Shown one piece after another: positions 1 to 51,991 of a stretch of 51,991 nucleotides of DNA (positions are counted from its first letter, which is position 1; each line of letters begins with the position of its first letter). The notes beneath the pieces are model-generated. The model was not told where the DNA came from. It was given only the letters and a program-made list of their open reading frames with translations, and did no database searches. Source of the stretch: a virus (lineage: Duplodnaviria > Caudoviricetes). A program made the translations under genes and the position numbers. The stretch is taken from positions 1 through 51,991 of the IMG/VR virus record IMGVR_UViG_3300042340_000122, one strand, 5' to 3'.

Positions 1-922
1 CCTGAACGTCCGGGGCCTGAACTCCCTGCGTATAGATATTTCCACCCTGCACAGTCGGGGTCTTGGGACTTGCACCCAAGAGAGTAGCAACTCCCTGAGC
101 GGGGGCGTTGTACTGAAGCAATGCCTCGTTGGTCATTGCCTGACGTGCGTTCTGGGCAAGCTGAGCGTTCTGGAGTTCTTCCGAGATGATGCCCTGTCGC
201 GCCTGCTGTTGGACTTGGCCCTGCTGGAGTTGTTCAGCAATCGCTCGAGACCGTGCATCGGTTCCCAATCCATACATACGGGACTGTTCCTGCGCACCAG
301 CGCTCAGAGCATCCGCAGACAACCGCGCCATCTGTTCGTATTGCGAGCGGTTGAGACGGTCCATTTCTCCATTATAGGCCTCACCCGTGATGGGGAGGCC
401 CCGATTGGCGAGCATCTGCTGGGTGGCCCGCTGCTGGCTTTCAAACTCGGGGCGCATCAGGCTCATGCCGCGCTCAAACATGGCGTTCTGATAGCTATCC
501 CGATCAGCAGAGAAATCACCCGAGCCTGGAGCGTTCGGGACATTCGCCATGTTCAGCCCGTACATGTAGTCTGGGGCCCCGTTAAGGTCCAAACCAGTCG
601 TGTAGCCGGGGAGATTGGTGGGGAGGCCGAATGGGCCTGTGGGGACTGAACCCGCTAGCTGGGCTGCTGCATTACTCAGTGTTCCCTGCAATTGGGTCTG
701 GGCATCAAACGCGGCTTGCTGCTGGGGAGAGAGGCTAACCCTCTGCGCAATAGGAACGCCCTCGGAATCCTTATCGAACGTGATGTTACCGTAGGGCGTG
801 TATTGAGCGAGGTTGTTTAGCTTGGAGCTTTCCTTGGCAGACTTGATGTACGCATCCGCCTGCGCCTGACTGGTCTTGACTGGATCTGGCGCTGCGGGAG
901 CGCTACCGCTCGACTTACCCAA
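1..922 (-). CDS. Putative internal virion/DNA-ejection (pilot) protein, 3' partial
   Basis: Missing from the ORF track because it runs off the window. TTG start at 922 with AAGGAG SD; MGKSSGSAPAAPDPVKTSQAQ...QYTPYGNITF..., Gln/Ala-rich; follows nozzle and GNAT genes as in podoviruses. Confidence 0.75.
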   Translation of the reverse strand, partial: MGKSSGSAPAAPDPVKTSQAQADAYIKSAKESSKLNNLAQYTPYGNITFDKDSEGVPIAQRVSLSPQQQAAFDAQTQLQGTLSNAAAQLAGSVPTGPFGLPTNLPGYTTGLDLNGAPDYMYGLNMANVPNAPGSGDFSADRDSYQNAMFERGMSLMRPEFESQQRATQQMLANRGLPITGEAYNGEMDRLNRSQYEQMARLSADALSAGAQEQSRMYGLGTDARSRAIAEQLQQGQVQQQARQGIISEELQNAQLAQNARQAMTNEALLQYNAPAQGVATLLGASPKTPTVQGGNIYTQGVQAPDVQ

Positions 923-1391
923 CTTTGATCTCCTTGATCCACTTGCACTCGTCCTTCAGCATCCCGAGAACGAACGCATCATGCTTTCCGTCATACGCTT
1001 TGCGCGCCCTGCCTTCGATCCTGAAGCCAAGGCCCGTATTCAGTTTGATTGCTCGAGGGTTATTCTCCCCGATGATCAGTGTCATCCGCTCTAGCCCCTG
1101 TTGGACGAACGGATAGTGAAAAAGAGCCTTGAGAACACCCTTCCTGCACCACTTGGGGCTTGATGCAGCGAACGTCAGTTCGCAGTCGAATTGCCTCCAA
1201 CGGTGATAGACCGCCCCCGCTATGAGCTTATCCCCCTCGGATATGCCAATCGTTGTGAAGGGACCAAACTCCTCCACCCCCATCTTCTGGGGGAGAAGGG
1301 AGATCACGAATTCTGCGATCTCACAGTCTTTATTGAAAACGAGGTTTAGACGAGGCCGGCTGGTTTCATCACCATGCTTGAGGACCTCCAA
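915..1391 (-). CDS. GNAT-family acetyltransferase of the virion operon (start uncertain)
   Basis: LFHYPFVQQGLERM...NPRAIKLNTGLGFRIEGRARKAY GNAT motif; typical position after the nozzle gene; nearest in-frame starts are TTG 1391 or ATG 1283. Confidence 0.75.
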   Translation of the reverse strand: MEVLKHGDETSRPRLNLVFNKDCEIAEFVISLLPQKMGVEEFGPFTTIGISEGDKLIAGAVYHRWRQFDCELTFAASSPKWCRKGVLKALFHYPFVQQGLERMTLIIGENNPRAIKLNTGLGFRIEGRARKAYDGKHDAFVLGMLKDECKWIKEIKVG

Positions 1392-2884
1392 CTTACGCTT
1401 TGGGCTGACAGGGATACTCGCAACCTCATGGAAGCTGAGTAGCCCAGCCCGTTCACGCCTTGCCATCCCTTTACCGATTGGGTCGCTCCGCCCCATACAT
1501 CTACATCCCATATAGCCTCGTCCCAGATACCTCCGCTTGCAACAGCAGAAGTTGAGACGGATGAAGTTGGAACGGAGATGTCAAAATCCGTCCCGATTGA
1601 AATCAAAGCACCTGGATCGCTTACACATGCAAAGATAACACGCGCCATCGTGAAGTTCTTCAGACGATCCGAAGACCCGAAGAAATTCCATGCGGTCTGA
1701 GCGTCCGATACAATGGCGGCTCCGTTATCCGAATACCCATCATTGCACTTGTAGACCTTCCCATCCGTTCCACCCGCGTACAGGTCATCTTCAAACAGGG
1801 CAAAGATGGGAAAGTTCCAGCCCGTGAACTTGCACCATGATTGGGTGTCCGTATTCATCACATGCTGGTCAAATGCACTGGTTGACCGAGGCACATTGAA
1901 GATCAGCATTCGGCCACGGGGGTAGAAGATGGCCTGCCATCCAGTGTTATCCCGATAGAGGCGCATGGCCTCTGATACTGCGAGGCTGATCTTGTCTGAG
2001 AGATCAAGGCTTGACGGCTGCGTTCTTCCGAATGGGAGAACTTTGGTTAGAGGGGTGTAAGCCCCGTCCGTGATTGCAATCAGATCAGAACCAAACTGAA
2101 CAAGGCTGGAGCTTCCAATTGGGGGGCCGATGTAGAACGTCCCTACCCGGTTCCAATCCGTCGCAGATCCCGGATCAGACCCCTGATAGATAATCACCTC
2201 GCCCGAACTCAGGAAGAAGGCGATCAGATCGTCTTGGCCAGTTCCGCCGTCACTTGTGATTGTGCCTATGGCCTTGAGCACACCGCCGAAGGACCCAGTA
2301 TATTTCAAGGGGAACTTGGTAAGGCTCCCAGTGATTGCCTGTAACCCCGCGTACCAGAAGTTCAGCGTGTTCTTTTCAATAAAGAACAGACGCTCCTTGA
2401 ACACGGTAACGTCGGAGAGATTTGCAATGGTAAGGCCCGATCCGGTCCACGCTGTGGATATGAGGCTGGACCCATCATAATCCTGCGGGGCATCGGTTCC
2501 GTTTACGAGGAACAGTCGCTCGGAGAAGTTCACCCACTTCCAGCGGTTCTGGCTAAACCCAGTTCCAATGGTTGACGGGGTTGATGTGGAGACATCAATA
2601 AGTTTCCCATTCACCCCCGCGATGAGCTTCCGACTAGTTGCCGCCTTCCACTCCGCCAAGGTCTGAACGGAGAAGCTACCCTCCCCCGTATTGCAATGCA
2701 GCGTGTATCCGTTGCGGGATATTACATCTGACTGCCTCGGAAACCAGTTATCCAATATAACCGCGTCGGAAGGCTTCATGCTGTCGAGAGCATCTCGAGC
2801 GTTCCACCCACCCACCGGAGGCGGCAAGGGTCGCTCTACGGCTGCGGGACCGCGACTGACCTGCCTGCCTCGAACCTGGAGCAT
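1346..2884 (-). CDS. Tail nozzle / packaged-DNA stabilization protein (P22 gp10-like role)
   Basis: 512 aa beta-rich; PPPVGGWNARD...DNWFP N-terminus; position between adaptor and ejection genes. Confidence 0.7.
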   Translation of the reverse strand: MLQVRGRQVSRGPAAVERPLPPPVGGWNARDALDSMKPSDAVILDNWFPRQSDVISRNGYTLHCNTGEGSFSVQTLAEWKAATSRKLIAGVNGKLIDVSTSTPSTIGTGFSQNRWKWVNFSERLFLVNGTDAPQDYDGSSLISTAWTGSGLTIANLSDVTVFKERLFFIEKNTLNFWYAGLQAITGSLTKFPLKYTGSFGGVLKAIGTITSDGGTGQDDLIAFFLSSGEVIIYQGSDPGSATDWNRVGTFYIGPPIGSSSLVQFGSDLIAITDGAYTPLTKVLPFGRTQPSSLDLSDKISLAVSEAMRLYRDNTGWQAIFYPRGRMLIFNVPRSTSAFDQHVMNTDTQSWCKFTGWNFPIFALFEDDLYAGGTDGKVYKCNDGYSDNGAAIVSDAQTAWNFFGSSDRLKNFTMARVIFACVSDPGALISIGTDFDISVPTSSVSTSAVASGGIWDEAIWDVDVWGGATQSVKGWQGVNGLGYSASMRLRVSLSAQSVSWRSSSMVMKPAGLV

Positions 2885-3214
2885 TTACTTCCTGCGCTTT
2901 CGATTCCGTTTGGCCTCGCTGGCTGGGTAGTCACCAGTAGCGGCCCCAATTATGCCTCCAGCCGTAGTCATGGCGACTGGCGGAAGGATTCTCATCCCCT
3001 CGTCAAACTTTGGCTTAAATCGCCTGATTGCCCCGCGCCCCGCGCCGTAAGCCAAAGCACCAAGCGCTCCGCCAGCAAGCGTCCTCATGCCAGAGTTGAA
3101 CTCTTCATCCTTTAGCGCGCGCTCCAGTTTCTTTTGCTCCCTTCGGCTCCGAAAAGAGTCCTGTTCGTCAAGCGCTTTATCAAAGATGTCCCGATTGTCT
3201 TCTTTCTTCGCCAT
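2885..3214 (-). CDS. Small tagged glycine-zipper protein
   Basis: MAKKEDNRDIFDKALD tag, two Gly-rich hydrophobic segments, KRNRKRRK tail. Confidence 0.8.
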   Translation of the reverse strand: MAKKEDNRDIFDKALDEQDSFRSRREQKKLERALKDEEFNSGMRTLAGGALGALAYGAGRGAIRRFKPKFDEGMRILPPVAMTTAGGIIGAATGDYPASEAKRNRKRRK

Positions 3215-3217
3215 AGC

Positions 3218-4327
3218 CTATTTCCTTCTTTTTGGTGCGTTTACGATGGCGTCTTCAATGTCATCGCGTACCGATGCTGTCTTGGGTGTCGTTCCCTTTG
3301 GAAGATCAAAGGGCTTGCGGGGCTTCTTGGGAGGGCGGGGGTTTTCCCACGGCTCGACTGGCTTGCGAGGTGTTACCTTCGCACCCGTTGTCTCTGCTGG
3401 TTTGGCAAACATGCGCTTGATCGCACTGCCCGCCTTTGAAATCACTGGAGCCAAAATCCCACCTCCGATTGCACTTGCTGCCGCGAACGGTGCGATGGAT
3501 TCATCGTCCATCACCGCCTGCGCGCGTTTATCAAACCCACCCTCGGCCTCGCCTGCATCCATGATTGCAAGCGAACCTGCACCAGTGCCAGCAAAACTTG
3601 CTGCACCCTCAGCGGCTCTACCTGCCCCCGTGGCAGCCTCTGCAGGAAGCCCAATCACACGACGCCCGCCCTTGATAACCTTGTCCACGCCCTTTGTAAG
3701 CCCGGAGAAGATGGGGCCTCCAGAGAGAAGGCCTGCCGTGGTCCCCACCACACTGCGGGGGGAAAATGGAGCTTCGTATTGCGCATCTTCTTCCTTGATG
3801 CGACGGGCTTCTTTCAGGTTATCGTCGTATGAGCCTTGACCTGTGATGGCACCCGCTCCAGCCACCACCTCATCATCAAACCCGAGAAGCGGCCATGAGA
3901 GACCATTGAGTATCATTGCCTGATACTTTTCGTTCTCAGGGCGGGGGTCATTCTCATCCGCGTCCGCCATCTGCCAAGTTTCCGGAATCTCAGGCAGGAA
4001 CCATGACATATCGGGGTTGCCGTCCTTGTTGGACTGCTCCCACTTCTTCTTTCTGTATTCGTAAGAGGAACTATCATCAGCGTAGGGATCTTCGTACCCC
4101 ATCCCCTGAAGAACGCTGGACCACCACGACCTGTTATCCTGGTCCGGGTTGTTGGCGTAGTACGTTTCCTTCCGTTCCTTCATGGAGGCTTGGGTAAAGG
4201 GAAGATCAGCGTCGGTAATGGTTCCGTCCTGATACTTCTTGTAGAGAACCCTTGCCTCTTCCGGATGCTGCTCCGCCCACTGGGCGATCTGTTCTTCGCG
4301 CGAGAGTGAGGGCGGTCTGTACGGCAT
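3218..4327 (-). CDS. Paralog of the N-terminal domain of the ejection protein at 47766-49925
   Basis: ILNGLSWPLLGFDDEVVAGAGA vs ILNGLDNALFGFGDEVVAAGGA; MPY start; C-terminal SVRDDIEDAI...KRRK. Confidence 0.75.
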   Translation of the reverse strand: MPYRPPSLSREEQIAQWAEQHPEEARVLYKKYQDGTITDADLPFTQASMKERKETYYANNPDQDNRSWWSSVLQGMGYEDPYADDSSSYEYRKKKWEQSNKDGNPDMSWFLPEIPETWQMADADENDPRPENEKYQAMILNGLSWPLLGFDDEVVAGAGAITGQGSYDDNLKEARRIKEEDAQYEAPFSPRSVVGTTAGLLSGGPIFSGLTKGVDKVIKGGRRVIGLPAEAATGAGRAAEGAASFAGTGAGSLAIMDAGEAEGGFDKRAQAVMDDESIAPFAAASAIGGGILAPVISKAGSAIKRMFAKPAETTGAKVTPRKPVEPWENPRPPKKPRKPFDLPKGTTPKTASVRDDIEDAIVNAPKRRK

Positions 4328-4339
4328 CTACCCTACCCT

Positions 4340-4711
4340 CTAACGACGACGCGGCTTCTTGCGACGCGGCTGCTTGGGAATGACGATCTGGTACTGGCCG
4401 TCCTTGCGCAGCTTGAAAATCACGCCGTCATCGCGACGCATGTGCATTCGGCTGTTGTAGGATAACTGCCACGTTCCAGACCGTTCACTCCACGTGACAG
4501 GTTCGTATGTGCGACCTTCGCTGTCACGGTAGCGCTTAATCTCGCCGCCAAATGTGCGTTCAGGATAAATCTTGACGACCTTGGTCTGGATCTTGGGGCT
4601 CTTCTTTTTCTTTCCAAAGAAACTGGCCGGACCCTTGGCCCCCGTTGAGGCTGCTTTTGTTGTTGTAGATTTTATCGCGCGCTCAAGCGCAAAGCGAACC
4701 CCACTCGGCAT
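4340..4711 (-). CDS. Basic hypothetical protein with N-terminal VRFALERAI helix
   Basis: Fits the tightly packed operon; Lys/Arg-rich. Confidence 0.65.
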   Translation of the reverse strand: MPSGVRFALERAIKSTTTKAASTGAKGPASFFGKKKKSPKIQTKVVKIYPERTFGGEIKRYRDSEGRTYEPVTWSERSGTWQLSYNSRMHMRRDDGVIFKLRKDGQYQIVIPKQPRRKKPRRR

Positions 4712-4714
4712 GGC

Positions 4715-5200
4715 CTAAACTCCTGAATAGTCTTTGTAGAAGAATTGCTTTGGATCAACGGAGCGATTGTCTTTCCGCATCCCGAAGTGAAGGTGAGGGC
4801 CGGTGCTCCTGCCCGTCGTGCCGACATAGCCGAGGATGTCTCCCCGCTTGACCTCGCCGCCCCTCAATCCCTTCTCAGAGACCTTCTTCATGTGAAGGTA
4901 GCGGGTCTGATACCCGTCCGGATGTTTCACTGTGACCTTGTATCCACCAACTGGGTCCGGGGTATTTCCATCCACCCATCCATCTTCGGATGCATAGATT
5001 GGAGTGCCAGGGGAAGCGGCGTAATCAATGCCCTCATGAAGCATTGGCTTCTTCAGGATCGGATGCTCTCTCATGCCATACGGGGAAGAAACGAAGGAAT
5101 CATCGCGAATGGGAACATCCAGATCGGGAGATCCCTTCTTCATCATGGCTTTGACAAAACGCTCACGCGCCGCTCTGGCCTTGATCCCGTTGTATGGCAT
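4715..5200 (-). CDS. M23-family zinc metallopeptidase (peptidoglycan endopeptidase)
   Basis: HEGID and HLHF zinc motifs, YLHM, GTTGRSTGPHLHF; no signal peptide. Confidence 0.92.
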   Translation of the reverse strand: MPYNGIKARAARERFVKAMMKKGSPDLDVPIRDDSFVSSPYGMREHPILKKPMLHEGIDYAASPGTPIYASEDGWVDGNTPDPVGGYKVTVKHPDGYQTRYLHMKKVSEKGLRGGEVKRGDILGYVGTTGRSTGPHLHFGMRKDNRSVDPKQFFYKDYSGV

Positions 5201-5203
5201 GGG

Positions 5204-5494
5204 TTATTTCCGGCGCTTCTTGCCAGCCGGCATCCCGCCCATCTTCTGCCTTGCCACTTCGGCGCCGACCATTCCAATTGCGGCACCAGTTCCGCCGCCA
5301 AGAGTGCGCGCTCCAGCGTTCAGATCAAAATCCCTAAAGGTCCGCTTTGACTTGCCAAACTTGCCCCCGGTAAGACGCGCGCCTAAAGCGCCACCAGCTA
5401 GAGCGCCGACCGTGGTAAACAGCTGCTCGTCATCAAGAATTTTTTCGAACACGTCGCGGTTATCTTCTTTCTTCTTTGCTTTCTCTTTAGCCAT
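5204..5494 (-). CDS. Small tagged glycine-zipper protein
   Basis: KKEDNRDVFEKILDD tag; GALAGGALGA and GGGTGAAIG; KKRRK tail. Confidence 0.8.
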   Translation of the reverse strand: MAKEKAKKKEDNRDVFEKILDDEQLFTTVGALAGGALGARLTGGKFGKSKRTFRDFDLNAGARTLGGGTGAAIGMVGAEVARQKMGGMPAGKKRRK

Positions 5495-5507
5495 TGTACT
5501 TCTCCTG

Positions 5508-5951
5508 TTACCTGCGGCCTCGAGCGGCCTCGCGCTTCATGCGCCCCTCCATGTACGCCTTCTTCAGCATCTGGCCGAAGGGGGTGTTTCCATAAGGGCC
5601 TTCAATGATGGGGCGGATGGCATCGTCGTCGCCATTTACCCCTGCCTGATAAGCCCCCTGGATCATGCGGTCATGCTCTGCGGGGTCTTCAAACACTCCC
5701 GGAAACGCTTCATCCTGAGCTGGGCCTTCACCCGTGCGCTGACGGTTGAAACCGTCCACCGTTGGCTCTCCCGTCTCATAGGGCATCCCCGGGCGCACAC
5801 GCCTTGCACTGGCAGCAGATGGGCCAAAAGACGGGCCCTGAGGCTGGGCGGCGTAGTTCTCCATGCCCATCTCCCCACCTTCACCACCCTCACCGCCTTC
5901 AATTGCGGCGTAAATATCGTCACGCACTGACGGTGGGCGCTTCATTTTCAT
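5508..5951 (-). CDS. Hypothetical protein with N-terminal SVRDDIYAAI helix
   Basis: Operon packing; CAGGA SD-like sequence upstream. Confidence 0.7.
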   Translation of the reverse strand: MKMKRPPSVRDDIYAAIEGGEGGEGGEMGMENYAAQPQGPSFGPSAASARRVRPGMPYETGEPTVDGFNRQRTGEGPAQDEAFPGVFEDPAEHDRMIQGAYQAGVNGDDDAIRPIIEGPYGNTPFGQMLKKAYMEGRMKREAARGRR

Positions 5952-5967
5952 GTCTGTTTTTCCTGAA

Positions 5968-6324
5968 TTACTTACGAGTTTTTCTTACATAATCTCCGTA
6001 TGCGGCCCCTGCGCCAGCACCAACGCCGGCCCCAGCCAAACTTGCCCCCCTCAATGGGGCATCAATAAACTGCTCTTTGTTTTGTATGTCATTACGCTTT
6101 AGATTCTGTCTAACAGTTGGAGATTTTCCCTTGGAGTAACTCTTTGACTCGGCCAAAAGTTCTTTTCCATAGCGAACAGAATCTCTCGTTTTTTTTGAAA
6201 ACGCTTTTTTTATTGCACGCCCCCCAAATCTTCCAACAACACCACCAACCACAAGCCCGCCAGCGGGGCCAAGGTCATCAACAATCTTGTCGAACACGTC
6301 GCGGTTGTCTTCTTTCTTTGCCAT
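5968..6324 (-). CDS. Small tagged glycine-zipper protein
   Basis: MAKKEDNRDVFDKIVDD; GGLVVGGVVG and GAGVGAGAGA; RKTRK tail; GGAG SD. Confidence 0.8.
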   Translation of the reverse strand: MAKKEDNRDVFDKIVDDLGPAGGLVVGGVVGRFGGRAIKKAFSKKTRDSVRYGKELLAESKSYSKGKSPTVRQNLKRNDIQNKEQFIDAPLRGASLAGAGVGAGAGAAYGDYVRKTRK

Positions 6325-6326
6325 GT

Positions 6327-7025
6327 CTAACTCCAAGTTCCTTCAGGAATCCTGCCGCGCCCCAACCCCTGGAGCGTTGGGCCTACTGCATTGAGTTTGC
6401 GCCTCGTTCCATCGCGCGCAATGATCTTTGACTTTTCACGCTCGTACTCATCAAAGCGCTGCGTGTAGTCGAGACCCTTTGCCTCCAACCAGCGCCAGAC
6501 AACGCCGAGGGTCAGGAGGTGCTCGGATATCCTCCCCGTATCGCTATCAGCCGCCCATGCAGATTGGGCAGTTCCACCAGACGATTGGCACCATTTGTTG
6601 CTTACGTACTCGTAGTAGATGGATTGGCCGGCGGTTGGGGTCGGGAGGAAGTAAAACGAATTCCCCCTGATCCGGTATTGGCTCCAGACGGTTGAAACCA
6701 CCTGAGCCTTCTGCGCCTGCCAGCTTTGGGATGTGAGGGGTCCATAGACTGGATCAGTTGTTGACCTATTCCACAGCGTCTCGTTGATGATGCGGTCCAG
6801 GTCTGTCGGAAGCGTATGGCTGGTCTGCTCTTCCGTCGCCACTGTCGTGAACGAGGTTTCAGTCACCAAAGCCTGCCAGTCATGCTCACGCATCAACACA
6901 TCCCCGGTCATGTTGCTCAGGGCGAGGAGTTGTCTCTGCGTCTCTCCCGTGTTGCTGTAGACCGTGGTCGTGACAGGCAAGTTCAACATTGCCTGTGCAC
7001 GGTTTATGATGGAGAGCAAAGACAC
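6327..7025 (-). CDS. Head-to-tail adaptor (tail tubular protein A-like)
   Basis: MSLLSIINRA...HDWQAL...LPTDLDR...LTLGVVWRW...KGLDY pattern typical of podovirus adaptors. Confidence 0.7.
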   Translation of the reverse strand: MSLLSIINRAQAMLNLPVTTTVYSNTGETQRQLLALSNMTGDVLMREHDWQALVTETSFTTVATEEQTSHTLPTDLDRIINETLWNRSTTDPVYGPLTSQSWQAQKAQVVSTVWSQYRIRGNSFYFLPTPTAGQSIYYEYVSNKWCQSSGGTAQSAWAADSDTGRISEHLLTLGVVWRWLEAKGLDYTQRFDEYEREKSKIIARDGTRRKLNAVGPTLQGLGRGRIPEGTWS

Positions 7026-7028
7026 TGG

Positions 7029-7289
7029 CTAGCCTCCACGCGGCTTCGGAAACAGCGCCTTGCGGAGAGGATTGTTCGCCTCCAGCGCCTTTTCGAACAC
7101 GTCGCGCGTATCAAGGGGATTTACTACCTTGATGGGCTTGCGCATCGGTCCGGTCTTCTGAGAGGGGCGGTACGGCATGGTCTTGGCCGTTCCACCCATT
7201 CCCGGCTTATAGGGCATCGTTTTGGTCGTGCCCGTCCCCGGCTTGTACGGCATCTTGGCGTAATCGCCGGGTCGCATTGTGTTGGCCAT
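7029..7289 (-). CDS. Small basic protein with 3x MPY[KR]P repeats and C-terminal DTRDVFEKAL tag
   Basis: ATG at 7289 just after the upstream stop at 7294; tag motif. Confidence 0.75.
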   Translation of the reverse strand: MANTMRPGDYAKMPYKPGTGTTKTMPYKPGMGGTAKTMPYRPSQKTGPMRKPIKVVNPLDTRDVFEKALEANNPLRKALFPKPRGG

Positions 7290-7293
7290 GTTC

Positions 7294-7647
7294 TTACGAA
7301 GCCACGGTAGGAATGGTGTGGCACGCCGTACCGCTCGAGAAGAACACCACAACGCTCTTGGCCGTCGCCATGGAAAGCGACGTGGTGGCGTTGATGGTCG
7401 CACCCGTGGGCGGGTAGAGGGTCAAGGTCGATCCGCTTTCATTCTTGATGAGGTAGGTGTCGCCCTTGTCCGAAGCCGGCAGGATCATCCCGCCTGATCC
7501 GGATGCCATAAGGACCAACTCACCCGTGATCTTTGCCGCATCCGTGGCGCTCGATCCCGCTGCCGCGAGGGACTGAACCTCCCCAACCGTGGCAACTGCC
7601 TGAAGCGCCGAAACGCCCGAGTTCATCAACTTCTTCTGCCTAGCCAT
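7294..7647 (-). CDS. Putative virion structural protein
   Basis: Ala/Ser/Thr-rich, 117 aa, in the head cluster. Confidence 0.6.
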   Translation of the reverse strand: MARQKKLMNSGVSALQAVATVGEVQSLAAAGSSATDAAKITGELVLMASGSGGMILPASDKGDTYLIKNESGSTLTLYPPTGATINATTSLSMATAKSVVVFFSSGTACHTIPTVAS

Positions 7648-7653
7648 ATTACT

Positions 7654-8283
7654 TTACTCCTTCGCCTTCCTGGCTCTTGGTTCAACCGTGGTTTCGGATT
7701 CTCGGTCCTTAACCGCTTGCACAAGCTGTTCCATCTGGTTCTGCATGAGCTCCAGACGCTGCTTCAGTTCCCTGTTTTCCACTTCGAGTTTGGCAATCGG
7801 GGCCGCGCTCTTTGCACTTTCGATAAATGCCTTTGCCTTCTCGCGCATATCGCGCAGGCCAATGGCCCCAGGCTTGGAAATCGAGCTATCGCTCAGTGCG
7901 GCTAGCTGCTGGACAGTGAACACGTTCATGTACTCCAGAGCCTTGGCCATCTCGGTCGGGATTAGCGGCCAGAGGGAAAGGGGAATTCCATCTCCAATCA
8001 TGTCCGGATTGATGCGCTTGGACTTCCACATCGCGTATTCATTGGGAAACTGGTCCTTGACGCCCTGCGTCACGCGCTTGACGGGAGAGTTTCCCTTGTC
8101 CCCTGCGATCAGGAGTTCGACAAACTCAATTGTGCGAAATACGGGGAGCCCATTCTCATCAATCTCGTTGGTCTTCTTTGTTTCTTCAAAGAAGCGCGGC
8201 GTGATGTGCGCCATGTTGTCCTTCTTCGGCATTCTCTGCTGAAGAGCGACGCGGTCGTGCAATTCCATATTGTCAAAAGACAT
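7654..8283 (-). CDS. Phage hypothetical protein with C-terminal coiled coil
   Basis: 209 aa; GIPLSLWP...FTVQQLAALSD; SD present. Confidence 0.65.
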   Translation of the reverse strand: MSFDNMELHDRVALQQRMPKKDNMAHITPRFFEETKKTNEIDENGLPVFRTIEFVELLIAGDKGNSPVKRVTQGVKDQFPNEYAMWKSKRINPDMIGDGIPLSLWPLIPTEMAKALEYMNVFTVQQLAALSDSSISKPGAIGLRDMREKAKAFIESAKSAAPIAKLEVENRELKQRLELMQNQMEQLVQAVKDRESETTVEPRARKAKE

Positions 8284-8344
8284 TGGATCTTCCTTCTGTA
8301 CTTTAAGACTTCCGCCGGAATTGGCGGAGTGGTCTTGAGGCTAG

Positions 8345-8524
8345 TTAAATGCGAAAGACCTTCTCGAACACATCGCGTGTGTCTTGGTCTGGGGTGGGGG
8401 CGATAATCAGTCGCCGCCTCTCACGCAGGATCTGGTCCGGCCCTGATTCAATGGGTGGTCTTGGCTTTGGTCTTGGAGCAGGAACCGGACGCTTGGGCGC
8501 GGGTTTCTTCGGAGCCTGTTTCAT
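8345..8524 (-). CDS. 59-aa Pro/Lys-rich protein with C-terminal DTRDVFEKVF tag
   Basis: Translated manually (below the ORF-track cutoff): MKQAPKKPAPKRPVPAPRPKPRPP...DQDTRDVFEKVFRI. Confidence 0.75.
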   Translation of the reverse strand: MKQAPKKPAPKRPVPAPRPKPRPPIESGPDQILRERRRLIIAPTPDQDTRDVFEKVFRI

Positions 8525-8527
8525 GTG

Positions 8528-8782
8528 TTACTTGCGGCGCTTACTTTTGTTGATGTCATTTTTGATTGCCGCGCCAGCAAACCCGCCTGCCGTTGCGCCA
8601 TACATTCCGGCTAATCCTGCCTGTGCGGCAGATGAAGTTCTACCGCTACCCTCACTCCTGCCAATTTTGTACATCTTGCGTCCAGCAAGCGAGCCACCCA
8701 GCACGGCTCCAATTAATGGAGCGTTGTCCAATGCTTTTTCAAAGATGTCTCGATTGTCTTCTTTGCGCTTTTTCTCAGCCAT
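8528..8782 (-). CDS. Small tagged glycine-zipper protein
   Basis: MAEKKRKEDNRDIFEKALD; GAVLGGSLAG and GMYGATAGGFAG; KSKRRK tail. Confidence 0.8.
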   Translation of the reverse strand: MAEKKRKEDNRDIFEKALDNAPLIGAVLGGSLAGRKMYKIGRSEGSGRTSSAAQAGLAGMYGATAGGFAGAAIKNDINKSKRRK

Positions 8783-8787
8783 AACCT

Positions 8788-9042
8788 TCACCTTTCAATC
8801 TCGGGAGAGCCGACAACCACCTGCGTCGCAGGTCCACGCTGCGCCCACTCTCCGCACCACTCGGCCTCTTTTGTCCAAGGCCATGAACCCACCCAGATAT
8901 CCCGCTTGGAATCTATGCAGCGGGAAGACGTTTCCGGCTTTCCAACCCGGCACCGCCCCCACTTGATGGATTGGATATCTACCTTTTCATTCCCCCAATA
9001 ACGGCAGGATGAGCAGTTTTCTGACATCGCTATATCCCTCAA
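8788..9042 (-). CDS. Small Cys-rich hypothetical protein
   Basis: CSSCRYW...GRC...WP.T...WCGEW pattern. Confidence 0.6.
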   Translation of the reverse strand: MRDIAMSENCSSCRYWGNEKVDIQSIKWGRCRVGKPETSSRCIDSKRDIWVGSWPWTKEAEWCGEWAQRGPATQVVVGSPEIER

Positions 9043-11177
9043 TGTGAAAGCCGACGCTCGGCCTCGTCTGCATACTCAAGGGGCGCGAACACATCGTCGC
9101 GCATCAGGCGTGCGATCTTTCGATACCCGTGCTCCGCCATGAACGAGGGAAGCATTCCTTCCGAGCCTGAAAGGCCATCAAGGCCCTTGTTCTCACAGAC
9201 AATCAGGGGCCTGTTGATCTTCACTGTCTCGGATGCCCCATACAGAGCCGGACCTTCCATCCCCTCAATATCAAGGTAGATGAGGTCAACGTTTTGGGGT
9301 CCGAGATGGTCAATCACTATTACCGGAATTGTAGGAACTCCATCAAGGTCAATCCCGATCGACCCTGTGTTGTTCTTGTCCCGAACCGAGAGGGCGATCT
9401 TTCCCTCTTCATTCCCGATAGCGGCCTGATGAATAGTGACGTTATCTGCCCTCACATTCCGAACCAGGCACTTGAAGTTGGTGGGGTCAGGCTCAAACGT
9501 CCATACATCGTCAAACACGAGTGACATTGTATTTGCGAATATTCCAACATGCCCACCGGCTTGAATTGCTGTCCTGCGCTTACCCTCCGGAAGAGCATCC
9601 ACAACCCGCTTGATCTTCCAGACTTCATCCAGAACGGCGGGGACGGATACGCGGTCTTCTACCGGACGCCATAACTCATCAAAGAGAACGATATCGCCCT
9701 CGACAACGCACGGTTTGTTTCTCTCTTCGGCGAGTTTCTGAGATACCCAACCGAGGAGACCGGAGCAATGCACATGGATCTCACAATCCATGCGAGCCAG
9801 CTCATCAGAAAGCCCCATGAAGTCCTCAACCTGCCGGATCATCCAGCTAGCGGCTTTGAACTTTCGACCTTCCACATTCACATCAATCCGCGCATCCCGG
9901 TCATTCTCGGGCTGTGAATAGGCGTGGTGGTCCATGTCCTCGAAGGATGAATCCATGCCGAAGATATGGATGGTTCTGAACCCAAGCGCATAGGCTCCAC
10001 ACAGGGCTTTCATGCCTACTGTGGTTCCGCCTCCAACCAAGGTGTATTCTTTGTCTTTAGGCAGAAACTCATCGCACGTGGCTTCGTGCCAGAGGATGAT
10101 GTCCCTACCCTTAGCTGCCTCGAACACTGACGGATGACATTGGGAGGCGATATAGTGCGTCCACTCACCCCCACAGAACCGGGCGTTCACATCTCGAGCG
10201 TCTACGATCCATTGCCCGTCTACCTCAATACCGTTTTCGGTAAGGTAGTGAGCCGCGCCATTCAGAGCCCAGATAACTTGGCCCGCTCTGGCGCGCAGTT
10301 TCAGTTCTTCAAGGTTATGCTTGAGAGATGGGCCACCGCCCACAATGCAGACTGATTTATCGTTTGCTTCCGTCTGCTTCAGTTCGGGTAAGCCCAAACC
10401 CAAAGCGTGAGATACATTCGCCCTCAGTGCATCCATCTCGGTATTGCACCGAACGAGGATCTCAAGAGAACCTACCCCACCGATCTTCCACACATCCGGA
10501 ACCCATCCGAAGTGCACATCGTGCGGCCTTGGTTCCCCGTGAAACACAACAACGCGCGATCCCTTGGGTGGATACTTCTGGCAATGAACCTTGTAGCTCA
10601 CAAAGGATTCGGGAAAGAGGCTTTGGAGACTGTCGGGATTAGATCTCTTTTCGATCCAGGATTGATCTCCGCCCAAGTCATGGGTTGGATATCCCGCAAT
10701 TCGATACTCTTCCCATAGGTGAGTTCCGAACCCGGCTTTCCATGTCATCACTGAGGACTGAAACCCGCCCGGGCGATAGAAATCATCCAGCATGGCAAAT
10801 TCACTCGAACACTGAACGATCTCATCCAGAGCGGAGAGGACCAGCGTGTCCAAGTCAAAGAATACAATTCGGTCTCCAGAGGGAAACAGGCCGGGCGAGA
10901 AAAGCCATAACTTGTTCCACCAGCCCTCCAGTCCGTCTGGGAGAGGTCTTGTGACTACTCCTTCCGAATACCCCAAGTCAGGATCATCGGTGAAGCAGAC
11001 GAATTCACCCTCGGTTCCTTCCGCCAGATTGCGGATGACCATATCGTGTAACTTGTTGACGTACTCAGCCCCCCGGCCAAGGTAGTTACCCTTCTGCACG
11101 CAGACGATGTGAAGCATGTAGTGTTCCGGAGGGAGGAAAAGAGAGGGGCGAGCCTCATGACCCGCCCCGTTACTCAA
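9039..11177 (-). CDS. Three-domain protein: GT-A glycosyltransferase + DUF115/MptE-like domain + FkbM-family methyltransferase
   Basis: GWWNKL, FFDLD (DxD), GGDQ, VFHGEPRP; VCIVGGGPSL...GMDSS; QAGGHVG, FEPD, LDIEGME. Confidence 0.78.
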   Translation of the reverse strand: MSNGAGHEARPSLFLPPEHYMLHIVCVQKGNYLGRGAEYVNKLHDMVIRNLAEGTEGEFVCFTDDPDLGYSEGVVTRPLPDGLEGWWNKLWLFSPGLFPSGDRIVFFDLDTLVLSALDEIVQCSSEFAMLDDFYRPGGFQSSVMTWKAGFGTHLWEEYRIAGYPTHDLGGDQSWIEKRSNPDSLQSLFPESFVSYKVHCQKYPPKGSRVVVFHGEPRPHDVHFGWVPDVWKIGGVGSLEILVRCNTEMDALRANVSHALGLGLPELKQTEANDKSVCIVGGGPSLKHNLEELKLRARAGQVIWALNGAAHYLTENGIEVDGQWIVDARDVNARFCGGEWTHYIASQCHPSVFEAAKGRDIILWHEATCDEFLPKDKEYTLVGGGTTVGMKALCGAYALGFRTIHIFGMDSSFEDMDHHAYSQPENDRDARIDVNVEGRKFKAASWMIRQVEDFMGLSDELARMDCEIHVHCSGLLGWVSQKLAEERNKPCVVEGDIVLFDELWRPVEDRVSVPAVLDEVWKIKRVVDALPEGKRRTAIQAGGHVGIFANTMSLVFDDVWTFEPDPTNFKCLVRNVRADNVTIHQAAIGNEEGKIALSVRDKNNTGSIGIDLDGVPTIPVIVIDHLGPQNVDLIYLDIEGMEGPALYGASETVKINRPLIVCENKGLDGLSGSEGMLPSFMAEHGYRKIARLMRDDVFAPLEYADEAERRLSH

Positions 11178-11181
11178 GTGC

Positions 11182-11688
11182 TTACGTAGCTGTTTCGATA
11201 GCCGGGCGGTTGATAAGCACCGTCACGGTCGAAGTAGCCGAGGCCACCGTGGTCAGGTTGGCAGAGCGAGCGCCAACAATGCCCTTGCCCGTGGAGGCAG
11301 TGGCATAGACGCGACCAGCCGTGCCCGACAGCCACAAGCCGGAAGATGGCGAAACCGCCACCGCCGTCTTCTTGATAACTGCCATACCCGAGATCTGATA
11401 CCAGCCGTACTGGCTGGCAACGTTCGCCGACATGGCAACCGCGAGCGGAGCACCGTCCGTGGTGGCGTTGGTCGGAGACAGGGTGGTCTGGAAGGTTGTG
11501 GCGCTGTAGGTAACGAGCGAACCCACTACCGTTGAGGCAACGCCCAGCAGGTAGATGAATTCACCGCCACCGCCGCCCGTGGCCGTGTCACGCGCGCGGA
11601 CGATAGTGCCGAGCGGGTGGTTCTGCACCGTGTCGGTCGCGGCGATCAGCTGCCCGCCGATGAGTGGATCAGTTACAATATAAGGCAT
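11182..11688 (-). CDS. Putative capsid decoration/cement protein
   Basis: 168 aa, Ala/Thr/Gly-rich, GEFIY...YGWYQISG; follows the capsid gene. Confidence 0.6.
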   Translation of the reverse strand: MPYIVTDPLIGGQLIAATDTVQNHPLGTIVRARDTATGGGGGEFIYLLGVASTVVGSLVTYSATTFQTTLSPTNATTDGAPLAVAMSANVASQYGWYQISGMAVIKKTAVAVSPSSGLWLSGTAGRVYATASTGKGIVGARSANLTTVASATSTVTVLINRPAIETAT

Positions 11689-11699
11689 TGAGCCCTCCT

Positions 11700-11724
11700 A
11701 AAAGAAAAGGGCCCCAAAGGGCCC
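11700..11724 (-). terminator. Intrinsic terminator downstream of capsid/HNH genes
   Basis: GGGCCC-TTTG-GGGCCC followed by TTTTCTTTT on the minus strand. Confidence 0.7.
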
Positions 11725-11728
11725 GTTG

Positions 11729-12370
11729 TCATGAAGAGCCGCGCCTGGTTCTTGGCGCGACCGGAGTTGTAAGAGTTCTTTCGACCGTCCATCCCTTACT
11801 GAGACGCCATCCAATGTGTTTGGATGGTATCCCAGTTCGGTCGGCCCAATCTGCCCACGACAATGTTGCGCCGTTCCACTCAAGCATTGGAGTATTCCGC
11901 TTGTTTCGCTGCTGGCCACTTCTCGTTGACCACCTGCAATTTTCTGGGCCGTAGTTTCCGTTGACATCCGTTCTATCAAGGGACGAACCTTCCGGTCGCT
12001 GCCCCATGTCAGAAACAAACGCATCGTAACTAGCGACCCATCGCGGATCGACACGAATTCCCCGTCCACCGTATCGCCAATAATCTGGCGAATTCGGGTT
12101 CAGGCATCGCTGCAGCATCGACTCCCAAGACTTGAATGTCTTGGTTCCTGTTTGGCCATGAAGTGTGACCTGCTCTTTGTGGTAGCAGCCACACGACTTG
12201 CTTTTTCCAGATGTCAGGCTCCCTGCTTTCACAAGGCGCTTTGTGCCGCACGAACAGGTGCATGGCCAGCAGATTTCTCCACGGGCATTTGCCTCTGTCG
12301 GCCCTTCTCCAACAGTCCACCTACCGAAGATTTGTCCGGTCAGGTTTAGCTTGTGCTGTGATCTAGCCAT
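11729..12370 (-). CDS. Free-standing HNH homing endonuclease
   Basis: WPCTCSCG, SCGC, YGGRGI, LDRTDVNGNYGPENCRW...QQRN; GGAGG SD before ATG 12370. Confidence 0.85.
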   Translation of the reverse strand: MARSQHKLNLTGQIFGRWTVGEGPTEANARGEICWPCTCSCGTKRLVKAGSLTSGKSKSCGCYHKEQVTLHGQTGTKTFKSWESMLQRCLNPNSPDYWRYGGRGIRVDPRWVASYDAFVSDMGQRPEGSSLDRTDVNGNYGPENCRWSTRSGQQRNKRNTPMLEWNGATLSWADWADRTGIPSKHIGWRLSKGWTVERTLTTPVAPRTRRGSS

Positions 12371-12391
12371 TGACGCCTCCAAAGAAGCGCC

Positions 12392-12420
12392 AATGTACTA
12401 AATCACTGAACTATACGCAA
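12392..12420 (-). promoter_or_regulatory. Sigma70-like promoter for the HNH gene
   Basis: TTGCGT-17nt-TACATT; overlaps palindrome GCAACGAT-C-ATCGTTGC (12417-12433). Confidence 0.55.
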
Positions 12421-12436
12421 CGATCATCGTTGCACA

Positions 12437-13402
12437 TCAGGCCACTATGACGCCCTGCAACGAGCGGTTGCTGCAGGTCAAATTTCCCGCCCACCCAATA
12501 AGTTTCACCATCGCATCCTGGTTCACGCTAAACCGATCCGCGCCCATCGGAACCATGTTACGGTCACGATGCGGGCGGAACTTGATGTAGTTCGTGTTCA
12601 GGAAGTACATGTGAGCGCTCGGAGCGGTGCCCGAGAAACCACCATCGTACACAACATCCGCGCCCATGAACTTCAGGGTCTGGAAGCCGGCAGATGCCAT
12701 CTTCTCATCGGTCACGCGCTGGATGGCCTGAAGGGACTTCCAGTAGTAACCGAAATACGTGTTGTCCGCGACGATGAGGTCGGGAACATCACGGTTGCGG
12801 GAGATGGAGAGGTACAGCGAGTTCATCGCGTCCTGGATCGTCAGGGCAGAAGCCGCAACGCCATTGGCCGAGAAGTCATACACCGCGTTCTGCCAGAAAG
12901 AGTACGTGGAGGAGTTGATGCCACCCACCGTGCCCGTACCAGCGTCCGAGACCAGAAGCTGCAGACCACCGATCTGCTTGCCCCCTGTTCCCGTCCCATC
13001 CGAATAGACGCCCGTGCTGAGGTTGTTTAGCATGGTCTTTTCGGCGTTCTTGATGCGGGATTCGAGGAGGTCGATAACCTTCTCACGACCCGAGTTCTTC
13101 AGAAGCTCAAGACCGTTGATCTTGACGGCAACAGCCGCCTGCTTCCACTCGTACTCTGCCGAGGTGAAGACATCCGAACTTGCGACGTTCAGAGTTTCAT
13201 CGCCGGAGTAGTACATGAACGTCGAGTTTTCTGCGTACTCGAGTTCTTCCACGATGGATCGACCACCGGAAACCGGGGCGATGTTTTCCTTGTCCTGAAG
13301 GCGGGACAGGAGAGCAATGTTCTTCGACATGTTGTCACGGAGCTTGCCGCTGCGATAGCGCAAGGTGGTCGTGACGATTTCGTCCAAACCGGGACTAGCC
13401 AT
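12437..13402 (-). CDS. Major capsid protein
   Basis: 321 aa directly after the scaffold; TTTLRYRSGKLRDNMSKN...YSDGTG.GGKQIGGL...YFLNTNY...GNLTCSNR. Confidence 0.88.
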   Translation of the reverse strand: MASPGLDEIVTTTLRYRSGKLRDNMSKNIALLSRLQDKENIAPVSGGRSIVEELEYAENSTFMYYSGDETLNVASSDVFTSAEYEWKQAAVAVKINGLELLKNSGREKVIDLLESRIKNAEKTMLNNLSTGVYSDGTGTGGKQIGGLQLLVSDAGTGTVGGINSSTYSFWQNAVYDFSANGVAASALTIQDAMNSLYLSISRNRDVPDLIVADNTYFGYYWKSLQAIQRVTDEKMASAGFQTLKFMGADVVYDGGFSGTAPSAHMYFLNTNYIKFRPHRDRNMVPMGADRFSVNQDAMVKLIGWAGNLTCSNRSLQGVIVA

Positions 13403-13429
13403 TTTGTTACCTCATTGATGATTGTTGAA

Positions 13430-14500
13430 TCAGAGAAGACCGGATGAGGACGCTTCAAGAAGCTGCCTCAAGTTCATCCCCTCGGCTGATTGCTCGCCGT
13501 ACATGCCTGACGCTCCACTTATGCTTGATGCCGCCATGCGGGCCTCCTCGGCTCTCATCCTCTGGGAGCGGTTTTCCCGGGCTCGGGATTGCGCCAGAAG
13601 TTTCGAGCGTGTGTAGGGATTGGCCCACTTGGCTCTCTCATAAGCCTCGTGGATGGTCGAAGCGCGTCCTGACTCGATTTCAATCGCCATATCTTCTTCA
13701 AGTTCATTGAAGTATGGATAGGCAGGCTTTCCATCTGGTCCGGTCTGGCTTGCGAAATTCTCAATATTCTCATTCGTTACATTGAACGCCTGAGCATACT
13801 GTTGTTGCTGCTGCAACTGCTGCGCCTGCTGTTGCGCCTGCATGGTTTGGTTCAGTTGGGCCTGAACGCCTGCAAGGTGCTGACGCAGCGTAGCGACTTG
13901 CGGATCGACGTATTCTTCCTCCTGACGCTGGTTCAGTTGGTTGAGGTCAATGCCGCGAAGATTGGAGAAATACTGGATAAACTCTATCGGGGAGTTTGTT
14001 GCGTAGTCGGAGAGGGCGATAAGCTGCTGCATGGCTTGGGCCGGGCCCATGCCGTTCAACGCCCACTTCTGGACATGAGGGGAAATAACCCGCTCCATCT
14101 CCTGATAGCCCTGGCGAACCTTGGCTATCTCCTGTGTCTTGCGTGTGTAGTCCGCCATCATGTGACGGGCTCGGTCGAGGTAAGCGTGCTGTAAGGCAGG
14201 GGGCAATTCCTTGAAGAACTGCTGCTCCTGCTGCGGCCAGTTGGCGGGCGGGTCAATGGGGCCTAGTTGGTCCTCATCGTCCTCTTCCTCGTCACCTTCC
14301 TCGTCTACCTCTTCCCCGTCTTCGTCGTCCTCATCGGAAGCGTCGAGTTCTTCCTCGCCCTCTTCCTCTAGGTCGTCTTCCTCAGTTTCGAATTCATCTT
14401 CGTCATCCGGGTTTTCGATTTCCGGGGCGAAATTGTCGTCGTCGCCTCCCAGAACGTCAACTTCTTCCGTGGCGTCGTAACTGTCGCGCGGACCTGCCAT
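13430..14500 (-). CDS. Capsid scaffolding protein
   Basis: Very acidic N-terminus, DYTRKTQEIA scaffold motif, Q-rich coiled coil, upstream of the capsid gene. Confidence 0.82.
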   Translation of the reverse strand: MAGPRDSYDATEEVDVLGGDDDNFAPEIENPDDEDEFETEEDDLEEEGEEELDASDEDDEDGEEVDEEGDEEEDDEDQLGPIDPPANWPQQEQQFFKELPPALQHAYLDRARHMMADYTRKTQEIAKVRQGYQEMERVISPHVQKWALNGMGPAQAMQQLIALSDYATNSPIEFIQYFSNLRGIDLNQLNQRQEEEYVDPQVATLRQHLAGVQAQLNQTMQAQQQAQQLQQQQQYAQAFNVTNENIENFASQTGPDGKPAYPYFNELEEDMAIEIESGRASTIHEAYERAKWANPYTRSKLLAQSRARENRSQRMRAEEARMAASSISGASGMYGEQSAEGMNLRQLLEASSSGLL

Positions 14501-14571
14501 TTTGTATTCTCCATGTCACGGGGTTTGGGTTACCCGGTAATCCCTGTCGCGTATGCGACCTGCGAACTTGT

Positions 14572-14889
14572 TCAGCCCTTGTAACGATGCTCTTCCATGG
14601 CCCGCACGATGTCGTGCACGGGGTTGGAAGGCGGGATGTATTTCTGCTGGACGTTCTCGTTTCCAACCTCAACCAGCCCTCTGGATTTGAGGAAGTCGCG
14701 ATGCTGTTTCCTTCCCCCGATGACGGACCCATCCACCACTGACTTGTAGGGATCGATGTCCTTCACGATCTGGAGTCCGATCTTGTCTTCGCCCTTGCGC
14801 TTTCGATAGTGATCCATGCACGCCGAGGGCCAAGGTTCCTCAAGGTCATGCCATCCTTTGCACACGTCGCAGTGTCTGGCTCTCGCCAT
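14572..14889 (-). CDS. Hypothetical head-cluster protein
   Basis: DIDPYKSVVDGSVIGGRKQHRDFLK...EVGNE, located before the scaffold. Confidence 0.65.
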   Translation of the reverse strand: MARARHCDVCKGWHDLEEPWPSACMDHYRKRKGEDKIGLQIVKDIDPYKSVVDGSVIGGRKQHRDFLKSRGLVEVGNENVQQKYIPPSNPVHDIVRAMEEHRYKG

Positions 14890-15167
14890 TATTTGCGCCT
14901 CTTTTTTCTTTCTTCGCTTCTCGTTTCACCGACATACCCAACTGGAAGACCAGCCATTCCGCCAGCCATTGCTCCCTTAAATCCTTCGTCCCCATACACT
15001 TTGCGGCCCGCTAGTTTTTTGGCTTTTCTAAATGCCCGGCCAGCAAGGCCACCAACAAGCATGCCGCCAATCAACGATGTGGGTCCGTTGACATACCCGC
15101 TATCAAGAGCCTTATCGAAGATATCGCGCGTATCTTCCTTGGCTTTGTACTTTTCTTGCTTACCCAT
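14889..15167 (-). CDS. Small tagged glycine-zipper protein
   Basis: KEDTRDIFDKALD; GGMLVGGLAG and GAMAGGMAG; RKKRRK tail; AGGAG SD. Confidence 0.8.
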   Translation of the reverse strand: MGKQEKYKAKEDTRDIFDKALDSGYVNGPTSLIGGMLVGGLAGRAFRKAKKLAGRKVYGDEGFKGAMAGGMAGLPVGYVGETRSEERKKRRK

Positions 15168-15176
15168 TTCTTTCTC

Positions 15177-15743
15177 CTATGCTGTGAGTAGGATCGTAGT
15201 GATCACCATCTCTTCTTCCTGCCGCTCTATCTTTCGTGCCCTGTCTTCGTATTCCTGGAGCAACCGGGCCAGTTTCTCCTGAGATGCCTTGTCCTCTGCC
15301 GCCTTCAGTTCATAAGCAACGCGAACCAACTGAATTCGCATTTGCTCGAGAGGGGCGAGTTCAATCTTGACCGCCGCCGGGAATGCCGGCCAGAAATCAA
15401 AGGCGGGGCGGATGATCTCCGCCACCTTCCTCGCAACCTTCTTCCGCTTCCTCTTGTCCTTTGCGGACGTGAGGTCGGTCAGCGCCTTGCGTATCGTGTT
15501 TCTAAGCTCGCCCCGGTACTTGCCCCTGTACCAGTGAGCGGCTCCGCCTCCCCCGGTAGATTGGGAAGGTGCCTCAATGACCACTTGGCCGTGATCTATG
15601 TAGGATAGAGAACCCGTTAGTGAAGATGTGGCCGTGAGTGAGGCCGACATTGCATTTGGATCTGCACTGCCACCCTGAAAGTATCTCTCCGGGAAATACC
15701 GCGCGGGGAAATACGTGTCAGGGAAATGATCCCCGCCGCTCAT
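15177..15743 (-). CDS. Hypothetical virion-associated protein
   Basis: FPxxYF repeats at the N-terminus, basic/coiled-coil C-terminus; coupled to the upstream gene. Confidence 0.6.
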   Translation of the reverse strand: MSGGDHFPDTYFPARYFPERYFQGGSADPNAMSASLTATSSLTGSLSYIDHGQVVIEAPSQSTGGGGAAHWYRGKYRGELRNTIRKALTDLTSAKDKRKRKKVARKVAEIIRPAFDFWPAFPAAVKIELAPLEQMRIQLVRVAYELKAAEDKASQEKLARLLQEYEDRARKIERQEEEMVITTILLTA

Positions 15744-16555
15744 TAGCTATCCGTCAGATCGTAGGTGATAGCGGTTCGATTTCCATCACTCGTTACCGTA
15801 GCCACAATCCGATCCTTATCGTCTGCCACGGCGTTGCGAATGGTTATGGTAGTGCTTGCTGCCCCAGACAGTTCACCCGCCGTAGCCGCTGCTATGAGCC
15901 TGAGCGCGTTTCTGACTGTCAGGCCAGTTTCCACGTTTTCAGTGTCTAGAACGTAGGAACTGAACTCCGCCGCTTCCAATTGGGTTGGAGGCTGGATAGA
16001 GGCGCTCATGTACCCGACCGCGTAGCTTGTAAGGCTTAGGGAGCCCGTGGCCGTGAGGGTTGAGGACATGAAGCCCTTGGCAACCGATGTACCCGATAGA
16101 GAACCACTTGCACTGAGTGCACCCGATGCAGCGAGAGCGGCTACAATGTTACCTGATAGTGCTCCTGTTCCAGTAAGGGCGGCAGATCCCGACACCACCA
16201 GCGCCGCAGTACCCGAAAGAGAGCTAGTGCTCTCGATTGTGGCCTCCGCATTCACACCTCGCGCCCCGGCTGCGGTCAGCCTTGCCTCGCAGGTAATCGT
16301 CTCATGCGCGGAAAGGGAGCCTGCCGTGATTGGCATCAACCAGCCTTCGCCGGAATAGCCTGCTGGAATGCTCAGAAGCTCTATGGTGTCGGAGCCATCC
16401 TGAATGGCCCAGTTACGCCGCGCGCCGCCCCGCCCCCAGTTATCCCTGACGTAGACCTGCGCCGAGGCTATGCCCGAGGCGTGAGCCGTGCTCGACCCGC
16501 CGAACCACCTTCCATTGCTCTTTGTGTGGATCGTATAGTTGCCGTGCAGAGCCAC
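15743..16555 (-). CDS. Putative virion fibre-like protein
   Basis: Ala/Ser/Gly/Thr beta-repeat region; C-terminal DKDRIVATVTSDGNRT. Confidence 0.6.
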   Translation of the reverse strand: MALHGNYTIHTKSNGRWFGGSSTAHASGIASAQVYVRDNWGRGGARRNWAIQDGSDTIELLSIPAGYSGEGWLMPITAGSLSAHETITCEARLTAAGARGVNAEATIESTSSLSGTAALVVSGSAALTGTGALSGNIVAALAASGALSASGSLSGTSVAKGFMSSTLTATGSLSLTSYAVGYMSASIQPPTQLEAAEFSSYVLDTENVETGLTVRNALRLIAAATAGELSGAASTTITIRNAVADDKDRIVATVTSDGNRTAITYDLTDS

Positions 16556-16558
16556 ACT

Positions 16559-17725
16559 CTAGCTCCAACCGAAATCGAGGTGTCCGTAGATCGAGGCGTT
16601 GTTCTGCGTTGCTGCGCCTGAATACATCAGCCACACAAGGCACGCGCCGTCATAGACGCGGGGCATTGAAGGAAGCTGGTTCACCAGATCGCGCTCAGCA
16701 GCCACACCAAGTGTAGTGATCGGAAGTGTAAGCAACGGTCTGCAAAGGCAGAGATTGTAAACCCCGGCTGTGACGCCAGAAGATGCCAGGATGATGTCCT
16801 GAATCCTGCGAATGCCTGCGTCCGCCCCCTGAAGCGGCATGAATGGCCCGTACTTGCCCGAACCGAGGCCCGAATAGGGGATCGTCAATAGTGGGCTGAC
16901 GGCTGTGTTGGTCGGCAGTACCGGAGACGATGGTGTCAGGCGCGAATTGGTGCCCGCGCTGTTCTGGTAGGTCAGCTGGAACGTGGTAGTTCCCGCTGTG
17001 CCGTTTGTTGATGCTGTCAGAAACGCCTGAACACCAGCACCATCCGAATAGCGCGGGGTGCGCTGGAAGAAGGTGTTGGTGCCGGAGCCCGCGTCTGTGT
17101 AGGAGATCACTGTGTTAGCAATAGCGTTCTGCAGCGTGGTCGCGAGACGCGATGTGGTCGAGGTGACGCGAACCGTCCAGTAGATTGTACCCGCTACAAG
17201 GCCAGTCGGTAACGCGCCCGATGTGGTAAAACTGACTGGGGTGAACGTGTCAAGGTCAGCCACAGTTGTCATCAAAAGACCAGACGAAGACGAGAACGTA
17301 ACGTTTTCCGTATTGGTCAGCGTCTTGGTGCCTGTGGTGCTGATAGTCGCGTTCAGCAGCGGCGTGACGCTCAGAAGGTCAACCAGCATCATGACGGCAG
17401 GAGCGAGAGGCGAAGCTGCCGAGAACGCACTCGCGTTCAGGATTACCTTGTACCCATCCCACGCCGCATTGACGTTTCCGCCGTGCTGAATGCCACCTGA
17501 GGCAATAGCCGTGGTGAAGTCATACATCGGATGCTCACGCAGCGTTGTGCCCGCGCCAAGCTGTGCGTTAGCGAGCGGATTACCCGCACCACCCGCGAGA
17601 CACTGCCACGAACCCGCAATGACAGTACCGCCCGTCGCGTGGTTCTTGTTCCAATCCGCGCGCCAGAACTTTCCCGAGTTTGAGACGTTGCTGATAAGAT
17701 TGTCTAAAGAGGAAAAACCAGCCAT
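16559..17725 (-). CDS. Putative virion structural protein, paralog A
   Basis: RYSDGAGVQ, GPFMPLQGADAGIRRI, RPL motifs shared with the adjacent gene. Confidence 0.65.
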   Translation of the reverse strand: MAGFSSLDNLISNVSNSGKFWRADWNKNHATGGTVIAGSWQCLAGGAGNPLANAQLGAGTTLREHPMYDFTTAIASGGIQHGGNVNAAWDGYKVILNASAFSAASPLAPAVMMLVDLLSVTPLLNATISTTGTKTLTNTENVTFSSSSGLLMTTVADLDTFTPVSFTTSGALPTGLVAGTIYWTVRVTSTTSRLATTLQNAIANTVISYTDAGSGTNTFFQRTPRYSDGAGVQAFLTASTNGTAGTTTFQLTYQNSAGTNSRLTPSSPVLPTNTAVSPLLTIPYSGLGSGKYGPFMPLQGADAGIRRIQDIILASSGVTAGVYNLCLCRPLLTLPITTLGVAAERDLVNQLPSMPRVYDGACLVWLMYSGAATQNNASIYGHLDFGWS

Positions 17726-18858
17726 CAGGTGAACACCGTTTCTATTGTGCCGAAGATCGGAGCCGAGGCAAGCGTGCCCACCGGATACACGATCAGGTTC
17801 AGATATGCGTCATCTTTGATTACAGGCAGCGAGCCTGGCGTGTGGGTCAGGAAGTCCTTCTCAGACGGTCCTGTGATGTCATAGATGCCAAGCGTCGCGA
17901 GAGGCTTTACCAGCACCAAGGTAATCAGCCCCACATCGCCAGACAGGAACGTGATGCTCTCGATAGACCGGACGCCAGTGTCGCCGCTCTGAAGCGGGAT
18001 AAACGGTCCCGCGCACCCAGCCGTGGCTTGTGCCGTTGTGATGATTGTTCCGATACTGATCTGCGTGTTGCAGGTGACGGTCCGCGATACCCTGCCCGCC
18101 ACGCCGTCGCTATTCGTGTACGTCACGTTGAAAGAGACGCCGCCCACCTGCGTTGCCACCTCCACCGCCATCATCTGAACACCGTCCCCATCCGCATAGC
18201 GGGAGAGTGTTTCCCCTACTATCATCGGCTGCGCGTCCGTAACGCTCATATCCACGAATGGATAATAGAGCAGGTAATCACAGAGAATGGCCGGCAGAGG
18301 CACGGCAGTTGTCGTCAGGCTGATTGCACTTAACCGATACAGATACTCAACCGAGTTTGGCAGCTCTAGCAGCTTCTGTGTTCCACTGCCAAGGCTACCA
18401 AGCACAACGTCATACGGGATGAAAATCCCCTGCTCTGCGTTAAACTGAGAAGTCGCAATTCGCGAGGTCGTCGCTGAAACGCGGATCGAATAGTAGTCGG
18501 TGTCTACTGCGAGGCCAGTCGGGAGAGATCCCGTCGTACTCAGCCGAAATTTCGTATAGCTTGGGTAATCGCTCGGGGTCGTCATCAATATGCCGGTTGC
18601 GTCTGTACTGCCAAACGTCACCGTGACCGGGCTCGACATTCCCGCATGGAACAGGCCACCGTCTGAAGACTGCGCCAGCCGCTTGGATGTCAGGGGCGTG
18701 GCTGCGTAGTAGTTTGGAACCGGGTTCCCTGGGGACATACTGAGGTCAAACCAGATGCCAGAAGCAGTTGTCTGTGTCGGAACCTTGCGGAACGAAAACA
18801 CACGGTATTTGCCAGCCGTGAATGCGTCGTTGATCTCTCTATGGTTGCGGAAGCCCAT
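17725..18858 (-). CDS. Putative virion structural protein, paralog B
   Basis: RYADGDGVQ, GPFIPLQSGDTGVRSI, KPL motifs. Confidence 0.65.
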   Translation of the reverse strand: MGFRNHREINDAFTAGKYRVFSFRKVPTQTTASGIWFDLSMSPGNPVPNYYAATPLTSKRLAQSSDGGLFHAGMSSPVTVTFGSTDATGILMTTPSDYPSYTKFRLSTTGSLPTGLAVDTDYYSIRVSATTSRIATSQFNAEQGIFIPYDVVLGSLGSGTQKLLELPNSVEYLYRLSAISLTTTAVPLPAILCDYLLYYPFVDMSVTDAQPMIVGETLSRYADGDGVQMMAVEVATQVGGVSFNVTYTNSDGVAGRVSRTVTCNTQISIGTIITTAQATAGCAGPFIPLQSGDTGVRSIESITFLSGDVGLITLVLVKPLATLGIYDITGPSEKDFLTHTPGSLPVIKDDAYLNLIVYPVGTLASAPIFGTIETVFT

Positions 18859-18985
18859 CGGCGGCCTCCTCTTCCTCGTTGACTACCTCTGCCGGGGCAA
18901 CGCAAGCACACGCCTTCCAAGACTGATTATCTTCTACCCGCGTGACAAGCCCGCACTCTGAACAGGTGTAGCGGTAGATGGTCAT
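18839..18985 (-). CDS. 48-aa putative Zn-ribbon protein
   Basis: Translated manually: MTIYRYTCSECGLVTRVEDNQSWKACAC...; fills the gap between flanking genes. Confidence 0.55.
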   Translation of the reverse strand: MTIYRYTCSECGLVTRVEDNQSWKACACVAPAEVVNEEEEAADGLPQP

Positions 18986-18987
18986 AA

Positions 18988-19398
18988 TCAATCTATGGTG
19001 AAGTCAAGTTCGCCGGCAGAGAACTGAGGCTGAATGCCAGAGGATACCGAGAGGGATGCACTCAAAGCACCCGACGCAATGATCTGACCCGTGCCGCTGG
19101 AGGCGGTGCCGATAGCAACGTAAGTAATTGTGCTCGAGCTGCCCGTGCACTGGGGAAACTGGATCAGAGCAGCATTTGTTGCGGTGTTGCTTGATACCGT
19201 AAAACCAGATCCAGAGCGCGAAACTGCGACACGTGCATACGAAGTATACGCCGTCTCGCTGGCTGTCTGATTTCCGCCCTCGCCAGGGTCTGCTGTGTGC
19301 AGCGAGATGTACAGGTCCGTGTTCGAATTCCAGCTAAGCGCCGTACCGTTGAACAGCAGCAGACAGATATCGTTTTCGGTCGTATTGCCTAATGACAT
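18988..19398 (-). CDS. Putative virion structural protein
   Basis: LYISLHTADPGEGG...YTSYARVAV...FPQCTG...PQFSAGEL. Confidence 0.7.
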   Translation of the reverse strand: MSLGNTTENDICLLLFNGTALSWNSNTDLYISLHTADPGEGGNQTASETAYTSYARVAVSRSGSGFTVSSNTATNAALIQFPQCTGSSSTITYVAIGTASSGTGQIIASGALSASLSVSSGIQPQFSAGELDFTID

Positions 19399-19403
19399 GG
19401 AAA

Positions 19404-21956
19404 CTAACCCTTTATCCTTGCACCCGACATGACGCCGTTCTGGTCACGCACGAATGTCACTTCTCGTTCCTGTGGGGGCTTTGGCTCTTCAGGCTTGGGA
19501 GTGTCCTTGAGACCAAGCAGTTCATCCGGATCAATTGACCCCTTGATAGCTTCTTGAACCCCACCCATTGCATCCGCCCGGCGCTTTAGCTCGGCCAGCG
19601 CCAAATCCATCTTTTGGATTTCAAACTGGGCCTTTTTGTACTCAGCCTTGAACTTTGCCCGTTCAGAGATAACCCGTGCCGGCTCATTCGGATCTTCCGG
19701 TTCAGCCGGACCTTGGTCCTGAACCTTTGGCTGGTTAGCCTGCGTGAGTTGCATTTCCTTGAGACGGATCGAAGCCTCGAGTTCCCGCATCTTCAGGTCG
19801 TTTTCCTTGCGGCGGAATTCGATCTCTTCCGTGAGCTTCATCATTTCGCGCTGAAACTTTTGGTTGGCCTCAGTGGCGCGCGCCTGCATGTCTGCAATCT
19901 TCAGATCAGCCTGGGACTTGGCATAAGCCGCATCTGCCTGAGCCTTCTGGATCTCGGCCTGCGTCTTCTGCGTCAGAGCCTCAGCTTCCGCACTCAGTTT
20001 CTGAGCCTCGGCCTGCGCCTTCGGATCTGGAGGCGGTTCCTGCTGAGGGGCTTCCTGAGCCTGCTTCTGCATGCTTTCGGCCAGAGCAATCGTTTCTTCG
20101 ATAGCGCCTTCAAGCGTCCTACCCGCCCTGAACCCACGAATGCCAAACTCGAGCATCTTCATGAGAAGGGGAACCAACTGAGGGGCCATCTGCCCGACCT
20201 GAGCGGACTTCTCGAGGAAGGGAGATACCGCAGTCAGGAACTCAACCCGCGATTCCTTTTCCTTTTGCTGGTCAGGGGCAACGGTTGCATCGGTTTCGAT
20301 ATCAATGCGGAACGTGCGGAGCTTGTCAGACTTGAGAAGCTTCACAGCCTCCATGAACTTCTGCTCGCGGGCCTGTGTCTTGGCCTGATGATCCTGCATG
20401 GACTGAGGGTCTTGGGGATTTGGCGGAGGTACTCTGAATTCCTCCATCTCCCCAACCCCGGACATTTCAATCAACGCTTCCGGCGCGTAATGCTCAGCCT
20501 GAATTTCAGCCATGATCTTCATGGTATCGCGTGCAAATCGTGCCATTTCGGCCTGCCTGTCAGTAAGACGCAGGTTACCGAAGTTAGCCTTGATCTGTTG
20601 AGCCGTAGCAGTCTCACTCGGAGCGCTTGACCCACGGATAATGTCCGAGATCCCCGTGACTTCATATAGGTCCTGCTTCAACTGCGCTCGGGCATTGAAC
20701 AGACCAGTAAGCACGTTCTGGATCTGCTCGATGGGGAGCCAATCAATATTGGTCTTCAAGCCACCAGACTGAGCAAACGCCATCCAGTTCTCGACCGGAA
20801 GCATCTCATTCTCGTCAGTCTCGGACAGAAGGCGCGAGAGGTCAGCGCTCTCTGCATTATACATCCCCACAACACGCAAGGCCTTGATAAGAAGGCGAAT
20901 GCGGTCTGTGATCGTGTCAATCTGCTGCGCCTGGTCTTGATACAAGGCGTAGTCAGGGACGGGAATGAGACTGTCGGTCGTGGTAGTTCCGAAAAGGGGC
21001 CTAGGAAACGGGAAGAAGTTGGAGAGCCTCAGCGGGTCCTTCAGCTTCTTGACCGGGGCTTGCTCGTACCCGTCAGTAACCCAGATCACCTCACGACGCG
21101 ACTTATCCCAGATCTCCCAGACCTCGGCGCAATCGGCTTTCTTCTTGGTATCAGAGGACGTTTCGTCCGCTTCCTTGCCGTTGAACGTCTTGTTCAACTT
21201 GACCTTGCGCCCGATCTCGTCGCCGAACGCTTTGATAAGCTGTGGCCGACGCATCAGAACGCGCTTTGCGCCCCACGTCACCTTGCTCCAGTCGTTCACC
21301 GGCTCGTGGAGGAAGTCGTTCCATACCACGTGGTCAAGAGCTAACCCGTAGGCGAGGATCTGCTCTTCCGGGTCTGTCTCAAAGTACAGGCCCTCTTCGT
21401 CTTCCTTGACCTTATCGGGGGGAATTTCATCTCCGCCCTTCAGAGGTCTAAATACAGACTGGCCCGTTCCCTCAAGATCAATACGCGACACGGGCTCCCG
21501 CATCGGAGCCATGCCAATCTCGGGCGAGAACCGCACCCAATCAATGCCACGCGCGCAGAGGAGATAGTCATCCCTCACCCGCTTCATCACGTAGTCGAAG
21601 TCGCAGAGTTCCTGAGCCGTCTGAAGGTTACGCTCGAGGATCATTGCCGCCGTGCGGCTGGTCTCGTCGCGATCCAGAAACCTTCTTGAGACGTTCGGCC
21701 TCGGGGTCTGGGAGTAAATAGCGGGTTGGAGAGTTTGGATGTTGGACCAAAGAATATTGAGCTTATGGCTCTGCTTGGCCTCGTCAAACGCTTCCGTGCG
21801 CTTGCGGTCGTCCTTGTAGACCTTCAGGATCTTCTTGCAGCGATCCGCGTATTCCTTGAATACTTTCTTGGCGGCGTCAATTTCATCCATCCAGCGCCTG
21901 TAGGTGGCTGCTTCTTCTTCAGCCTGGCGATTGGACGTCTTGTTGCTCTGCATCAA
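19404..21956 (-). CDS. Portal protein with long C-terminal coiled-coil barrel
   Basis: 850 aa downstream of terL; NILWSN, FPFPRP, YEVTGISDIIRG, ETATAQQIK, FRIDIETD. Confidence 0.85.
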   Translation of the reverse strand: MMQSNKTSNRQAEEEAATYRRWMDEIDAAKKVFKEYADRCKKILKVYKDDRKRTEAFDEAKQSHKLNILWSNIQTLQPAIYSQTPRPNVSRRFLDRDETSRTAAMILERNLQTAQELCDFDYVMKRVRDDYLLCARGIDWVRFSPEIGMAPMREPVSRIDLEGTGQSVFRPLKGGDEIPPDKVKEDEEGLYFETDPEEQILAYGLALDHVVWNDFLHEPVNDWSKVTWGAKRVLMRRPQLIKAFGDEIGRKVKLNKTFNGKEADETSSDTKKKADCAEVWEIWDKSRREVIWVTDGYEQAPVKKLKDPLRLSNFFPFPRPLFGTTTTDSLIPVPDYALYQDQAQQIDTITDRIRLLIKALRVVGMYNAESADLSRLLSETDENEMLPVENWMAFAQSGGLKTNIDWLPIEQIQNVLTGLFNARAQLKQDLYEVTGISDIIRGSSAPSETATAQQIKANFGNLRLTDRQAEMARFARDTMKIMAEIQAEHYAPEALIEMSGVGEMEEFRVPPPNPQDPQSMQDHQAKTQAREQKFMEAVKLLKSDKLRTFRIDIETDATVAPDQQKEKESRVEFLTAVSPFLEKSAQVGQMAPQLVPLLMKMLEFGIRGFRAGRTLEGAIEETIALAESMQKQAQEAPQQEPPPDPKAQAEAQKLSAEAEALTQKTQAEIQKAQADAAYAKSQADLKIADMQARATEANQKFQREMMKLTEEIEFRRKENDLKMRELEASIRLKEMQLTQANQPKVQDQGPAEPEDPNEPARVISERAKFKAEYKKAQFEIQKMDLALAELKRRADAMGGVQEAIKGSIDPDELLGLKDTPKPEEPKPPQEREVTFVRDQNGVMSGARIKG

Positions 21957-22435
21957 AAGGTAATCAACTCGATAATGTAACTTTCCAGCGTTGCCGTCTC
22001 GCCCGCGCTAGCCAGTTGAGCCGTGAGCGTCAGTGTGGTTGAAACGCCGGTATTTATCGCTCCGGATGTTATTGCAGATCCGGTGTTATTTGCACCAGCC
22101 GCCGCAGCGGGCCATGACTTCTGGACGCTCTGAGAGTTTACGTTGCGTATCTCTCTTGTATCTTTGAATACGGCAGATGACGATTGAACAACGGCCATAA
22201 AATCCGTTCCGCCAAGATCAATCCGAAACGTCTTGTTGTTCCCGCTATTGGTGTAAGACCAAAGCGTCGAAACACGCAGGCTGTCGTTCAATCCTAAAGG
22301 TGGAATGGTGATTGTCGCGAGTGTTGTCTCGTTTGTCGTGCCGGTGATGCTGGCAGACACCGCAGACGATGCAAGAACCCTAACGGTTGTTTCGTAAGGC
22401 CCGCGCCCGCTGGCAATCGTGGTTACGTTTGTCAT
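21953..22435 (-). CDS. Hypothetical beta-rich virion protein
   Basis: Thr/Ser-rich, 160 aa; GAGGGG SD; ATGA overlap with the portal start. Confidence 0.6.
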   Translation of the reverse strand: MTNVTTIASGRGPYETTVRVLASSAVSASITGTTNETTLATITIPPLGLNDSLRVSTLWSYTNSGNNKTFRIDLGGTDFMAVVQSSSAVFKDTREIRNVNSQSVQKSWPAAAAGANNTGSAITSGAINTGVSTTLTLTAQLASAGETATLESYIIELITF

Positions 22436-22452
22436 TCAGACCCCTCAATTCT

Positions 22453-22687
22453 CATTCAGTTGCGACGGCTAATAGCCAATCGCTTTGTTAAACAGCCCTG
22501 AGTGACTTGGCAGCGCATTCCCTGAGGAACAACATGGGGCCCCACATGGCCTCAGGCGATGACGTTTCTGGTGTGTCACTAACCATTGATTGGCGCGGGC
22601 TTTACGCCGAGCCAAAGAAAGTGCCCCACGTCCTAGGTGGGGTTTACACTCTCTAACAAGTGCAACAGGGCATTCAGTTGCGACGGC
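22453..22687 (-). ncRNA. Candidate structured non-coding RNA flanked by 17-bp direct repeats
   Basis: CATTCAGTTGCGACGGC at 22453-22469 and 22671-22687; six or more nested stems between them. Confidence 0.45.
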
Positions 22688-22806
22688 GGCTGTCAGGAAA
22701 TCAGGGAAAAACCCATGGTGGAGTGTGTTCCTGCGCTCCACGCCGCCGCAATTCCGTCAAATTTGTTGTATCGTCTTCTTCCCCACCTACCGAGGAGGAC
22801 AGACCA

Positions 22807-22995
22807 ATGAAGAAACTTGTTCTTGTAGCTATAGCAGCCAGCGCCATCACATCGCCCGCATGGGCGGGGACTGCGTTCCTGGTGCGCGAGTACGTCACGA
22901 ACCAGACCAAGACCTGCATCTATGAGTTCTTGGGCAACGAATACGCCCGGACCATCAAGGCTTATCAGATGTGCCCGTATTCGATTAAGGTCTAG
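22807..22995 (+). CDS. Small secreted protein, antisense moron
   Basis: GAGGAGG SD; signal peptide MKKLVLVAIAASAITSPAWA; two Cys in the mature part. Confidence 0.75.
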   Translation: MKKLVLVAIAASAITSPAWAGTAFLVREYVTNQTKTCIYEFLGNEYARTIKAYQMCPYSIKV

Positions 22996-24443
22996 ATGCG
23001 CCCGCCTGTCTTGGGTTGTTTAGCCCAAAGCTGGTTGATGCTCATTGATTCAATGCCCCGTAGCGGAACATCGGTCTTCGGTACGGGCTTCGTCCACGGT
23101 CTGGATGCACACGCATAACGTGTTTCGTCTACCGCGTGGTCTTCGCTCTTTGTATCCAGATCTTCCACCCTCGCCGCGTCATGCTGAACAAGCGGCAGCG
23201 TGCGTATCGTATCCCGGCACGTATCGAAGAATATCAGCATGGGCCTATCTGGAGCTTCACCATCAAGGCGGTGACGAACCAGATCCCAGCCAGCAATGTG
23301 GCCAAGAGATCCAACGCGCTTGTTGTCAGCTGGTCTGAACGTGATCTCATAGGGCTTGTACCTGAGGCGCTCGGCTATTGAGGGCCCACCATCCTGAGCA
23401 AATGCGGCAGGGTCTAACACCCCGTAATCAATCCTCGGGTCTAGTGCCTCACGCTCATGTATTCCTCGAGCAACGTCCTGTGCTGTAAGTTTAAGACCGA
23501 CGTTTGGACTGCTTGCACCATACCATTCTCGATACTTAACAAGTCCACCACGAGGCAACGTCCTTCCGTCACCGAGAGGATAGTCGTCTGAAGCAACAGC
23601 GTACCATCCGACACTGAAAGGCGCGGCTGATCCCCAATCCATAGACCTAAATCGAGTCCAGAGCTTGGGCACTTCGAATGGTCGGACAATGTGCCTCGCT
23701 GTGCTGAAGTTGTCGAAGAACGCTCCCTCGATAACCGCCCAGTCACCCTCTAACCAGGCGCGGACCAGCTCCTTGGAACCGGATAACTTCAACCTCTCTA
23801 CGTACTCGGGGTCATTAGTGATTAGGGCTGTATTATCAGTCACCCGGGCGGGGATAAACATCCGCTCCTTGCGCCCCGCTTCGTCTTCAAGCGGGACCAT
23901 GCCCTGTGGGGCTGGGTCAATGTATCGGTGCTTTACCCAATGATGCCCCGGACCTCCCGGGTTGGCCGTGGCTCTAAACCCAACCGGAACGCCCGCCGCA
24001 CTGCGCAGCGTGGCTTTCATCTTGTCGGGAGCCTTTGGTGTCGGCCAGTTGGTCAGCTCTTCGAGATATACCCGGGAAAAGAACTGCCCCTGGTACTTCT
24101 CGGCGTCTCGGTCGTCTTCCAACGGACGAAACCTGAGGATCGCACCCTGCGGGCTTGTCCACTGCCGCTCCATCTTGTGGAACGACCAGCCCATGGGGCC
24201 GTAAATCTGATGGCTTCGGTCTATTAGACTGTCAGCCTGTGGCATTTCGCGTCTGACGAACACACCGCGCGCGTTGTTACCGTATTTCTTGGCGTGAAGG
24301 GCGAACTCGCCCAAGCACGCATCCGTCTTGCCACCACCTCGAGCGCCGCCTAGCAGGATGTCAAAGAAGCATTCGCTCTTGACGAACGCTACCTGCGGGC
24401 CTTCCTGCGGTCGCCAGACATACTCACTCTCCTGGCTTTGCAT
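22992..24443 (-). CDS. terL: Terminase large subunit
   Basis: Walker A GGARGGGKT, Walker B YLEE, ATANPGG, nuclease motifs MDWG, DPA and EDHAVDETRY. Confidence 0.95.
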   Translation of the reverse strand: MQSQESEYVWRPQEGPQVAFVKSECFFDILLGGARGGGKTDACLGEFALHAKKYGNNARGVFVRREMPQADSLIDRSHQIYGPMGWSFHKMERQWTSPQGAILRFRPLEDDRDAEKYQGQFFSRVYLEELTNWPTPKAPDKMKATLRSAAGVPVGFRATANPGGPGHHWVKHRYIDPAPQGMVPLEDEAGRKERMFIPARVTDNTALITNDPEYVERLKLSGSKELVRAWLEGDWAVIEGAFFDNFSTARHIVRPFEVPKLWTRFRSMDWGSAAPFSVGWYAVASDDYPLGDGRTLPRGGLVKYREWYGASSPNVGLKLTAQDVARGIHEREALDPRIDYGVLDPAAFAQDGGPSIAERLRYKPYEITFRPADNKRVGSLGHIAGWDLVRHRLDGEAPDRPMLIFFDTCRDTIRTLPLVQHDAARVEDLDTKSEDHAVDETRYACASRPWTKPVPKTDVPLRGIESMSINQLWAKQPKTGGRI

Positions 24444-24885
24444 TGCCGAACTGGCTCATCCAGCGGGCCTGTCTTTCCTCTCTCGTGAGAGGCTCGTCCG
24501 TTACCGTCTTGAATGTGGCCGTCTGGTTTACGTTAATCTGGTCGCCGTACTTGCGGGGAGCGCGTCGCGCTGCGACCCACTTGTGAATGTCTGCCATCAC
24601 TCGGGCGCGATCCGCACTCAACACTTCGTTGCGAACATCTTCGCCAATATCGCTCAGGTAATCTGCCGAATAGTCGCCCTGATACTCACGGGCCTTACAA
24701 TACTTGTCTCGGAACTCGTCGTTGTTCAGTATCCAGCGATAGATGGTCGCGCGCTTTGGCATTCCCTCTAACGTCACGATTTTATTGAGGGATTTCCCAT
24801 CCATCAGCAATTCGCAAATCTCGTCTGCGAGTTCTGGCGTGTAATCGGTGGGACGCCCGCCGGGGCCCTTTGCTTCTCCTGTCAT
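24424..24885 (-). CDS. terS: Terminase small subunit
   Basis: GRPTDYTPELADEICELL..GKSL HTH, KWVAARRAPRKYGD; directly upstream of terL. Confidence 0.88.
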   Translation of the reverse strand: MTGEAKGPGGRPTDYTPELADEICELLMDGKSLNKIVTLEGMPKRATIYRWILNNDEFRDKYCKAREYQGDYSADYLSDIGEDVRNEVLSADRARVMADIHKWVAARRAPRKYGDQINVNQTATFKTVTDEPLTREERQARWMSQFGNAKPGE

Positions 24886-24962
24886 CTGTCCTTCGCTCCA
24901 CGGGCTTGCACGCTGGGGTGTGCACATGGGTTGGTTAGTGGGTTATGTGATTGGCGGGCTGG

Positions 24963-25001
24963 TCAGCAGCCGCGACCCTTTTTCTTCTTCGATTTAGCCA
25001 T
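24963..25001 (-). CDS. 12-aa basic micro-ORF MAKSKKKKGRGC
   Basis: AAGGA SD upstream; first ORF after the late-leader terminator. Confidence 0.4.
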   Translation of the reverse strand: MAKSKKKKGRGC

Positions 25002-25024
25002 TGGGGTTTTGTTCCTTGAACACG

Positions 25025-25053
25025 AAAAAGACCCCGATCTTTCAACCGGGGCC
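25025..25053 (-). terminator. Intrinsic terminator in the late-operon leader
   Basis: GGCCCCGGT-TGAAAG-ATCGGGGTC followed by TTTTT on the minus strand. Confidence 0.75.
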
Positions 25054-25372
25054 GACAAGTTTCGTTAGGGAGGAAACGCCTAGTTGATACAGACTAGACC
25101 AAGCGCAAATCGAATTGAGACGCAAATCGAGCGCTACCAAAAAAATACCATAGAGGATTTTAACCACGCAACAGGTCAATGGTTAAACGGAATATTCTCC
25201 CTATCGTATCAGTTCATTGTGCAGGACGACCATCACCTCCATCATGCCAAGAATGAACAGGAAGGACCCGACTGCCCAAATGAGCAAACGGGGCCAGGTT
25301 AGGCCGTGATACCTGACGAATATCCACGTCAGCATCAGGATGGCAGTCCCTATGAACATCTTGCTCATGTTG

Positions 25373-25606
25373 CTAATCCGGAGGGTCCGGCAGTGGCATC
25401 CAGTAGGTCGGATTTCTTGCCCTGCATGGGCCATAATGGGCAAACCACTGCCCGCCGGGTGCCCTGAAGTCGTCTTTGCTATACGGACACCACCTAACGG
25501 CCATGACCGTAAAACCTACGGGCTTGGATGCATAAGCTTCATCCACGTCGAACACTAAAATCACTGAGCCATCCCTTGGCGCTGTGTCTATTGGTTGCCA
25601 TTTCAT
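25373..25606 (-). CDS. DUF551-like protein
   Basis: MKWQPIDTAPRDGS...PTYWMPLPDPP. Confidence 0.75.
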   Translation of the reverse strand: MKWQPIDTAPRDGSVILVFDVDEAYASKPVGFTVMAVRWCPYSKDDFRAPGGQWFAHYGPCRARNPTYWMPLPDPPD

Positions 25607-26127
25607 CTTGTTAACCCGTAATGCTTTGCTAGCGCCTCGGTGCATTTGTAAAGCAGGATCATCCCGTCATTGGGAGACCCATACCCCTCTAGCATGAAGT
25701 ATTTGCCGGCTGGTTTCATATCGACGGCAACAGCATCAATCAGCTTCACCGCATACCGTCCCGTTTCACTCAGGAACTTGATCGCATGGGCACGTCTGGA
25801 TTGAGCCGCCAGGCGCATGTCGCTGATTTCTGACTGACCACCCGTGACCTGCTGGGCGTAGGAACCTATGCAGGCCGGCATGATACCCGACAGATACGCA
25901 TCGCTCTGCCATTTGCGGAGAGCGTCCGCTTGGGTGCGCGAGAGGTATGATCTCTTCACGTACCATTCGATATTGTCTTCAATGCGGATGCGCTTTGTGG
26001 ACCTGTCTTGCGGGTCCGGTTGCTCAACGACGAAGAACGCTTGCCGCCTTGCTTCTGGCGTGCCGTAATCGTTCTCTTGGGCTTCAGTGATTTCACCTTC
26101 GCCTTCCCGCTTTTTTCTTCCAGCCAC
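25603..26127 (-). CDS. Putative late transcriptional regulator (position of lambdoid Q)
   Basis: 174 aa ending LAKHYGL; close upstream of the late leader and terS. Confidence 0.45.
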   Translation of the reverse strand: MAGRKKREGEGEITEAQENDYGTPEARRQAFFVVEQPDPQDRSTKRIRIEDNIEWYVKRSYLSRTQADALRKWQSDAYLSGIMPACIGSYAQQVTGGQSEISDMRLAAQSRRAHAIKFLSETGRYAVKLIDAVAVDMKPAGKYFMLEGYGSPNDGMILLYKCTEALAKHYGLTR

Positions 26128-26288
26128 TTGCTCAACTCCTTGGCAGCAACAACAGCACCCGCTTCAGCCTTGGCTTTGGACGTGTAGCCCTCGGCGGAGT
26201 CGGCAACGACTTCCTGATTTTTGGCAAAGGCAGTCCAGTACCAAGACCGCCCCTTGCCCGACTTCCAGATCTCAATTGGCATTTTCAC
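25956..26288 (-). CDS. DUF1508/YegP-like protein
   Basis: WYWTAFAKNQEVVADSAEGYTSKAKAE. Confidence 0.6.
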   Translation of the reverse strand: MKMPIEIWKSGKGRSWYWTAFAKNQEVVADSAEGYTSKAKAEAGAVVAAKELSKWLEEKSGKAKVKSLKPKRTITARQKQGGKRSSSLSNRTRKTGPQSASALKTISNGT

Positions 26289-26514
26289 CTGCCGTTTCTG
26301 TGTTTTCAGAATGGCTCATAAATCCATTTAGAGACTCACTGGCGGGCGTTTTGGTGCTGACCCTTCCGTGGGTAGCCTTACGCACCTTTCTGGCCTGTAC
26401 GGGCTTCTGTGAGTCAATGCGGGCCGTTTGAAGTGTGGCATGGATATCTGCCGCCTTCTGGAACGGCGTCCTAATGTGATCCTGAACGATGGCGAGAATT
26501 TCTTCGTAGGTCAT
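26272..26514 (-). CDS. Hypothetical protein
   Basis: GGAG SD; operon packing. Confidence 0.5.
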   Translation of the reverse strand: MTYEEILAIVQDHIRTPFQKAADIHATLQTARIDSQKPVQARKVRKATHGRVSTKTPASESLNGFMSHSENTETAGENAN

Positions 26515-26541
26515 GGGTAGTCTCCTTGGGGGTTGGGCCGG

Positions 26542-27261
26542 TCAGGCGGGTTGCTGTCCTGTCCGGGCGGTGTAGTCCTCGAGGTATTTCTGGTACTCGG
26601 CACTTTCGAAAATCTGGGCGCAGGCTCCAGCCTGGAACCCTCCGAACTTCGCAGCGATGGAACTGATCCGCGCCAAGCCTTCCCGGTCTTCGCTCCGGTC
26701 GGTCTTGCGCTTCGGTCTTGGAAGGATGATTTGGATTTGTTCCTTTGGGGCCGACCAGCCATCCTTGTCGGCGGGGTAGCAGACCTTCCGCCCCAACCCG
26801 TTCTTGGTCGGGGTCATGGCCTTGTCGGCCACATGGATCAAATTCTCGATCCGCTCCCAATCGCGAAACTCGCGAGCGTCGCCTGCCTGCTCGGCCAGCC
26901 TGGCTTCCCACCCCGGCGTGAGCATCATCGAGCGGATCAGCCTTGAGATCATGATCCGGTCTCCGATGTGCTGGGTCTTGTAGATTTCAAGCAAACCCAA
27001 ATCGGCGAGGAATGAATCCTCCGTGCCGTGGCCGAGGTTAGCCTTGGGCTTTGAGGCTTTGGCGCGTGCAGCCTTCAGCGCCTTGAGATCCACCGACCGC
27101 GCGCCGCTCATGCCGCTGGTCATCGAGTTGATCACATCAGCCCGCTCTGCCGCTGGCCAGCTTTCGAGTTCTTCCAAGACCAATGGCCTCCAGGTTTCGC
27201 GAGGCTGGAATGATTTGGGCCAGAGGCCGACAAGTTTTGAAAAGGCTTCAAGCGCGTCCAT
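26542..27261 (-). CDS. Hypothetical protein downstream of the replication initiator
   Basis: 239 aa, GGAG SD, overlaps the initiator end. Confidence 0.6.
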   Translation of the reverse strand: MDALEAFSKLVGLWPKSFQPRETWRPLVLEELESWPAAERADVINSMTSGMSGARSVDLKALKAARAKASKPKANLGHGTEDSFLADLGLLEIYKTQHIGDRIMISRLIRSMMLTPGWEARLAEQAGDAREFRDWERIENLIHVADKAMTPTKNGLGRKVCYPADKDGWSAPKEQIQIILPRPKRKTDRSEDREGLARISSIAAKFGGFQAGACAQIFESAEYQKYLEDYTARTGQQPA

Positions 27262-28099
27262 TGGCGTTGCTCCGCTCGTAGGTGTTCTCGATCACTTTGG
27301 AAAAATTGGATGGCTTCACGAACCAGTCGAAGTTGGCTCTCCACTTCCGGTCATTGCGCCCGGTCAGGAATGGTTGGTCCTTGATGGCGTTGACCGAGGC
27401 GAACCACTCGCCCAGTGACCCGATGTCCTTGAGCCTTGCCGCCAGGTGCTTGGATCTCTCGCCGGTCAGGGCCCTGACTTCAGGCAACCCAACCTCGCCG
27501 GCCATCTGGTTCCAGAACCGGGCGGCAATCCTGAGATCAACCGACTTGGGCCAGCCCTTGGTGCTCAGGGGGTCTGTAGGGGTTAGTTCCTGCCAATTGG
27601 TCCCGAGTGGTTCTTCAGGTTCTGGATTTGAGGGGGCGGGTTGAGCTTGCTCAACGACTGATCCCTGATCCTTGATCCTAGATCCTAGGTCCACGGTCCT
27701 AGATCCTAGATCGGCAGCGAGGGTGACACGAGGGCTCGACGAGCATTCGTCGAATACTCGCGATGCCTCTTCGAAACTGGGTAGTCGGGACTTACTGGGG
27801 CGGTCAATTTTCTGATGTTTCCGCCAATTATTGACAACGAGATAAGTTGACCCATCGACCTCATAGCGAGTGACAAGTTTCTCCCGAGCCAATTCCATCA
27901 TCCAACCGTCAATGAGGTCGCGAACATCGTCATCGAACGGGTAGAGAGCACTCGCGAGCCCTCGCGAGGATGCGCGAGCCCTCCCCTCATCATCGACGAG
28001 GGTCCAGATTTGGACGAAAAGCAGCCTTGCGTCCCGGGACAATCTGCCGATGCTTTCAGACTGCGGGAACTCGGGCTTGATGCTCCTAATCCTGCCCAT
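27248..28099 (-). CDS. Phage replication initiator protein
   Basis: MGRIRSIKPEF...DDEGR...NWRKHQKIDRPSKS N-domain; FLTGRNDRKWRANFDWFVKPSNFSKVIENTY C-domain. Confidence 0.8.
   Translation of the reverse strand: MGRIRSIKPEFPQSESIGRLSRDARLLFVQIWTLVDDEGRARASSRGLASALYPFDDDVRDLIDGWMMELAREKLVTRYEVDGSTYLVVNNWRKHQKIDRPSKSRLPSFEEASRVFDECSSSPRVTLAADLGSRTVDLGSRIKDQGSVVEQAQPAPSNPEPEEPLGTNWQELTPTDPLSTKGWPKSVDLRIAARFWNQMAGEVGLPEVRALTGERSKHLAARLKDIGSLGEWFASVNAIKDQPFLTGRNDRKWRANFDWFVKPSNFSKVIENTYERSNANGRA
27660..27712. repeat. Degenerate 7-bp tandem repeat (consensus GATCCTA, about 8 units), candidate origin element
   Basis: gatccct gatcctt gatccta gatccta ggtccac ggtccta gatccta gatc, inside the initiator linker. 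Confidence 0.7.
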
Positions 28100-28421
28100 C
28101 TGGCGCGGCCTCCCTGAACCTGGAGACCATCGAGTAGCCAATGCCGTGATGACATGTGATCTGCCAGCCCGGGAGCTTCTTCCTGATGTGGCAGATGTGG
28201 GTCTTGATTACATCCGAACTGGGCATGTCACATTCGGGGCGAGCACCGTACAGCGTGTCCCAGATGACCCGGTGCGTTACGATCCTTCCCTTCGCATTGT
28301 GCAGGAGCCAGAACATGGCACGCTGCATCATTGTGATCTTTCCCTTTGACCCAGGGATCTCGGAAAGCATGGTTTCAAACTTGGGAAGTTCAGCCACTGC
28401 CGTCTCACGCATGGGTGGCAT
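28086..28421 (-). CDS. Stand-alone OmpR/PhoB-type winged-helix DNA-binding protein
   Basis: LYG...VIKTHICHIRKKL...HHGIGY; no receiver domain. Confidence 0.75.
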   Translation of the reverse strand: MPPMRETAVAELPKFETMLSEIPGSKGKITMMQRAMFWLLHNAKGRIVTHRVIWDTLYGARPECDMPSSDVIKTHICHIRKKLPGWQITCHHGIGYSMVSRFREAAPDGQD

Positions 28422-29304
28422 CCGCTAAGGCAAACAGATCACCGCTCATGGCCTCTTTCTGCTGTAGATGCCGGCAAGCGTGCTTCCAGTAGTTCTCCTT
28501 CAACTCAATGCCCATGAACTTGCGCCCGAGCTTGACGCTGCACACGCCCTCAGACCCAATTCCCAAGAATGGACTAAGCACATGGTCGCCCGGGTTGGAC
28601 CACATAATGAGCGCGCGCTCGATCAGGTCCAGTTGCAGGGGGCACATATGGCGCTCGTCTGCGCTCTCGCGTGCCATTGCAACATTCAGCGTATTGGTCT
28701 GCTTGATATCCATCCAGACAGGGCTTGCCCACTTCTGCCACTGCTCGACGGGGAACTCTGCCGGCTTGTGACCTACGGGGCGGTCATTGTCCCCTGGTGC
28801 TCTGAATACACAAAGGTAATCGGGCATCCCCGCTCTCGATCGGCAGCTATCTTTCTGAAGCTGCTTGTAAAGAAGACCAAGCGCCTTGGTTCTGGTCATC
28901 TCCACTACTGGATCGCGCCAGATGGTGATGCGGCTATGAAAGACCCAACCAGCCTCGACGTGCGCGCGGATGATCTCGCCGGGAAAGTCCTTTAGCCCTA
29001 TAACCCCATCCTTCCACTTGGATGAAGGGAGTTCAGAACAATGAACTGCACTAATCCTCCCCGGCCTTGTGATCCTCAACTTCTCCTTGATGAGAAACCG
29101 ATAGTGCTCAAAGAACTCGTCGTTGGATGCACAATTCCCCATGTCTGCTTCGCTGTCTGAGTAAACAAACAGGTTCGCAAATGGGGGCGAATAGATCGAG
29201 AAGTCGATGCACTTGTCTGGAAGTTGGCGCACTACATCTACGCAATCCCCATTGTAGGCAGTCCAGTTGTCACCGTGCATTTCATTCAGGCAGCGTATAG
29301 CCAT
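28405..29304 (-). CDS. N4-cytosine/N6-adenine DNA methyltransferase (beta class)
   Basis: Catalytic SPPF motif precedes the SAM-binding PFLGIGSE motif. Confidence 0.88.
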   Translation of the reverse strand: MAIRCLNEMHGDNWTAYNGDCVDVVRQLPDKCIDFSIYSPPFANLFVYSDSEADMGNCASNDEFFEHYRFLIKEKLRITRPGRISAVHCSELPSSKWKDGVIGLKDFPGEIIRAHVEAGWVFHSRITIWRDPVVEMTRTKALGLLYKQLQKDSCRSRAGMPDYLCVFRAPGDNDRPVGHKPAEFPVEQWQKWASPVWMDIKQTNTLNVAMARESADERHMCPLQLDLIERALIMWSNPGDHVLSPFLGIGSEGVCSVKLGRKFMGIELKENYWKHACRHLQQKEAMSGDLFALADATHA

Positions 29305-30731
29305 GACGGAAGTCTCCCTTTGTGTTTTGGTTCATACTTGACCTTGGTTGCAGCCTTTCTTCCCGCTGCACGGCGCATTGCTTCTGACATTGCGCGCTTC
29401 ATGTTCTGGTGATCCGATGTCTTGCGGTCGATGATCCGTCCGATCTGATCTTCACCCTCGGCAACGGCGAGATGCACATTGACGATGTTCTTTTGCCCAA
29501 ATCTCCAACAACGTCGGACAGCCTGATACCAACTCTCGTAGCTGAATGAGCGACCCACAAAGGCCATGTTGCTAACGTGCTGGAGGTTGAGGCCATACCC
29601 GCAAATGCTGGGCTTGGTAATGAGAACCCGGGCCTCGGAATTGACGAAGGACAAGATCCCTTCTTCCTTCTCCTCGGGCTTCATTGAGCCCCGAACCTCA
29701 ATCGCCCCATCAATCACTTCTGCCAGGGCATCAGCCTCGTAGTCCGTATCGCACCACACGATCCACTGGCTCTTGTCCTGAACCAATGCGCCGATGCACT
29801 CAGCCCTCGCCACGGCAGTCTCACGCTTCACGCTGTGCATTGACGTGGCTGAGTTGTCCGTGAGGGCAAACAATCCATCCTTGATGGGTTGAGCGGTTCC
29901 ACTCACGCGATGCCGGATGATCTTCATCTCTGGCAGGATGTACTCGGACGCATCGTGACCGAGATCTGCCGGCGTCTCTGCCATGCGGGACCAAGACGCC
30001 ATCCAGTCCCAGAAGTCAGTCGTGGCGTGACCCTTCAGTCGCCACGTCTGGCTCGCTGTTTCCGTATCATTCACAAACCAGCGCATAAGCATTTCGCTGG
30101 ATTGCATGATCCCGAGAAACTCAGCGTGGTTGCCGAGTTCCATGTGGTCATTGGGGGCCGGGGTAGCCGTGGCCGCTAGCCGGAACCGATAGTCCTTGAA
30201 TGAGTGGATGAGGGCTTGAGATGTCTTACCTCCGAATGATTTCAGGATGGAACTTTCATCCAAAACCACCGTGTCAAAATCATCCAGATCAAGCTTCTCG
30301 AGCCTATCGTAATTGCAGATGTTGATCCCGGACTTTGCATCTGTCCGATCCCGGATCACACGCGCGTCAAAGCCAAACTTCTGCGCCTCGCGCTCAATCT
30401 GCTTTGCCACTGCAAGCGGGGTGAGGATCAATGCCTTTTTCTTCAAGGCGTGCTTGGCAAACTCCAGCTCGCAAAAGGTCTTTCCCAGACCTGTATCCAG
30501 GAACAGACCTGCTCGCCCCTGCTTCAAGGCAAACTCAACACAGTCCCGCTGATGGGGCTTCAGTGCCTCATGCAGTTTCGGTGTCTTGGTGAGACCGACC
30601 GCCTGAACCTTTGGAGCCTTCTTGGCCAGGAACTTGCGGTATTCATCCGCCTCACGCTCGGCACGAAGTGCATCTATCGCCACCTCATACGATTTGCGAG
30701 AGTTCTCTGCAGGATCGTAATCATCCGACAT
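29286..30731 (-). CDS. SF2 (SNF2-like) helicase
   Basis: DTGLGKT, LDES, TATPAPN, GLNLQ, QAVRRCWRFGQ. Confidence 0.88.
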   Translation of the reverse strand: MSDDYDPAENSRKSYEVAIDALRAEREADEYRKFLAKKAPKVQAVGLTKTPKLHEALKPHQRDCVEFALKQGRAGLFLDTGLGKTFCELEFAKHALKKKALILTPLAVAKQIEREAQKFGFDARVIRDRTDAKSGINICNYDRLEKLDLDDFDTVVLDESSILKSFGGKTSQALIHSFKDYRFRLAATATPAPNDHMELGNHAEFLGIMQSSEMLMRWFVNDTETASQTWRLKGHATTDFWDWMASWSRMAETPADLGHDASEYILPEMKIIRHRVSGTAQPIKDGLFALTDNSATSMHSVKRETAVARAECIGALVQDKSQWIVWCDTDYEADALAEVIDGAIEVRGSMKPEEKEEGILSFVNSEARVLITKPSICGYGLNLQHVSNMAFVGRSFSYESWYQAVRRCWRFGQKNIVNVHLAVAEGEDQIGRIIDRKTSDHQNMKRAMSEAMRRAAGRKAATKVKYEPKHKGRLPSWLYAA

Positions 30732-30888
30732 TGCGAGCGTCCTCCTTCAGCAATGCCGAATGAGCCTTGAGCCAATTCTTCGCGTATCGGTATTTGGAAT
30801 GCTTGCCCTGAACGAGGAGCTTCTTTGACTGCTCCTTCACGCGCCTCAGTTGCTGGCGCATCTGTATCTTTGTCGTGCGACTTATCAC
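30721..30888 (-). CDS. Small basic hypothetical protein (55 aa)
   Basis: Translated manually; fills the gap between DUF1064 and helicase genes. Confidence 0.45.
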   Translation of the reverse strand: MISRTTKIQMRQQLRRVKEQSKKLLVQGKHSKYRYAKNWLKAHSALLKEDARNVG

Positions 30889-30889
30889 G

Positions 30890-31357
30890 TCACATCTCCC
30901 TGATTTCGATGTTGTAAAACGCCTTCATGAGTTTGGCTTTCAGGCGATAAACATCAGTCCTGTAGCCCTTGGAATCAGCGACCACGCGCTGTCCGTTTTC
31001 GAAATAGATAAAGTCTGCCTTGTACTTGCAGATGCGAACGCCGTTGTGCTCGATGACGAAATCAACCTGGCGCTCAAGGTGAGATATCTCCCCCGCTCTC
31101 TCCCTCAGTTTCAGTTCCATCCAGTGTTTGTGTTCACGCACTGAATCGAAGGTGCCTTCTTCAGTCACAACCTTTCGGTTTCCATACTTGGAACGGGTAG
31201 CCCGCGCAGGGCTGGGGAGAGCCTCACTGCGCGGGCCTCGCGCGCCGCCGGGGAAGCTGGGGGGCAAGCGGCGCACGGTCTCTAACTCGCCTTTGTGGCG
31301 GGTTGTGTTGGGGAGGGGTTGGTGAGGGTAAGGGCTTCCTTCTCCGCCTGAGCGCAT
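30890..31357 (-). CDS. DUF1064-family putative nuclease (start uncertain)
   Basis: SKYGNRKV...FDSVRE...YKADFIY...DSKG. Confidence 0.78.
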   Translation of the reverse strand: MRSGGEGSPYPHQPLPNTTRHKGELETVRRLPPSFPGGARGPRSEALPSPARATRSKYGNRKVVTEEGTFDSVREHKHWMELKLRERAGEISHLERQVDFVIEHNGVRICKYKADFIYFENGQRVVADSKGYRTDVYRLKAKLMKAFYNIEIREM

Positions 31358-31528
31358 TCATTCCAGAGCCCGATGATTGCATCGTTCTCAAGTTGCTCGA
31401 TGGTGAAGATGCCCTTCCCTGCAAACGGTCGGGATCTGACTTGGGACCTCACGTCCGCAAGCATCTTTTCGGTAAGCATTGGCTTGGCCACGGTAGTCGT
31501 CTCCTTCTTGGTTTCTATTGAGATCAGG

Positions 31529-32293
31529 CTAGATTTGATGAAGTTCATGAGGCTCATTGCTCAGTCTCCTGTTACCCACCGACGGGCCGATGACGGCCTC
31601 TTGTGATGCCCGGACAAAAGCCAGGTTGCTGATGCGGTTGTTGGTGATGTCGCCGTCGAGATGGATCACGCGCGATCCAGAGGGGCACTCGCCCAAGAAA
31701 CACTCGGCGACGAAGTGATCCAAAAGAATGTGAGTGGATCTTGCGCCCCGCCCGCCTGAGTTCAGCCTCAGGTAAAGCTTGCCGGATGCATCGACGTGCA
31801 GAACGAGCGGGTTTCTATTCCCCCTCCGATACCGCACGGCTCCGTTGGATGAGGCTTCAAAGGGTGTGTAGACAGGATGCGTTGCCCACTCGGCCCTCTC
31901 CTGCCTTGCCTGAATAAGAAGACGCGCTCTCGCCTGTGTGCTTCCCATGTAACTGACTGAGGTCTTCTCGTGCTTTCTCTCGACATGGTGCATCACTGTG
32001 GTGTGATCCATGTTGAGAAAGGTTCCGATCTTCGGATAAGACCAACCCCTGTCTCTCAAGCGCTTCATGAAATCAGCGCGGGCGATAACTACGTGTCGAT
32101 ATCTGCACCGGCTGAAGATGTCTCTTGCAGTGACCGGGCTTCCGCCCATGCGATGCCAGAAGATGATGTCTTCTAACCAACCAAGAGTCACATCTCGTGG
32201 TGACGCCGCACGTTCACCACCAATTAACGCCGTCATCACGGTTTTACGGCTAACTGTCATTCGTGGCTTAATCTGCATCTCTTCTTCCCTCAC
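31529..32293 (-). CDS. DnaA-C-like HTH fused to a degenerate HNH domain
   Basis: ARADFM...SYPKIG...DHTTVMH; HFVAECFLG...IHLDGDITNNRISNL. Confidence 0.7.
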   Translation of the reverse strand: MREEEMQIKPRMTVSRKTVMTALIGGERAASPRDVTLGWLEDIIFWHRMGGSPVTARDIFSRCRYRHVVIARADFMKRLRDRGWSYPKIGTFLNMDHTTVMHHVERKHEKTSVSYMGSTQARARLLIQARQERAEWATHPVYTPFEASSNGAVRYRRGNRNPLVLHVDASGKLYLRLNSGGRGARSTHILLDHFVAECFLGECPSGSRVIHLDGDITNNRISNLAFVRASQEAVIGPSVGNRRLSNEPHELHQI

Positions 32294-32296
32294 AAT

Positions 32297-32554
32297 TTAC
32301 TGATGAGCACTCACGCGGCGGGTCTTCCCGCTCTTGGCTTTCTTGCCAGTCAGGCCGTCTTCAATGGAAAAGAAGTCTGACAGGGAAATGTCGATATTGT
32401 GGGACCTTGCAGCCTCGATGATCTTTGGAATGTGACGAGCTGGGATAGACCCGCGAACCCGCCACCCCTGGACTGTCGTCGGGTGCTTCATGTTGAGAGT
32501 GCGCGCCAGGCGCGTCAGACCCCCAAATTTGGAAATTATGTTTTCGACTTGCAT
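32297..32554 (-). CDS. Cro-like HTH repressor
   Basis: IISKFGGLTRLARTL...TTVQGWRVRGSIP; first gene of the leftward arm. Confidence 0.8.
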   Translation of the reverse strand: MQVENIISKFGGLTRLARTLNMKHPTTVQGWRVRGSIPARHIPKIIEAARSHNIDISLSDFFSIEDGLTGKKAKSGKTRRVSAHQ

Positions 32555-32560
32555 ATTCGA

Positions 32561-32603
32561 CACCTACGCTAGAAGCGTATCAGTGTCAACGCCTAACACG
32601 TAT
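32561..32603 (-). promoter_or_regulatory. Leftward early promoter with two operator-like boxes
   Basis: Minus strand ATACG-N7-CGTTGACA-CTG-ATACG-N7-CGTAG; TTGACA-17-TAGGTG. Confidence 0.65.
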
Positions 32604-32836
32604 ATTTCTTTTCACACCAAAATGTGGGTGGTCAAGGAGGGGCCTTGCCTTCCTTGTTGTTCATGTCAGGCGCTAAGGGGTGTCTGGTACCACTAAGAAG
32701 ATGGTCGCGCAAAAAATCGGAACAAAAAAGCACTTTTAGGTCAACATTGCTGTCCTATCTGTCGATCTTGAGTGAATTGTGGCGGAATTGTGCCGAATAA
32801 AATAGGTAAGCAATACTGTCCTATTGACCCAACTAA

Positions 32837-32878
32837 ATACGCTTTTCGTGTTGACATAATACGCTTTGCACGTATTGT
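32837..32878 (+). promoter_or_regulatory. Rightward early promoter with two operator-like boxes
   Basis: ATACG-N7-TGTTGACA-TA-ATACG-N7-CGTAT; TTGACA-16-TATTGT. Confidence 0.65.
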
Positions 32879-32906
32879 CATGCATACAAACACGCGAGAG
32901 CAACCC

Positions 32907-33215
32907 ATGCAGACAACATCCAACGTTATCGCCGAAGCCTGCAACGCCAAGAGCGTTCGCTTCCACGCAGACGGCAATCGTGAGTGGGCATACGTGTCCA
33001 CCACTGAGAGCAGCGAACAAGCTGCCGTTGAGTTTCTCCAGAACACGAAAGCTTACCTCCGATCCTGTGGCTGGGAGGTGTGCGCTTTCTCAAACGGTTT
33101 CTACTTTATCGGAACCCAAAAGTTCCACACCGCTGCAATCGACGCGATGCGCGGTACGGGTCCACGCACTGAATACGAAACCCACATGATCGAAACCTGC
33201 ACAGGGAGGGACTAA
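32907..33215 (+). CDS. Hypothetical early protein
   Basis: First ATG with an SD-like GAGAG downstream of the promoter. Confidence 0.6.
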   Translation: MQTTSNVIAEACNAKSVRFHADGNREWAYVSTTESSEQAAVEFLQNTKAYLRSCGWEVCAFSNGFYFIGTQKFHTAAIDAMRGTGPRTEYETHMIETCTGRD

Positions 33216-33217
33216 CC

Positions 33218-33481
33218 ATGGCCACGAACACGCATGAACGCATTGCCGCTGCCGTTCAGAAGATCAACCCAAGCTACCGCGCCCGCACTGGCTACAAGGC
33301 GGTCGATGTCTTTGTAAGCATTAGCTGCTTCTCAGGCGGGTGGTGGGTGAATGTCGATGGGAAGCGCGTTGTTGATGACCTCCCCACCATTGAAGAGGCA
33401 CTAGACGCTTTGGAGGCTCATGCCGATCGCGTGGCCAGTTCTGATGACGATCTGGCCCGCACGCTCGGAATTGCGTCGTGA
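33218..33481 (+). CDS. Hypothetical early protein
   Basis: GGGAGG SD. Confidence 0.65.
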   Translation: MATNTHERIAAAVQKINPSYRARTGYKAVDVFVSISCFSGGWWVNVDGKRVVDDLPTIEEALDALEAHADRVASSDDDLARTLGIAS

Positions 33482-33693
33482 TTGAACAATCCATCAACGA
33501 ACTCACCAAGATGAGGGAAACGCTCGGGCTTCGCGAGGTTTCTTTCCCCGCCTCAATCACATGCCACGGGGAAGGATACTGGACGGTTCAGGTTTCCGAG
33601 GTTGGTGCCTGGTTTGGAAAGACTGCGGACGATGCCCTTTCATCCGCCAAGGGCGGGCTTCTCAACATGCTCAACAACAGGAGCTTCAAATGA
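33478..33693 (+). CDS. Hypothetical early protein
   Basis: GTGA coupling. Confidence 0.55.
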   Translation: MIEQSINELTKMRETLGLREVSFPASITCHGEGYWTVQVSEVGAWFGKTADDALSSAKGGLLNMLNNRSFK

Positions 33694-33941
33694 ACATCCT
33701 TGTAAACCCAGAGACTTCAATGACGCCTGTTGAGCGCGCTGAGGCTTTGCTCGCCGGCATCTTTTCCAACATCAAGAGCCTTGAGACTTTCATGAAGTCA
33801 TACCCGCTGGTGGACTTCCGCGACCTCGAGCGCGACCTGATGAATGCTCAGGACCGGATCATGAACCTTGCCGTCAAGGCAGACAAGTTCAAGCGCCAGG
33901 AAGAACTGGACGAGATGCTTGCGCGGGATGGTCTGACATGA
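33690..33941 (+). CDS. Hypothetical early protein
   Basis: AGGAG SD; ATGA coupling. Confidence 0.6.
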   Translation: MNILVNPETSMTPVERAEALLAGIFSNIKSLETFMKSYPLVDFRDLERDLMNAQDRIMNLAVKADKFKRQEELDEMLARDGLT

Positions 33942-34110
33942 CCCCCGGACAAGCAAGCGCAACCGCCGTCGCGTGCGCCCTCGTGTTTTGGTCGATGATT
34001 GTCTGCTTTAACATCGGTCGGGCTAACCCATCCACTCAACTCCGCTCGGCCTGTGATGTTGCAGATCGTGCTGACCTGAAGGCTGGTTACTACAAGCCGG
34101 CGAGGGGGCA

Positions 34111-34338
34111 ATGATGGTTGATGATAACGTTGTCCCATTCCCGAAGAACCAAGACCCTCCGGTAGATTACATCTTTGCCGAAGAGATCGAATTGCGAAGT
34201 GCGCGCACCAATCTGGCAGCAGCCATCGCAATGCTTCAGAAGCCACGGGATCAGCAGGATTTGGACAAGGTCTTGCACCTCATCAACGAAGCATGGGGGG
34301 TTGTGGCCGGGGTTCATATCATGAGGTTTGAGGTATGA
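34111..34338 (+). CDS. Hypothetical protein
   Basis: DNVVPFP N-terminal motif; GAGGGG SD. Confidence 0.6.
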   Translation: MMVDDNVVPFPKNQDPPVDYIFAEEIELRSARTNLAAAIAMLQKPRDQQDLDKVLHLINEAWGVVAGVHIMRFEV

Positions 34339-34754
34339 GCGGTCGCCCATCCATTCCGGCCCGTGTTCAGGTGGCGGTTGCTATTTCTCAAGCAGAGCAT
34401 GGCGGGATCATCTGCCCTCTCTGCGGAACCCAGATTATCGCCTCTGACAAGCGTGTGCTTGAGCACATGGTGCCTCGAATGCTGGGAGGCTCAGACGAGG
34501 CCGAGAACCTCCGCTGGGTTCACCATGACTGCGCCAAGGCAAAGACCAATGGAAACAATGCAACGTCAGCAGACGGTGACCTGCACAAGATCGCCAAAGC
34601 CAAGCGCCTTGAGAGAGCGCGCCAGGCTCATGAGGACGCGGTGCTGGGGAAGATGAACCCGGAGAAATCATACACGTACGTCAAGCGCCTTAGCCGCCCC
34701 ATTCCCTCCCGCCCGTTTCCAAAAAGGATCAAGACCAATGCCAACCCCACGTAA
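34335..34754 (+). CDS. HNH endonuclease
   Basis: CPLC...EHMVPRMLGGSDEAENLRWVHHDC. Confidence 0.8.
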   Translation: MSGRPSIPARVQVAVAISQAEHGGIICPLCGTQIIASDKRVLEHMVPRMLGGSDEAENLRWVHHDCAKAKTNGNNATSADGDLHKIAKAKRLERARQAHEDAVLGKMNPEKSYTYVKRLSRPIPSRPFPKRIKTNANPT

Positions 34755-35379
34755 AGGGTACTTCACCAAAGACGGGACGAAGGTTCCTAGTGTGACCACC
34801 ATCCTTAGTAGGTTCAAAGAGTCGGGCGGATTAGTGCACTGGGCGTGGAAGCTTGGAACGGAGGGGAAGGACTATAAGGCAGTCCGTGACCAAGCTGCGG
34901 ATGCTGGAACCTTGGCGCACGAACTGATCGACGCTCACATCACGGGCCAGACCATCACCTTGGATGGAGATGGAGAGATCATCCGTCAGGCTCAGAACGC
35001 TTTTAATTCCTACAAGAACTGGGAACTCACAACAGGCGTCAAGATCGAATGGACCGAGCGCCAGTTAGTGAGTGAGGAGCACAAGTTCGGTGGAACGCCG
35101 GATGCTTTTGGGATTGTAGACAATAAACCAGTCCTGTTGGACTGGAAAACTTCCAACTCGGTCTATTCCGACTACCTGATCCAGCTTGCGGCCTATGCCC
35201 TGCTTATCAAGGAAGTGTACGGGATTGAGTGCCAGGGGCATTACCTCTGCCGATTTAGCAAAGAGCACGGGGACTTCTCGGTCCATCACTTCCCCGACCT
35301 TACCGAAGCAACACGAATGTTTCTTCTCTTGCGCGAGGCATACGACCTCGACCGTCAATTGAAGAAGCGCGCCGCCTGA
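34738..35379 (+). CDS. PD-(D/E)XK exonuclease (recombination)
   Basis: PSVTTIL, GTLAHE, GGTPD, LDWKTS, QLAAY. Confidence 0.85.
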   Translation: MPTPRKGYFTKDGTKVPSVTTILSRFKESGGLVHWAWKLGTEGKDYKAVRDQAADAGTLAHELIDAHITGQTITLDGDGEIIRQAQNAFNSYKNWELTTGVKIEWTERQLVSEEHKFGGTPDAFGIVDNKPVLLDWKTSNSVYSDYLIQLAAYALLIKEVYGIECQGHYLCRFSKEHGDFSVHHFPDLTEATRMFLLLREAYDLDRQLKKRAA

Positions 35380-35402
35380 TTTTACCTGAAGGAGATAGAA
35401 CT

Positions 35403-35825
35403 ATGGAAATCCAGATCAGCAAGATTTACCCGCCAAAGCAGTCCGGATGGAGCGCATCCATCAAGGCTCAGGATGGGAATTACTATGGGGTGAAGGAAGA
35501 GGTCGCCAAGAGTTTGGCTGAGGGCCAGACCATCACGGCTGACGTGAAGATGCAGGAAAAGAACGGGAAGACGTATCGGGATATCATCAAGATCCACGAT
35601 GCGGGTCCTTCTGCCAGGTCGGCAGCATCTGCCCCCACCCAATCCACCGGACGCTATGGGTCGAATGACGACGCAACGGCGGAGCGGATCTTCGTCTGCG
35701 GCTTTGTCAATGCAACCGCGCCGAAGGTCTATGAGAAGTTCGGAGCTATCTCATCTGACCAACTCACCGCCCTTGTCATGGTGGCGCGTACAACGTGGGA
35801 AGAGACGCTGGGGAAGAAGTCGTGA
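35403..35825 (+). CDS. Putative ssDNA-binding / recombination-associated protein
   Basis: OB-like N-terminus; adjacent to the exonuclease; AAGGAG SD. Confidence 0.45.
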   Translation: MEIQISKIYPPKQSGWSASIKAQDGNYYGVKEEVAKSLAEGQTITADVKMQEKNGKTYRDIIKIHDAGPSARSAASAPTQSTGRYGSNDDATAERIFVCGFVNATAPKVYEKFGAISSDQLTALVMVARTTWEETLGKKS

Positions 35826-36163
35826 GTGGAGCGAACACCCGCCCCCAATCTGAACTGTACCGGGACGCGGCCCAGAGATGGGTCGATCTGGATGCTGCCG
35901 CTCGGATTCTTGAGGACACCAAGTCGGCAATATTCAGCCAGAAGGTGCTGGGGCTCATGGCTGAGTTCCCCCATTACTCTGTCTCCAAGGCAGAAATGAA
36001 GATCAAGGGAAGCGACGAGTGGATCGACCATTTGGACAAGGTAGCCAGAGCCAGGACGAGGGCAAACGAAGCTCGCATCCACGTTGACTACGTGAAGATG
36101 CAAGCAATGGAGCAGCAGTCTAAAGAGGCTTACGAACGGCAAGAGATGAGGATGGTGCGATGA
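35822..36163 (+). CDS. Hypothetical helical protein
   Basis: GTGA coupling; VSKAEMKIK coiled-coil. Confidence 0.55.
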   Translation: MSGANTRPQSELYRDAAQRWVDLDAAARILEDTKSAIFSQKVLGLMAEFPHYSVSKAEMKIKGSDEWIDHLDKVARARTRANEARIHVDYVKMQAMEQQSKEAYERQEMRMVR

Positions 36164-36523
36164 AGTGGTTTCTCATTGTTTACATCACGAATGGTGGTCT
36201 TGGTCTTAGCGTTACCGACATGCCATCCGAGGCTGTGTGCATGAAGGTGGCGGAACAGGTGATTGATACGATCTCAACTACACGAGGAACGGCAGCAATA
36301 ACGAGGTGCGTGGGGGTGAGGCAATGACCATCCTTCTCACACTGTACTTGGCCGGAATGCCTTTAGCTCTCGCAACGCTTCTATGGGCGCTGTGGGAAGT
36401 GCCTGACGACGACTGGCGGGATCTTCTGACGCTGCCTGGCTTTGCGGCGCTGCTGGTCTGGGTGGTGTTCTGGCCGGTCTTTCTGGCGATCAGCCTTTAC
36501 GAAGTTTTGTCGGAGGGCAGCGA

Positions 36524-36976
36524 ATGAGCAGTGACCTTGTTACCCGCGCAGTGTCGCGCGATGAAGCGCACGAAATTGCAAGGCGGCTTATCAACTCCCA
36601 TTTCCGTCAGGAGCCGTGCGCGCGTGTATCGATCCCGGCCAACCCTGACCCTGACGACGACTTGCTTATTCACGCGCACATTGAACAGCAGGCTGCAAGG
36701 ATCGAAGCCCTTGAGGGTGAGGTGGCGCGGTTAAACAAAGCGCACAACGAGAGGTTGAAGCAGAACACCCTTGAGCGTGCAGCAACGCACAAGCAGTTTC
36801 ACCGCGCCGAGGCCGCAGAAGCACGCGCGGAGCGGCTGCGTGTGGCGCTAGAGGAGGCAGTCGCGTGGATGAACGGATGCGCTGTGTCCGGTGGCTATCC
36901 GGCGTGGCACGCGAAGGCAATCAAAGCCCTACAGGACGACAAGCCCATTCGCGCTGCGGCAGGTGGTGAGGGATGA
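36524..36976 (+). CDS. Hypothetical coiled-coil protein
   Basis: GGAGG SD; ATGA coupling. Confidence 0.6.
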   Translation: MSSDLVTRAVSRDEAHEIARRLINSHFRQEPCARVSIPANPDPDDDLLIHAHIEQQAARIEALEGEVARLNKAHNERLKQNTLERAATHKQFHRAEAAEARAERLRVALEEAVAWMNGCAVSGGYPAWHAKAIKALQDDKPIRAAAGGEG

Positions 36977-37839
36977 CTGACCCATTCCTGATTACCGGTC
37001 CCGCCATTATCTCGTTCTCAGGAGGCAGGACCAGCGGCTACATGCTGTGGCGGATCATCCAAGCCCACGGGGGCACGCTCCCGCAGGATGTACATGTGGT
37101 CTTTGCAAACACGGGTAAGGAGTTCGAAAAGACCCTGACATTTGTGAACAACTGCGCGAAGCACTGGGGCTGCATCATTGCCTGGGTCGAGTGGCGGCGG
37201 GCGAAGCCGTACTTTGAGATTGTGACCCACACGTCGGCGTCCAGGAAGGGCGAACCGTTTGCGGACCTGATCACGGCGAAGCAGCATGTGCCCAACCCGC
37301 TCAAGCGGTTCTGCACGCAGGATCTCAAGATGAAGCCGATCGAGAGGTTCATGCGGGCGCACAAGTACAAGGCTTGGAAGAATGTTGTTGGGCTGCGGTA
37401 TGACGAGGGGCACCGGGTGATGAAGGCTCTCGCGCGCAACGACGAGCAAAAGTACCGGTGGGAGACGGTCATGCCGCTGTCGAAGGCGAAGGTCACGAAG
37501 GCGGACGTGATGGCATTCTGGCGGGCGCAGCCGTTCGACCTGGAGTTGATGGGCTACGAGAGCAATTGCGACCTGTGCTTCCTCAAGCGACCTTCCTTCC
37601 AGACCCCTTTGATCAGGGACAACCCTGGCATCGAGGATTGGTGGTCAGCGCAGGAAGAAAAGACCGGGCGCACGTTTGTGTCTGGAAGGCCGATAAAGCA
37701 GTTCGCGCAGAACGTCAGGGACCAAATTGAACTGCCGTTCAGCCACGTTGACGATGAGGAGTATGATGTGGAGTGCGGGCTGAGTTGCGCGGGAGATGAT
37801 GCTGACCCCATTCACGCTGCGGCAGGGGGTGGGAAATGA
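36973..37839 (+). CDS. PAPS-reductase-like adenine nucleotide alpha-hydrolase
   Basis: ISFSGGRTS PP-loop, FANTGKE, RFCT..LK, GLRYDE, NCDLCFLK. Confidence 0.85.
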   Translation: MTDPFLITGPAIISFSGGRTSGYMLWRIIQAHGGTLPQDVHVVFANTGKEFEKTLTFVNNCAKHWGCIIAWVEWRRAKPYFEIVTHTSASRKGEPFADLITAKQHVPNPLKRFCTQDLKMKPIERFMRAHKYKAWKNVVGLRYDEGHRVMKALARNDEQKYRWETVMPLSKAKVTKADVMAFWRAQPFDLELMGYESNCDLCFLKRPSFQTPLIRDNPGIEDWWSAQEEKTGRTFVSGRPIKQFAQNVRDQIELPFSHVDDEEYDVECGLSCAGDDADPIHAAAGGGK

Positions 37840-38003
37840 CCGCACTGGCAGGCGAGCAGAACGTCAGCGCGAAACTGACCGAGGAGCAGGCGCGCGAGAT
37901 CAAGCGCAGCCGTGAACCGCTCCTGGTTCTCGCCGCGCGTTACGATGTGAGCATCTACACGGTGTGGGCGATACGCACCGGGAAGCGTTGGGGTCACCTA
38001 TGA
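37836..38003 (+). CDS. Small HTH protein (resembles the DNA-binding tail of HNH endonucleases)
   Basis: Translated manually: GEQNVSAKLTEEQAREIK...LAARYDVS...IRTGKRW; ATGA coupling at both ends. Confidence 0.65.
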   Translation: MTALAGEQNVSAKLTEEQAREIKRSREPLLVLAARYDVSIYTVWAIRTGKRWGHL

Positions 38004-38314
38004 TAACTCAGTGGGCTGAAACGCAGATTGATAGTTCGCATTTACCTGAACATTACGACGGACCTTCTCACGGGCACACATGGTTCATTCGGGTTGGCCG
38101 CATTGTCTCAGAAGCAGAAGCGTTTCCGAGCGTGCTTGAGTGGCACGAAAAGATTGCTGGCATCGCGGCGAAGTACGACCACCGTCCGCTGAAAAAGGGT
38201 GAAGGGTTGGCGGAGCAACTCGCAATGCTGATTGGCGCAGAAAGCGGCGCGGACTTTGTAGAGGTTTGGAGATTTATTAGGGGCGGGAAGATTGCCGCTC
38301 AATGGTCAAAATGA
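38000..38314 (+). CDS. QueD/6-pyruvoyl-tetrahydropterin synthase-like protein
   Basis: DSSHL...HGHTW...YDH...EQLA, matching the T-fold H/HxH/DH/E pattern. Confidence 0.62.
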   Translation: MITQWAETQIDSSHLPEHYDGPSHGHTWFIRVGRIVSEAEAFPSVLEWHEKIAGIAAKYDHRPLKKGEGLAEQLAMLIGAESGADFVEVWRFIRGGKIAAQWSK

Positions 38315-39000
38315 TCCATTTTCACGGCACACCACTGACGCCCATCGAAGCCTTGTACAGCTTGGCCGGGAGAAACTTCTGCGTCTCGTTTGCACGGCCC
38401 GATGATATGCGTCGGGTCGCGGCTATTGCGTCTCCATTTATGCTTGATAACGGTGCCTTCAGCCAGTTCAAGCGCGGGTACAAGACAGACTGGAAAGCCT
38501 ATTATGCATTCTGCGAGGAGTGGCTGTACCCAGGCGCGTTCGCTGTCATACCCGACGTTATCGACGCCGGAACGCAGGAGCAGGATGCGCTCATTCGCGA
38601 GTGGCCGCATGGTCACCGGGGCGCACCTGTCTGGCACATGGATGAGCCAATACACCGGCTGGTGAGGCTCACGCAGGAGTGGCCGCGCGTGTGCATCGGG
38701 TCCACTGCTGAATACTGGGTGGTCATGTCCGAGGCATGGCAGCGCCGGATGGATGAAGCCTGGACTGAACTGAACAAGCACCACCGCTTCACGCCTCAAG
38801 TCCACATGCTGCGTGGAATGCAGCTCAGTGGCGAGCGGTGGCCCTTTTCGAGCGTCGATAGTACGGACGTGGCCCGCAACTGGAAGTCTCGCGACATGAC
38901 AGCCCTGCAAATGGCTGACAGGTGGGACAAGGTCCAATGCCCCGGCAGATACCAACCCGTACCCCATGAACAACTGGAGTTGACCAATGCAGTTCGCTGA
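38302..39000 (+). CDS. Queuine tRNA-ribosyltransferase (TGT)/DpdA-like protein
   Basis: MLDNGAFS, IPDVI, PVWH, VHMLRG, SVDST motifs; adjacent to the QueD-like gene. Confidence 0.6.
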   Translation: MVKMIHFHGTPLTPIEALYSLAGRNFCVSFARPDDMRRVAAIASPFMLDNGAFSQFKRGYKTDWKAYYAFCEEWLYPGAFAVIPDVIDAGTQEQDALIREWPHGHRGAPVWHMDEPIHRLVRLTQEWPRVCIGSTAEYWVVMSEAWQRRMDEAWTELNKHHRFTPQVHMLRGMQLSGERWPFSSVDSTDVARNWKSRDMTALQMADRWDKVQCPGRYQPVPHEQLELTNAVR

Positions 39001-39220
39001 TCTGATGGAACTGTTCCGCGAGGGGCAGAACGAAGGACGGAAACGCGGATATGTGACCCAAGGCGCATGTGACGCCACGGGTATCCGAGCCGTTGTGACC
39101 GCCATACAAAATGAGTTTCGGGAGGACTACGGCGTGTGGGAGCGGTTCAGCAAAATCCTCGCCAGCGATGGCGAGGAGGCTCCAGCCATTCGCGCTGCGG
39201 CAGGGGAGGAAGGGAAGTGA
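38987..39220 (+). CDS. Hypothetical protein
   Basis: GGAG SD; ends in the repeated IRAAAG cassette. Confidence 0.55.
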   Translation: MQFADLMELFREGQNEGRKRGYVTQGACDATGIRAVVTAIQNEFREDYGVWERFSKILASDGEEAPAIRAAAGEEGK

Positions 39221-39272
39221 GCGGGGGCCGCATGACTGACCGCCGCGCAGAGGCTGACAAGGAAGGTGAGGG

Positions 39273-39845
39273 ATGAAGCCCATCGGCCCCGTCTTTGACG
39301 CCGAGTGGAGATCATATTGCCGGGTGGTCCCTATCACGCGGCACATGGCATCGCGGGCCATAGCAAAGCACTACCTCGGAAAATGGCCGGGAGTGACCGT
39401 GTTGACGCTTGGGCTGCTGAGAAATTGGGAGGTGCTGGGCGTGTGCGTGTTCGCCTTGCCGCCCCGTGAGACTGCGAAGCGGTACGGCTGCACAGTGTGG
39501 GAACTTGCGCGTCTTTGGATAGATGACGCGGTCCCGACTAACGCAGAGACGTTCCTGATCGGGCGCTCTATTCGATACGTCAGGCAGCACCACAAGTCTG
39601 TTGGCCTCATTGTGTCCTATGCCGACCCGTCAGCAGGTCACTCCGGGACCATCTACAAGGCATCTAACTGGAAGCCAGACGGCAGGACGGACGAGGGCAG
39701 GAAGACCCCGCGCGTGGACTATGTGTGCGCTGAGACGGGCAAGAAGTTTGCCAGGTCGTCCCATATCCCTGATGGCACCCAAGTAAACAAGGTGCCCCGT
39801 GTGTCCAAGTTCAGGTTTGTTTACCCGCTTGAAGGTGCAGCATGA
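39273..39845 (+). CDS. Mom-like (GNAT-fold) adenine modification protein
   Basis: HYLG, WELARLW, NAETFLIGRS, VSYAD...GHSGTIYKASNW. Confidence 0.75.
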   Translation: MKPIGPVFDAEWRSYCRVVPITRHMASRAIAKHYLGKWPGVTVLTLGLLRNWEVLGVCVFALPPRETAKRYGCTVWELARLWIDDAVPTNAETFLIGRSIRYVRQHHKSVGLIVSYADPSAGHSGTIYKASNWKPDGRTDEGRKTPRVDYVCAETGKKFARSSHIPDGTQVNKVPRVSKFRFVYPLEGAA

Positions 39846-39898
39846 CCGACGCAAAGCCCTACTCCATCGCTACTCTGGCTGAAAGGTGGTGGTGTTAG
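39842..39898 (+). pseudogene. Truncated excisionase-like HTH remnant
   Basis: MTDAKPYSIATLAERWWC* resembles the first helix of HTH excisionases; ATGA coupling; last position of the early arm. Confidence 0.4.
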
Positions 39899-40221
39899 GG
39901 GGATATTAGAACTCTCCCCGTAGGGTGGCTTTCACGGCATAACGCCGGGGAGGAAATGCTATGAGGAAAGTGGGATTGTGGGCGCTGGCCATTGGCGCAT
40001 TTATCTTTGATGCCGCAGTGGGCATTCTTGTTCTCATGCTGGCGTACACGGCATGAGAACGCTTCACAGACCGCCCCACGGCTGGGGGCATAAGCCAAAC
40101 GCAAGGCTGGGGGATTGGCTTCTCTTGGTCTTCATCCTGTTCTGCGGGGCGCAGTTCTTCCGCTGGATGGAGGCCACTATCGACGCGCTTCTGAGCCTGT
40201 AAAATAATTCTTGGTGGGGTG

Positions 40222-40250
40222 TTGACAATGCCCCATCGCTGCCCTATATA
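40222..40250 (+). promoter_or_regulatory. Sigma70 promoter
   Basis: TTGACA-17nt-TATATA. Confidence 0.65.
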
Positions 40251-40306
40251 CAGGACATGGACGCGGGCAGTGAGGCCCGGCCAAACCGGGCAGGAGGCCC
40301 ACGAAA

Positions 40307-40525
40307 ATGACAAACGAACAACTGATTGACTTGACGGTAGACGTCATCATCAACACTCGCGACTTTTGCGGAAACGAGAAAGAGGCGGCAATGGACTTTC
40401 TGGCAGACCATAACCTGCGAGGCTCCGCCGCCATCTCGATTTTCAAAGCCGCTAACTTCCGCGCCAACAAGGCTTGGAACGGTTTCCAGCGCGCAGCAGG
40501 CGTCCCTGAGAAGCACCTGTTTTGA
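40307..40525 (+). CDS. Hypothetical protein
   Basis: AGGAGG SD; downstream of its own promoter. Confidence 0.65.
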   Translation: MTNEQLIDLTVDVIINTRDFCGNEKEAAMDFLADHNLRGSAAISIFKAANFRANKAWNGFQRAAGVPEKHLF

Positions 40526-40725
40526 TGCGGGAACATCTCATCAAGTGCGGCGAGGCTCTATACGGGCCTCGCTTTCAGCGTGAACTGGCGGAAGCCTTGA
40601 AAGTCAATGAGCGCACAATGCGCCGATGGTTGGCAGGAGACACAAGCCCCCCTGAGAGCGTTCTGGATGACCTCAAAGCCTTAGCTCGGGAGCGCATCGC
40701 CTTACTGCGATGCCTTGTCAGCTAG
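40522..40725 (+). CDS. XRE-like HTH protein
   Basis: LYGPRFQRELAEALKVNERTMRRWLAG. Confidence 0.75.
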   Translation: MMREHLIKCGEALYGPRFQRELAEALKVNERTMRRWLAGDTSPPESVLDDLKALARERIALLRCLVS

Positions 40726-40983
40726 GCAGTATCGGATAACCCAGCCTGCCAGATCGTTATGGCGTTCACGGAGGGCATTGTATTTGCCGATGTCCTCCGC
40801 GTATTGGGCGAGCGTCTGCCCCTGATCCCTCACAGGTGTCTGTCCCGGCTCAGATAGGGCTGGGGCGGGCACGAGCAAGCTAGGGGCGGGCTGAGGACAC
40901 GGGCTACTCTCCGCCCTCTCGTAGCTTTTGCAACTGACCAGCGACAGGCTCAGGCAGATCACAGTCAGGGTTAATCTTGACAT
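40702..40983 (-). CDS. Outer-membrane spanin (Rz1-like lipoprotein)
   Basis: Lipobox LVSC, Pro-rich, overlaps the 3' end of the i-spanin gene. Confidence 0.75.
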   Translation of the reverse strand: MSRLTLTVICLSLSLVSCKSYERAESSPCPQPAPSLLVPAPALSEPGQTPVRDQGQTLAQYAEDIGKYNALRERHNDLAGWVIRYCLADKASQ

Positions 40984-41266
40984 ACTTCACGACCGTTTCT
41001 TTGACTGCTTTTACGTTTTTGACAATTTCCGCTTCTTTGTTTTTCAGGCGCAGTTCCGACAGTTGCGCCCTTGCAGCATCGCGCTCGTCGCGGGCGGTTT
41101 TCTTGTCGGCGTCTGATTTCACCCGACGCTGTAGCTCATTCCTGAGTTCCAGCCTTGCGACTTCAAGCAGGGCAGCATCAGCCCGCCATGTGGCAATCTT
41201 GAAGCCAAAGATGATGAGGGAGGCTACGAATAGCCCCGCCCCAATCGCCTTGAGATAGCCCAACAT
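40904..41266 (-). CDS. Inner-membrane spanin (Rz-like)
   Basis: N-terminal transmembrane helix, coiled coil, C-terminal Cys. Confidence 0.75.
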   Translation of the reverse strand: MLGYLKAIGAGLFVASLIIFGFKIATWRADAALLEVARLELRNELQRRVKSDADKKTARDERDAARAQLSELRLKNKEAEIVKNVKAVKETVVKYVKINPDCDLPEPVAGQLQKLREGGE

Positions 41267-41505
41267 CAGGGCTTCGGTGCGTTATTGACCGGCTGATTTG
41301 CCGCGCCCACGGCAGTCAGGGCAATCAGGATTGCGTTGATCTCGTTCAGATACGGGATTTCAAAGCCCACATTGAACTGCGTCAGCGCGACCGAGACAGC
41401 CACGATGAGAGCGGAAATTACGCTTGCCACAGCCGCCACTTTCGTCTTGATGCCAGGGAACCAGTTAAGGGCCTGAATGATGAGGTTGATGTAGTTCACT
41501 TGCAT
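41266..41505 (-). CDS. Small two-TM membrane protein (holin candidate)
   Basis: Hydrophobic helices; directly upstream of the spanins. Confidence 0.55.
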   Translation of the reverse strand: MQVNYINLIIQALNWFPGIKTKVAAVASVISALIVAVSVALTQFNVGFEIPYLNEINAILIALTAVGAANQPVNNAPKP

Positions 41506-41518
41506 TCTCCTGTTTCAA

Positions 41519-41548
41519 ATGGAAAAGGGAGGCAGCGAACCGCCTCCC
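41519..41548 (-). terminator. Intrinsic terminator
   Basis: GGGAGGCGG-TTCG-CTGCCTCCC followed by TTTTCCATTT on the minus strand. Confidence 0.7.
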
Positions 41549-41576
41549 ACCCGTCAGTTAAAGGCACCTAGTCAGC

Positions 41577-41894
41577 TCACTCCGTTACGGGAGTGCCGAC
41601 CACTACAGACGACGCTTCAGGGGACGCAAGGCCTTCGTATTCACCAAGCGAGAACGCAAGTTCCTTCACGCCTTCGCCAAGGTCCACGTCAGCCGTGCCA
41701 GCCACTGTGGCCAGACCCACACCACCAATGTCGAGCAGAGCCGAGAAGCCTGCGTCACTGGAAACAACCTCGACAACAGTGCCGAGCGTCGTCGTGACAG
41801 ACGGAACGCCATCAACCTTTGCAGCGTTGCCAGAAGCATCCACGAAATTGAACGGGATGCGAACCTTCTTTCCGAAATCTACGGTGAAAGCCAT
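41577..41894 (-). CDS. Hypothetical beta-sandwich-like protein
   Basis: Val/Gly/Thr-rich; AAGGAGAG SD. Confidence 0.6.
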   Translation of the reverse strand: MAFTVDFGKKVRIPFNFVDASGNAAKVDGVPSVTTTLGTVVEVVSSDAGFSALLDIGGVGLATVAGTADVDLGEGVKELAFSLGEYEGLASPEASSVVVGTPVTE

Positions 41895-42003
41895 TTGATA
41901 CTCTCCTTATCGTTGAGTTCTAAGGCGCACTTATTCGCACGGAAGCGTTTGCGCCATTCGCTCCGTGATATGTAATCCCTGCGTGTTAAACTCACGTGAA
42001 ACG

Positions 42004-42444
42004 TTAGCGAATGAACCGCTTTACACGCCTTGGGATTTTCCTGTGTTTCTCACTACGCACGCAACTTGCGACGTATCTTCTCATGTCTTCGATGACATGA
42101 TCTGGAACGGATAGACCCTCTCTTCTCAGGGTTGAGATGGTCCACTGCTCTGCTTCGTATTCCTGCTGAGATTCAGTTTCTGTCGCCCCGCCCGTATAGA
42201 GCGCTTCCATCTTTGAGCTATTTGCTTCTTCAGGAACAAAGTGCCTGAGCCAGAAGTGGGCGCATTCGTGGAGGAAGTAGGCGAGACCTTCTATCGTGTC
42301 CGGCCTAGGAGACAATATCTCCTCTTTCTTCAGACAGGCGTGGGCTGGTCTTAAAACAACCTTTCCATTCTTCTTCCGCTTCCACCGGATTCTGATAAAG
42401 GGTGGGGTGTAACGGTTTGCGATCTCTCGAAACCGTGCGGACAT
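42004..42444 (-). CDS. HExxH zinc metallopeptidase-like (ImmA/IrrE-like) protein
   Basis: FLHECAH...EYEAE. Confidence 0.6.
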   Translation of the reverse strand: MSARFREIANRYTPPFIRIRWKRKKNGKVVLRPAHACLKKEEILSPRPDTIEGLAYFLHECAHFWLRHFVPEEANSSKMEALYTGGATETESQQEYEAEQWTISTLRREGLSVPDHVIEDMRRYVASCVRSEKHRKIPRRVKRFIR

Positions 42445-42651
42445 CTACCCCTCGCTTTGCATGATCTTTGAAGCAGACACGCCAATTTCATACAGGTGGT
42501 TATCTAGGTCTGTGCCTGACTTGCCCCTTGCAGTGATGAACACTTCGAAAGGCACTGTCCAATTCCCCGTGTGATCCTGTTTGAACCCTACGGCAACTGT
42601 GAACGGACCCACTTGCTCAGTAATGGTAAGGCGTCGAGAGGGGATTGTCAT
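42445..42651 (-). CDS. Small TSCPD-like domain protein
   Basis: PFEVFITARGKSGTDLD. Confidence 0.45.
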   Translation of the reverse strand: MTIPSRRLTITEQVGPFTVAVGFKQDHTGNWTVPFEVFITARGKSGTDLDNHLYEIGVSASKIMQSEG

Positions 42652-42896
42652 TTTGCCACCCTGAGCTTGGGGGTTCCATCGTCCATTTCCCCGGTGTCAA
42701 TCAGCTTTGCAAGGGCATGGATGTAACTCAGGGTCTGGGAGGTAAGCGGTGGGTGCTCGGATGTGTTGTGCACTAGATGAGCCGCCAAAATTCGCGCGGC
42801 CTTTGCTGATGTATCTCCCCCTGCCGTAAGTGCATATGGCATTGGTTCGGTGGAGAGAGTGTAAGTTACCATCTGGTCTTCAGTGATATCAGTCAT
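42648..42896 (-). CDS. Hypothetical protein
   Basis: Operon coupling. Confidence 0.5.
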   Translation of the reverse strand: MTDITEDQMVTYTLSTEPMPYALTAGGDTSAKAARILAAHLVHNTSEHPPLTSQTLSYIHALAKLIDTGEMDDGTPKLRVAK

Positions 42897-44163
42897 GGTC
42901 CACCCTGATGCGTCGAATGGTTGTCAGTCCCCAGCGCGGATGTGTCCACCACATGGTCTGCGTGGGTGGCTCTGGCTCGCACCGCAATTCCGTCTTGGCG
43001 TACTCGCTGAAGCCCGCAAGGCACCCATTCGCGATGCCATTGGGCAACTGCATGGCAACGTGAAAGTGCCCCGTCAGAACGTAGTCAACCGGGCGACCCA
43101 TGCGCGCGAGTTGCTGCCGACATTTGAAGATGCCCTTGCTGATATTGGCGGCAGGCCCGATGAATCCGGAGCCGCCCCTTGACCCGATCCGGTCGCCGTG
43201 TGTCAGCAGGTAATTGGTGTTGAAGATGCTGAAGTATGCATCCCCGCTTGGAGGCGCGCAGAAGGTGATCCGCGTCTCACCCTTGGCCCGGAAGTAACTC
43301 TCCATCGCCCATATGGCGAGGTAGTCATACGAGAGCGCGGTGTATCTCTTCGACCGTGGCTTGAATGTCGTTCTGTCGTGATTGCCGGGGACCGAGTACA
43401 CCGTCACCTTGGGGACTGCACGAAGCAACTCCTCAAGCCCGCGTATCTCTTCCTCAATCACAACGCGCGTTTGTTCAGAGGGTGTACAGTCGTCAGTGGC
43501 CTCAAGATCCAGATGTATGGAGCCTGACACGGCATCACCGCCGCGAAGGTAGACCATGCCTGGATAGTCCATCTTTGGATTTTCCCGCTCCAGCAGCTTT
43601 ACGCTCGTCTTGATGAGCCTGCGGTATCGTTCGCGGAAGATGTCTTGGTTGTAGTCATTCGGGAAGTCCAACTCAGCAGAGCGGATGACCTCGCCGCATT
43701 GGAAGTCGCTGGTGAACAGTGTTGGGATTTCGGGCTGTGACTTGCCGGCAGACTTCGGCACTTGCCATTGGGGAATGGAAAGCTTTTCAGGAAGAAGGTT
43801 GAAGACCGACTTGCGGATGTCCTCAATCTGGGACGTGTACGCCAGCGCTTCGTCCAGCCGCTTGCGAAGTTCGCCGATCTGGTTCCGCGCCTTGACGCTG
43901 TCCGGTGTCTTCTCGGTTATCTTGTCCGCTTCTGGCCTTTTGTAGATGCTCCATTTGATTGGAGGCAGGCCAAGCGTCTCAGCGCGGGCAATGCTGCTCT
44001 GCAGGCTTGTGGGGCTGATCTTGAGCGCCTTGGCGGCGGTTCTAATTGCCCCGGCTCCGTGCTGACCGTGTGTACCGGGTGGCGGATAGCCCTTCCTCAA
44101 TGCGTCTTCTATGCTCGCCTTTCGGCGCTGCCATTCCTGCTTACTCAGCGATGGAGTCGGCAC
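42889..44163 (-). CDS. HTH + calcineurin-like metallophosphoesterase
   Basis: SDFQ.GE, GGD, GNHDR, HGD, GHFH motifs. Confidence 0.82.
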   Translation of the reverse strand: MPTPSLSKQEWQRRKASIEDALRKGYPPPGTHGQHGAGAIRTAAKALKISPTSLQSSIARAETLGLPPIKWSIYKRPEADKITEKTPDSVKARNQIGELRKRLDEALAYTSQIEDIRKSVFNLLPEKLSIPQWQVPKSAGKSQPEIPTLFTSDFQCGEVIRSAELDFPNDYNQDIFRERYRRLIKTSVKLLERENPKMDYPGMVYLRGGDAVSGSIHLDLEATDDCTPSEQTRVVIEEEIRGLEELLRAVPKVTVYSVPGNHDRTTFKPRSKRYTALSYDYLAIWAMESYFRAKGETRITFCAPPSGDAYFSIFNTNYLLTHGDRIGSRGGSGFIGPAANISKGIFKCRQQLARMGRPVDYVLTGHFHVAMQLPNGIANGCLAGFSEYAKTELRCEPEPPTQTMWWTHPRWGLTTIRRIRVDHD

Positions 44164-44360
44164 GCTTCACCTTTACCGTTCGGGGTAAAATGGATCAGAG
44201 TTTTGTGAGAATGTGATAAATGAGCGCGAGCGGGAAAAAACAGAGGACGCAGAAAACAAGGCTCGGAGCCGTCCAAAGCCAATCCACTTTCCAGATGTCC
44301 CAGTTTTCTATGCGCCTGTAGAAGATGCGCTCGGATGCGCGCTTTGTTGTTTTCGGCATG

Positions 44361-44612
44361 TCACTGCACCGGACCAACAAGCGCCTTCAAGCCAAAGTAG
44401 CCAAGCACCGCTGCGATGGTTCCGACAATGCCAGGGACTAGGAAAATCACATATTTTGCACCCTTGGCTTGGTTGAGCAAAGCAGTGAGTTCAGTGACCG
44501 TATCTTTAAGCTCTTTAACTTCAAGCTTCAGGTCTTTCACTTCCCCCGTGAGAGATGCCACCGTTCCTTGAAGTTGTCCGAAGTCACGATGCAAATCCAA
44601 ATCGCTAGCCAT
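44361..44612 (-). CDS. Coiled-coil + C-terminal TM protein (holin/antiholin candidate)
   Basis: Directly after the endolysin gene. Confidence 0.55.
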   Translation of the reverse strand: MASDLDLHRDFGQLQGTVASLTGEVKDLKLEVKELKDTVTELTALLNQAKGAKYVIFLVPGIVGTIAAVLGYFGLKALVGPVQ

Positions 44613-44614
44613 AC

Positions 44615-45121
44615 TTACGCCTCACTGTTGCTTATGGACGCAGATCCGACCGACGCAATCGGACCCACCCATTCCGGAATGATTGTCTGTGATGTTGGCC
44701 AGCGATAGGCCACGACGCGATCCATCGAGAAATCTGCAATCGAAACGCTATCCGACTGATTCCCCCCAATGATCCGGACAAGACGCTTTGCCCTGTCAGT
44801 AGAGAGATAGAACCCGACGTGACCCTGCCATGCAGTGGGGGGTCTGGAGAGAATTACGATACACCCCAGAACTGGGCTTGAGAGTTTCCGGCCCCATGTC
44901 TCGTAGGAACGTGCGTTAGCCTTTCCAGACCCTTGGATATTTGATCTCGCGAGCATTGCACCCACAAACGCAGCGCACCATGGAACTTCATCTTGCCCAT
45001 CCGCTACGTCAGAGAGTTTTGCATCGTTCCAGTATTTGATGATTTTGGGATTGTCGGGAGTTCCAGCAAACTCCTTCGTGCCAAGCTCACCGCGAGCGTG
45101 ACCCAACCAGATCGGTTCCAT
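44615..45121 (-). CDS. Endolysin, TIGR02594/NlpC-P60-like
   Basis: DEVPWCAAFV, GHVGF, GGNQSD. Confidence 0.85.
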   Translation of the reverse strand: MEPIWLGHARGELGTKEFAGTPDNPKIIKYWNDAKLSDVADGQDEVPWCAAFVGAMLARSNIQGSGKANARSYETWGRKLSSPVLGCIVILSRPPTAWQGHVGFYLSTDRAKRLVRIIGGNQSDSVSIADFSMDRVVAYRWPTSQTIIPEWVGPIASVGSASISNSEA

Positions 45122-45130
45122 GTGAATCCT

Positions 45131-45949
45131 CTATGTGTAGGCGAAAGAGATGCGGCCAGCGCCGCCGTCGCGGCCTTCCGGAGACGTTCCCGCGGTAGTG
45201 CCACCGCCACCGCCACCGCCAGGGGACGCGCCCGACGTCGCCTCAGTTCCAGAGGCGTCCGCGTTTGACCCGCCTAACGCCCCGCTTGCTGCGTTACCGC
45301 CACCGGGGTTGGCAAGATAGGTGTTCGTCCCGGCATTTCCGTTTGTGTTGCTGGTGCCACCTGATGCTGTGCCTGCCGCGCCATTGACGGCTGTTGTCGC
45401 TCCACCGCCACCGCCCGCGCTGTGAGCCAGGCCGGTGTACCCGCCTGTCCCGCCTGTCGTTGATGTCGTGCCACCATTAGTTCCGCTGCCGCTGGCCCCT
45501 GTCTTTCCAGAACCACCACCACCGACCGTGTAGGTGATCTGGTCCCCGCCGGATACGGATACGGTGGAAACACAGCGCCCAGAGCCGCCGCCGCCACGGC
45601 AGGTCGTCGTGCTTGTTCCTTTGGAGCCACCGCCACCACCACCGTCGCTCGTGACCCCGGAAGAGGATGCGCCTGCAGGCGTCGTCTCGGTCGCGCCCGT
45701 TCCAGAGGTATACGTGTTTGTGACAGGCGTGAACGGGATCGCGCCACTAACCCCGAACCCAATGAGTTGGGTAATGCCGAGAGAAGCAACGATCTCCTGA
45801 TACGTCGCCCCGCGCACATCTTCAAAACGCTCGCGGAACGGGTTCCAGAGAAAGCCATCCACGACCTGAATAGGTGACTTCTTGGATGGAACCCAAACGA
45901 GGGATTTGGATGTGACGGGGAGTAGAAGATAGTTATGGCGAATGAACAT
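45131..45949 (-). CDS. Glycine-rich tail fibre/tip protein
   Basis: Gly-rich GGGG runs ending GGAGRISFAY. Confidence 0.65.
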   Translation of the reverse strand: MFIRHNYLLLPVTSKSLVWVPSKKSPIQVVDGFLWNPFRERFEDVRGATYQEIVASLGITQLIGFGVSGAIPFTPVTNTYTSGTGATETTPAGASSSGVTSDGGGGGGSKGTSTTTCRGGGGSGRCVSTVSVSGGDQITYTVGGGGSGKTGASGSGTNGGTTSTTGGTGGYTGLAHSAGGGGGATTAVNGAAGTASGGTSNTNGNAGTNTYLANPGGGNAASGALGGSNADASGTEATSGASPGGGGGGGTTAGTSPEGRDGGAGRISFAYT

Positions 45950-45952
45950 GGA

Positions 45953-47482
45953 TCAATCGTCCACGTTGCTGTTGATCGTGTACAGAAGCTGGATGCCGAT
46001 GAGTTTCGCATCGACGCCCAACGTATCCGACCCATCCGACACCGTGCGGTTGATCTGGAAATAGCAGATGTCACCTTCTGCTGGAGTTCCTGCAATTGTG
46101 ATTGCTGAACTCTCCGGACCCACGTGAACATCAAGTGCTGTGAGAAGTGTGTCGGTAGATGTCTGCGCAGTTCCAAATGCAGTGTCGATCGCATCATCAT
46201 TGGAAAGCGCAACGCCCTGAAGACCCCACACCACACCGCCAGAGCCAGATGCAGCCGTCCAGAACGGAATGAATGTAACCGTGCTTTCATTCCACCCCTT
46301 TGGAAACGCGACCGTGAATTGGGCAAACTCCTGCGTGGTGGTGTCAAAGTCCAGGGTTTTATTCATTACCTTGTTGGTGGTGGATTCCGTGGTTCCTGAA
46401 GCAGCGCCATTTGTAGTTCTGGCAGTCATCGCTCCGGCTGGAACCCAGACCGTCTGCTTGCCAATACCGATGCGGTCAAGGCGGACCTTTTTGTAAGCAG
46501 ATGCGGATGCATCCAGGGTGGCAACGAAGTCAGTGTTGGCTACTGGTGATGTGTCATCAGTCGCGTTGTTGATCGCGTTGTACCAAAGATCGGAAACCGC
46601 AACCTTGTTACCCGCATTGCTCTCTGAGGCATCTGCAAAGGCAATGAGGTCTCCGGTGGCCCCTCCAGATGTATCGGTCGTGAGAAGCTGGAGGCCATTA
46701 GTTAGAAGGTTATCGACCGTAACTGTCTGCGCCGCATTGCTCTCACTCGCATCGGAGAACAGAAGTTTATCTCCCGTTGCCCCGCCAGTCGTATCTGCCG
46801 TGAGATTGGCAAAGACATTAGTGAAGAGGTCTTGGACCGTTACCTTGTTGGATGCGTTGCTGTCTGAAGCGTCAACAAACGGGATGAAGTCCGCAACCGC
46901 GCCACCCGTTGCATCCGTGGTGAGGGAATTGAGATCGGTCGCGTAGAGCTTGGGATTGATGTATTCAAAGTAGGTCCCGTCATAGACCAGCCAGAGAGTA
47001 TCGCCGGATGCGATGTCCCCAGCCACAAGCGCCGCCTGATGCTTGCGGATTGTCTTTGCCCCGAGGGCATTAATATTGATGGTGGGGGTGGTGACTGTGT
47101 TCGTTCCCGGGGCAATGATTTGTACAATCATTCCAGCGGTATAGGCGGAGGGAGCGGGCGTAACCGTCCCCGTCATTGCATCCCCTGTTCCTCCGGGAGA
47201 GGCTGCTTTCCAGATGGTTCCATCCTGGATCTCGGAGACCCTGCCGTAATGGGTCCGGGACGTTGCGGCACCCGTGTTTGTATGCCTAAATCCTCCCATG
47301 GGAAGATTGGCTGAGGGCGTGGTTTGCCCATCAAGGGTGACGCAATTCTCCAGCCCGTCCACAATTCCGTCAAACTCGGCGTCCATTTCTGTAGCGCCGA
47401 TTATGTTTGTTGGAGACCCTGCGTCCCTTCGTGCTACCCACGAATAAAGGCGCGTGAATACACCACTACCGTTCCAAGGAAT
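45953..47482 (-). CDS. Tail fibre protein (probable ATT start at 47482; first ATG 47386)
   Basis: Open frame IPWNGSGVFTRLYSW upstream of the ATG, with GAGGAG SD; ANLPMGGFRHT; four internal ~41-aa repeats. Confidence 0.75.
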   Translation of the reverse strand: MPWNGSGVFTRLYSWVARRDAGSPTNIIGATEMDAEFDGIVDGLENCVTLDGQTTPSANLPMGGFRHTNTGAATSRTHYGRVSEIQDGTIWKAASPGGTGDAMTGTVTPAPSAYTAGMIVQIIAPGTNTVTTPTININALGAKTIRKHQAALVAGDIASGDTLWLVYDGTYFEYINPKLYATDLNSLTTDATGGAVADFIPFVDASDSNASNKVTVQDLFTNVFANLTADTTGGATGDKLLFSDASESNAAQTVTVDNLLTNGLQLLTTDTSGGATGDLIAFADASESNAGNKVAVSDLWYNAINNATDDTSPVANTDFVATLDASASAYKKVRLDRIGIGKQTVWVPAGAMTARTTNGAASGTTESTTNKVMNKTLDFDTTTQEFAQFTVAFPKGWNESTVTFIPFWTAASGSGGVVWGLQGVALSNDDAIDTAFGTAQTSTDTLLTALDVHVGPESSAITIAGTPAEGDICYFQINRTVSDGSDTLGVDAKLIGIQLLYTINSNVDD

Positions 47483-47517
47483 GGCCGTTACTCCTCTAGA
47501 GATGTGAAGGAAATAGA

Positions 47518-47769
47518 ATGAGTTACCGAGAGATTTATGCGGTCTGCATCTACGCCTGCATGATGCTCCTCGCGGGAGCCTTCGGCGGTATCTCGGGGAT
47601 CATTCTGATGAATATGGGGTTTTGGATTAGCGCCATCGATCTGGGATGGATCGACGATTGGTATGAAGAAAACCCGAAGGGGGAGGAAGTGGTCTTGAAT
47701 GAGGAAAGCGGGGAGGAACCCCCGCTCCCCGATAATGTCATCCGCCTTCCGGTGAGGAAGTTCGGCTAG
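47518..47769 (+). CDS. Small antisense membrane protein (superinfection-exclusion candidate)
   Basis: AAGGA SD; N-terminal hydrophobic segment; acidic tail ending DNVIRLP. Confidence 0.6.
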   Translation: MSYREIYAVCIYACMMLLAGAFGGISGIILMNMGFWISAIDLGWIDDWYEENPKGEEVVLNEESGEEPPLPDNVIRLPVRKFG

Positions 47770-49925
47770 AGCCCGGGAACGTAAGGCGCTGCGGCTGCGC
47801 CCGCTGCCTGCGTTCCCTGTACAACTGCCCCACCCCCATACGTCCGGGTGTTTTCGTTACCTGCTCCTGCTGCTCCTACATTCTGCTGCATCTTCTGGAA
47901 CTTCTGAGCGGCAACGTAATGCTTGTTCAACAGATTGATCCCGGCGCGAACTTCTGCCGGATCAGTGGAGAAGAGGAGGCGAACAATCTCCGCCCGTGTT
48001 CTTTCTCCAATTCCATTCAGCATCCCCTGGAACCGGGTCCATCCGATTGCGTTGAGTAGGGGAGTGATTGACCCACTTGCCATGGACCGACCAAGACCAG
48101 ATGCAGCCTCGGGGGAGAGTGCCGCAATACCCTCGTTCAGATCGTTCTGAGCCGCCGTTCTTTGAGCCGTGGGAGATCCAACATTTACATCTCCATACGT
48201 CTCATACATCTTCGTCTCAAGTTCATAGCGCTTGGCGAGTTCGTTGTACTTTTCCTCACCCAGAACCTGACGCATACGGTCCCGCTTGATCTTGGTGCCG
48301 AAGATACGGTTTACCGCATTTCCCTTATCAGGCGCGTTATCAATGTCTTCGATGATTTTCTGCGTAAACCCTTGCCGATAGAATTCCTGCTCGGACTTTG
48401 ACATGCCGGCGAGGTCTTTGGCCACTTGGTCTGGATGCGCCTTTGTGCCCATCCGCCCCGCTTCCATGGCTCGCTGGTTAGCGGCATGGCCCGCATAGAT
48501 CTGACGACCTTGAGCGTAGGACGGAGAGAGACGATCCATCTCGCCGACCCATTGGTTCTTCAGGGTGGTAAGGTTGCGCGCGGCTTGGTTGTTACCGGAC
48601 CTCACCGCGCTATCAATCATGTCATCGAGGGCCATTTTTCCATAGTGCATGGCCTTCATCGTGTATCCGATGACATTGCCCTTGGCATCCGTAATGACCA
48701 GATCAGACATCGGAATGCCCTCATCCTGCGCCATCTTGAGGCCCTGATTGATTGCCTGCTTTCCGCTCGGGCGGTTTGTAAGCTCGACTACCTTCGGCCC
48801 CGTCACGGGCTTGTTACCCGCGAACGCCTTGTCGTAGTGTGGTTTCGCTTCTGCAGCACGCTGAGCGGCAATCTCATCCGTAGATTGGACAAATGACCCG
48901 GGAGGCTTGCCGAGTGCTTCCTGCATATCATCGGCAACGCGAGACCCCATGCCCTCCTGACGGGTCTTGAGGAACTCTTGTGCCCTGTCCCGTCCCGACC
49001 CTGGCATTCTCGCTGCTGCCGTTCCCGCGTCTTTCACTGAAGTGGGGGCAACATCGATGGGCGCTACTGGTTTACCCGACTTCGCAGCGCCAAAGAAATC
49101 ATCGGCAAACTCGTCAATGGATTTTCCCGAGGCCAAGAACTTCTCAGCCAGATACCGCGCAGCCTTGTCTTCCGGCTTGCGGAACATGTTGAGGAGTTTC
49201 TGGCCTCCCTTGGTAGCAGCCGGACCAGCAACACCAATGGCAGTGCCCAAGATTGTGTTGACGGCCAACCGGCCCATGTCATCGCCAATGACGCCAACGC
49301 GCTGACCGATACCACCCGTAGAATGACCCGAGGCTGTGACTTCGCCTGCGGCCCCACCAGTGATGCCAAGAGCCCCGACCGTCTCGAGCAACTGTCCTGT
49401 CTTGGAGGTTGGTGCGGCTGCTACCATTCCGGCCACACCCTTGGGCGCAACCTTTCCTGCAGCCTCAGCAGCGGCCCGTGCAGTGGGTGCGCCTAATGCA
49501 GCACGTGCACCACGGATAACGCCCTGAGCGCCCTTGTAGAGCCCTGTGAAGAGGGGGGTTCCCGCTACAAAGCCTGCACCACCCGATGCTATGTTTCCAT
49601 AGGACCAGTCATCTTCCATTTCGCGATAGCGCTGGTGCTTCTTCTCAACGTCCGCAAGAGCCTTGTCATAGTCTTGACCGAAGAGTGCGCCACCCGCAGC
49701 GACCACCTCATCTCCAAATCCAAACAGCGCATTATCCAACCCATTCAGGATGTAACCCTGCGCTTGCTCGTTCCAGTCTCGGTCGTCAACGACAACATCG
49801 GAACCCGGACCCGCAATATCTTCATCAGATAGGGCGGTTGATTTGATAAGTTCATCATCGGACATGGCCTTGGCCGTCCGGCGTGCATTTGCTGCTTTTT
49901 GTTCTTTCGTGGGGATGTAGGGCAT
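47766..49925 (-). CDS. Large internal virion/DNA-ejection protein
   Basis: 719 aa, Ala/Gly-rich helical; FGFGDEV motif; last gene before the tail fibre. Confidence 0.72.
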   Translation of the reverse strand: MPYIPTKEQKAANARRTAKAMSDDELIKSTALSDEDIAGPGSDVVVDDRDWNEQAQGYILNGLDNALFGFGDEVVAAGGALFGQDYDKALADVEKKHQRYREMEDDWSYGNIASGGAGFVAGTPLFTGLYKGAQGVIRGARAALGAPTARAAAEAAGKVAPKGVAGMVAAAPTSKTGQLLETVGALGITGGAAGEVTASGHSTGGIGQRVGVIGDDMGRLAVNTILGTAIGVAGPAATKGGQKLLNMFRKPEDKAARYLAEKFLASGKSIDEFADDFFGAAKSGKPVAPIDVAPTSVKDAGTAAARMPGSGRDRAQEFLKTRQEGMGSRVADDMQEALGKPPGSFVQSTDEIAAQRAAEAKPHYDKAFAGNKPVTGPKVVELTNRPSGKQAINQGLKMAQDEGIPMSDLVITDAKGNVIGYTMKAMHYGKMALDDMIDSAVRSGNNQAARNLTTLKNQWVGEMDRLSPSYAQGRQIYAGHAANQRAMEAGRMGTKAHPDQVAKDLAGMSKSEQEFYRQGFTQKIIEDIDNAPDKGNAVNRIFGTKIKRDRMRQVLGEEKYNELAKRYELETKMYETYGDVNVGSPTAQRTAAQNDLNEGIAALSPEAASGLGRSMASGSITPLLNAIGWTRFQGMLNGIGERTRAEIVRLLFSTDPAEVRAGINLLNKHYVAAQKFQKMQQNVGAAGAGNENTRTYGGGAVVQGTQAAGAAAAPYVPGL

Positions 49926-51580
49926 TACTTGGGCATCCATCCTACCTTGCCAGAGGAATCACGGCCCCAAACGAAGGTGTTTCCATCGGGGGCTGTGTAC
50001 TCAGTCTTTCCAATGATGCGCTTTTCCTTCGGGGGTAAAACCACCTTGGGCTTTGGACCTGACGATGCGGACGGAGATGGTGGCTTCCCAGGCGCGCCGC
50101 CCTCCTCACCTGGCTTCTCGCCACCAAGCGTTATTGGAGCCCCAAACGGAGGAGGAGTCTCACCTCTGGCTCTGGCTTGGCGCACATACTCATTGTAGTA
50201 AATCTGCGCCTGACGCTGCTTGCGCTGGTACAGGTCACCAAGGATCTTCCTCATCACCTCCGGGTTCTGAAGTGCAGACCCAGGATCGCCACCCAAAGCC
50301 TTCAGAACGCGAACGGCATCGTATTCAGTCATGACGCCGGGGCCGACAATCGTGGTCCTGAACAGACCGAGCAGTGCCTGCACCTGATTGTCAGCAGAGA
50401 GCATATTGAACTCTGCCGGCGTGAGGGTTTTGCCACCAAATGCGATCTGCTTGGCCTTTGAGGTTACATCAAGGGCCCAGCGATTGATGCCTGTCGGGAG
50501 GTCCTTCACTGTCGCGAAGTACTCGTTCAACGCATCCATACCGTTGATTTCGTTCTGATAGTCCTGCTGCAGCTTGACGTATTGCGTCGGTGTCATCTGC
50601 TTTGGAGCGGGGGCCTTTCCACCGGCACGCTTATAGAGCCCATCCGGCGTCTGGTAATAAAGCTGGCCATCATTTGGGTTGAACACGGTCGATATTGGCT
50701 GACCATCTGGGCCTTCAATGGTTGGGCCCTGCTGCAACCCGCGCTTGCCAATCGGGCCGGGCGTCTTGAAGGACCTCTCACTTGGATCTACCGGCGCGCT
50801 CGCAGGTGTTCCAGGAACTGTCGGATCGGCTTCGCCAGCCGGAGTATCAACGCCATCAGCGTCCCAATTAGGGTCTTCCGCTCCGCCACCTGAACCCTCC
50901 CCCTTCCACCTTGGCGAGGGAGCGCCTACCGTCTCCCACGTCTTTGTTTCAGGATTCCACTGCTTGGTTACTACCGCGTTTCCTTCGTAGAAGTTGCGCG
51001 TGGTCGGAGCGTTTCCACCATCTGCAGCCGCCGCAGCCTTTCGCAGTCTGTAGTCTAGGGCTTTATCGACAAGCTCAGGATCACCGGATTTCATCCAGTC
51101 ATCCATCATCTTGTCAAAGTCACCCCCAGAGGTTTCGAACCCGCCCTGAACAACCTTGCGCCTGCGCTCTTCGATCTTCGCCTGATCCTCATCCGCGCGC
51201 TTGTCCATCCATGCGCCTGCGATCTGAGAAACCGCATTGGCAACCGCCTGCATCGGATGGTTGACTTCCTGCTGCTTGCCCATCAAGGCTTCGGCAAGCT
51301 TGCGCCTTCGCTCAATGGAGGATGCAGAGGGGAAATCTCCCTGTTCACCCTCAGGCTGTCCGGTCGGGGTTTGGCCACCCTCCCCAAACATACCGCCCCC
51401 GTTGATATCCACGGGCGTGAACATGGGCGCAACCTGAGCAGGTTGGTCCGGGCTTCCCACCCCGCCCACGGTTCCGTTTGGAAACATGGGAGGCTGTTCA
51501 TTCCCGAAGTCTTCAGGGGATACGAACCCCGGAGGACGCTGCGGCTGGAGGAATGGATTGTTCTGCCACGTGACGACCAT
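49925..51580 (-). CDS. Internal virion/DNA-ejection protein
   Basis: 551 aa; RRRKLAEALM...HPMQAVA N-domain; GPGVMTEYD. Confidence 0.68.
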   Translation of the reverse strand: MVVTWQNNPFLQPQRPPGFVSPEDFGNEQPPMFPNGTVGGVGSPDQPAQVAPMFTPVDINGGGMFGEGGQTPTGQPEGEQGDFPSASSIERRRKLAEALMGKQQEVNHPMQAVANAVSQIAGAWMDKRADEDQAKIEERRRKVVQGGFETSGGDFDKMMDDWMKSGDPELVDKALDYRLRKAAAAADGGNAPTTRNFYEGNAVVTKQWNPETKTWETVGAPSPRWKGEGSGGGAEDPNWDADGVDTPAGEADPTVPGTPASAPVDPSERSFKTPGPIGKRGLQQGPTIEGPDGQPISTVFNPNDGQLYYQTPDGLYKRAGGKAPAPKQMTPTQYVKLQQDYQNEINGMDALNEYFATVKDLPTGINRWALDVTSKAKQIAFGGKTLTPAEFNMLSADNQVQALLGLFRTTIVGPGVMTEYDAVRVLKALGGDPGSALQNPEVMRKILGDLYQRKQRQAQIYYNEYVRQARARGETPPPFGAPITLGGEKPGEEGGAPGKPPSPSASSGPKPKVVLPPKEKRIIGKTEYTAPDGNTFVWGRDSSGKVGWMPK

Positions 51581-51596
51581 TTAGGTATGTTCCTGA

Positions 51597-51923
51597 TTAC
51601 TTGCGGCGCTTGTTCTCGTAGCCATAGATTCCACCAGCGGCGCTTCCAGCAGCCCCGCCAATAATCGACCCCTTGAAAACTCTATCGTCCGCACGATCCA
51701 GCAGCCGCTTATCGCCACCAGAGCCCCATCCGTTCGAACCATCCTTTGAAGCGCGCCTCTCTGCCCTAGCCTCGGCCCGACGTGCTTTCTTCCCCGCCAT
51801 TCTCTTGCCGATAATTCTGCCGCCAAGAACCCCGAGCGCCGTCCCGACAACCACCCCCTGCTCGGCGTTCAAATCTAGGGCCTTGTCGAAGATGTCCCGA
51901 TTGTCTTCTTTCTTCTTGCTCAT
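51597..51923 (-). CDS. Small tagged glycine-zipper protein
   Basis: MSKKKEDNRDIFDKALD; GTALGVLGG and GGAAGSAAGG; NKRRK tail; GGAGG SD. Confidence 0.8.
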   Translation of the reverse strand: MSKKKEDNRDIFDKALDLNAEQGVVVGTALGVLGGRIIGKRMAGKKARRAEARAERRASKDGSNGWGSGGDKRLLDRADDRVFKGSIIGGAAGSAAGGIYGYENKRRK

Positions 51924-51991
51924 CCCATACCTCCAAATGCCTTGCGCATGATCGCTTCAATCAGGACTTGGCGCTTTCGATCATCTTCCGG
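51920..51991 (-). CDS. 3' end of an upstream virion-operon gene (partial)
   Basis: ...PEDDRKRQVLIEAIMRKAFGGMG*; ATGA overlap with the next gene. Confidence 0.5.
   Translation of the reverse strand, partial: PEDDRKRQVLIEAIMRKAFGGMG

Follow-up and report, generated by a model that had tools for sequence, protein, structure and literature searches.

Terminal helix motifs on small virion-module proteins of an uncultured podophage as candidate procapsid-incorporation signals

Introduction

In phage P22, the scaffold end binds coat, and the ejection proteins gp7, gp16 and gp20 are incorporated in a scaffold-dependent manner; to our knowledge, these ejection proteins have no portable tag defined by sequence. 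In phage T4, the capsid targeting sequence (CTS) of the internal proteins is removed by the prohead protease. The CTS is described as the only common feature of the T-even internal proteins (PMC3012670). The 80alpha scaffold and the SaPI1 protein CpmB are reported to have a common C-terminal helix-and-hook (RIIK motif) which binds the N-arm of the capsid protein (PMC5644958, which also alludes to P22 scaffold–coat binding). Encapsulin targeting peptides, found at either terminus, dock in a luminal pocket of an HK97-fold shell (PMC8229669). The P22-type virion plan comprises genes for terminase, portal, scaffold, coat, tail tube and internal proteins (PMC10386132).

The window, i.e., the whole 51,991-nt stretch of DNA analysed here, represents the genome of an uncultured podophage of the Mx8/P22 type as a complete record of 52 kb, with the same virion plan as P22. 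At least 11 of its virion-module accessory proteins have, no more than about 30 residues from one end, a short amphipathic helix of the form R-D-x-hydrophobic-x-x-A-hydrophobic with an N-cap residue. The helix can be N- or C-terminal and occurs in virion-module proteins only, in agreement with the portable, position-independent tag proposed in a first-pass annotation of this DNA. Text searches of the literature with the motif strings turned up no paper on phages.

The arrangement resembles 80alpha and CpmB, where a second protein has the terminal helix of the scaffold, and with it access to the scaffold's docking site on a capsid protein of the HK97 fold, in that the 369-aa and 147-aa accessory proteins carry a scaffold-end motif. 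However, CpmB is a single bearer with the element at its C-terminus, whereas about 11 bearers are found here, with the motif at either terminus, and the sequence is SVRDDIxxAI or EDNRDIFDKALD rather than RIIK. CpmB also belongs to a satellite and redirects capsid size, whereas the bearers here are the phage's own, with loading as their presumed purpose and putative binding. Like the plastic set of small, basic, head-internal CTS proteins of T4, the tagged proteins here are multi-copy, hyperplastic and basic. In contrast to the CTS, which is N-terminal only and targets the scaffolding core, the tag here is also C-terminal; in further contrast to T4, Pfam and PHROGs scans of virion-module proteins gave no prohead protease, the phage is of the podoviral P22/Mx8 type, and most bodies come from a single paralogous family that is also conserved at its other end (KRRK). 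Encapsulin targeting peptides are likewise short and lie at the C- or N-terminus; they have another consensus, and encapsulins have no scaffold and no packaged DNA, whereas the motif here is common to scaffold. Finally, the repeated GxxxG/A segments, which are predicted to form paired helices, are like those of PF13488/PF05433 and SlyB/Pcp-like proteins; in contrast to these, the proteins here have no lipoprotein signal, show low hydropathy, lie in a phage virion module and are conserved at both termini.

Genome and gene order

The features are collected in Table 1. The major capsid protein is the presumed receptor for the tags. The putative scaffolding protein has a net charge of −47 over its N-terminal 100 aa and ends in ...NLRQLLEASSSGLL. 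The portal protein has a C-terminal extension of about 120 aa. The virion module also encodes a 712-aa glycosyltransferase–methyltransferase fusion. A likely spanin lies elsewhere in the window, at 40904-41266 (weak Rz-like match to phrog_1152, E 1.1e-4). The small ORF after it, 41266-41505, has no family match and is a possible holin from sequence alone, and 44615-45121 matches a tail-lysozyme family.

Table 1. Features of the window, with the minus strand given as (-)
Feature	Position	Length (aa)	Basis and terminal motif
512-aa protein	1346..2884 (-)	512	phrog_5107
s1	2885..3214 (-)	109	N-terminal strict tag KEDNRDIFDKALD, glycine zippers, C-terminal KRRK; 30.9 bits
369-aa accessory protein	3218..4327 (-)	369	C-terminus ASVRDDIEDAIVNAPKRRK, S motif plus KRRK
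123-aa accessory protein	4340..4711 (-)	123	N-terminus MPSGVRFALERAIKS, S-like motif; basic C-terminus
M23 peptidase	4715..5200 (-)	161	PF01551, 1.3e-28
s2	5204..5494 (-)	96	N-terminal strict tag, glycine zippers, KRRK; 28.6 bits
147-aa accessory protein	5508..5951 (-)	147	N-terminus PSVRDDIYAAIEGG, S motif
s3	5968..6324 (-)	118	N-terminal strict tag, PF13488 glycine zipper above cut-off, KTRK end
Tail protein	6327..7025 (-)		phrog_6013; upstream boundary of accessory block 2885-6324
c7	7029..7289 (-)	86	Pro/Lys-rich; strict tag near C-terminus, 20.5 bits
c8	8345..8524 (-)	59	Pro/Arg-rich, basic; strict tag at extreme C-terminus, 17.4 bits
s4	8528..8782 (-)	84	N-terminal strict tag, glycine zippers, KRRK; 33.1 bits
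Major capsid protein	12437..13402 (-)	321	phrog_9953, 6.4e-112
Putative scaffolding protein	13430..14500 (-)	356	Position upstream of capsid gene
s5	14889..15167 (-)	92	N-terminal strict tag; closest relative in G001 at a different locus
Portal protein	19404..21956 (-)	850	phrog_12082, 9e-195, residues 3-729 aligned
s6	51597..51923 (-)	108	N-terminal strict tag; directly downstream of wrapped virion structural gene 2..922

The tail-protein gene is syntenic in Mx9, ppBjS10J-1 and BUCT555, and the synteny with Mx9, together with the published gene order of the lineage, suggests that it encodes tubeA; likewise, synteny suggests that the 512-aa protein is tubeB/nozzle (both names are taken from PMC10386132). 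In these three phages, the homolog of the 512-aa protein directly follows that of the tail protein, showing that the block 2885-6324 of the window is an insertion. Six of its seven genes have a supported motif, and the M23 peptidase fits only the generalised pattern described below.

The strict tag

A six-frame scan of the window with RD[IVL]F[DE]K gave exactly eight matches, all in minus-strand ORFs of the virion module, and these are the same eight small ORFs, with the motif at the same termini, that the first-pass annotation had listed. Its claim that conservation is at the protein level also holds: third codon positions vary between the DNA copies, and no conservation extends into the upstream DNA. 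ORF 2..922 stops and 51597-51923 comes directly next across the record end, which places all eight strict-tag genes within the virion module if the record is circularly permuted, as this placement presumes. A tag model built from 190 family tags and run on the six-frame ORFs of six genomes returned 17 matches at 17.4–33.1 bits (eight in the window, five in G001 and four in G002), and the next best match in the six genomes scored only 3.6 bits.

The consensus of this flavour of the motif, hereafter T, is EDNRD[IV]F[DE]KALD, and the logo over 190 members reads K-E-D-N-R-D-[IV]-F-[ED]-K-A-L-D, with the third position of the tag occupied by N, T, D, S or G, i.e., helix N-cap residues. An AF2 model of s4 (pLDDT 64.6) predicts residues 10-19, which are the tag, as helical, with further helices at 21-40 and 52-81. 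Shine-Dalgarno sequences precede all six N-tagged genes, and both C-tagged genes begin 4-5 nt past the upstream stop codon. The C-tagged c7, which contains three MPY[KR]P repeats, retains its tag in the G001 ortholog, and c8 has orthologs in G001, L005 and L008.

The glycine-zipper family

The bodies of the tagged proteins had been described as otherwise divergent, but the six N-tagged proteins are full-length paralogs comprising the tag, glycine-zipper helices, a pI of about 10 and a C-terminal KRRK. Most of the proposed variable protein repertoire thus belongs to a single paralogous family of glycine-zipper proteins and is not diverse cargo. The family comprises at least 169 metagenomic clusters at E<=1e-3 (1.84e9 representatives searched), and the 150 listed matches are nearly all 77-158 aa long and align over their full length. 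Among 190 members, the median pI is 10.2 and the last residues are K (92%), R (89%) and R (77%). A genome has several copies of the family, and relatives differ in how many they have and at which loci.

Alternatively, the six proteins could be late-expressed, membrane-active proteins that are not packaged (holin/antiholin-like, superinfection exclusion or other morons), with the N-terminal helix as a cytoplasmic regulatory or oligomerisation element. Such a role is consistent with weak to borderline PF13488 matches in two of the six (25.9 and 27.6 bits, cut-off 25), with the structural look-alikes from the Atlas (TM about 0.45-0.5), all of them proteins of the glycine-zipper or small membrane kind, and with the moron-like coming and going of the genes between relatives. 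However, hydropathy is low (the median maximum over 19 residues on the Kyte-Doolittle scale is 1.19, and 4% of the 190 members reach 1.6), neither a signal peptide nor a lipobox was found in the glycine-zipper proteins, and their N-terminus is highly charged. The same tag stands at the C-terminus of two Pro-rich proteins which have no glycine zipper, every copy lies within the operon of head, tail and internal proteins, and the likely spanin, the possible holin and the tail-lysozyme match are located elsewhere. We thus regard a membrane-active role as quite unlikely.

The second motif flavour

A second flavour, S (S-V-R-D-D-I-x-x-A-I), is found on the 369-aa protein at the C-terminus and on the 147-aa and 123-aa proteins at the N-terminus. 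The motif of the 369-aa protein is kept in homologs of G001, G002 and G004, and that of the 123-aa protein in homologs of G003 (SVRTAILKAL, E=1e-7) and L053 (SGVRKAIYKAI). Four neighbours had been proposed to carry a generalised pattern, R..phi..A-phi; homologs in other phages back the 369-aa, 147-aa and 123-aa proteins, whereas the M23 peptidase, with a weak N-terminal RERFVKAM that fits the generalised pattern only, has no independent support. With this pattern, which was defined post hoc in the first-pass annotation, 9 of 42 virion-module genes have a match within 30 aa of a terminus vs. 0.84 expected (none of 500 shuffles reaches 9), compared with 2 of 44 other genes vs. 1.31 expected.

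At a given terminus, one homolog can have flavour T where another has flavour S. For instance, c7 has DTRDVFEKAL where a G002 gene in the same position ends in STVRDDLMKAIV, and the 147-aa protein has SVRDDIYAAI where its G003 homolog has RGRDIWDRV (E=1e-8). S-type N-termini also occur on glycine-zipper/KRRK bodies (G002 21936-22259, G003 2268-2684 and L053), and an intermediate form, RSIREDIGKALEDAFDDP, is present on a body of the glycine-zipper family. In 4 of the 190 members, an S-like motif stands in tandem ahead of the T tag, suggesting that S and T could have different partners.

Variable Gly/Ala-rich bodies with a conserved peptide at one end also resemble a case of leader-guided modification, in which the motif would be a recognition peptide for a modifying phage enzyme (glycosyltransferase–methyltransferase, GNAT or protease) rather than a targeting signal. 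The glycosyltransferase–methyltransferase fusion, which is encoded in the virion module here and also found in G001, G002, G005 and G006, fits this explanation, but its homologs occur in 32 of 78 loci without the strict tag. Moreover, the GNAT is conserved in the tag-less Mx9, ppBjS10J-1 and BUCT555, a protease is disfavoured by the negative Pfam and PHROGs scans of virion-module proteins for a prohead protease, and a leader would leave the motif at the scaffold protein ends unexplained. This explanation is highly improbable.

Relation to scaffold termini

The motif [VIL]R..phi..[AS]phi was found at the C-terminus of 25 of 61 scaffold ORFs, i.e., ORFs adjoining relatives of the capsid gene, vs. 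16 of the 2179 other ORFs that are 100 aa or longer (Fisher p=2e-31), and 16 scaffold ORFs have it at the N-terminus as well. A scaffold-terminus model of 11 columns was built from 48 distinct C-termini, with the clade of the window left out, and used to scan 317,144 residues; its bit scores are low (3-8 bits), and the evidence lies in the ranks rather than in E-values. Ranks 1 and 2 are both ends of the Mx9 scaffold. Among the six-frame ORFs of the window, the C-terminus of the 369-aa protein ranks 2 and the N-terminus of the 147-aa protein ranks 5; in G001, the C-terminus of the 369-aa homolog ranks 1; and in G002, ranks 1-5, 7 and 8 all fall to motifs at the ends of small virion proteins. 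The N-terminus of the 123-aa protein is absent among the matches listed for this model.

Thus, the proposal that the tag mimics a scaffold helix is supported for flavour S, which is the scaffold-end motif of the wider lineage, but not for the strict tag EDNRDIFDKALD, which shows no statistical similarity to scaffold termini: the tag and the best domain of the model overlap in only 11 of the 190 members, with a median best score of −2.5 bits. A looser version of the tag had also been claimed for the end of the window's own scaffold (LRQLLEAS); this peptide is absent from the 70 best scaffold-model matches and the 60 best tag-model matches, which may reflect a divergence of this clade's capsid groove away from the S motif.

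The low bit scores, the post hoc pattern and the T tag's lack of a scaffold-like score would also suit a case with no common function, in which the strict tag is the N-terminus of one paralog family, recombined onto two small genes, and the looser matches are convergent helices. However, the motif stays fixed at one terminus in diverged homologs while the flavour changes, and the intermediate form stands on a family body. The scaffold-end enrichment and the top ranks that an independently trained model gives to small virion protein termini in three genomes also argue against this case, which we consider very unlikely.

By analogy, the scaffold termini of this lineage may bind the capsid protein. 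The helices could instead be assembly handles for the scaffold body, the portal or one another. The tagged proteins would then build an internal core or an ejection complex and would not be cargo bound to the coat. The T4 targeting sequence is described as directing proteins into the scaffolding core, not the shell (PMC3012670), and the portal is 850 aa long here vs. 522-687 aa in three cultured relatives without tags. In addition, a motif at both scaffold ends could equally mean scaffold-to-scaffold contacts, and the tandem motifs suggest two partners. However, the twelve sites of a portal are few for at least 11 tagged protein species, and the best-studied scaffold-terminus mimic is reported to bind capsid protein (PMC5644958). 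A receptor other than the capsid protein seems unlikely.

Proposed mechanism

Our favoured explanation, for which the case is evenly balanced, is that the tags are procapsid-incorporation signals which reuse the docking helix of the scaffold. During procapsid assembly, the helices would dock at the site of the scaffold terminal helix, and the accessory proteins would thereby be enclosed. By analogy with 80alpha and P22, this site may be the inner face or the N-arm of the capsid protein. The poly-acidic N-terminal tract of the scaffold would neutralise the basic bodies and KRRK tails, a role that DNA would take over later. G000, G001, G002 and G005 form one clade, so that the co-occurrence of tags and acidic scaffold tracts counts as about one independent event, and acidic tracts are also found in the tag-less loci L124 and L062.

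The end-tags most likely load small virion-operon proteins into the capsid. The accessory proteins would remain in the head upon scaffold exit and would leave with the DNA at infection, with the M23 peptidase and the helices of the glycine zippers as plausible envelope-active parts.

Gene order in the virion module

The window is a single whole IMG/VR virus record (51,991 bp), 100% complete by CheckV, and its minus-strand virion module holds further virion proteins besides those named in the table. The cultured phages with the closest capsid proteins are Bradyrhizobium ppBjS10J-1 (57%), Myxococcus Mx9 (51%) and Mx8 (47%), and Stenotrophomonas BUCT555 (48%). In PMC10386132, the gene order of this lineage is tubeA, tubeB, internal virion proteins and then fibres, the internal virion protein genes being at times interspersed with tubeA and tubeB. 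From synteny and this published order, we infer that the tail protein is probably tubeA and the 512-aa protein tubeB. The tail-protein homolog directly precedes the 512-aa-protein homolog in Mx9, ppBjS10J-1 and BUCT555; in the window, seven genes (2885-6324) lie between the two, i.e., s3, the 147-aa gene, s2, the M23 peptidase, the 123-aa gene, the 369-aa gene and s1. Six of these seven carry a supported terminal motif, either the strict tag with core RD[IVL]F[DE]K (T flavour) or the scaffold-type motif SVRDDIxxAI (S flavour), while the M23 peptidase matches only a looser, generalised pattern, R..phi..A-phi.

Genes discussed in the text, with positions in the 51,991-nt record
Feature	Position	Strand	Family match or character
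512-aa protein	1346-2884	-	
s1	2885-3214	-	N-terminal T tag
369-aa protein	3218-4327		S flavour
123-aa protein	4340-4711		S flavour
M23 peptidase	4715-5200		
s2	5204-5494	-	N-terminal T tag
147-aa protein	5508-5951		S flavour
s3	5968-6324	-	N-terminal T tag
Tail protein	6327-7025	-	phrog_6013
c7	7029-7289	-	C-terminal T tag
117-aa protein	7294-7647		
c8	8345-8524	-	C-terminal T tag
s4	8528-8782	-	N-terminal T tag
Small Cys-rich protein	8788-9042	-	adjoins a tagged gene
Glycosyltransferase-methyltransferase fusion, 712 aa	9039-11177	-	phrog_1962 (residues 38-231), phrog_8156 (residues 533-706)
HNH endonuclease	11729-12382	-	phrog_374, E=8e-59
Major capsid protein	12437-13402	-	phrog_9953, E=6.4e-112
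Putative scaffold, 356 aa	13430-14500	-	directly upstream of capsid gene
Small Cys-rich protein	14572-14889	-	adjoins a tagged gene
s5	14889-15167	-	N-terminal T tag
388-aa protein	16559-17725	-	no Pfam or PHROG family
377-aa protein	17725-18858	-	no Pfam or PHROG family; adjacent to the 388-aa gene
Gp80-like fibre protein	18988-19398	-	PF23140
Portal, 850 aa	19404-21956	-	phrog_12082, E=9e-195
Large terminase	22992-24443	-	Pfam/PHROGs
Small terminase	24424-24927	-	Pfam/PHROGs
s6	51597-51923	-	N-terminal T tag

An ORF at 2..922 runs over the end of the record and stops just before 51923. The record is thus cut within a gene, showing that it is a permuted or arbitrarily opened genome in linear form. 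Since s6 directly follows this ORF across the record ends, the eighth tag copy also falls in the virion module, provided that the genome is circularly permuted.

Several further features of the module were noted. The HNH endonuclease gene separates the capsid gene from that of a 168-aa virion protein; the two are adjacent in the related genome G001, so the HNH gene looks like a homing-endonuclease insertion. The portal has 850 aa, vs. 522-687 aa in three cultured relatives, with about 120 extra residues at its C-terminal end (19404-19850, minus strand), a stretch that to us looks helical and charged and that recalls the P22 portal barrel. Three virion-module proteins start with MPY and a fourth has MPY at residue 6 (3218-4327, 4715-5200, 11182-11688, 47766-49940); the residue-6 MPY may be the true start, as the homologs in G002 and G004 begin MPYIPK. 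The adjacent 388- and 377-aa genes, downstream of the Gp80-like fibre gene, may encode further fibre components, and the two Cys-rich proteins may be zinc ribbons.

A strict tag at either terminus

A six-frame scan of the window for RD[IVL]F[DE]K gave exactly eight matches, all on the minus strand, six near an N-terminus and two near a C-terminus. These are the same eight small ORFs that the first-pass annotation had picked out, and its claim that conservation acts at the protein level also holds, since the tag DNA agrees at codon positions 1 and 2 and differs at position 3. The DNA upstream of the tag copies is not conserved; Shine-Dalgarno sequences precede the six N-tagged genes, and c7 and c8 begin 4-5 nt past the upstream stop codon.

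A profile built from 190 tags was searched against the six-frame ORFs of six genomes. It returned 17 matches at 17.4-33.1 bits (eight in the window, five in G001 and four in G002), with all others at or below 3.6 bits and none of the 17 in ppBjS10J-1, Mx9 or BUCT555. The logo of the 190 members reads K-E-D-N-R-D-[IV]-F-[ED]-K-A-L-D, and tag position 3 is N, T, D, S or G, which we read as the usual helix N-cap residues. An AF2 model of s4 places a helix on residues 10-19, i.e., the tag, followed by helices at 21-40 and 52-81, with modest confidence (pLDDT 64.6). Complex prediction of s4 with the capsid protein scored 0.00 in two runs without controls, a result that speaks neither for nor against binding.

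The 712-aa glycosyltransferase-methyltransferase sits within the virion module and has homologs in many related loci, tagged or not. A tag serving as a leader-like motif recognised by a modifying enzyme is highly improbable in view of the enzyme's distribution; a link between tag and glycosyltransferase-methyltransferase was rejected, as homologs of the latter occur in 32 of the 78 loci that have no strict tag.

The glycine-zipper family

The tagged proteins had been described as otherwise divergent in their bodies. This does not stand for six of the eight: the N-tagged proteins align over their full length as one paralogous family, whose members combine the tag with one or two glycine-zipper segments and end exactly in KRRK or KTRK. 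Against PF13488 (cut-off 25), s3 scores 25.9 and s6 27.6, the other four being below the cut-off or without a match, and PF05433 scores 16.4 (cut-off 24.2). PHROGs contains no family for the eight tagged small proteins or for the 369-, 147- and 123-aa proteins.

A profile search of 1.84 billion representatives found 169 proteins at E<=1e-3, and the family comprises no fewer than 169 clusters (50% identity). Of the 150 matches listed, nearly all have 77-158 aa and match end to end. A second search gave 114 proteins. No functional name is attached to the family in the source databases, where two rows have a Pfam glycine-zipper match and one carries an automatic SlyB label. Searches of solved structures with the family returned only chance-level ribosomal P1 matches, and a protein-atlas search only glycine-zipper-like look-alikes, all below its thresholds; the capsid profile had 6j3q (E=0.0028) as its sole match among solved structures.

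Among 190 members, the median length is 109 aa and the median pI 10.2, and the chain closes with R (77%), R (89%) and K (92%). We considered whether KRRK is the overlapping ribosome-binding site of the next gene; this was ruled out because the KRRK codons vary among copies, which argues that KRRK is selected at the protein level. By a crude test, the maximal 19-residue Kyte-Doolittle mean, the median over the 190 members is 1.19 and 4% reach 1.6 or more. With hydropathy this low, the family does not look like classical membrane helices, and the same test does not indicate the hydrophobic transmembrane helix expected of a holin or another small integral-membrane phage protein. That these are unpackaged, membrane-active late proteins is thus quite unlikely; the presence of the tag on Pro-rich proteins also argues against it.

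Copy number and shifting loci

Exact DNA-pattern scans of IMG/VR located the family in 15 contigs besides the window, three further matches being chance occurrences inside unrelated proteins. Profile matches per record, counted at differing E limits, number five in G001, five in G002, three in G003, two in G004, three in G005 and three in one 4-kb fragment. G001 (52,330 bp, with terminal repeats) and G005 (51.5 kb) are complete, the former at 100%, and G002 has 34 kb. G001 is syntenic with the window, yet lacks s1, s2 and s5 at their positions; it retains orthologs of c7 and c8, with the tag C-terminal in both. Window c7 contains three MPY[KR]P repeats.

The closest relative of s5 is found at another position of the G001 virion module (24229-24498), in the spot of the window's 117-aa gene, with a local score of 170 vs. 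at most 86 for any other pair involving a window copy. The small tagged genes thus seem to move as cassettes.

A locus search with the family alignment returned five viral loci. Pattern matches were confirmed in 0 of 158 cases in genome_contigs and 2 of 334 in metagenome_contigs, where confirmation by tblastn against s1 is insensitive for this family, so absence from prophages is not claimed. Against 50,697 phage records, megablast of 2800-16000 gave no match and tblastn of s6 none at E<=1, the latter a weak negative since a motif-only match is estimated to be unable to reach that value.

A scaffold-type flavour and its exchange with the tag

The S flavour lies at the C-terminus of the 369-aa protein (ASVRDDIEDAIVNAPKRRK) and at the N-termini of the 147-aa protein (...PSVRDDIYAAI) and the 123-aa protein (MPSGVRFALERAI). 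Homologs of the 369-aa protein end SVRGDIERAL...GRRR in G002 and TVRGDINRAL...GRRR in G004. In G003, the 147-aa homolog (BLASTP E=1e-8) starts with the T-like RGRDIWDRV, and the 123-aa homolog (E=1e-7) has SVRTAILKAL at its N-terminus and a glycine zipper with SRRK at its C-terminus. The G002 gene in the position of c7 has the C-terminus STVRDDLMKAIV; the sole BLASTP alignment of the two sets tag against motif at E=1.3, so that they are positional equivalents whose homology is not demonstrable. Another G002 gene (21936-22259) joins the family body, with glycine zippers and KRRK, to an intermediate N-terminus, RSIREDIGKALEDAFDDP. Locus L053, with a capsid protein 66% identical, has a block between its tail-protein and 512-aa homologs whose proteins start SGVR[KR]AIY[KR][AS][IL] and end RKK. 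An S-like motif stands just upstream of the T tag in 4 of 190 family members. As read from these sequences, diverged relatives hold the motif at a fixed terminus while its flavour changes.

Relation to scaffold termini

We compared 80 IMG/VR loci that encode a capsid relative (53-98% identity), of which just two, each from the window's clade, have strict tags. In the scaffold, i.e., the ORF directly upstream of the capsid gene, the C-terminus very often reads S-[LIV]-R-[DE]-x-[LI]-x-A-A-hydrophobic, as in GSVRDDIRAAMESLGL, ASIRDDLTAALNAVGGRL and VSVRESLNDALKEARA. The pattern [VIL]R..phi..[AS]phi occurs in the last ~28 residues of 25 of 61 scaffolds vs. 16 of 2179 other same-strand ORFs of at least 100 aa (Fisher p=2e-31), and also at the N-terminus in 16 of the 61; by eye, many of the 36 scaffolds missed have obvious variants, e.g., SLRDELRANF and EDDIRAAF. 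A motif with no common function among its bearers is very unlikely given these scaffold statistics and the fixed-terminus swaps.

A scaffold-end model was built from 48 distinct C-termini (anchor present in 57 of 60 scaffolds, the window's clade excluded). The sequences scanned with it were 317,144 residues in 2807 six-frame ORFs, drawn from the window, G001, G002 and the three cultured relatives. Bit scores are low (3-8), so the evidence rests on ranks, not E-values. The Mx9 scaffold, absent from the training set, supplies the top two matches with its N- and C-termini. G001 has the C-terminus of its 369-aa homolog at rank 1, and in G002 small virion-module proteins occupy ranks 1-5, 7 and 8 with their terminal motifs. 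In the window (58,953 residues), the 369-aa C-terminus is at rank 2 and the 147-aa N-terminus at rank 5; of the other top matches, the first seems to overlap longer genes read in a different frame, the third lies internally and the fourth is an alternative frame inside the 147-aa gene. The Cys-rich protein at 14572-14889 ends ...DIVRAMEEHRYKG and its G001 homolog ...DIRRAMEEHRYKG, the latter at rank 5 in G001.

The T tag is not scaffold-like by this model: in 11 of 190 members the best-scoring domain and the tag overlap, and the median best score is -2.5. The window's own scaffold ends ...NLRQLLEASSSGLL and that of ppBjS10J-1 ...EIRQLMDASV, and this variant is outside the best 70 scaffold-model and the best 60 tag-model matches. 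The first-pass proposal that the tag mimics the helix of its own scaffold is therefore upheld only indirectly, through the S flavour and the S/T swaps. A different receptor, i.e., the scaffold body, the portal or mutual assembly of the tagged proteins, is unlikely in our estimate.

Scaffolds of this lineage often have the helix S-[LIV]-R-D-x-L-x-x-A-hydrophobic at both ends, as in L033 (Mx9 p80, 18737-19837), L052, L055, L056, L084, L103, L127, L128 and others; the Mx9 ends are SLRGSLEAAM and SLRGTIEAAW. Such sequences suggest a scaffold that would act as a bivalent cross-linker of capsid subunits.

The scaffold N-terminal 100 residues (14500 end) contain as many as 31 D/E per 40 residues in the window. 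Their net charge is -47 in the window, -47 in G001 and -53 in G002, vs. -15, -7 and -7 in the three tag-less cultured relatives. The most acidic of the 61 scaffolds, those of G001 (-47) and L053 (-38), belong to the two loci with RKK-ended glycine-zipper proteins; the acidic scaffolds of L124 (-36) and L062/L063 (-29) have no such proteins in the flanks examined.

Comparison with known systems

PMC5644958 describes how the C-terminal 16-21 residues of the 80alpha scaffold, which SaPI1 CpmB copies, make up an amphipathic helix and a hook on the capsid N-arm. The S bearers of the window likewise carry a scaffold terminal-helix motif, a likeness that does not extend to the T flavour or to the window's own scaffold end. 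In addition, the 80alpha and CpmB element is at the extreme C-terminus, whereas 8 of the 11 supported bearers (T and S together) have the motif at the N-terminus and 3 at the C-terminus.

For T-even internal proteins, the capsid targeting sequence (CTS) is the sole common feature in the account of PMC3012670. The window shares with them a short conserved terminal peptide, borne by several small basic proteins per genome that otherwise vary; in contrast to their variable bodies, six of eight tagged bodies are paralogs with glycine zippers and KRRK. Another difference from T4-type CTS systems is that Pfam and PHROGs turned up no prohead protease family in the virion-module proteins scanned.

Encapsulin targeting peptides function at either terminus (PMC8229669), and the window tag is likewise found at either end. 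However, encapsulins have no scaffold, portal or terminase, whereas the window, a full genome of a tailed phage, has genes for terminase, portal, scaffold and tail.

A literature text search with the motif strings gave only unrelated papers, though the supplementary trees and mass-spectrometry tables of PMC10386132 may name homologs for some of the genes, and one for glycine zipper, ejection protein and phage gave nothing. The family is without PHROG or solved structure, and its Pfam coverage comes only from borderline generic glycine-zipper matches. Terminal targeting peptides, and scaffold-end mimics as a kind, are already known; what is new here is the sequence, the freedom to sit at either terminus, the number of bearers (a dozen per genome), and the second conserved end together with the P22/Mx8-type podophage setting.

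Proposed function and its implications

The leading reading in our analysis, held at about even odds, is that the terminal helix is a procapsid-incorporation signal reusing the docking helix of the scaffold. The acidic scaffold tract would be the first partner of the basic bodies and KRRK ends, and DNA the later one, and the M23 peptidase and glycine-zipper helices would be plausible envelope-active ejection components. More tentatively, and with some doubt, the scaffold docking helix may have turned into an address label usable at either terminus and copied onto a fast-turning-over set of about a dozen internal proteins per genome, with KRRK-COOH and the poly-acidic scaffold tract handing cargo from scaffold to DNA. 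The proposed bearers are basic glycine-zipper proteins, Pro-rich peptides and a peptidase-containing block, in a lineage of abundant uncultured podophages.

To our knowledge, how minor and ejection proteins are selected for the head is poorly defined at the sequence level in P22-type podophages. A 10-12-residue tag common to scaffold ends would make this selection directly testable, would explain the gain and loss of accessory internal proteins as cassettes, and would offer a simple way to bring foreign proteins into phage capsids. If the address-label reading is true, these scaffold-dependent tailed phages would possess a natural capsid cargo-loading system that is defined by sequence, and the scaffolds of the lineage with the motif at both ends would act as bivalent cross-linkers of capsid subunits.
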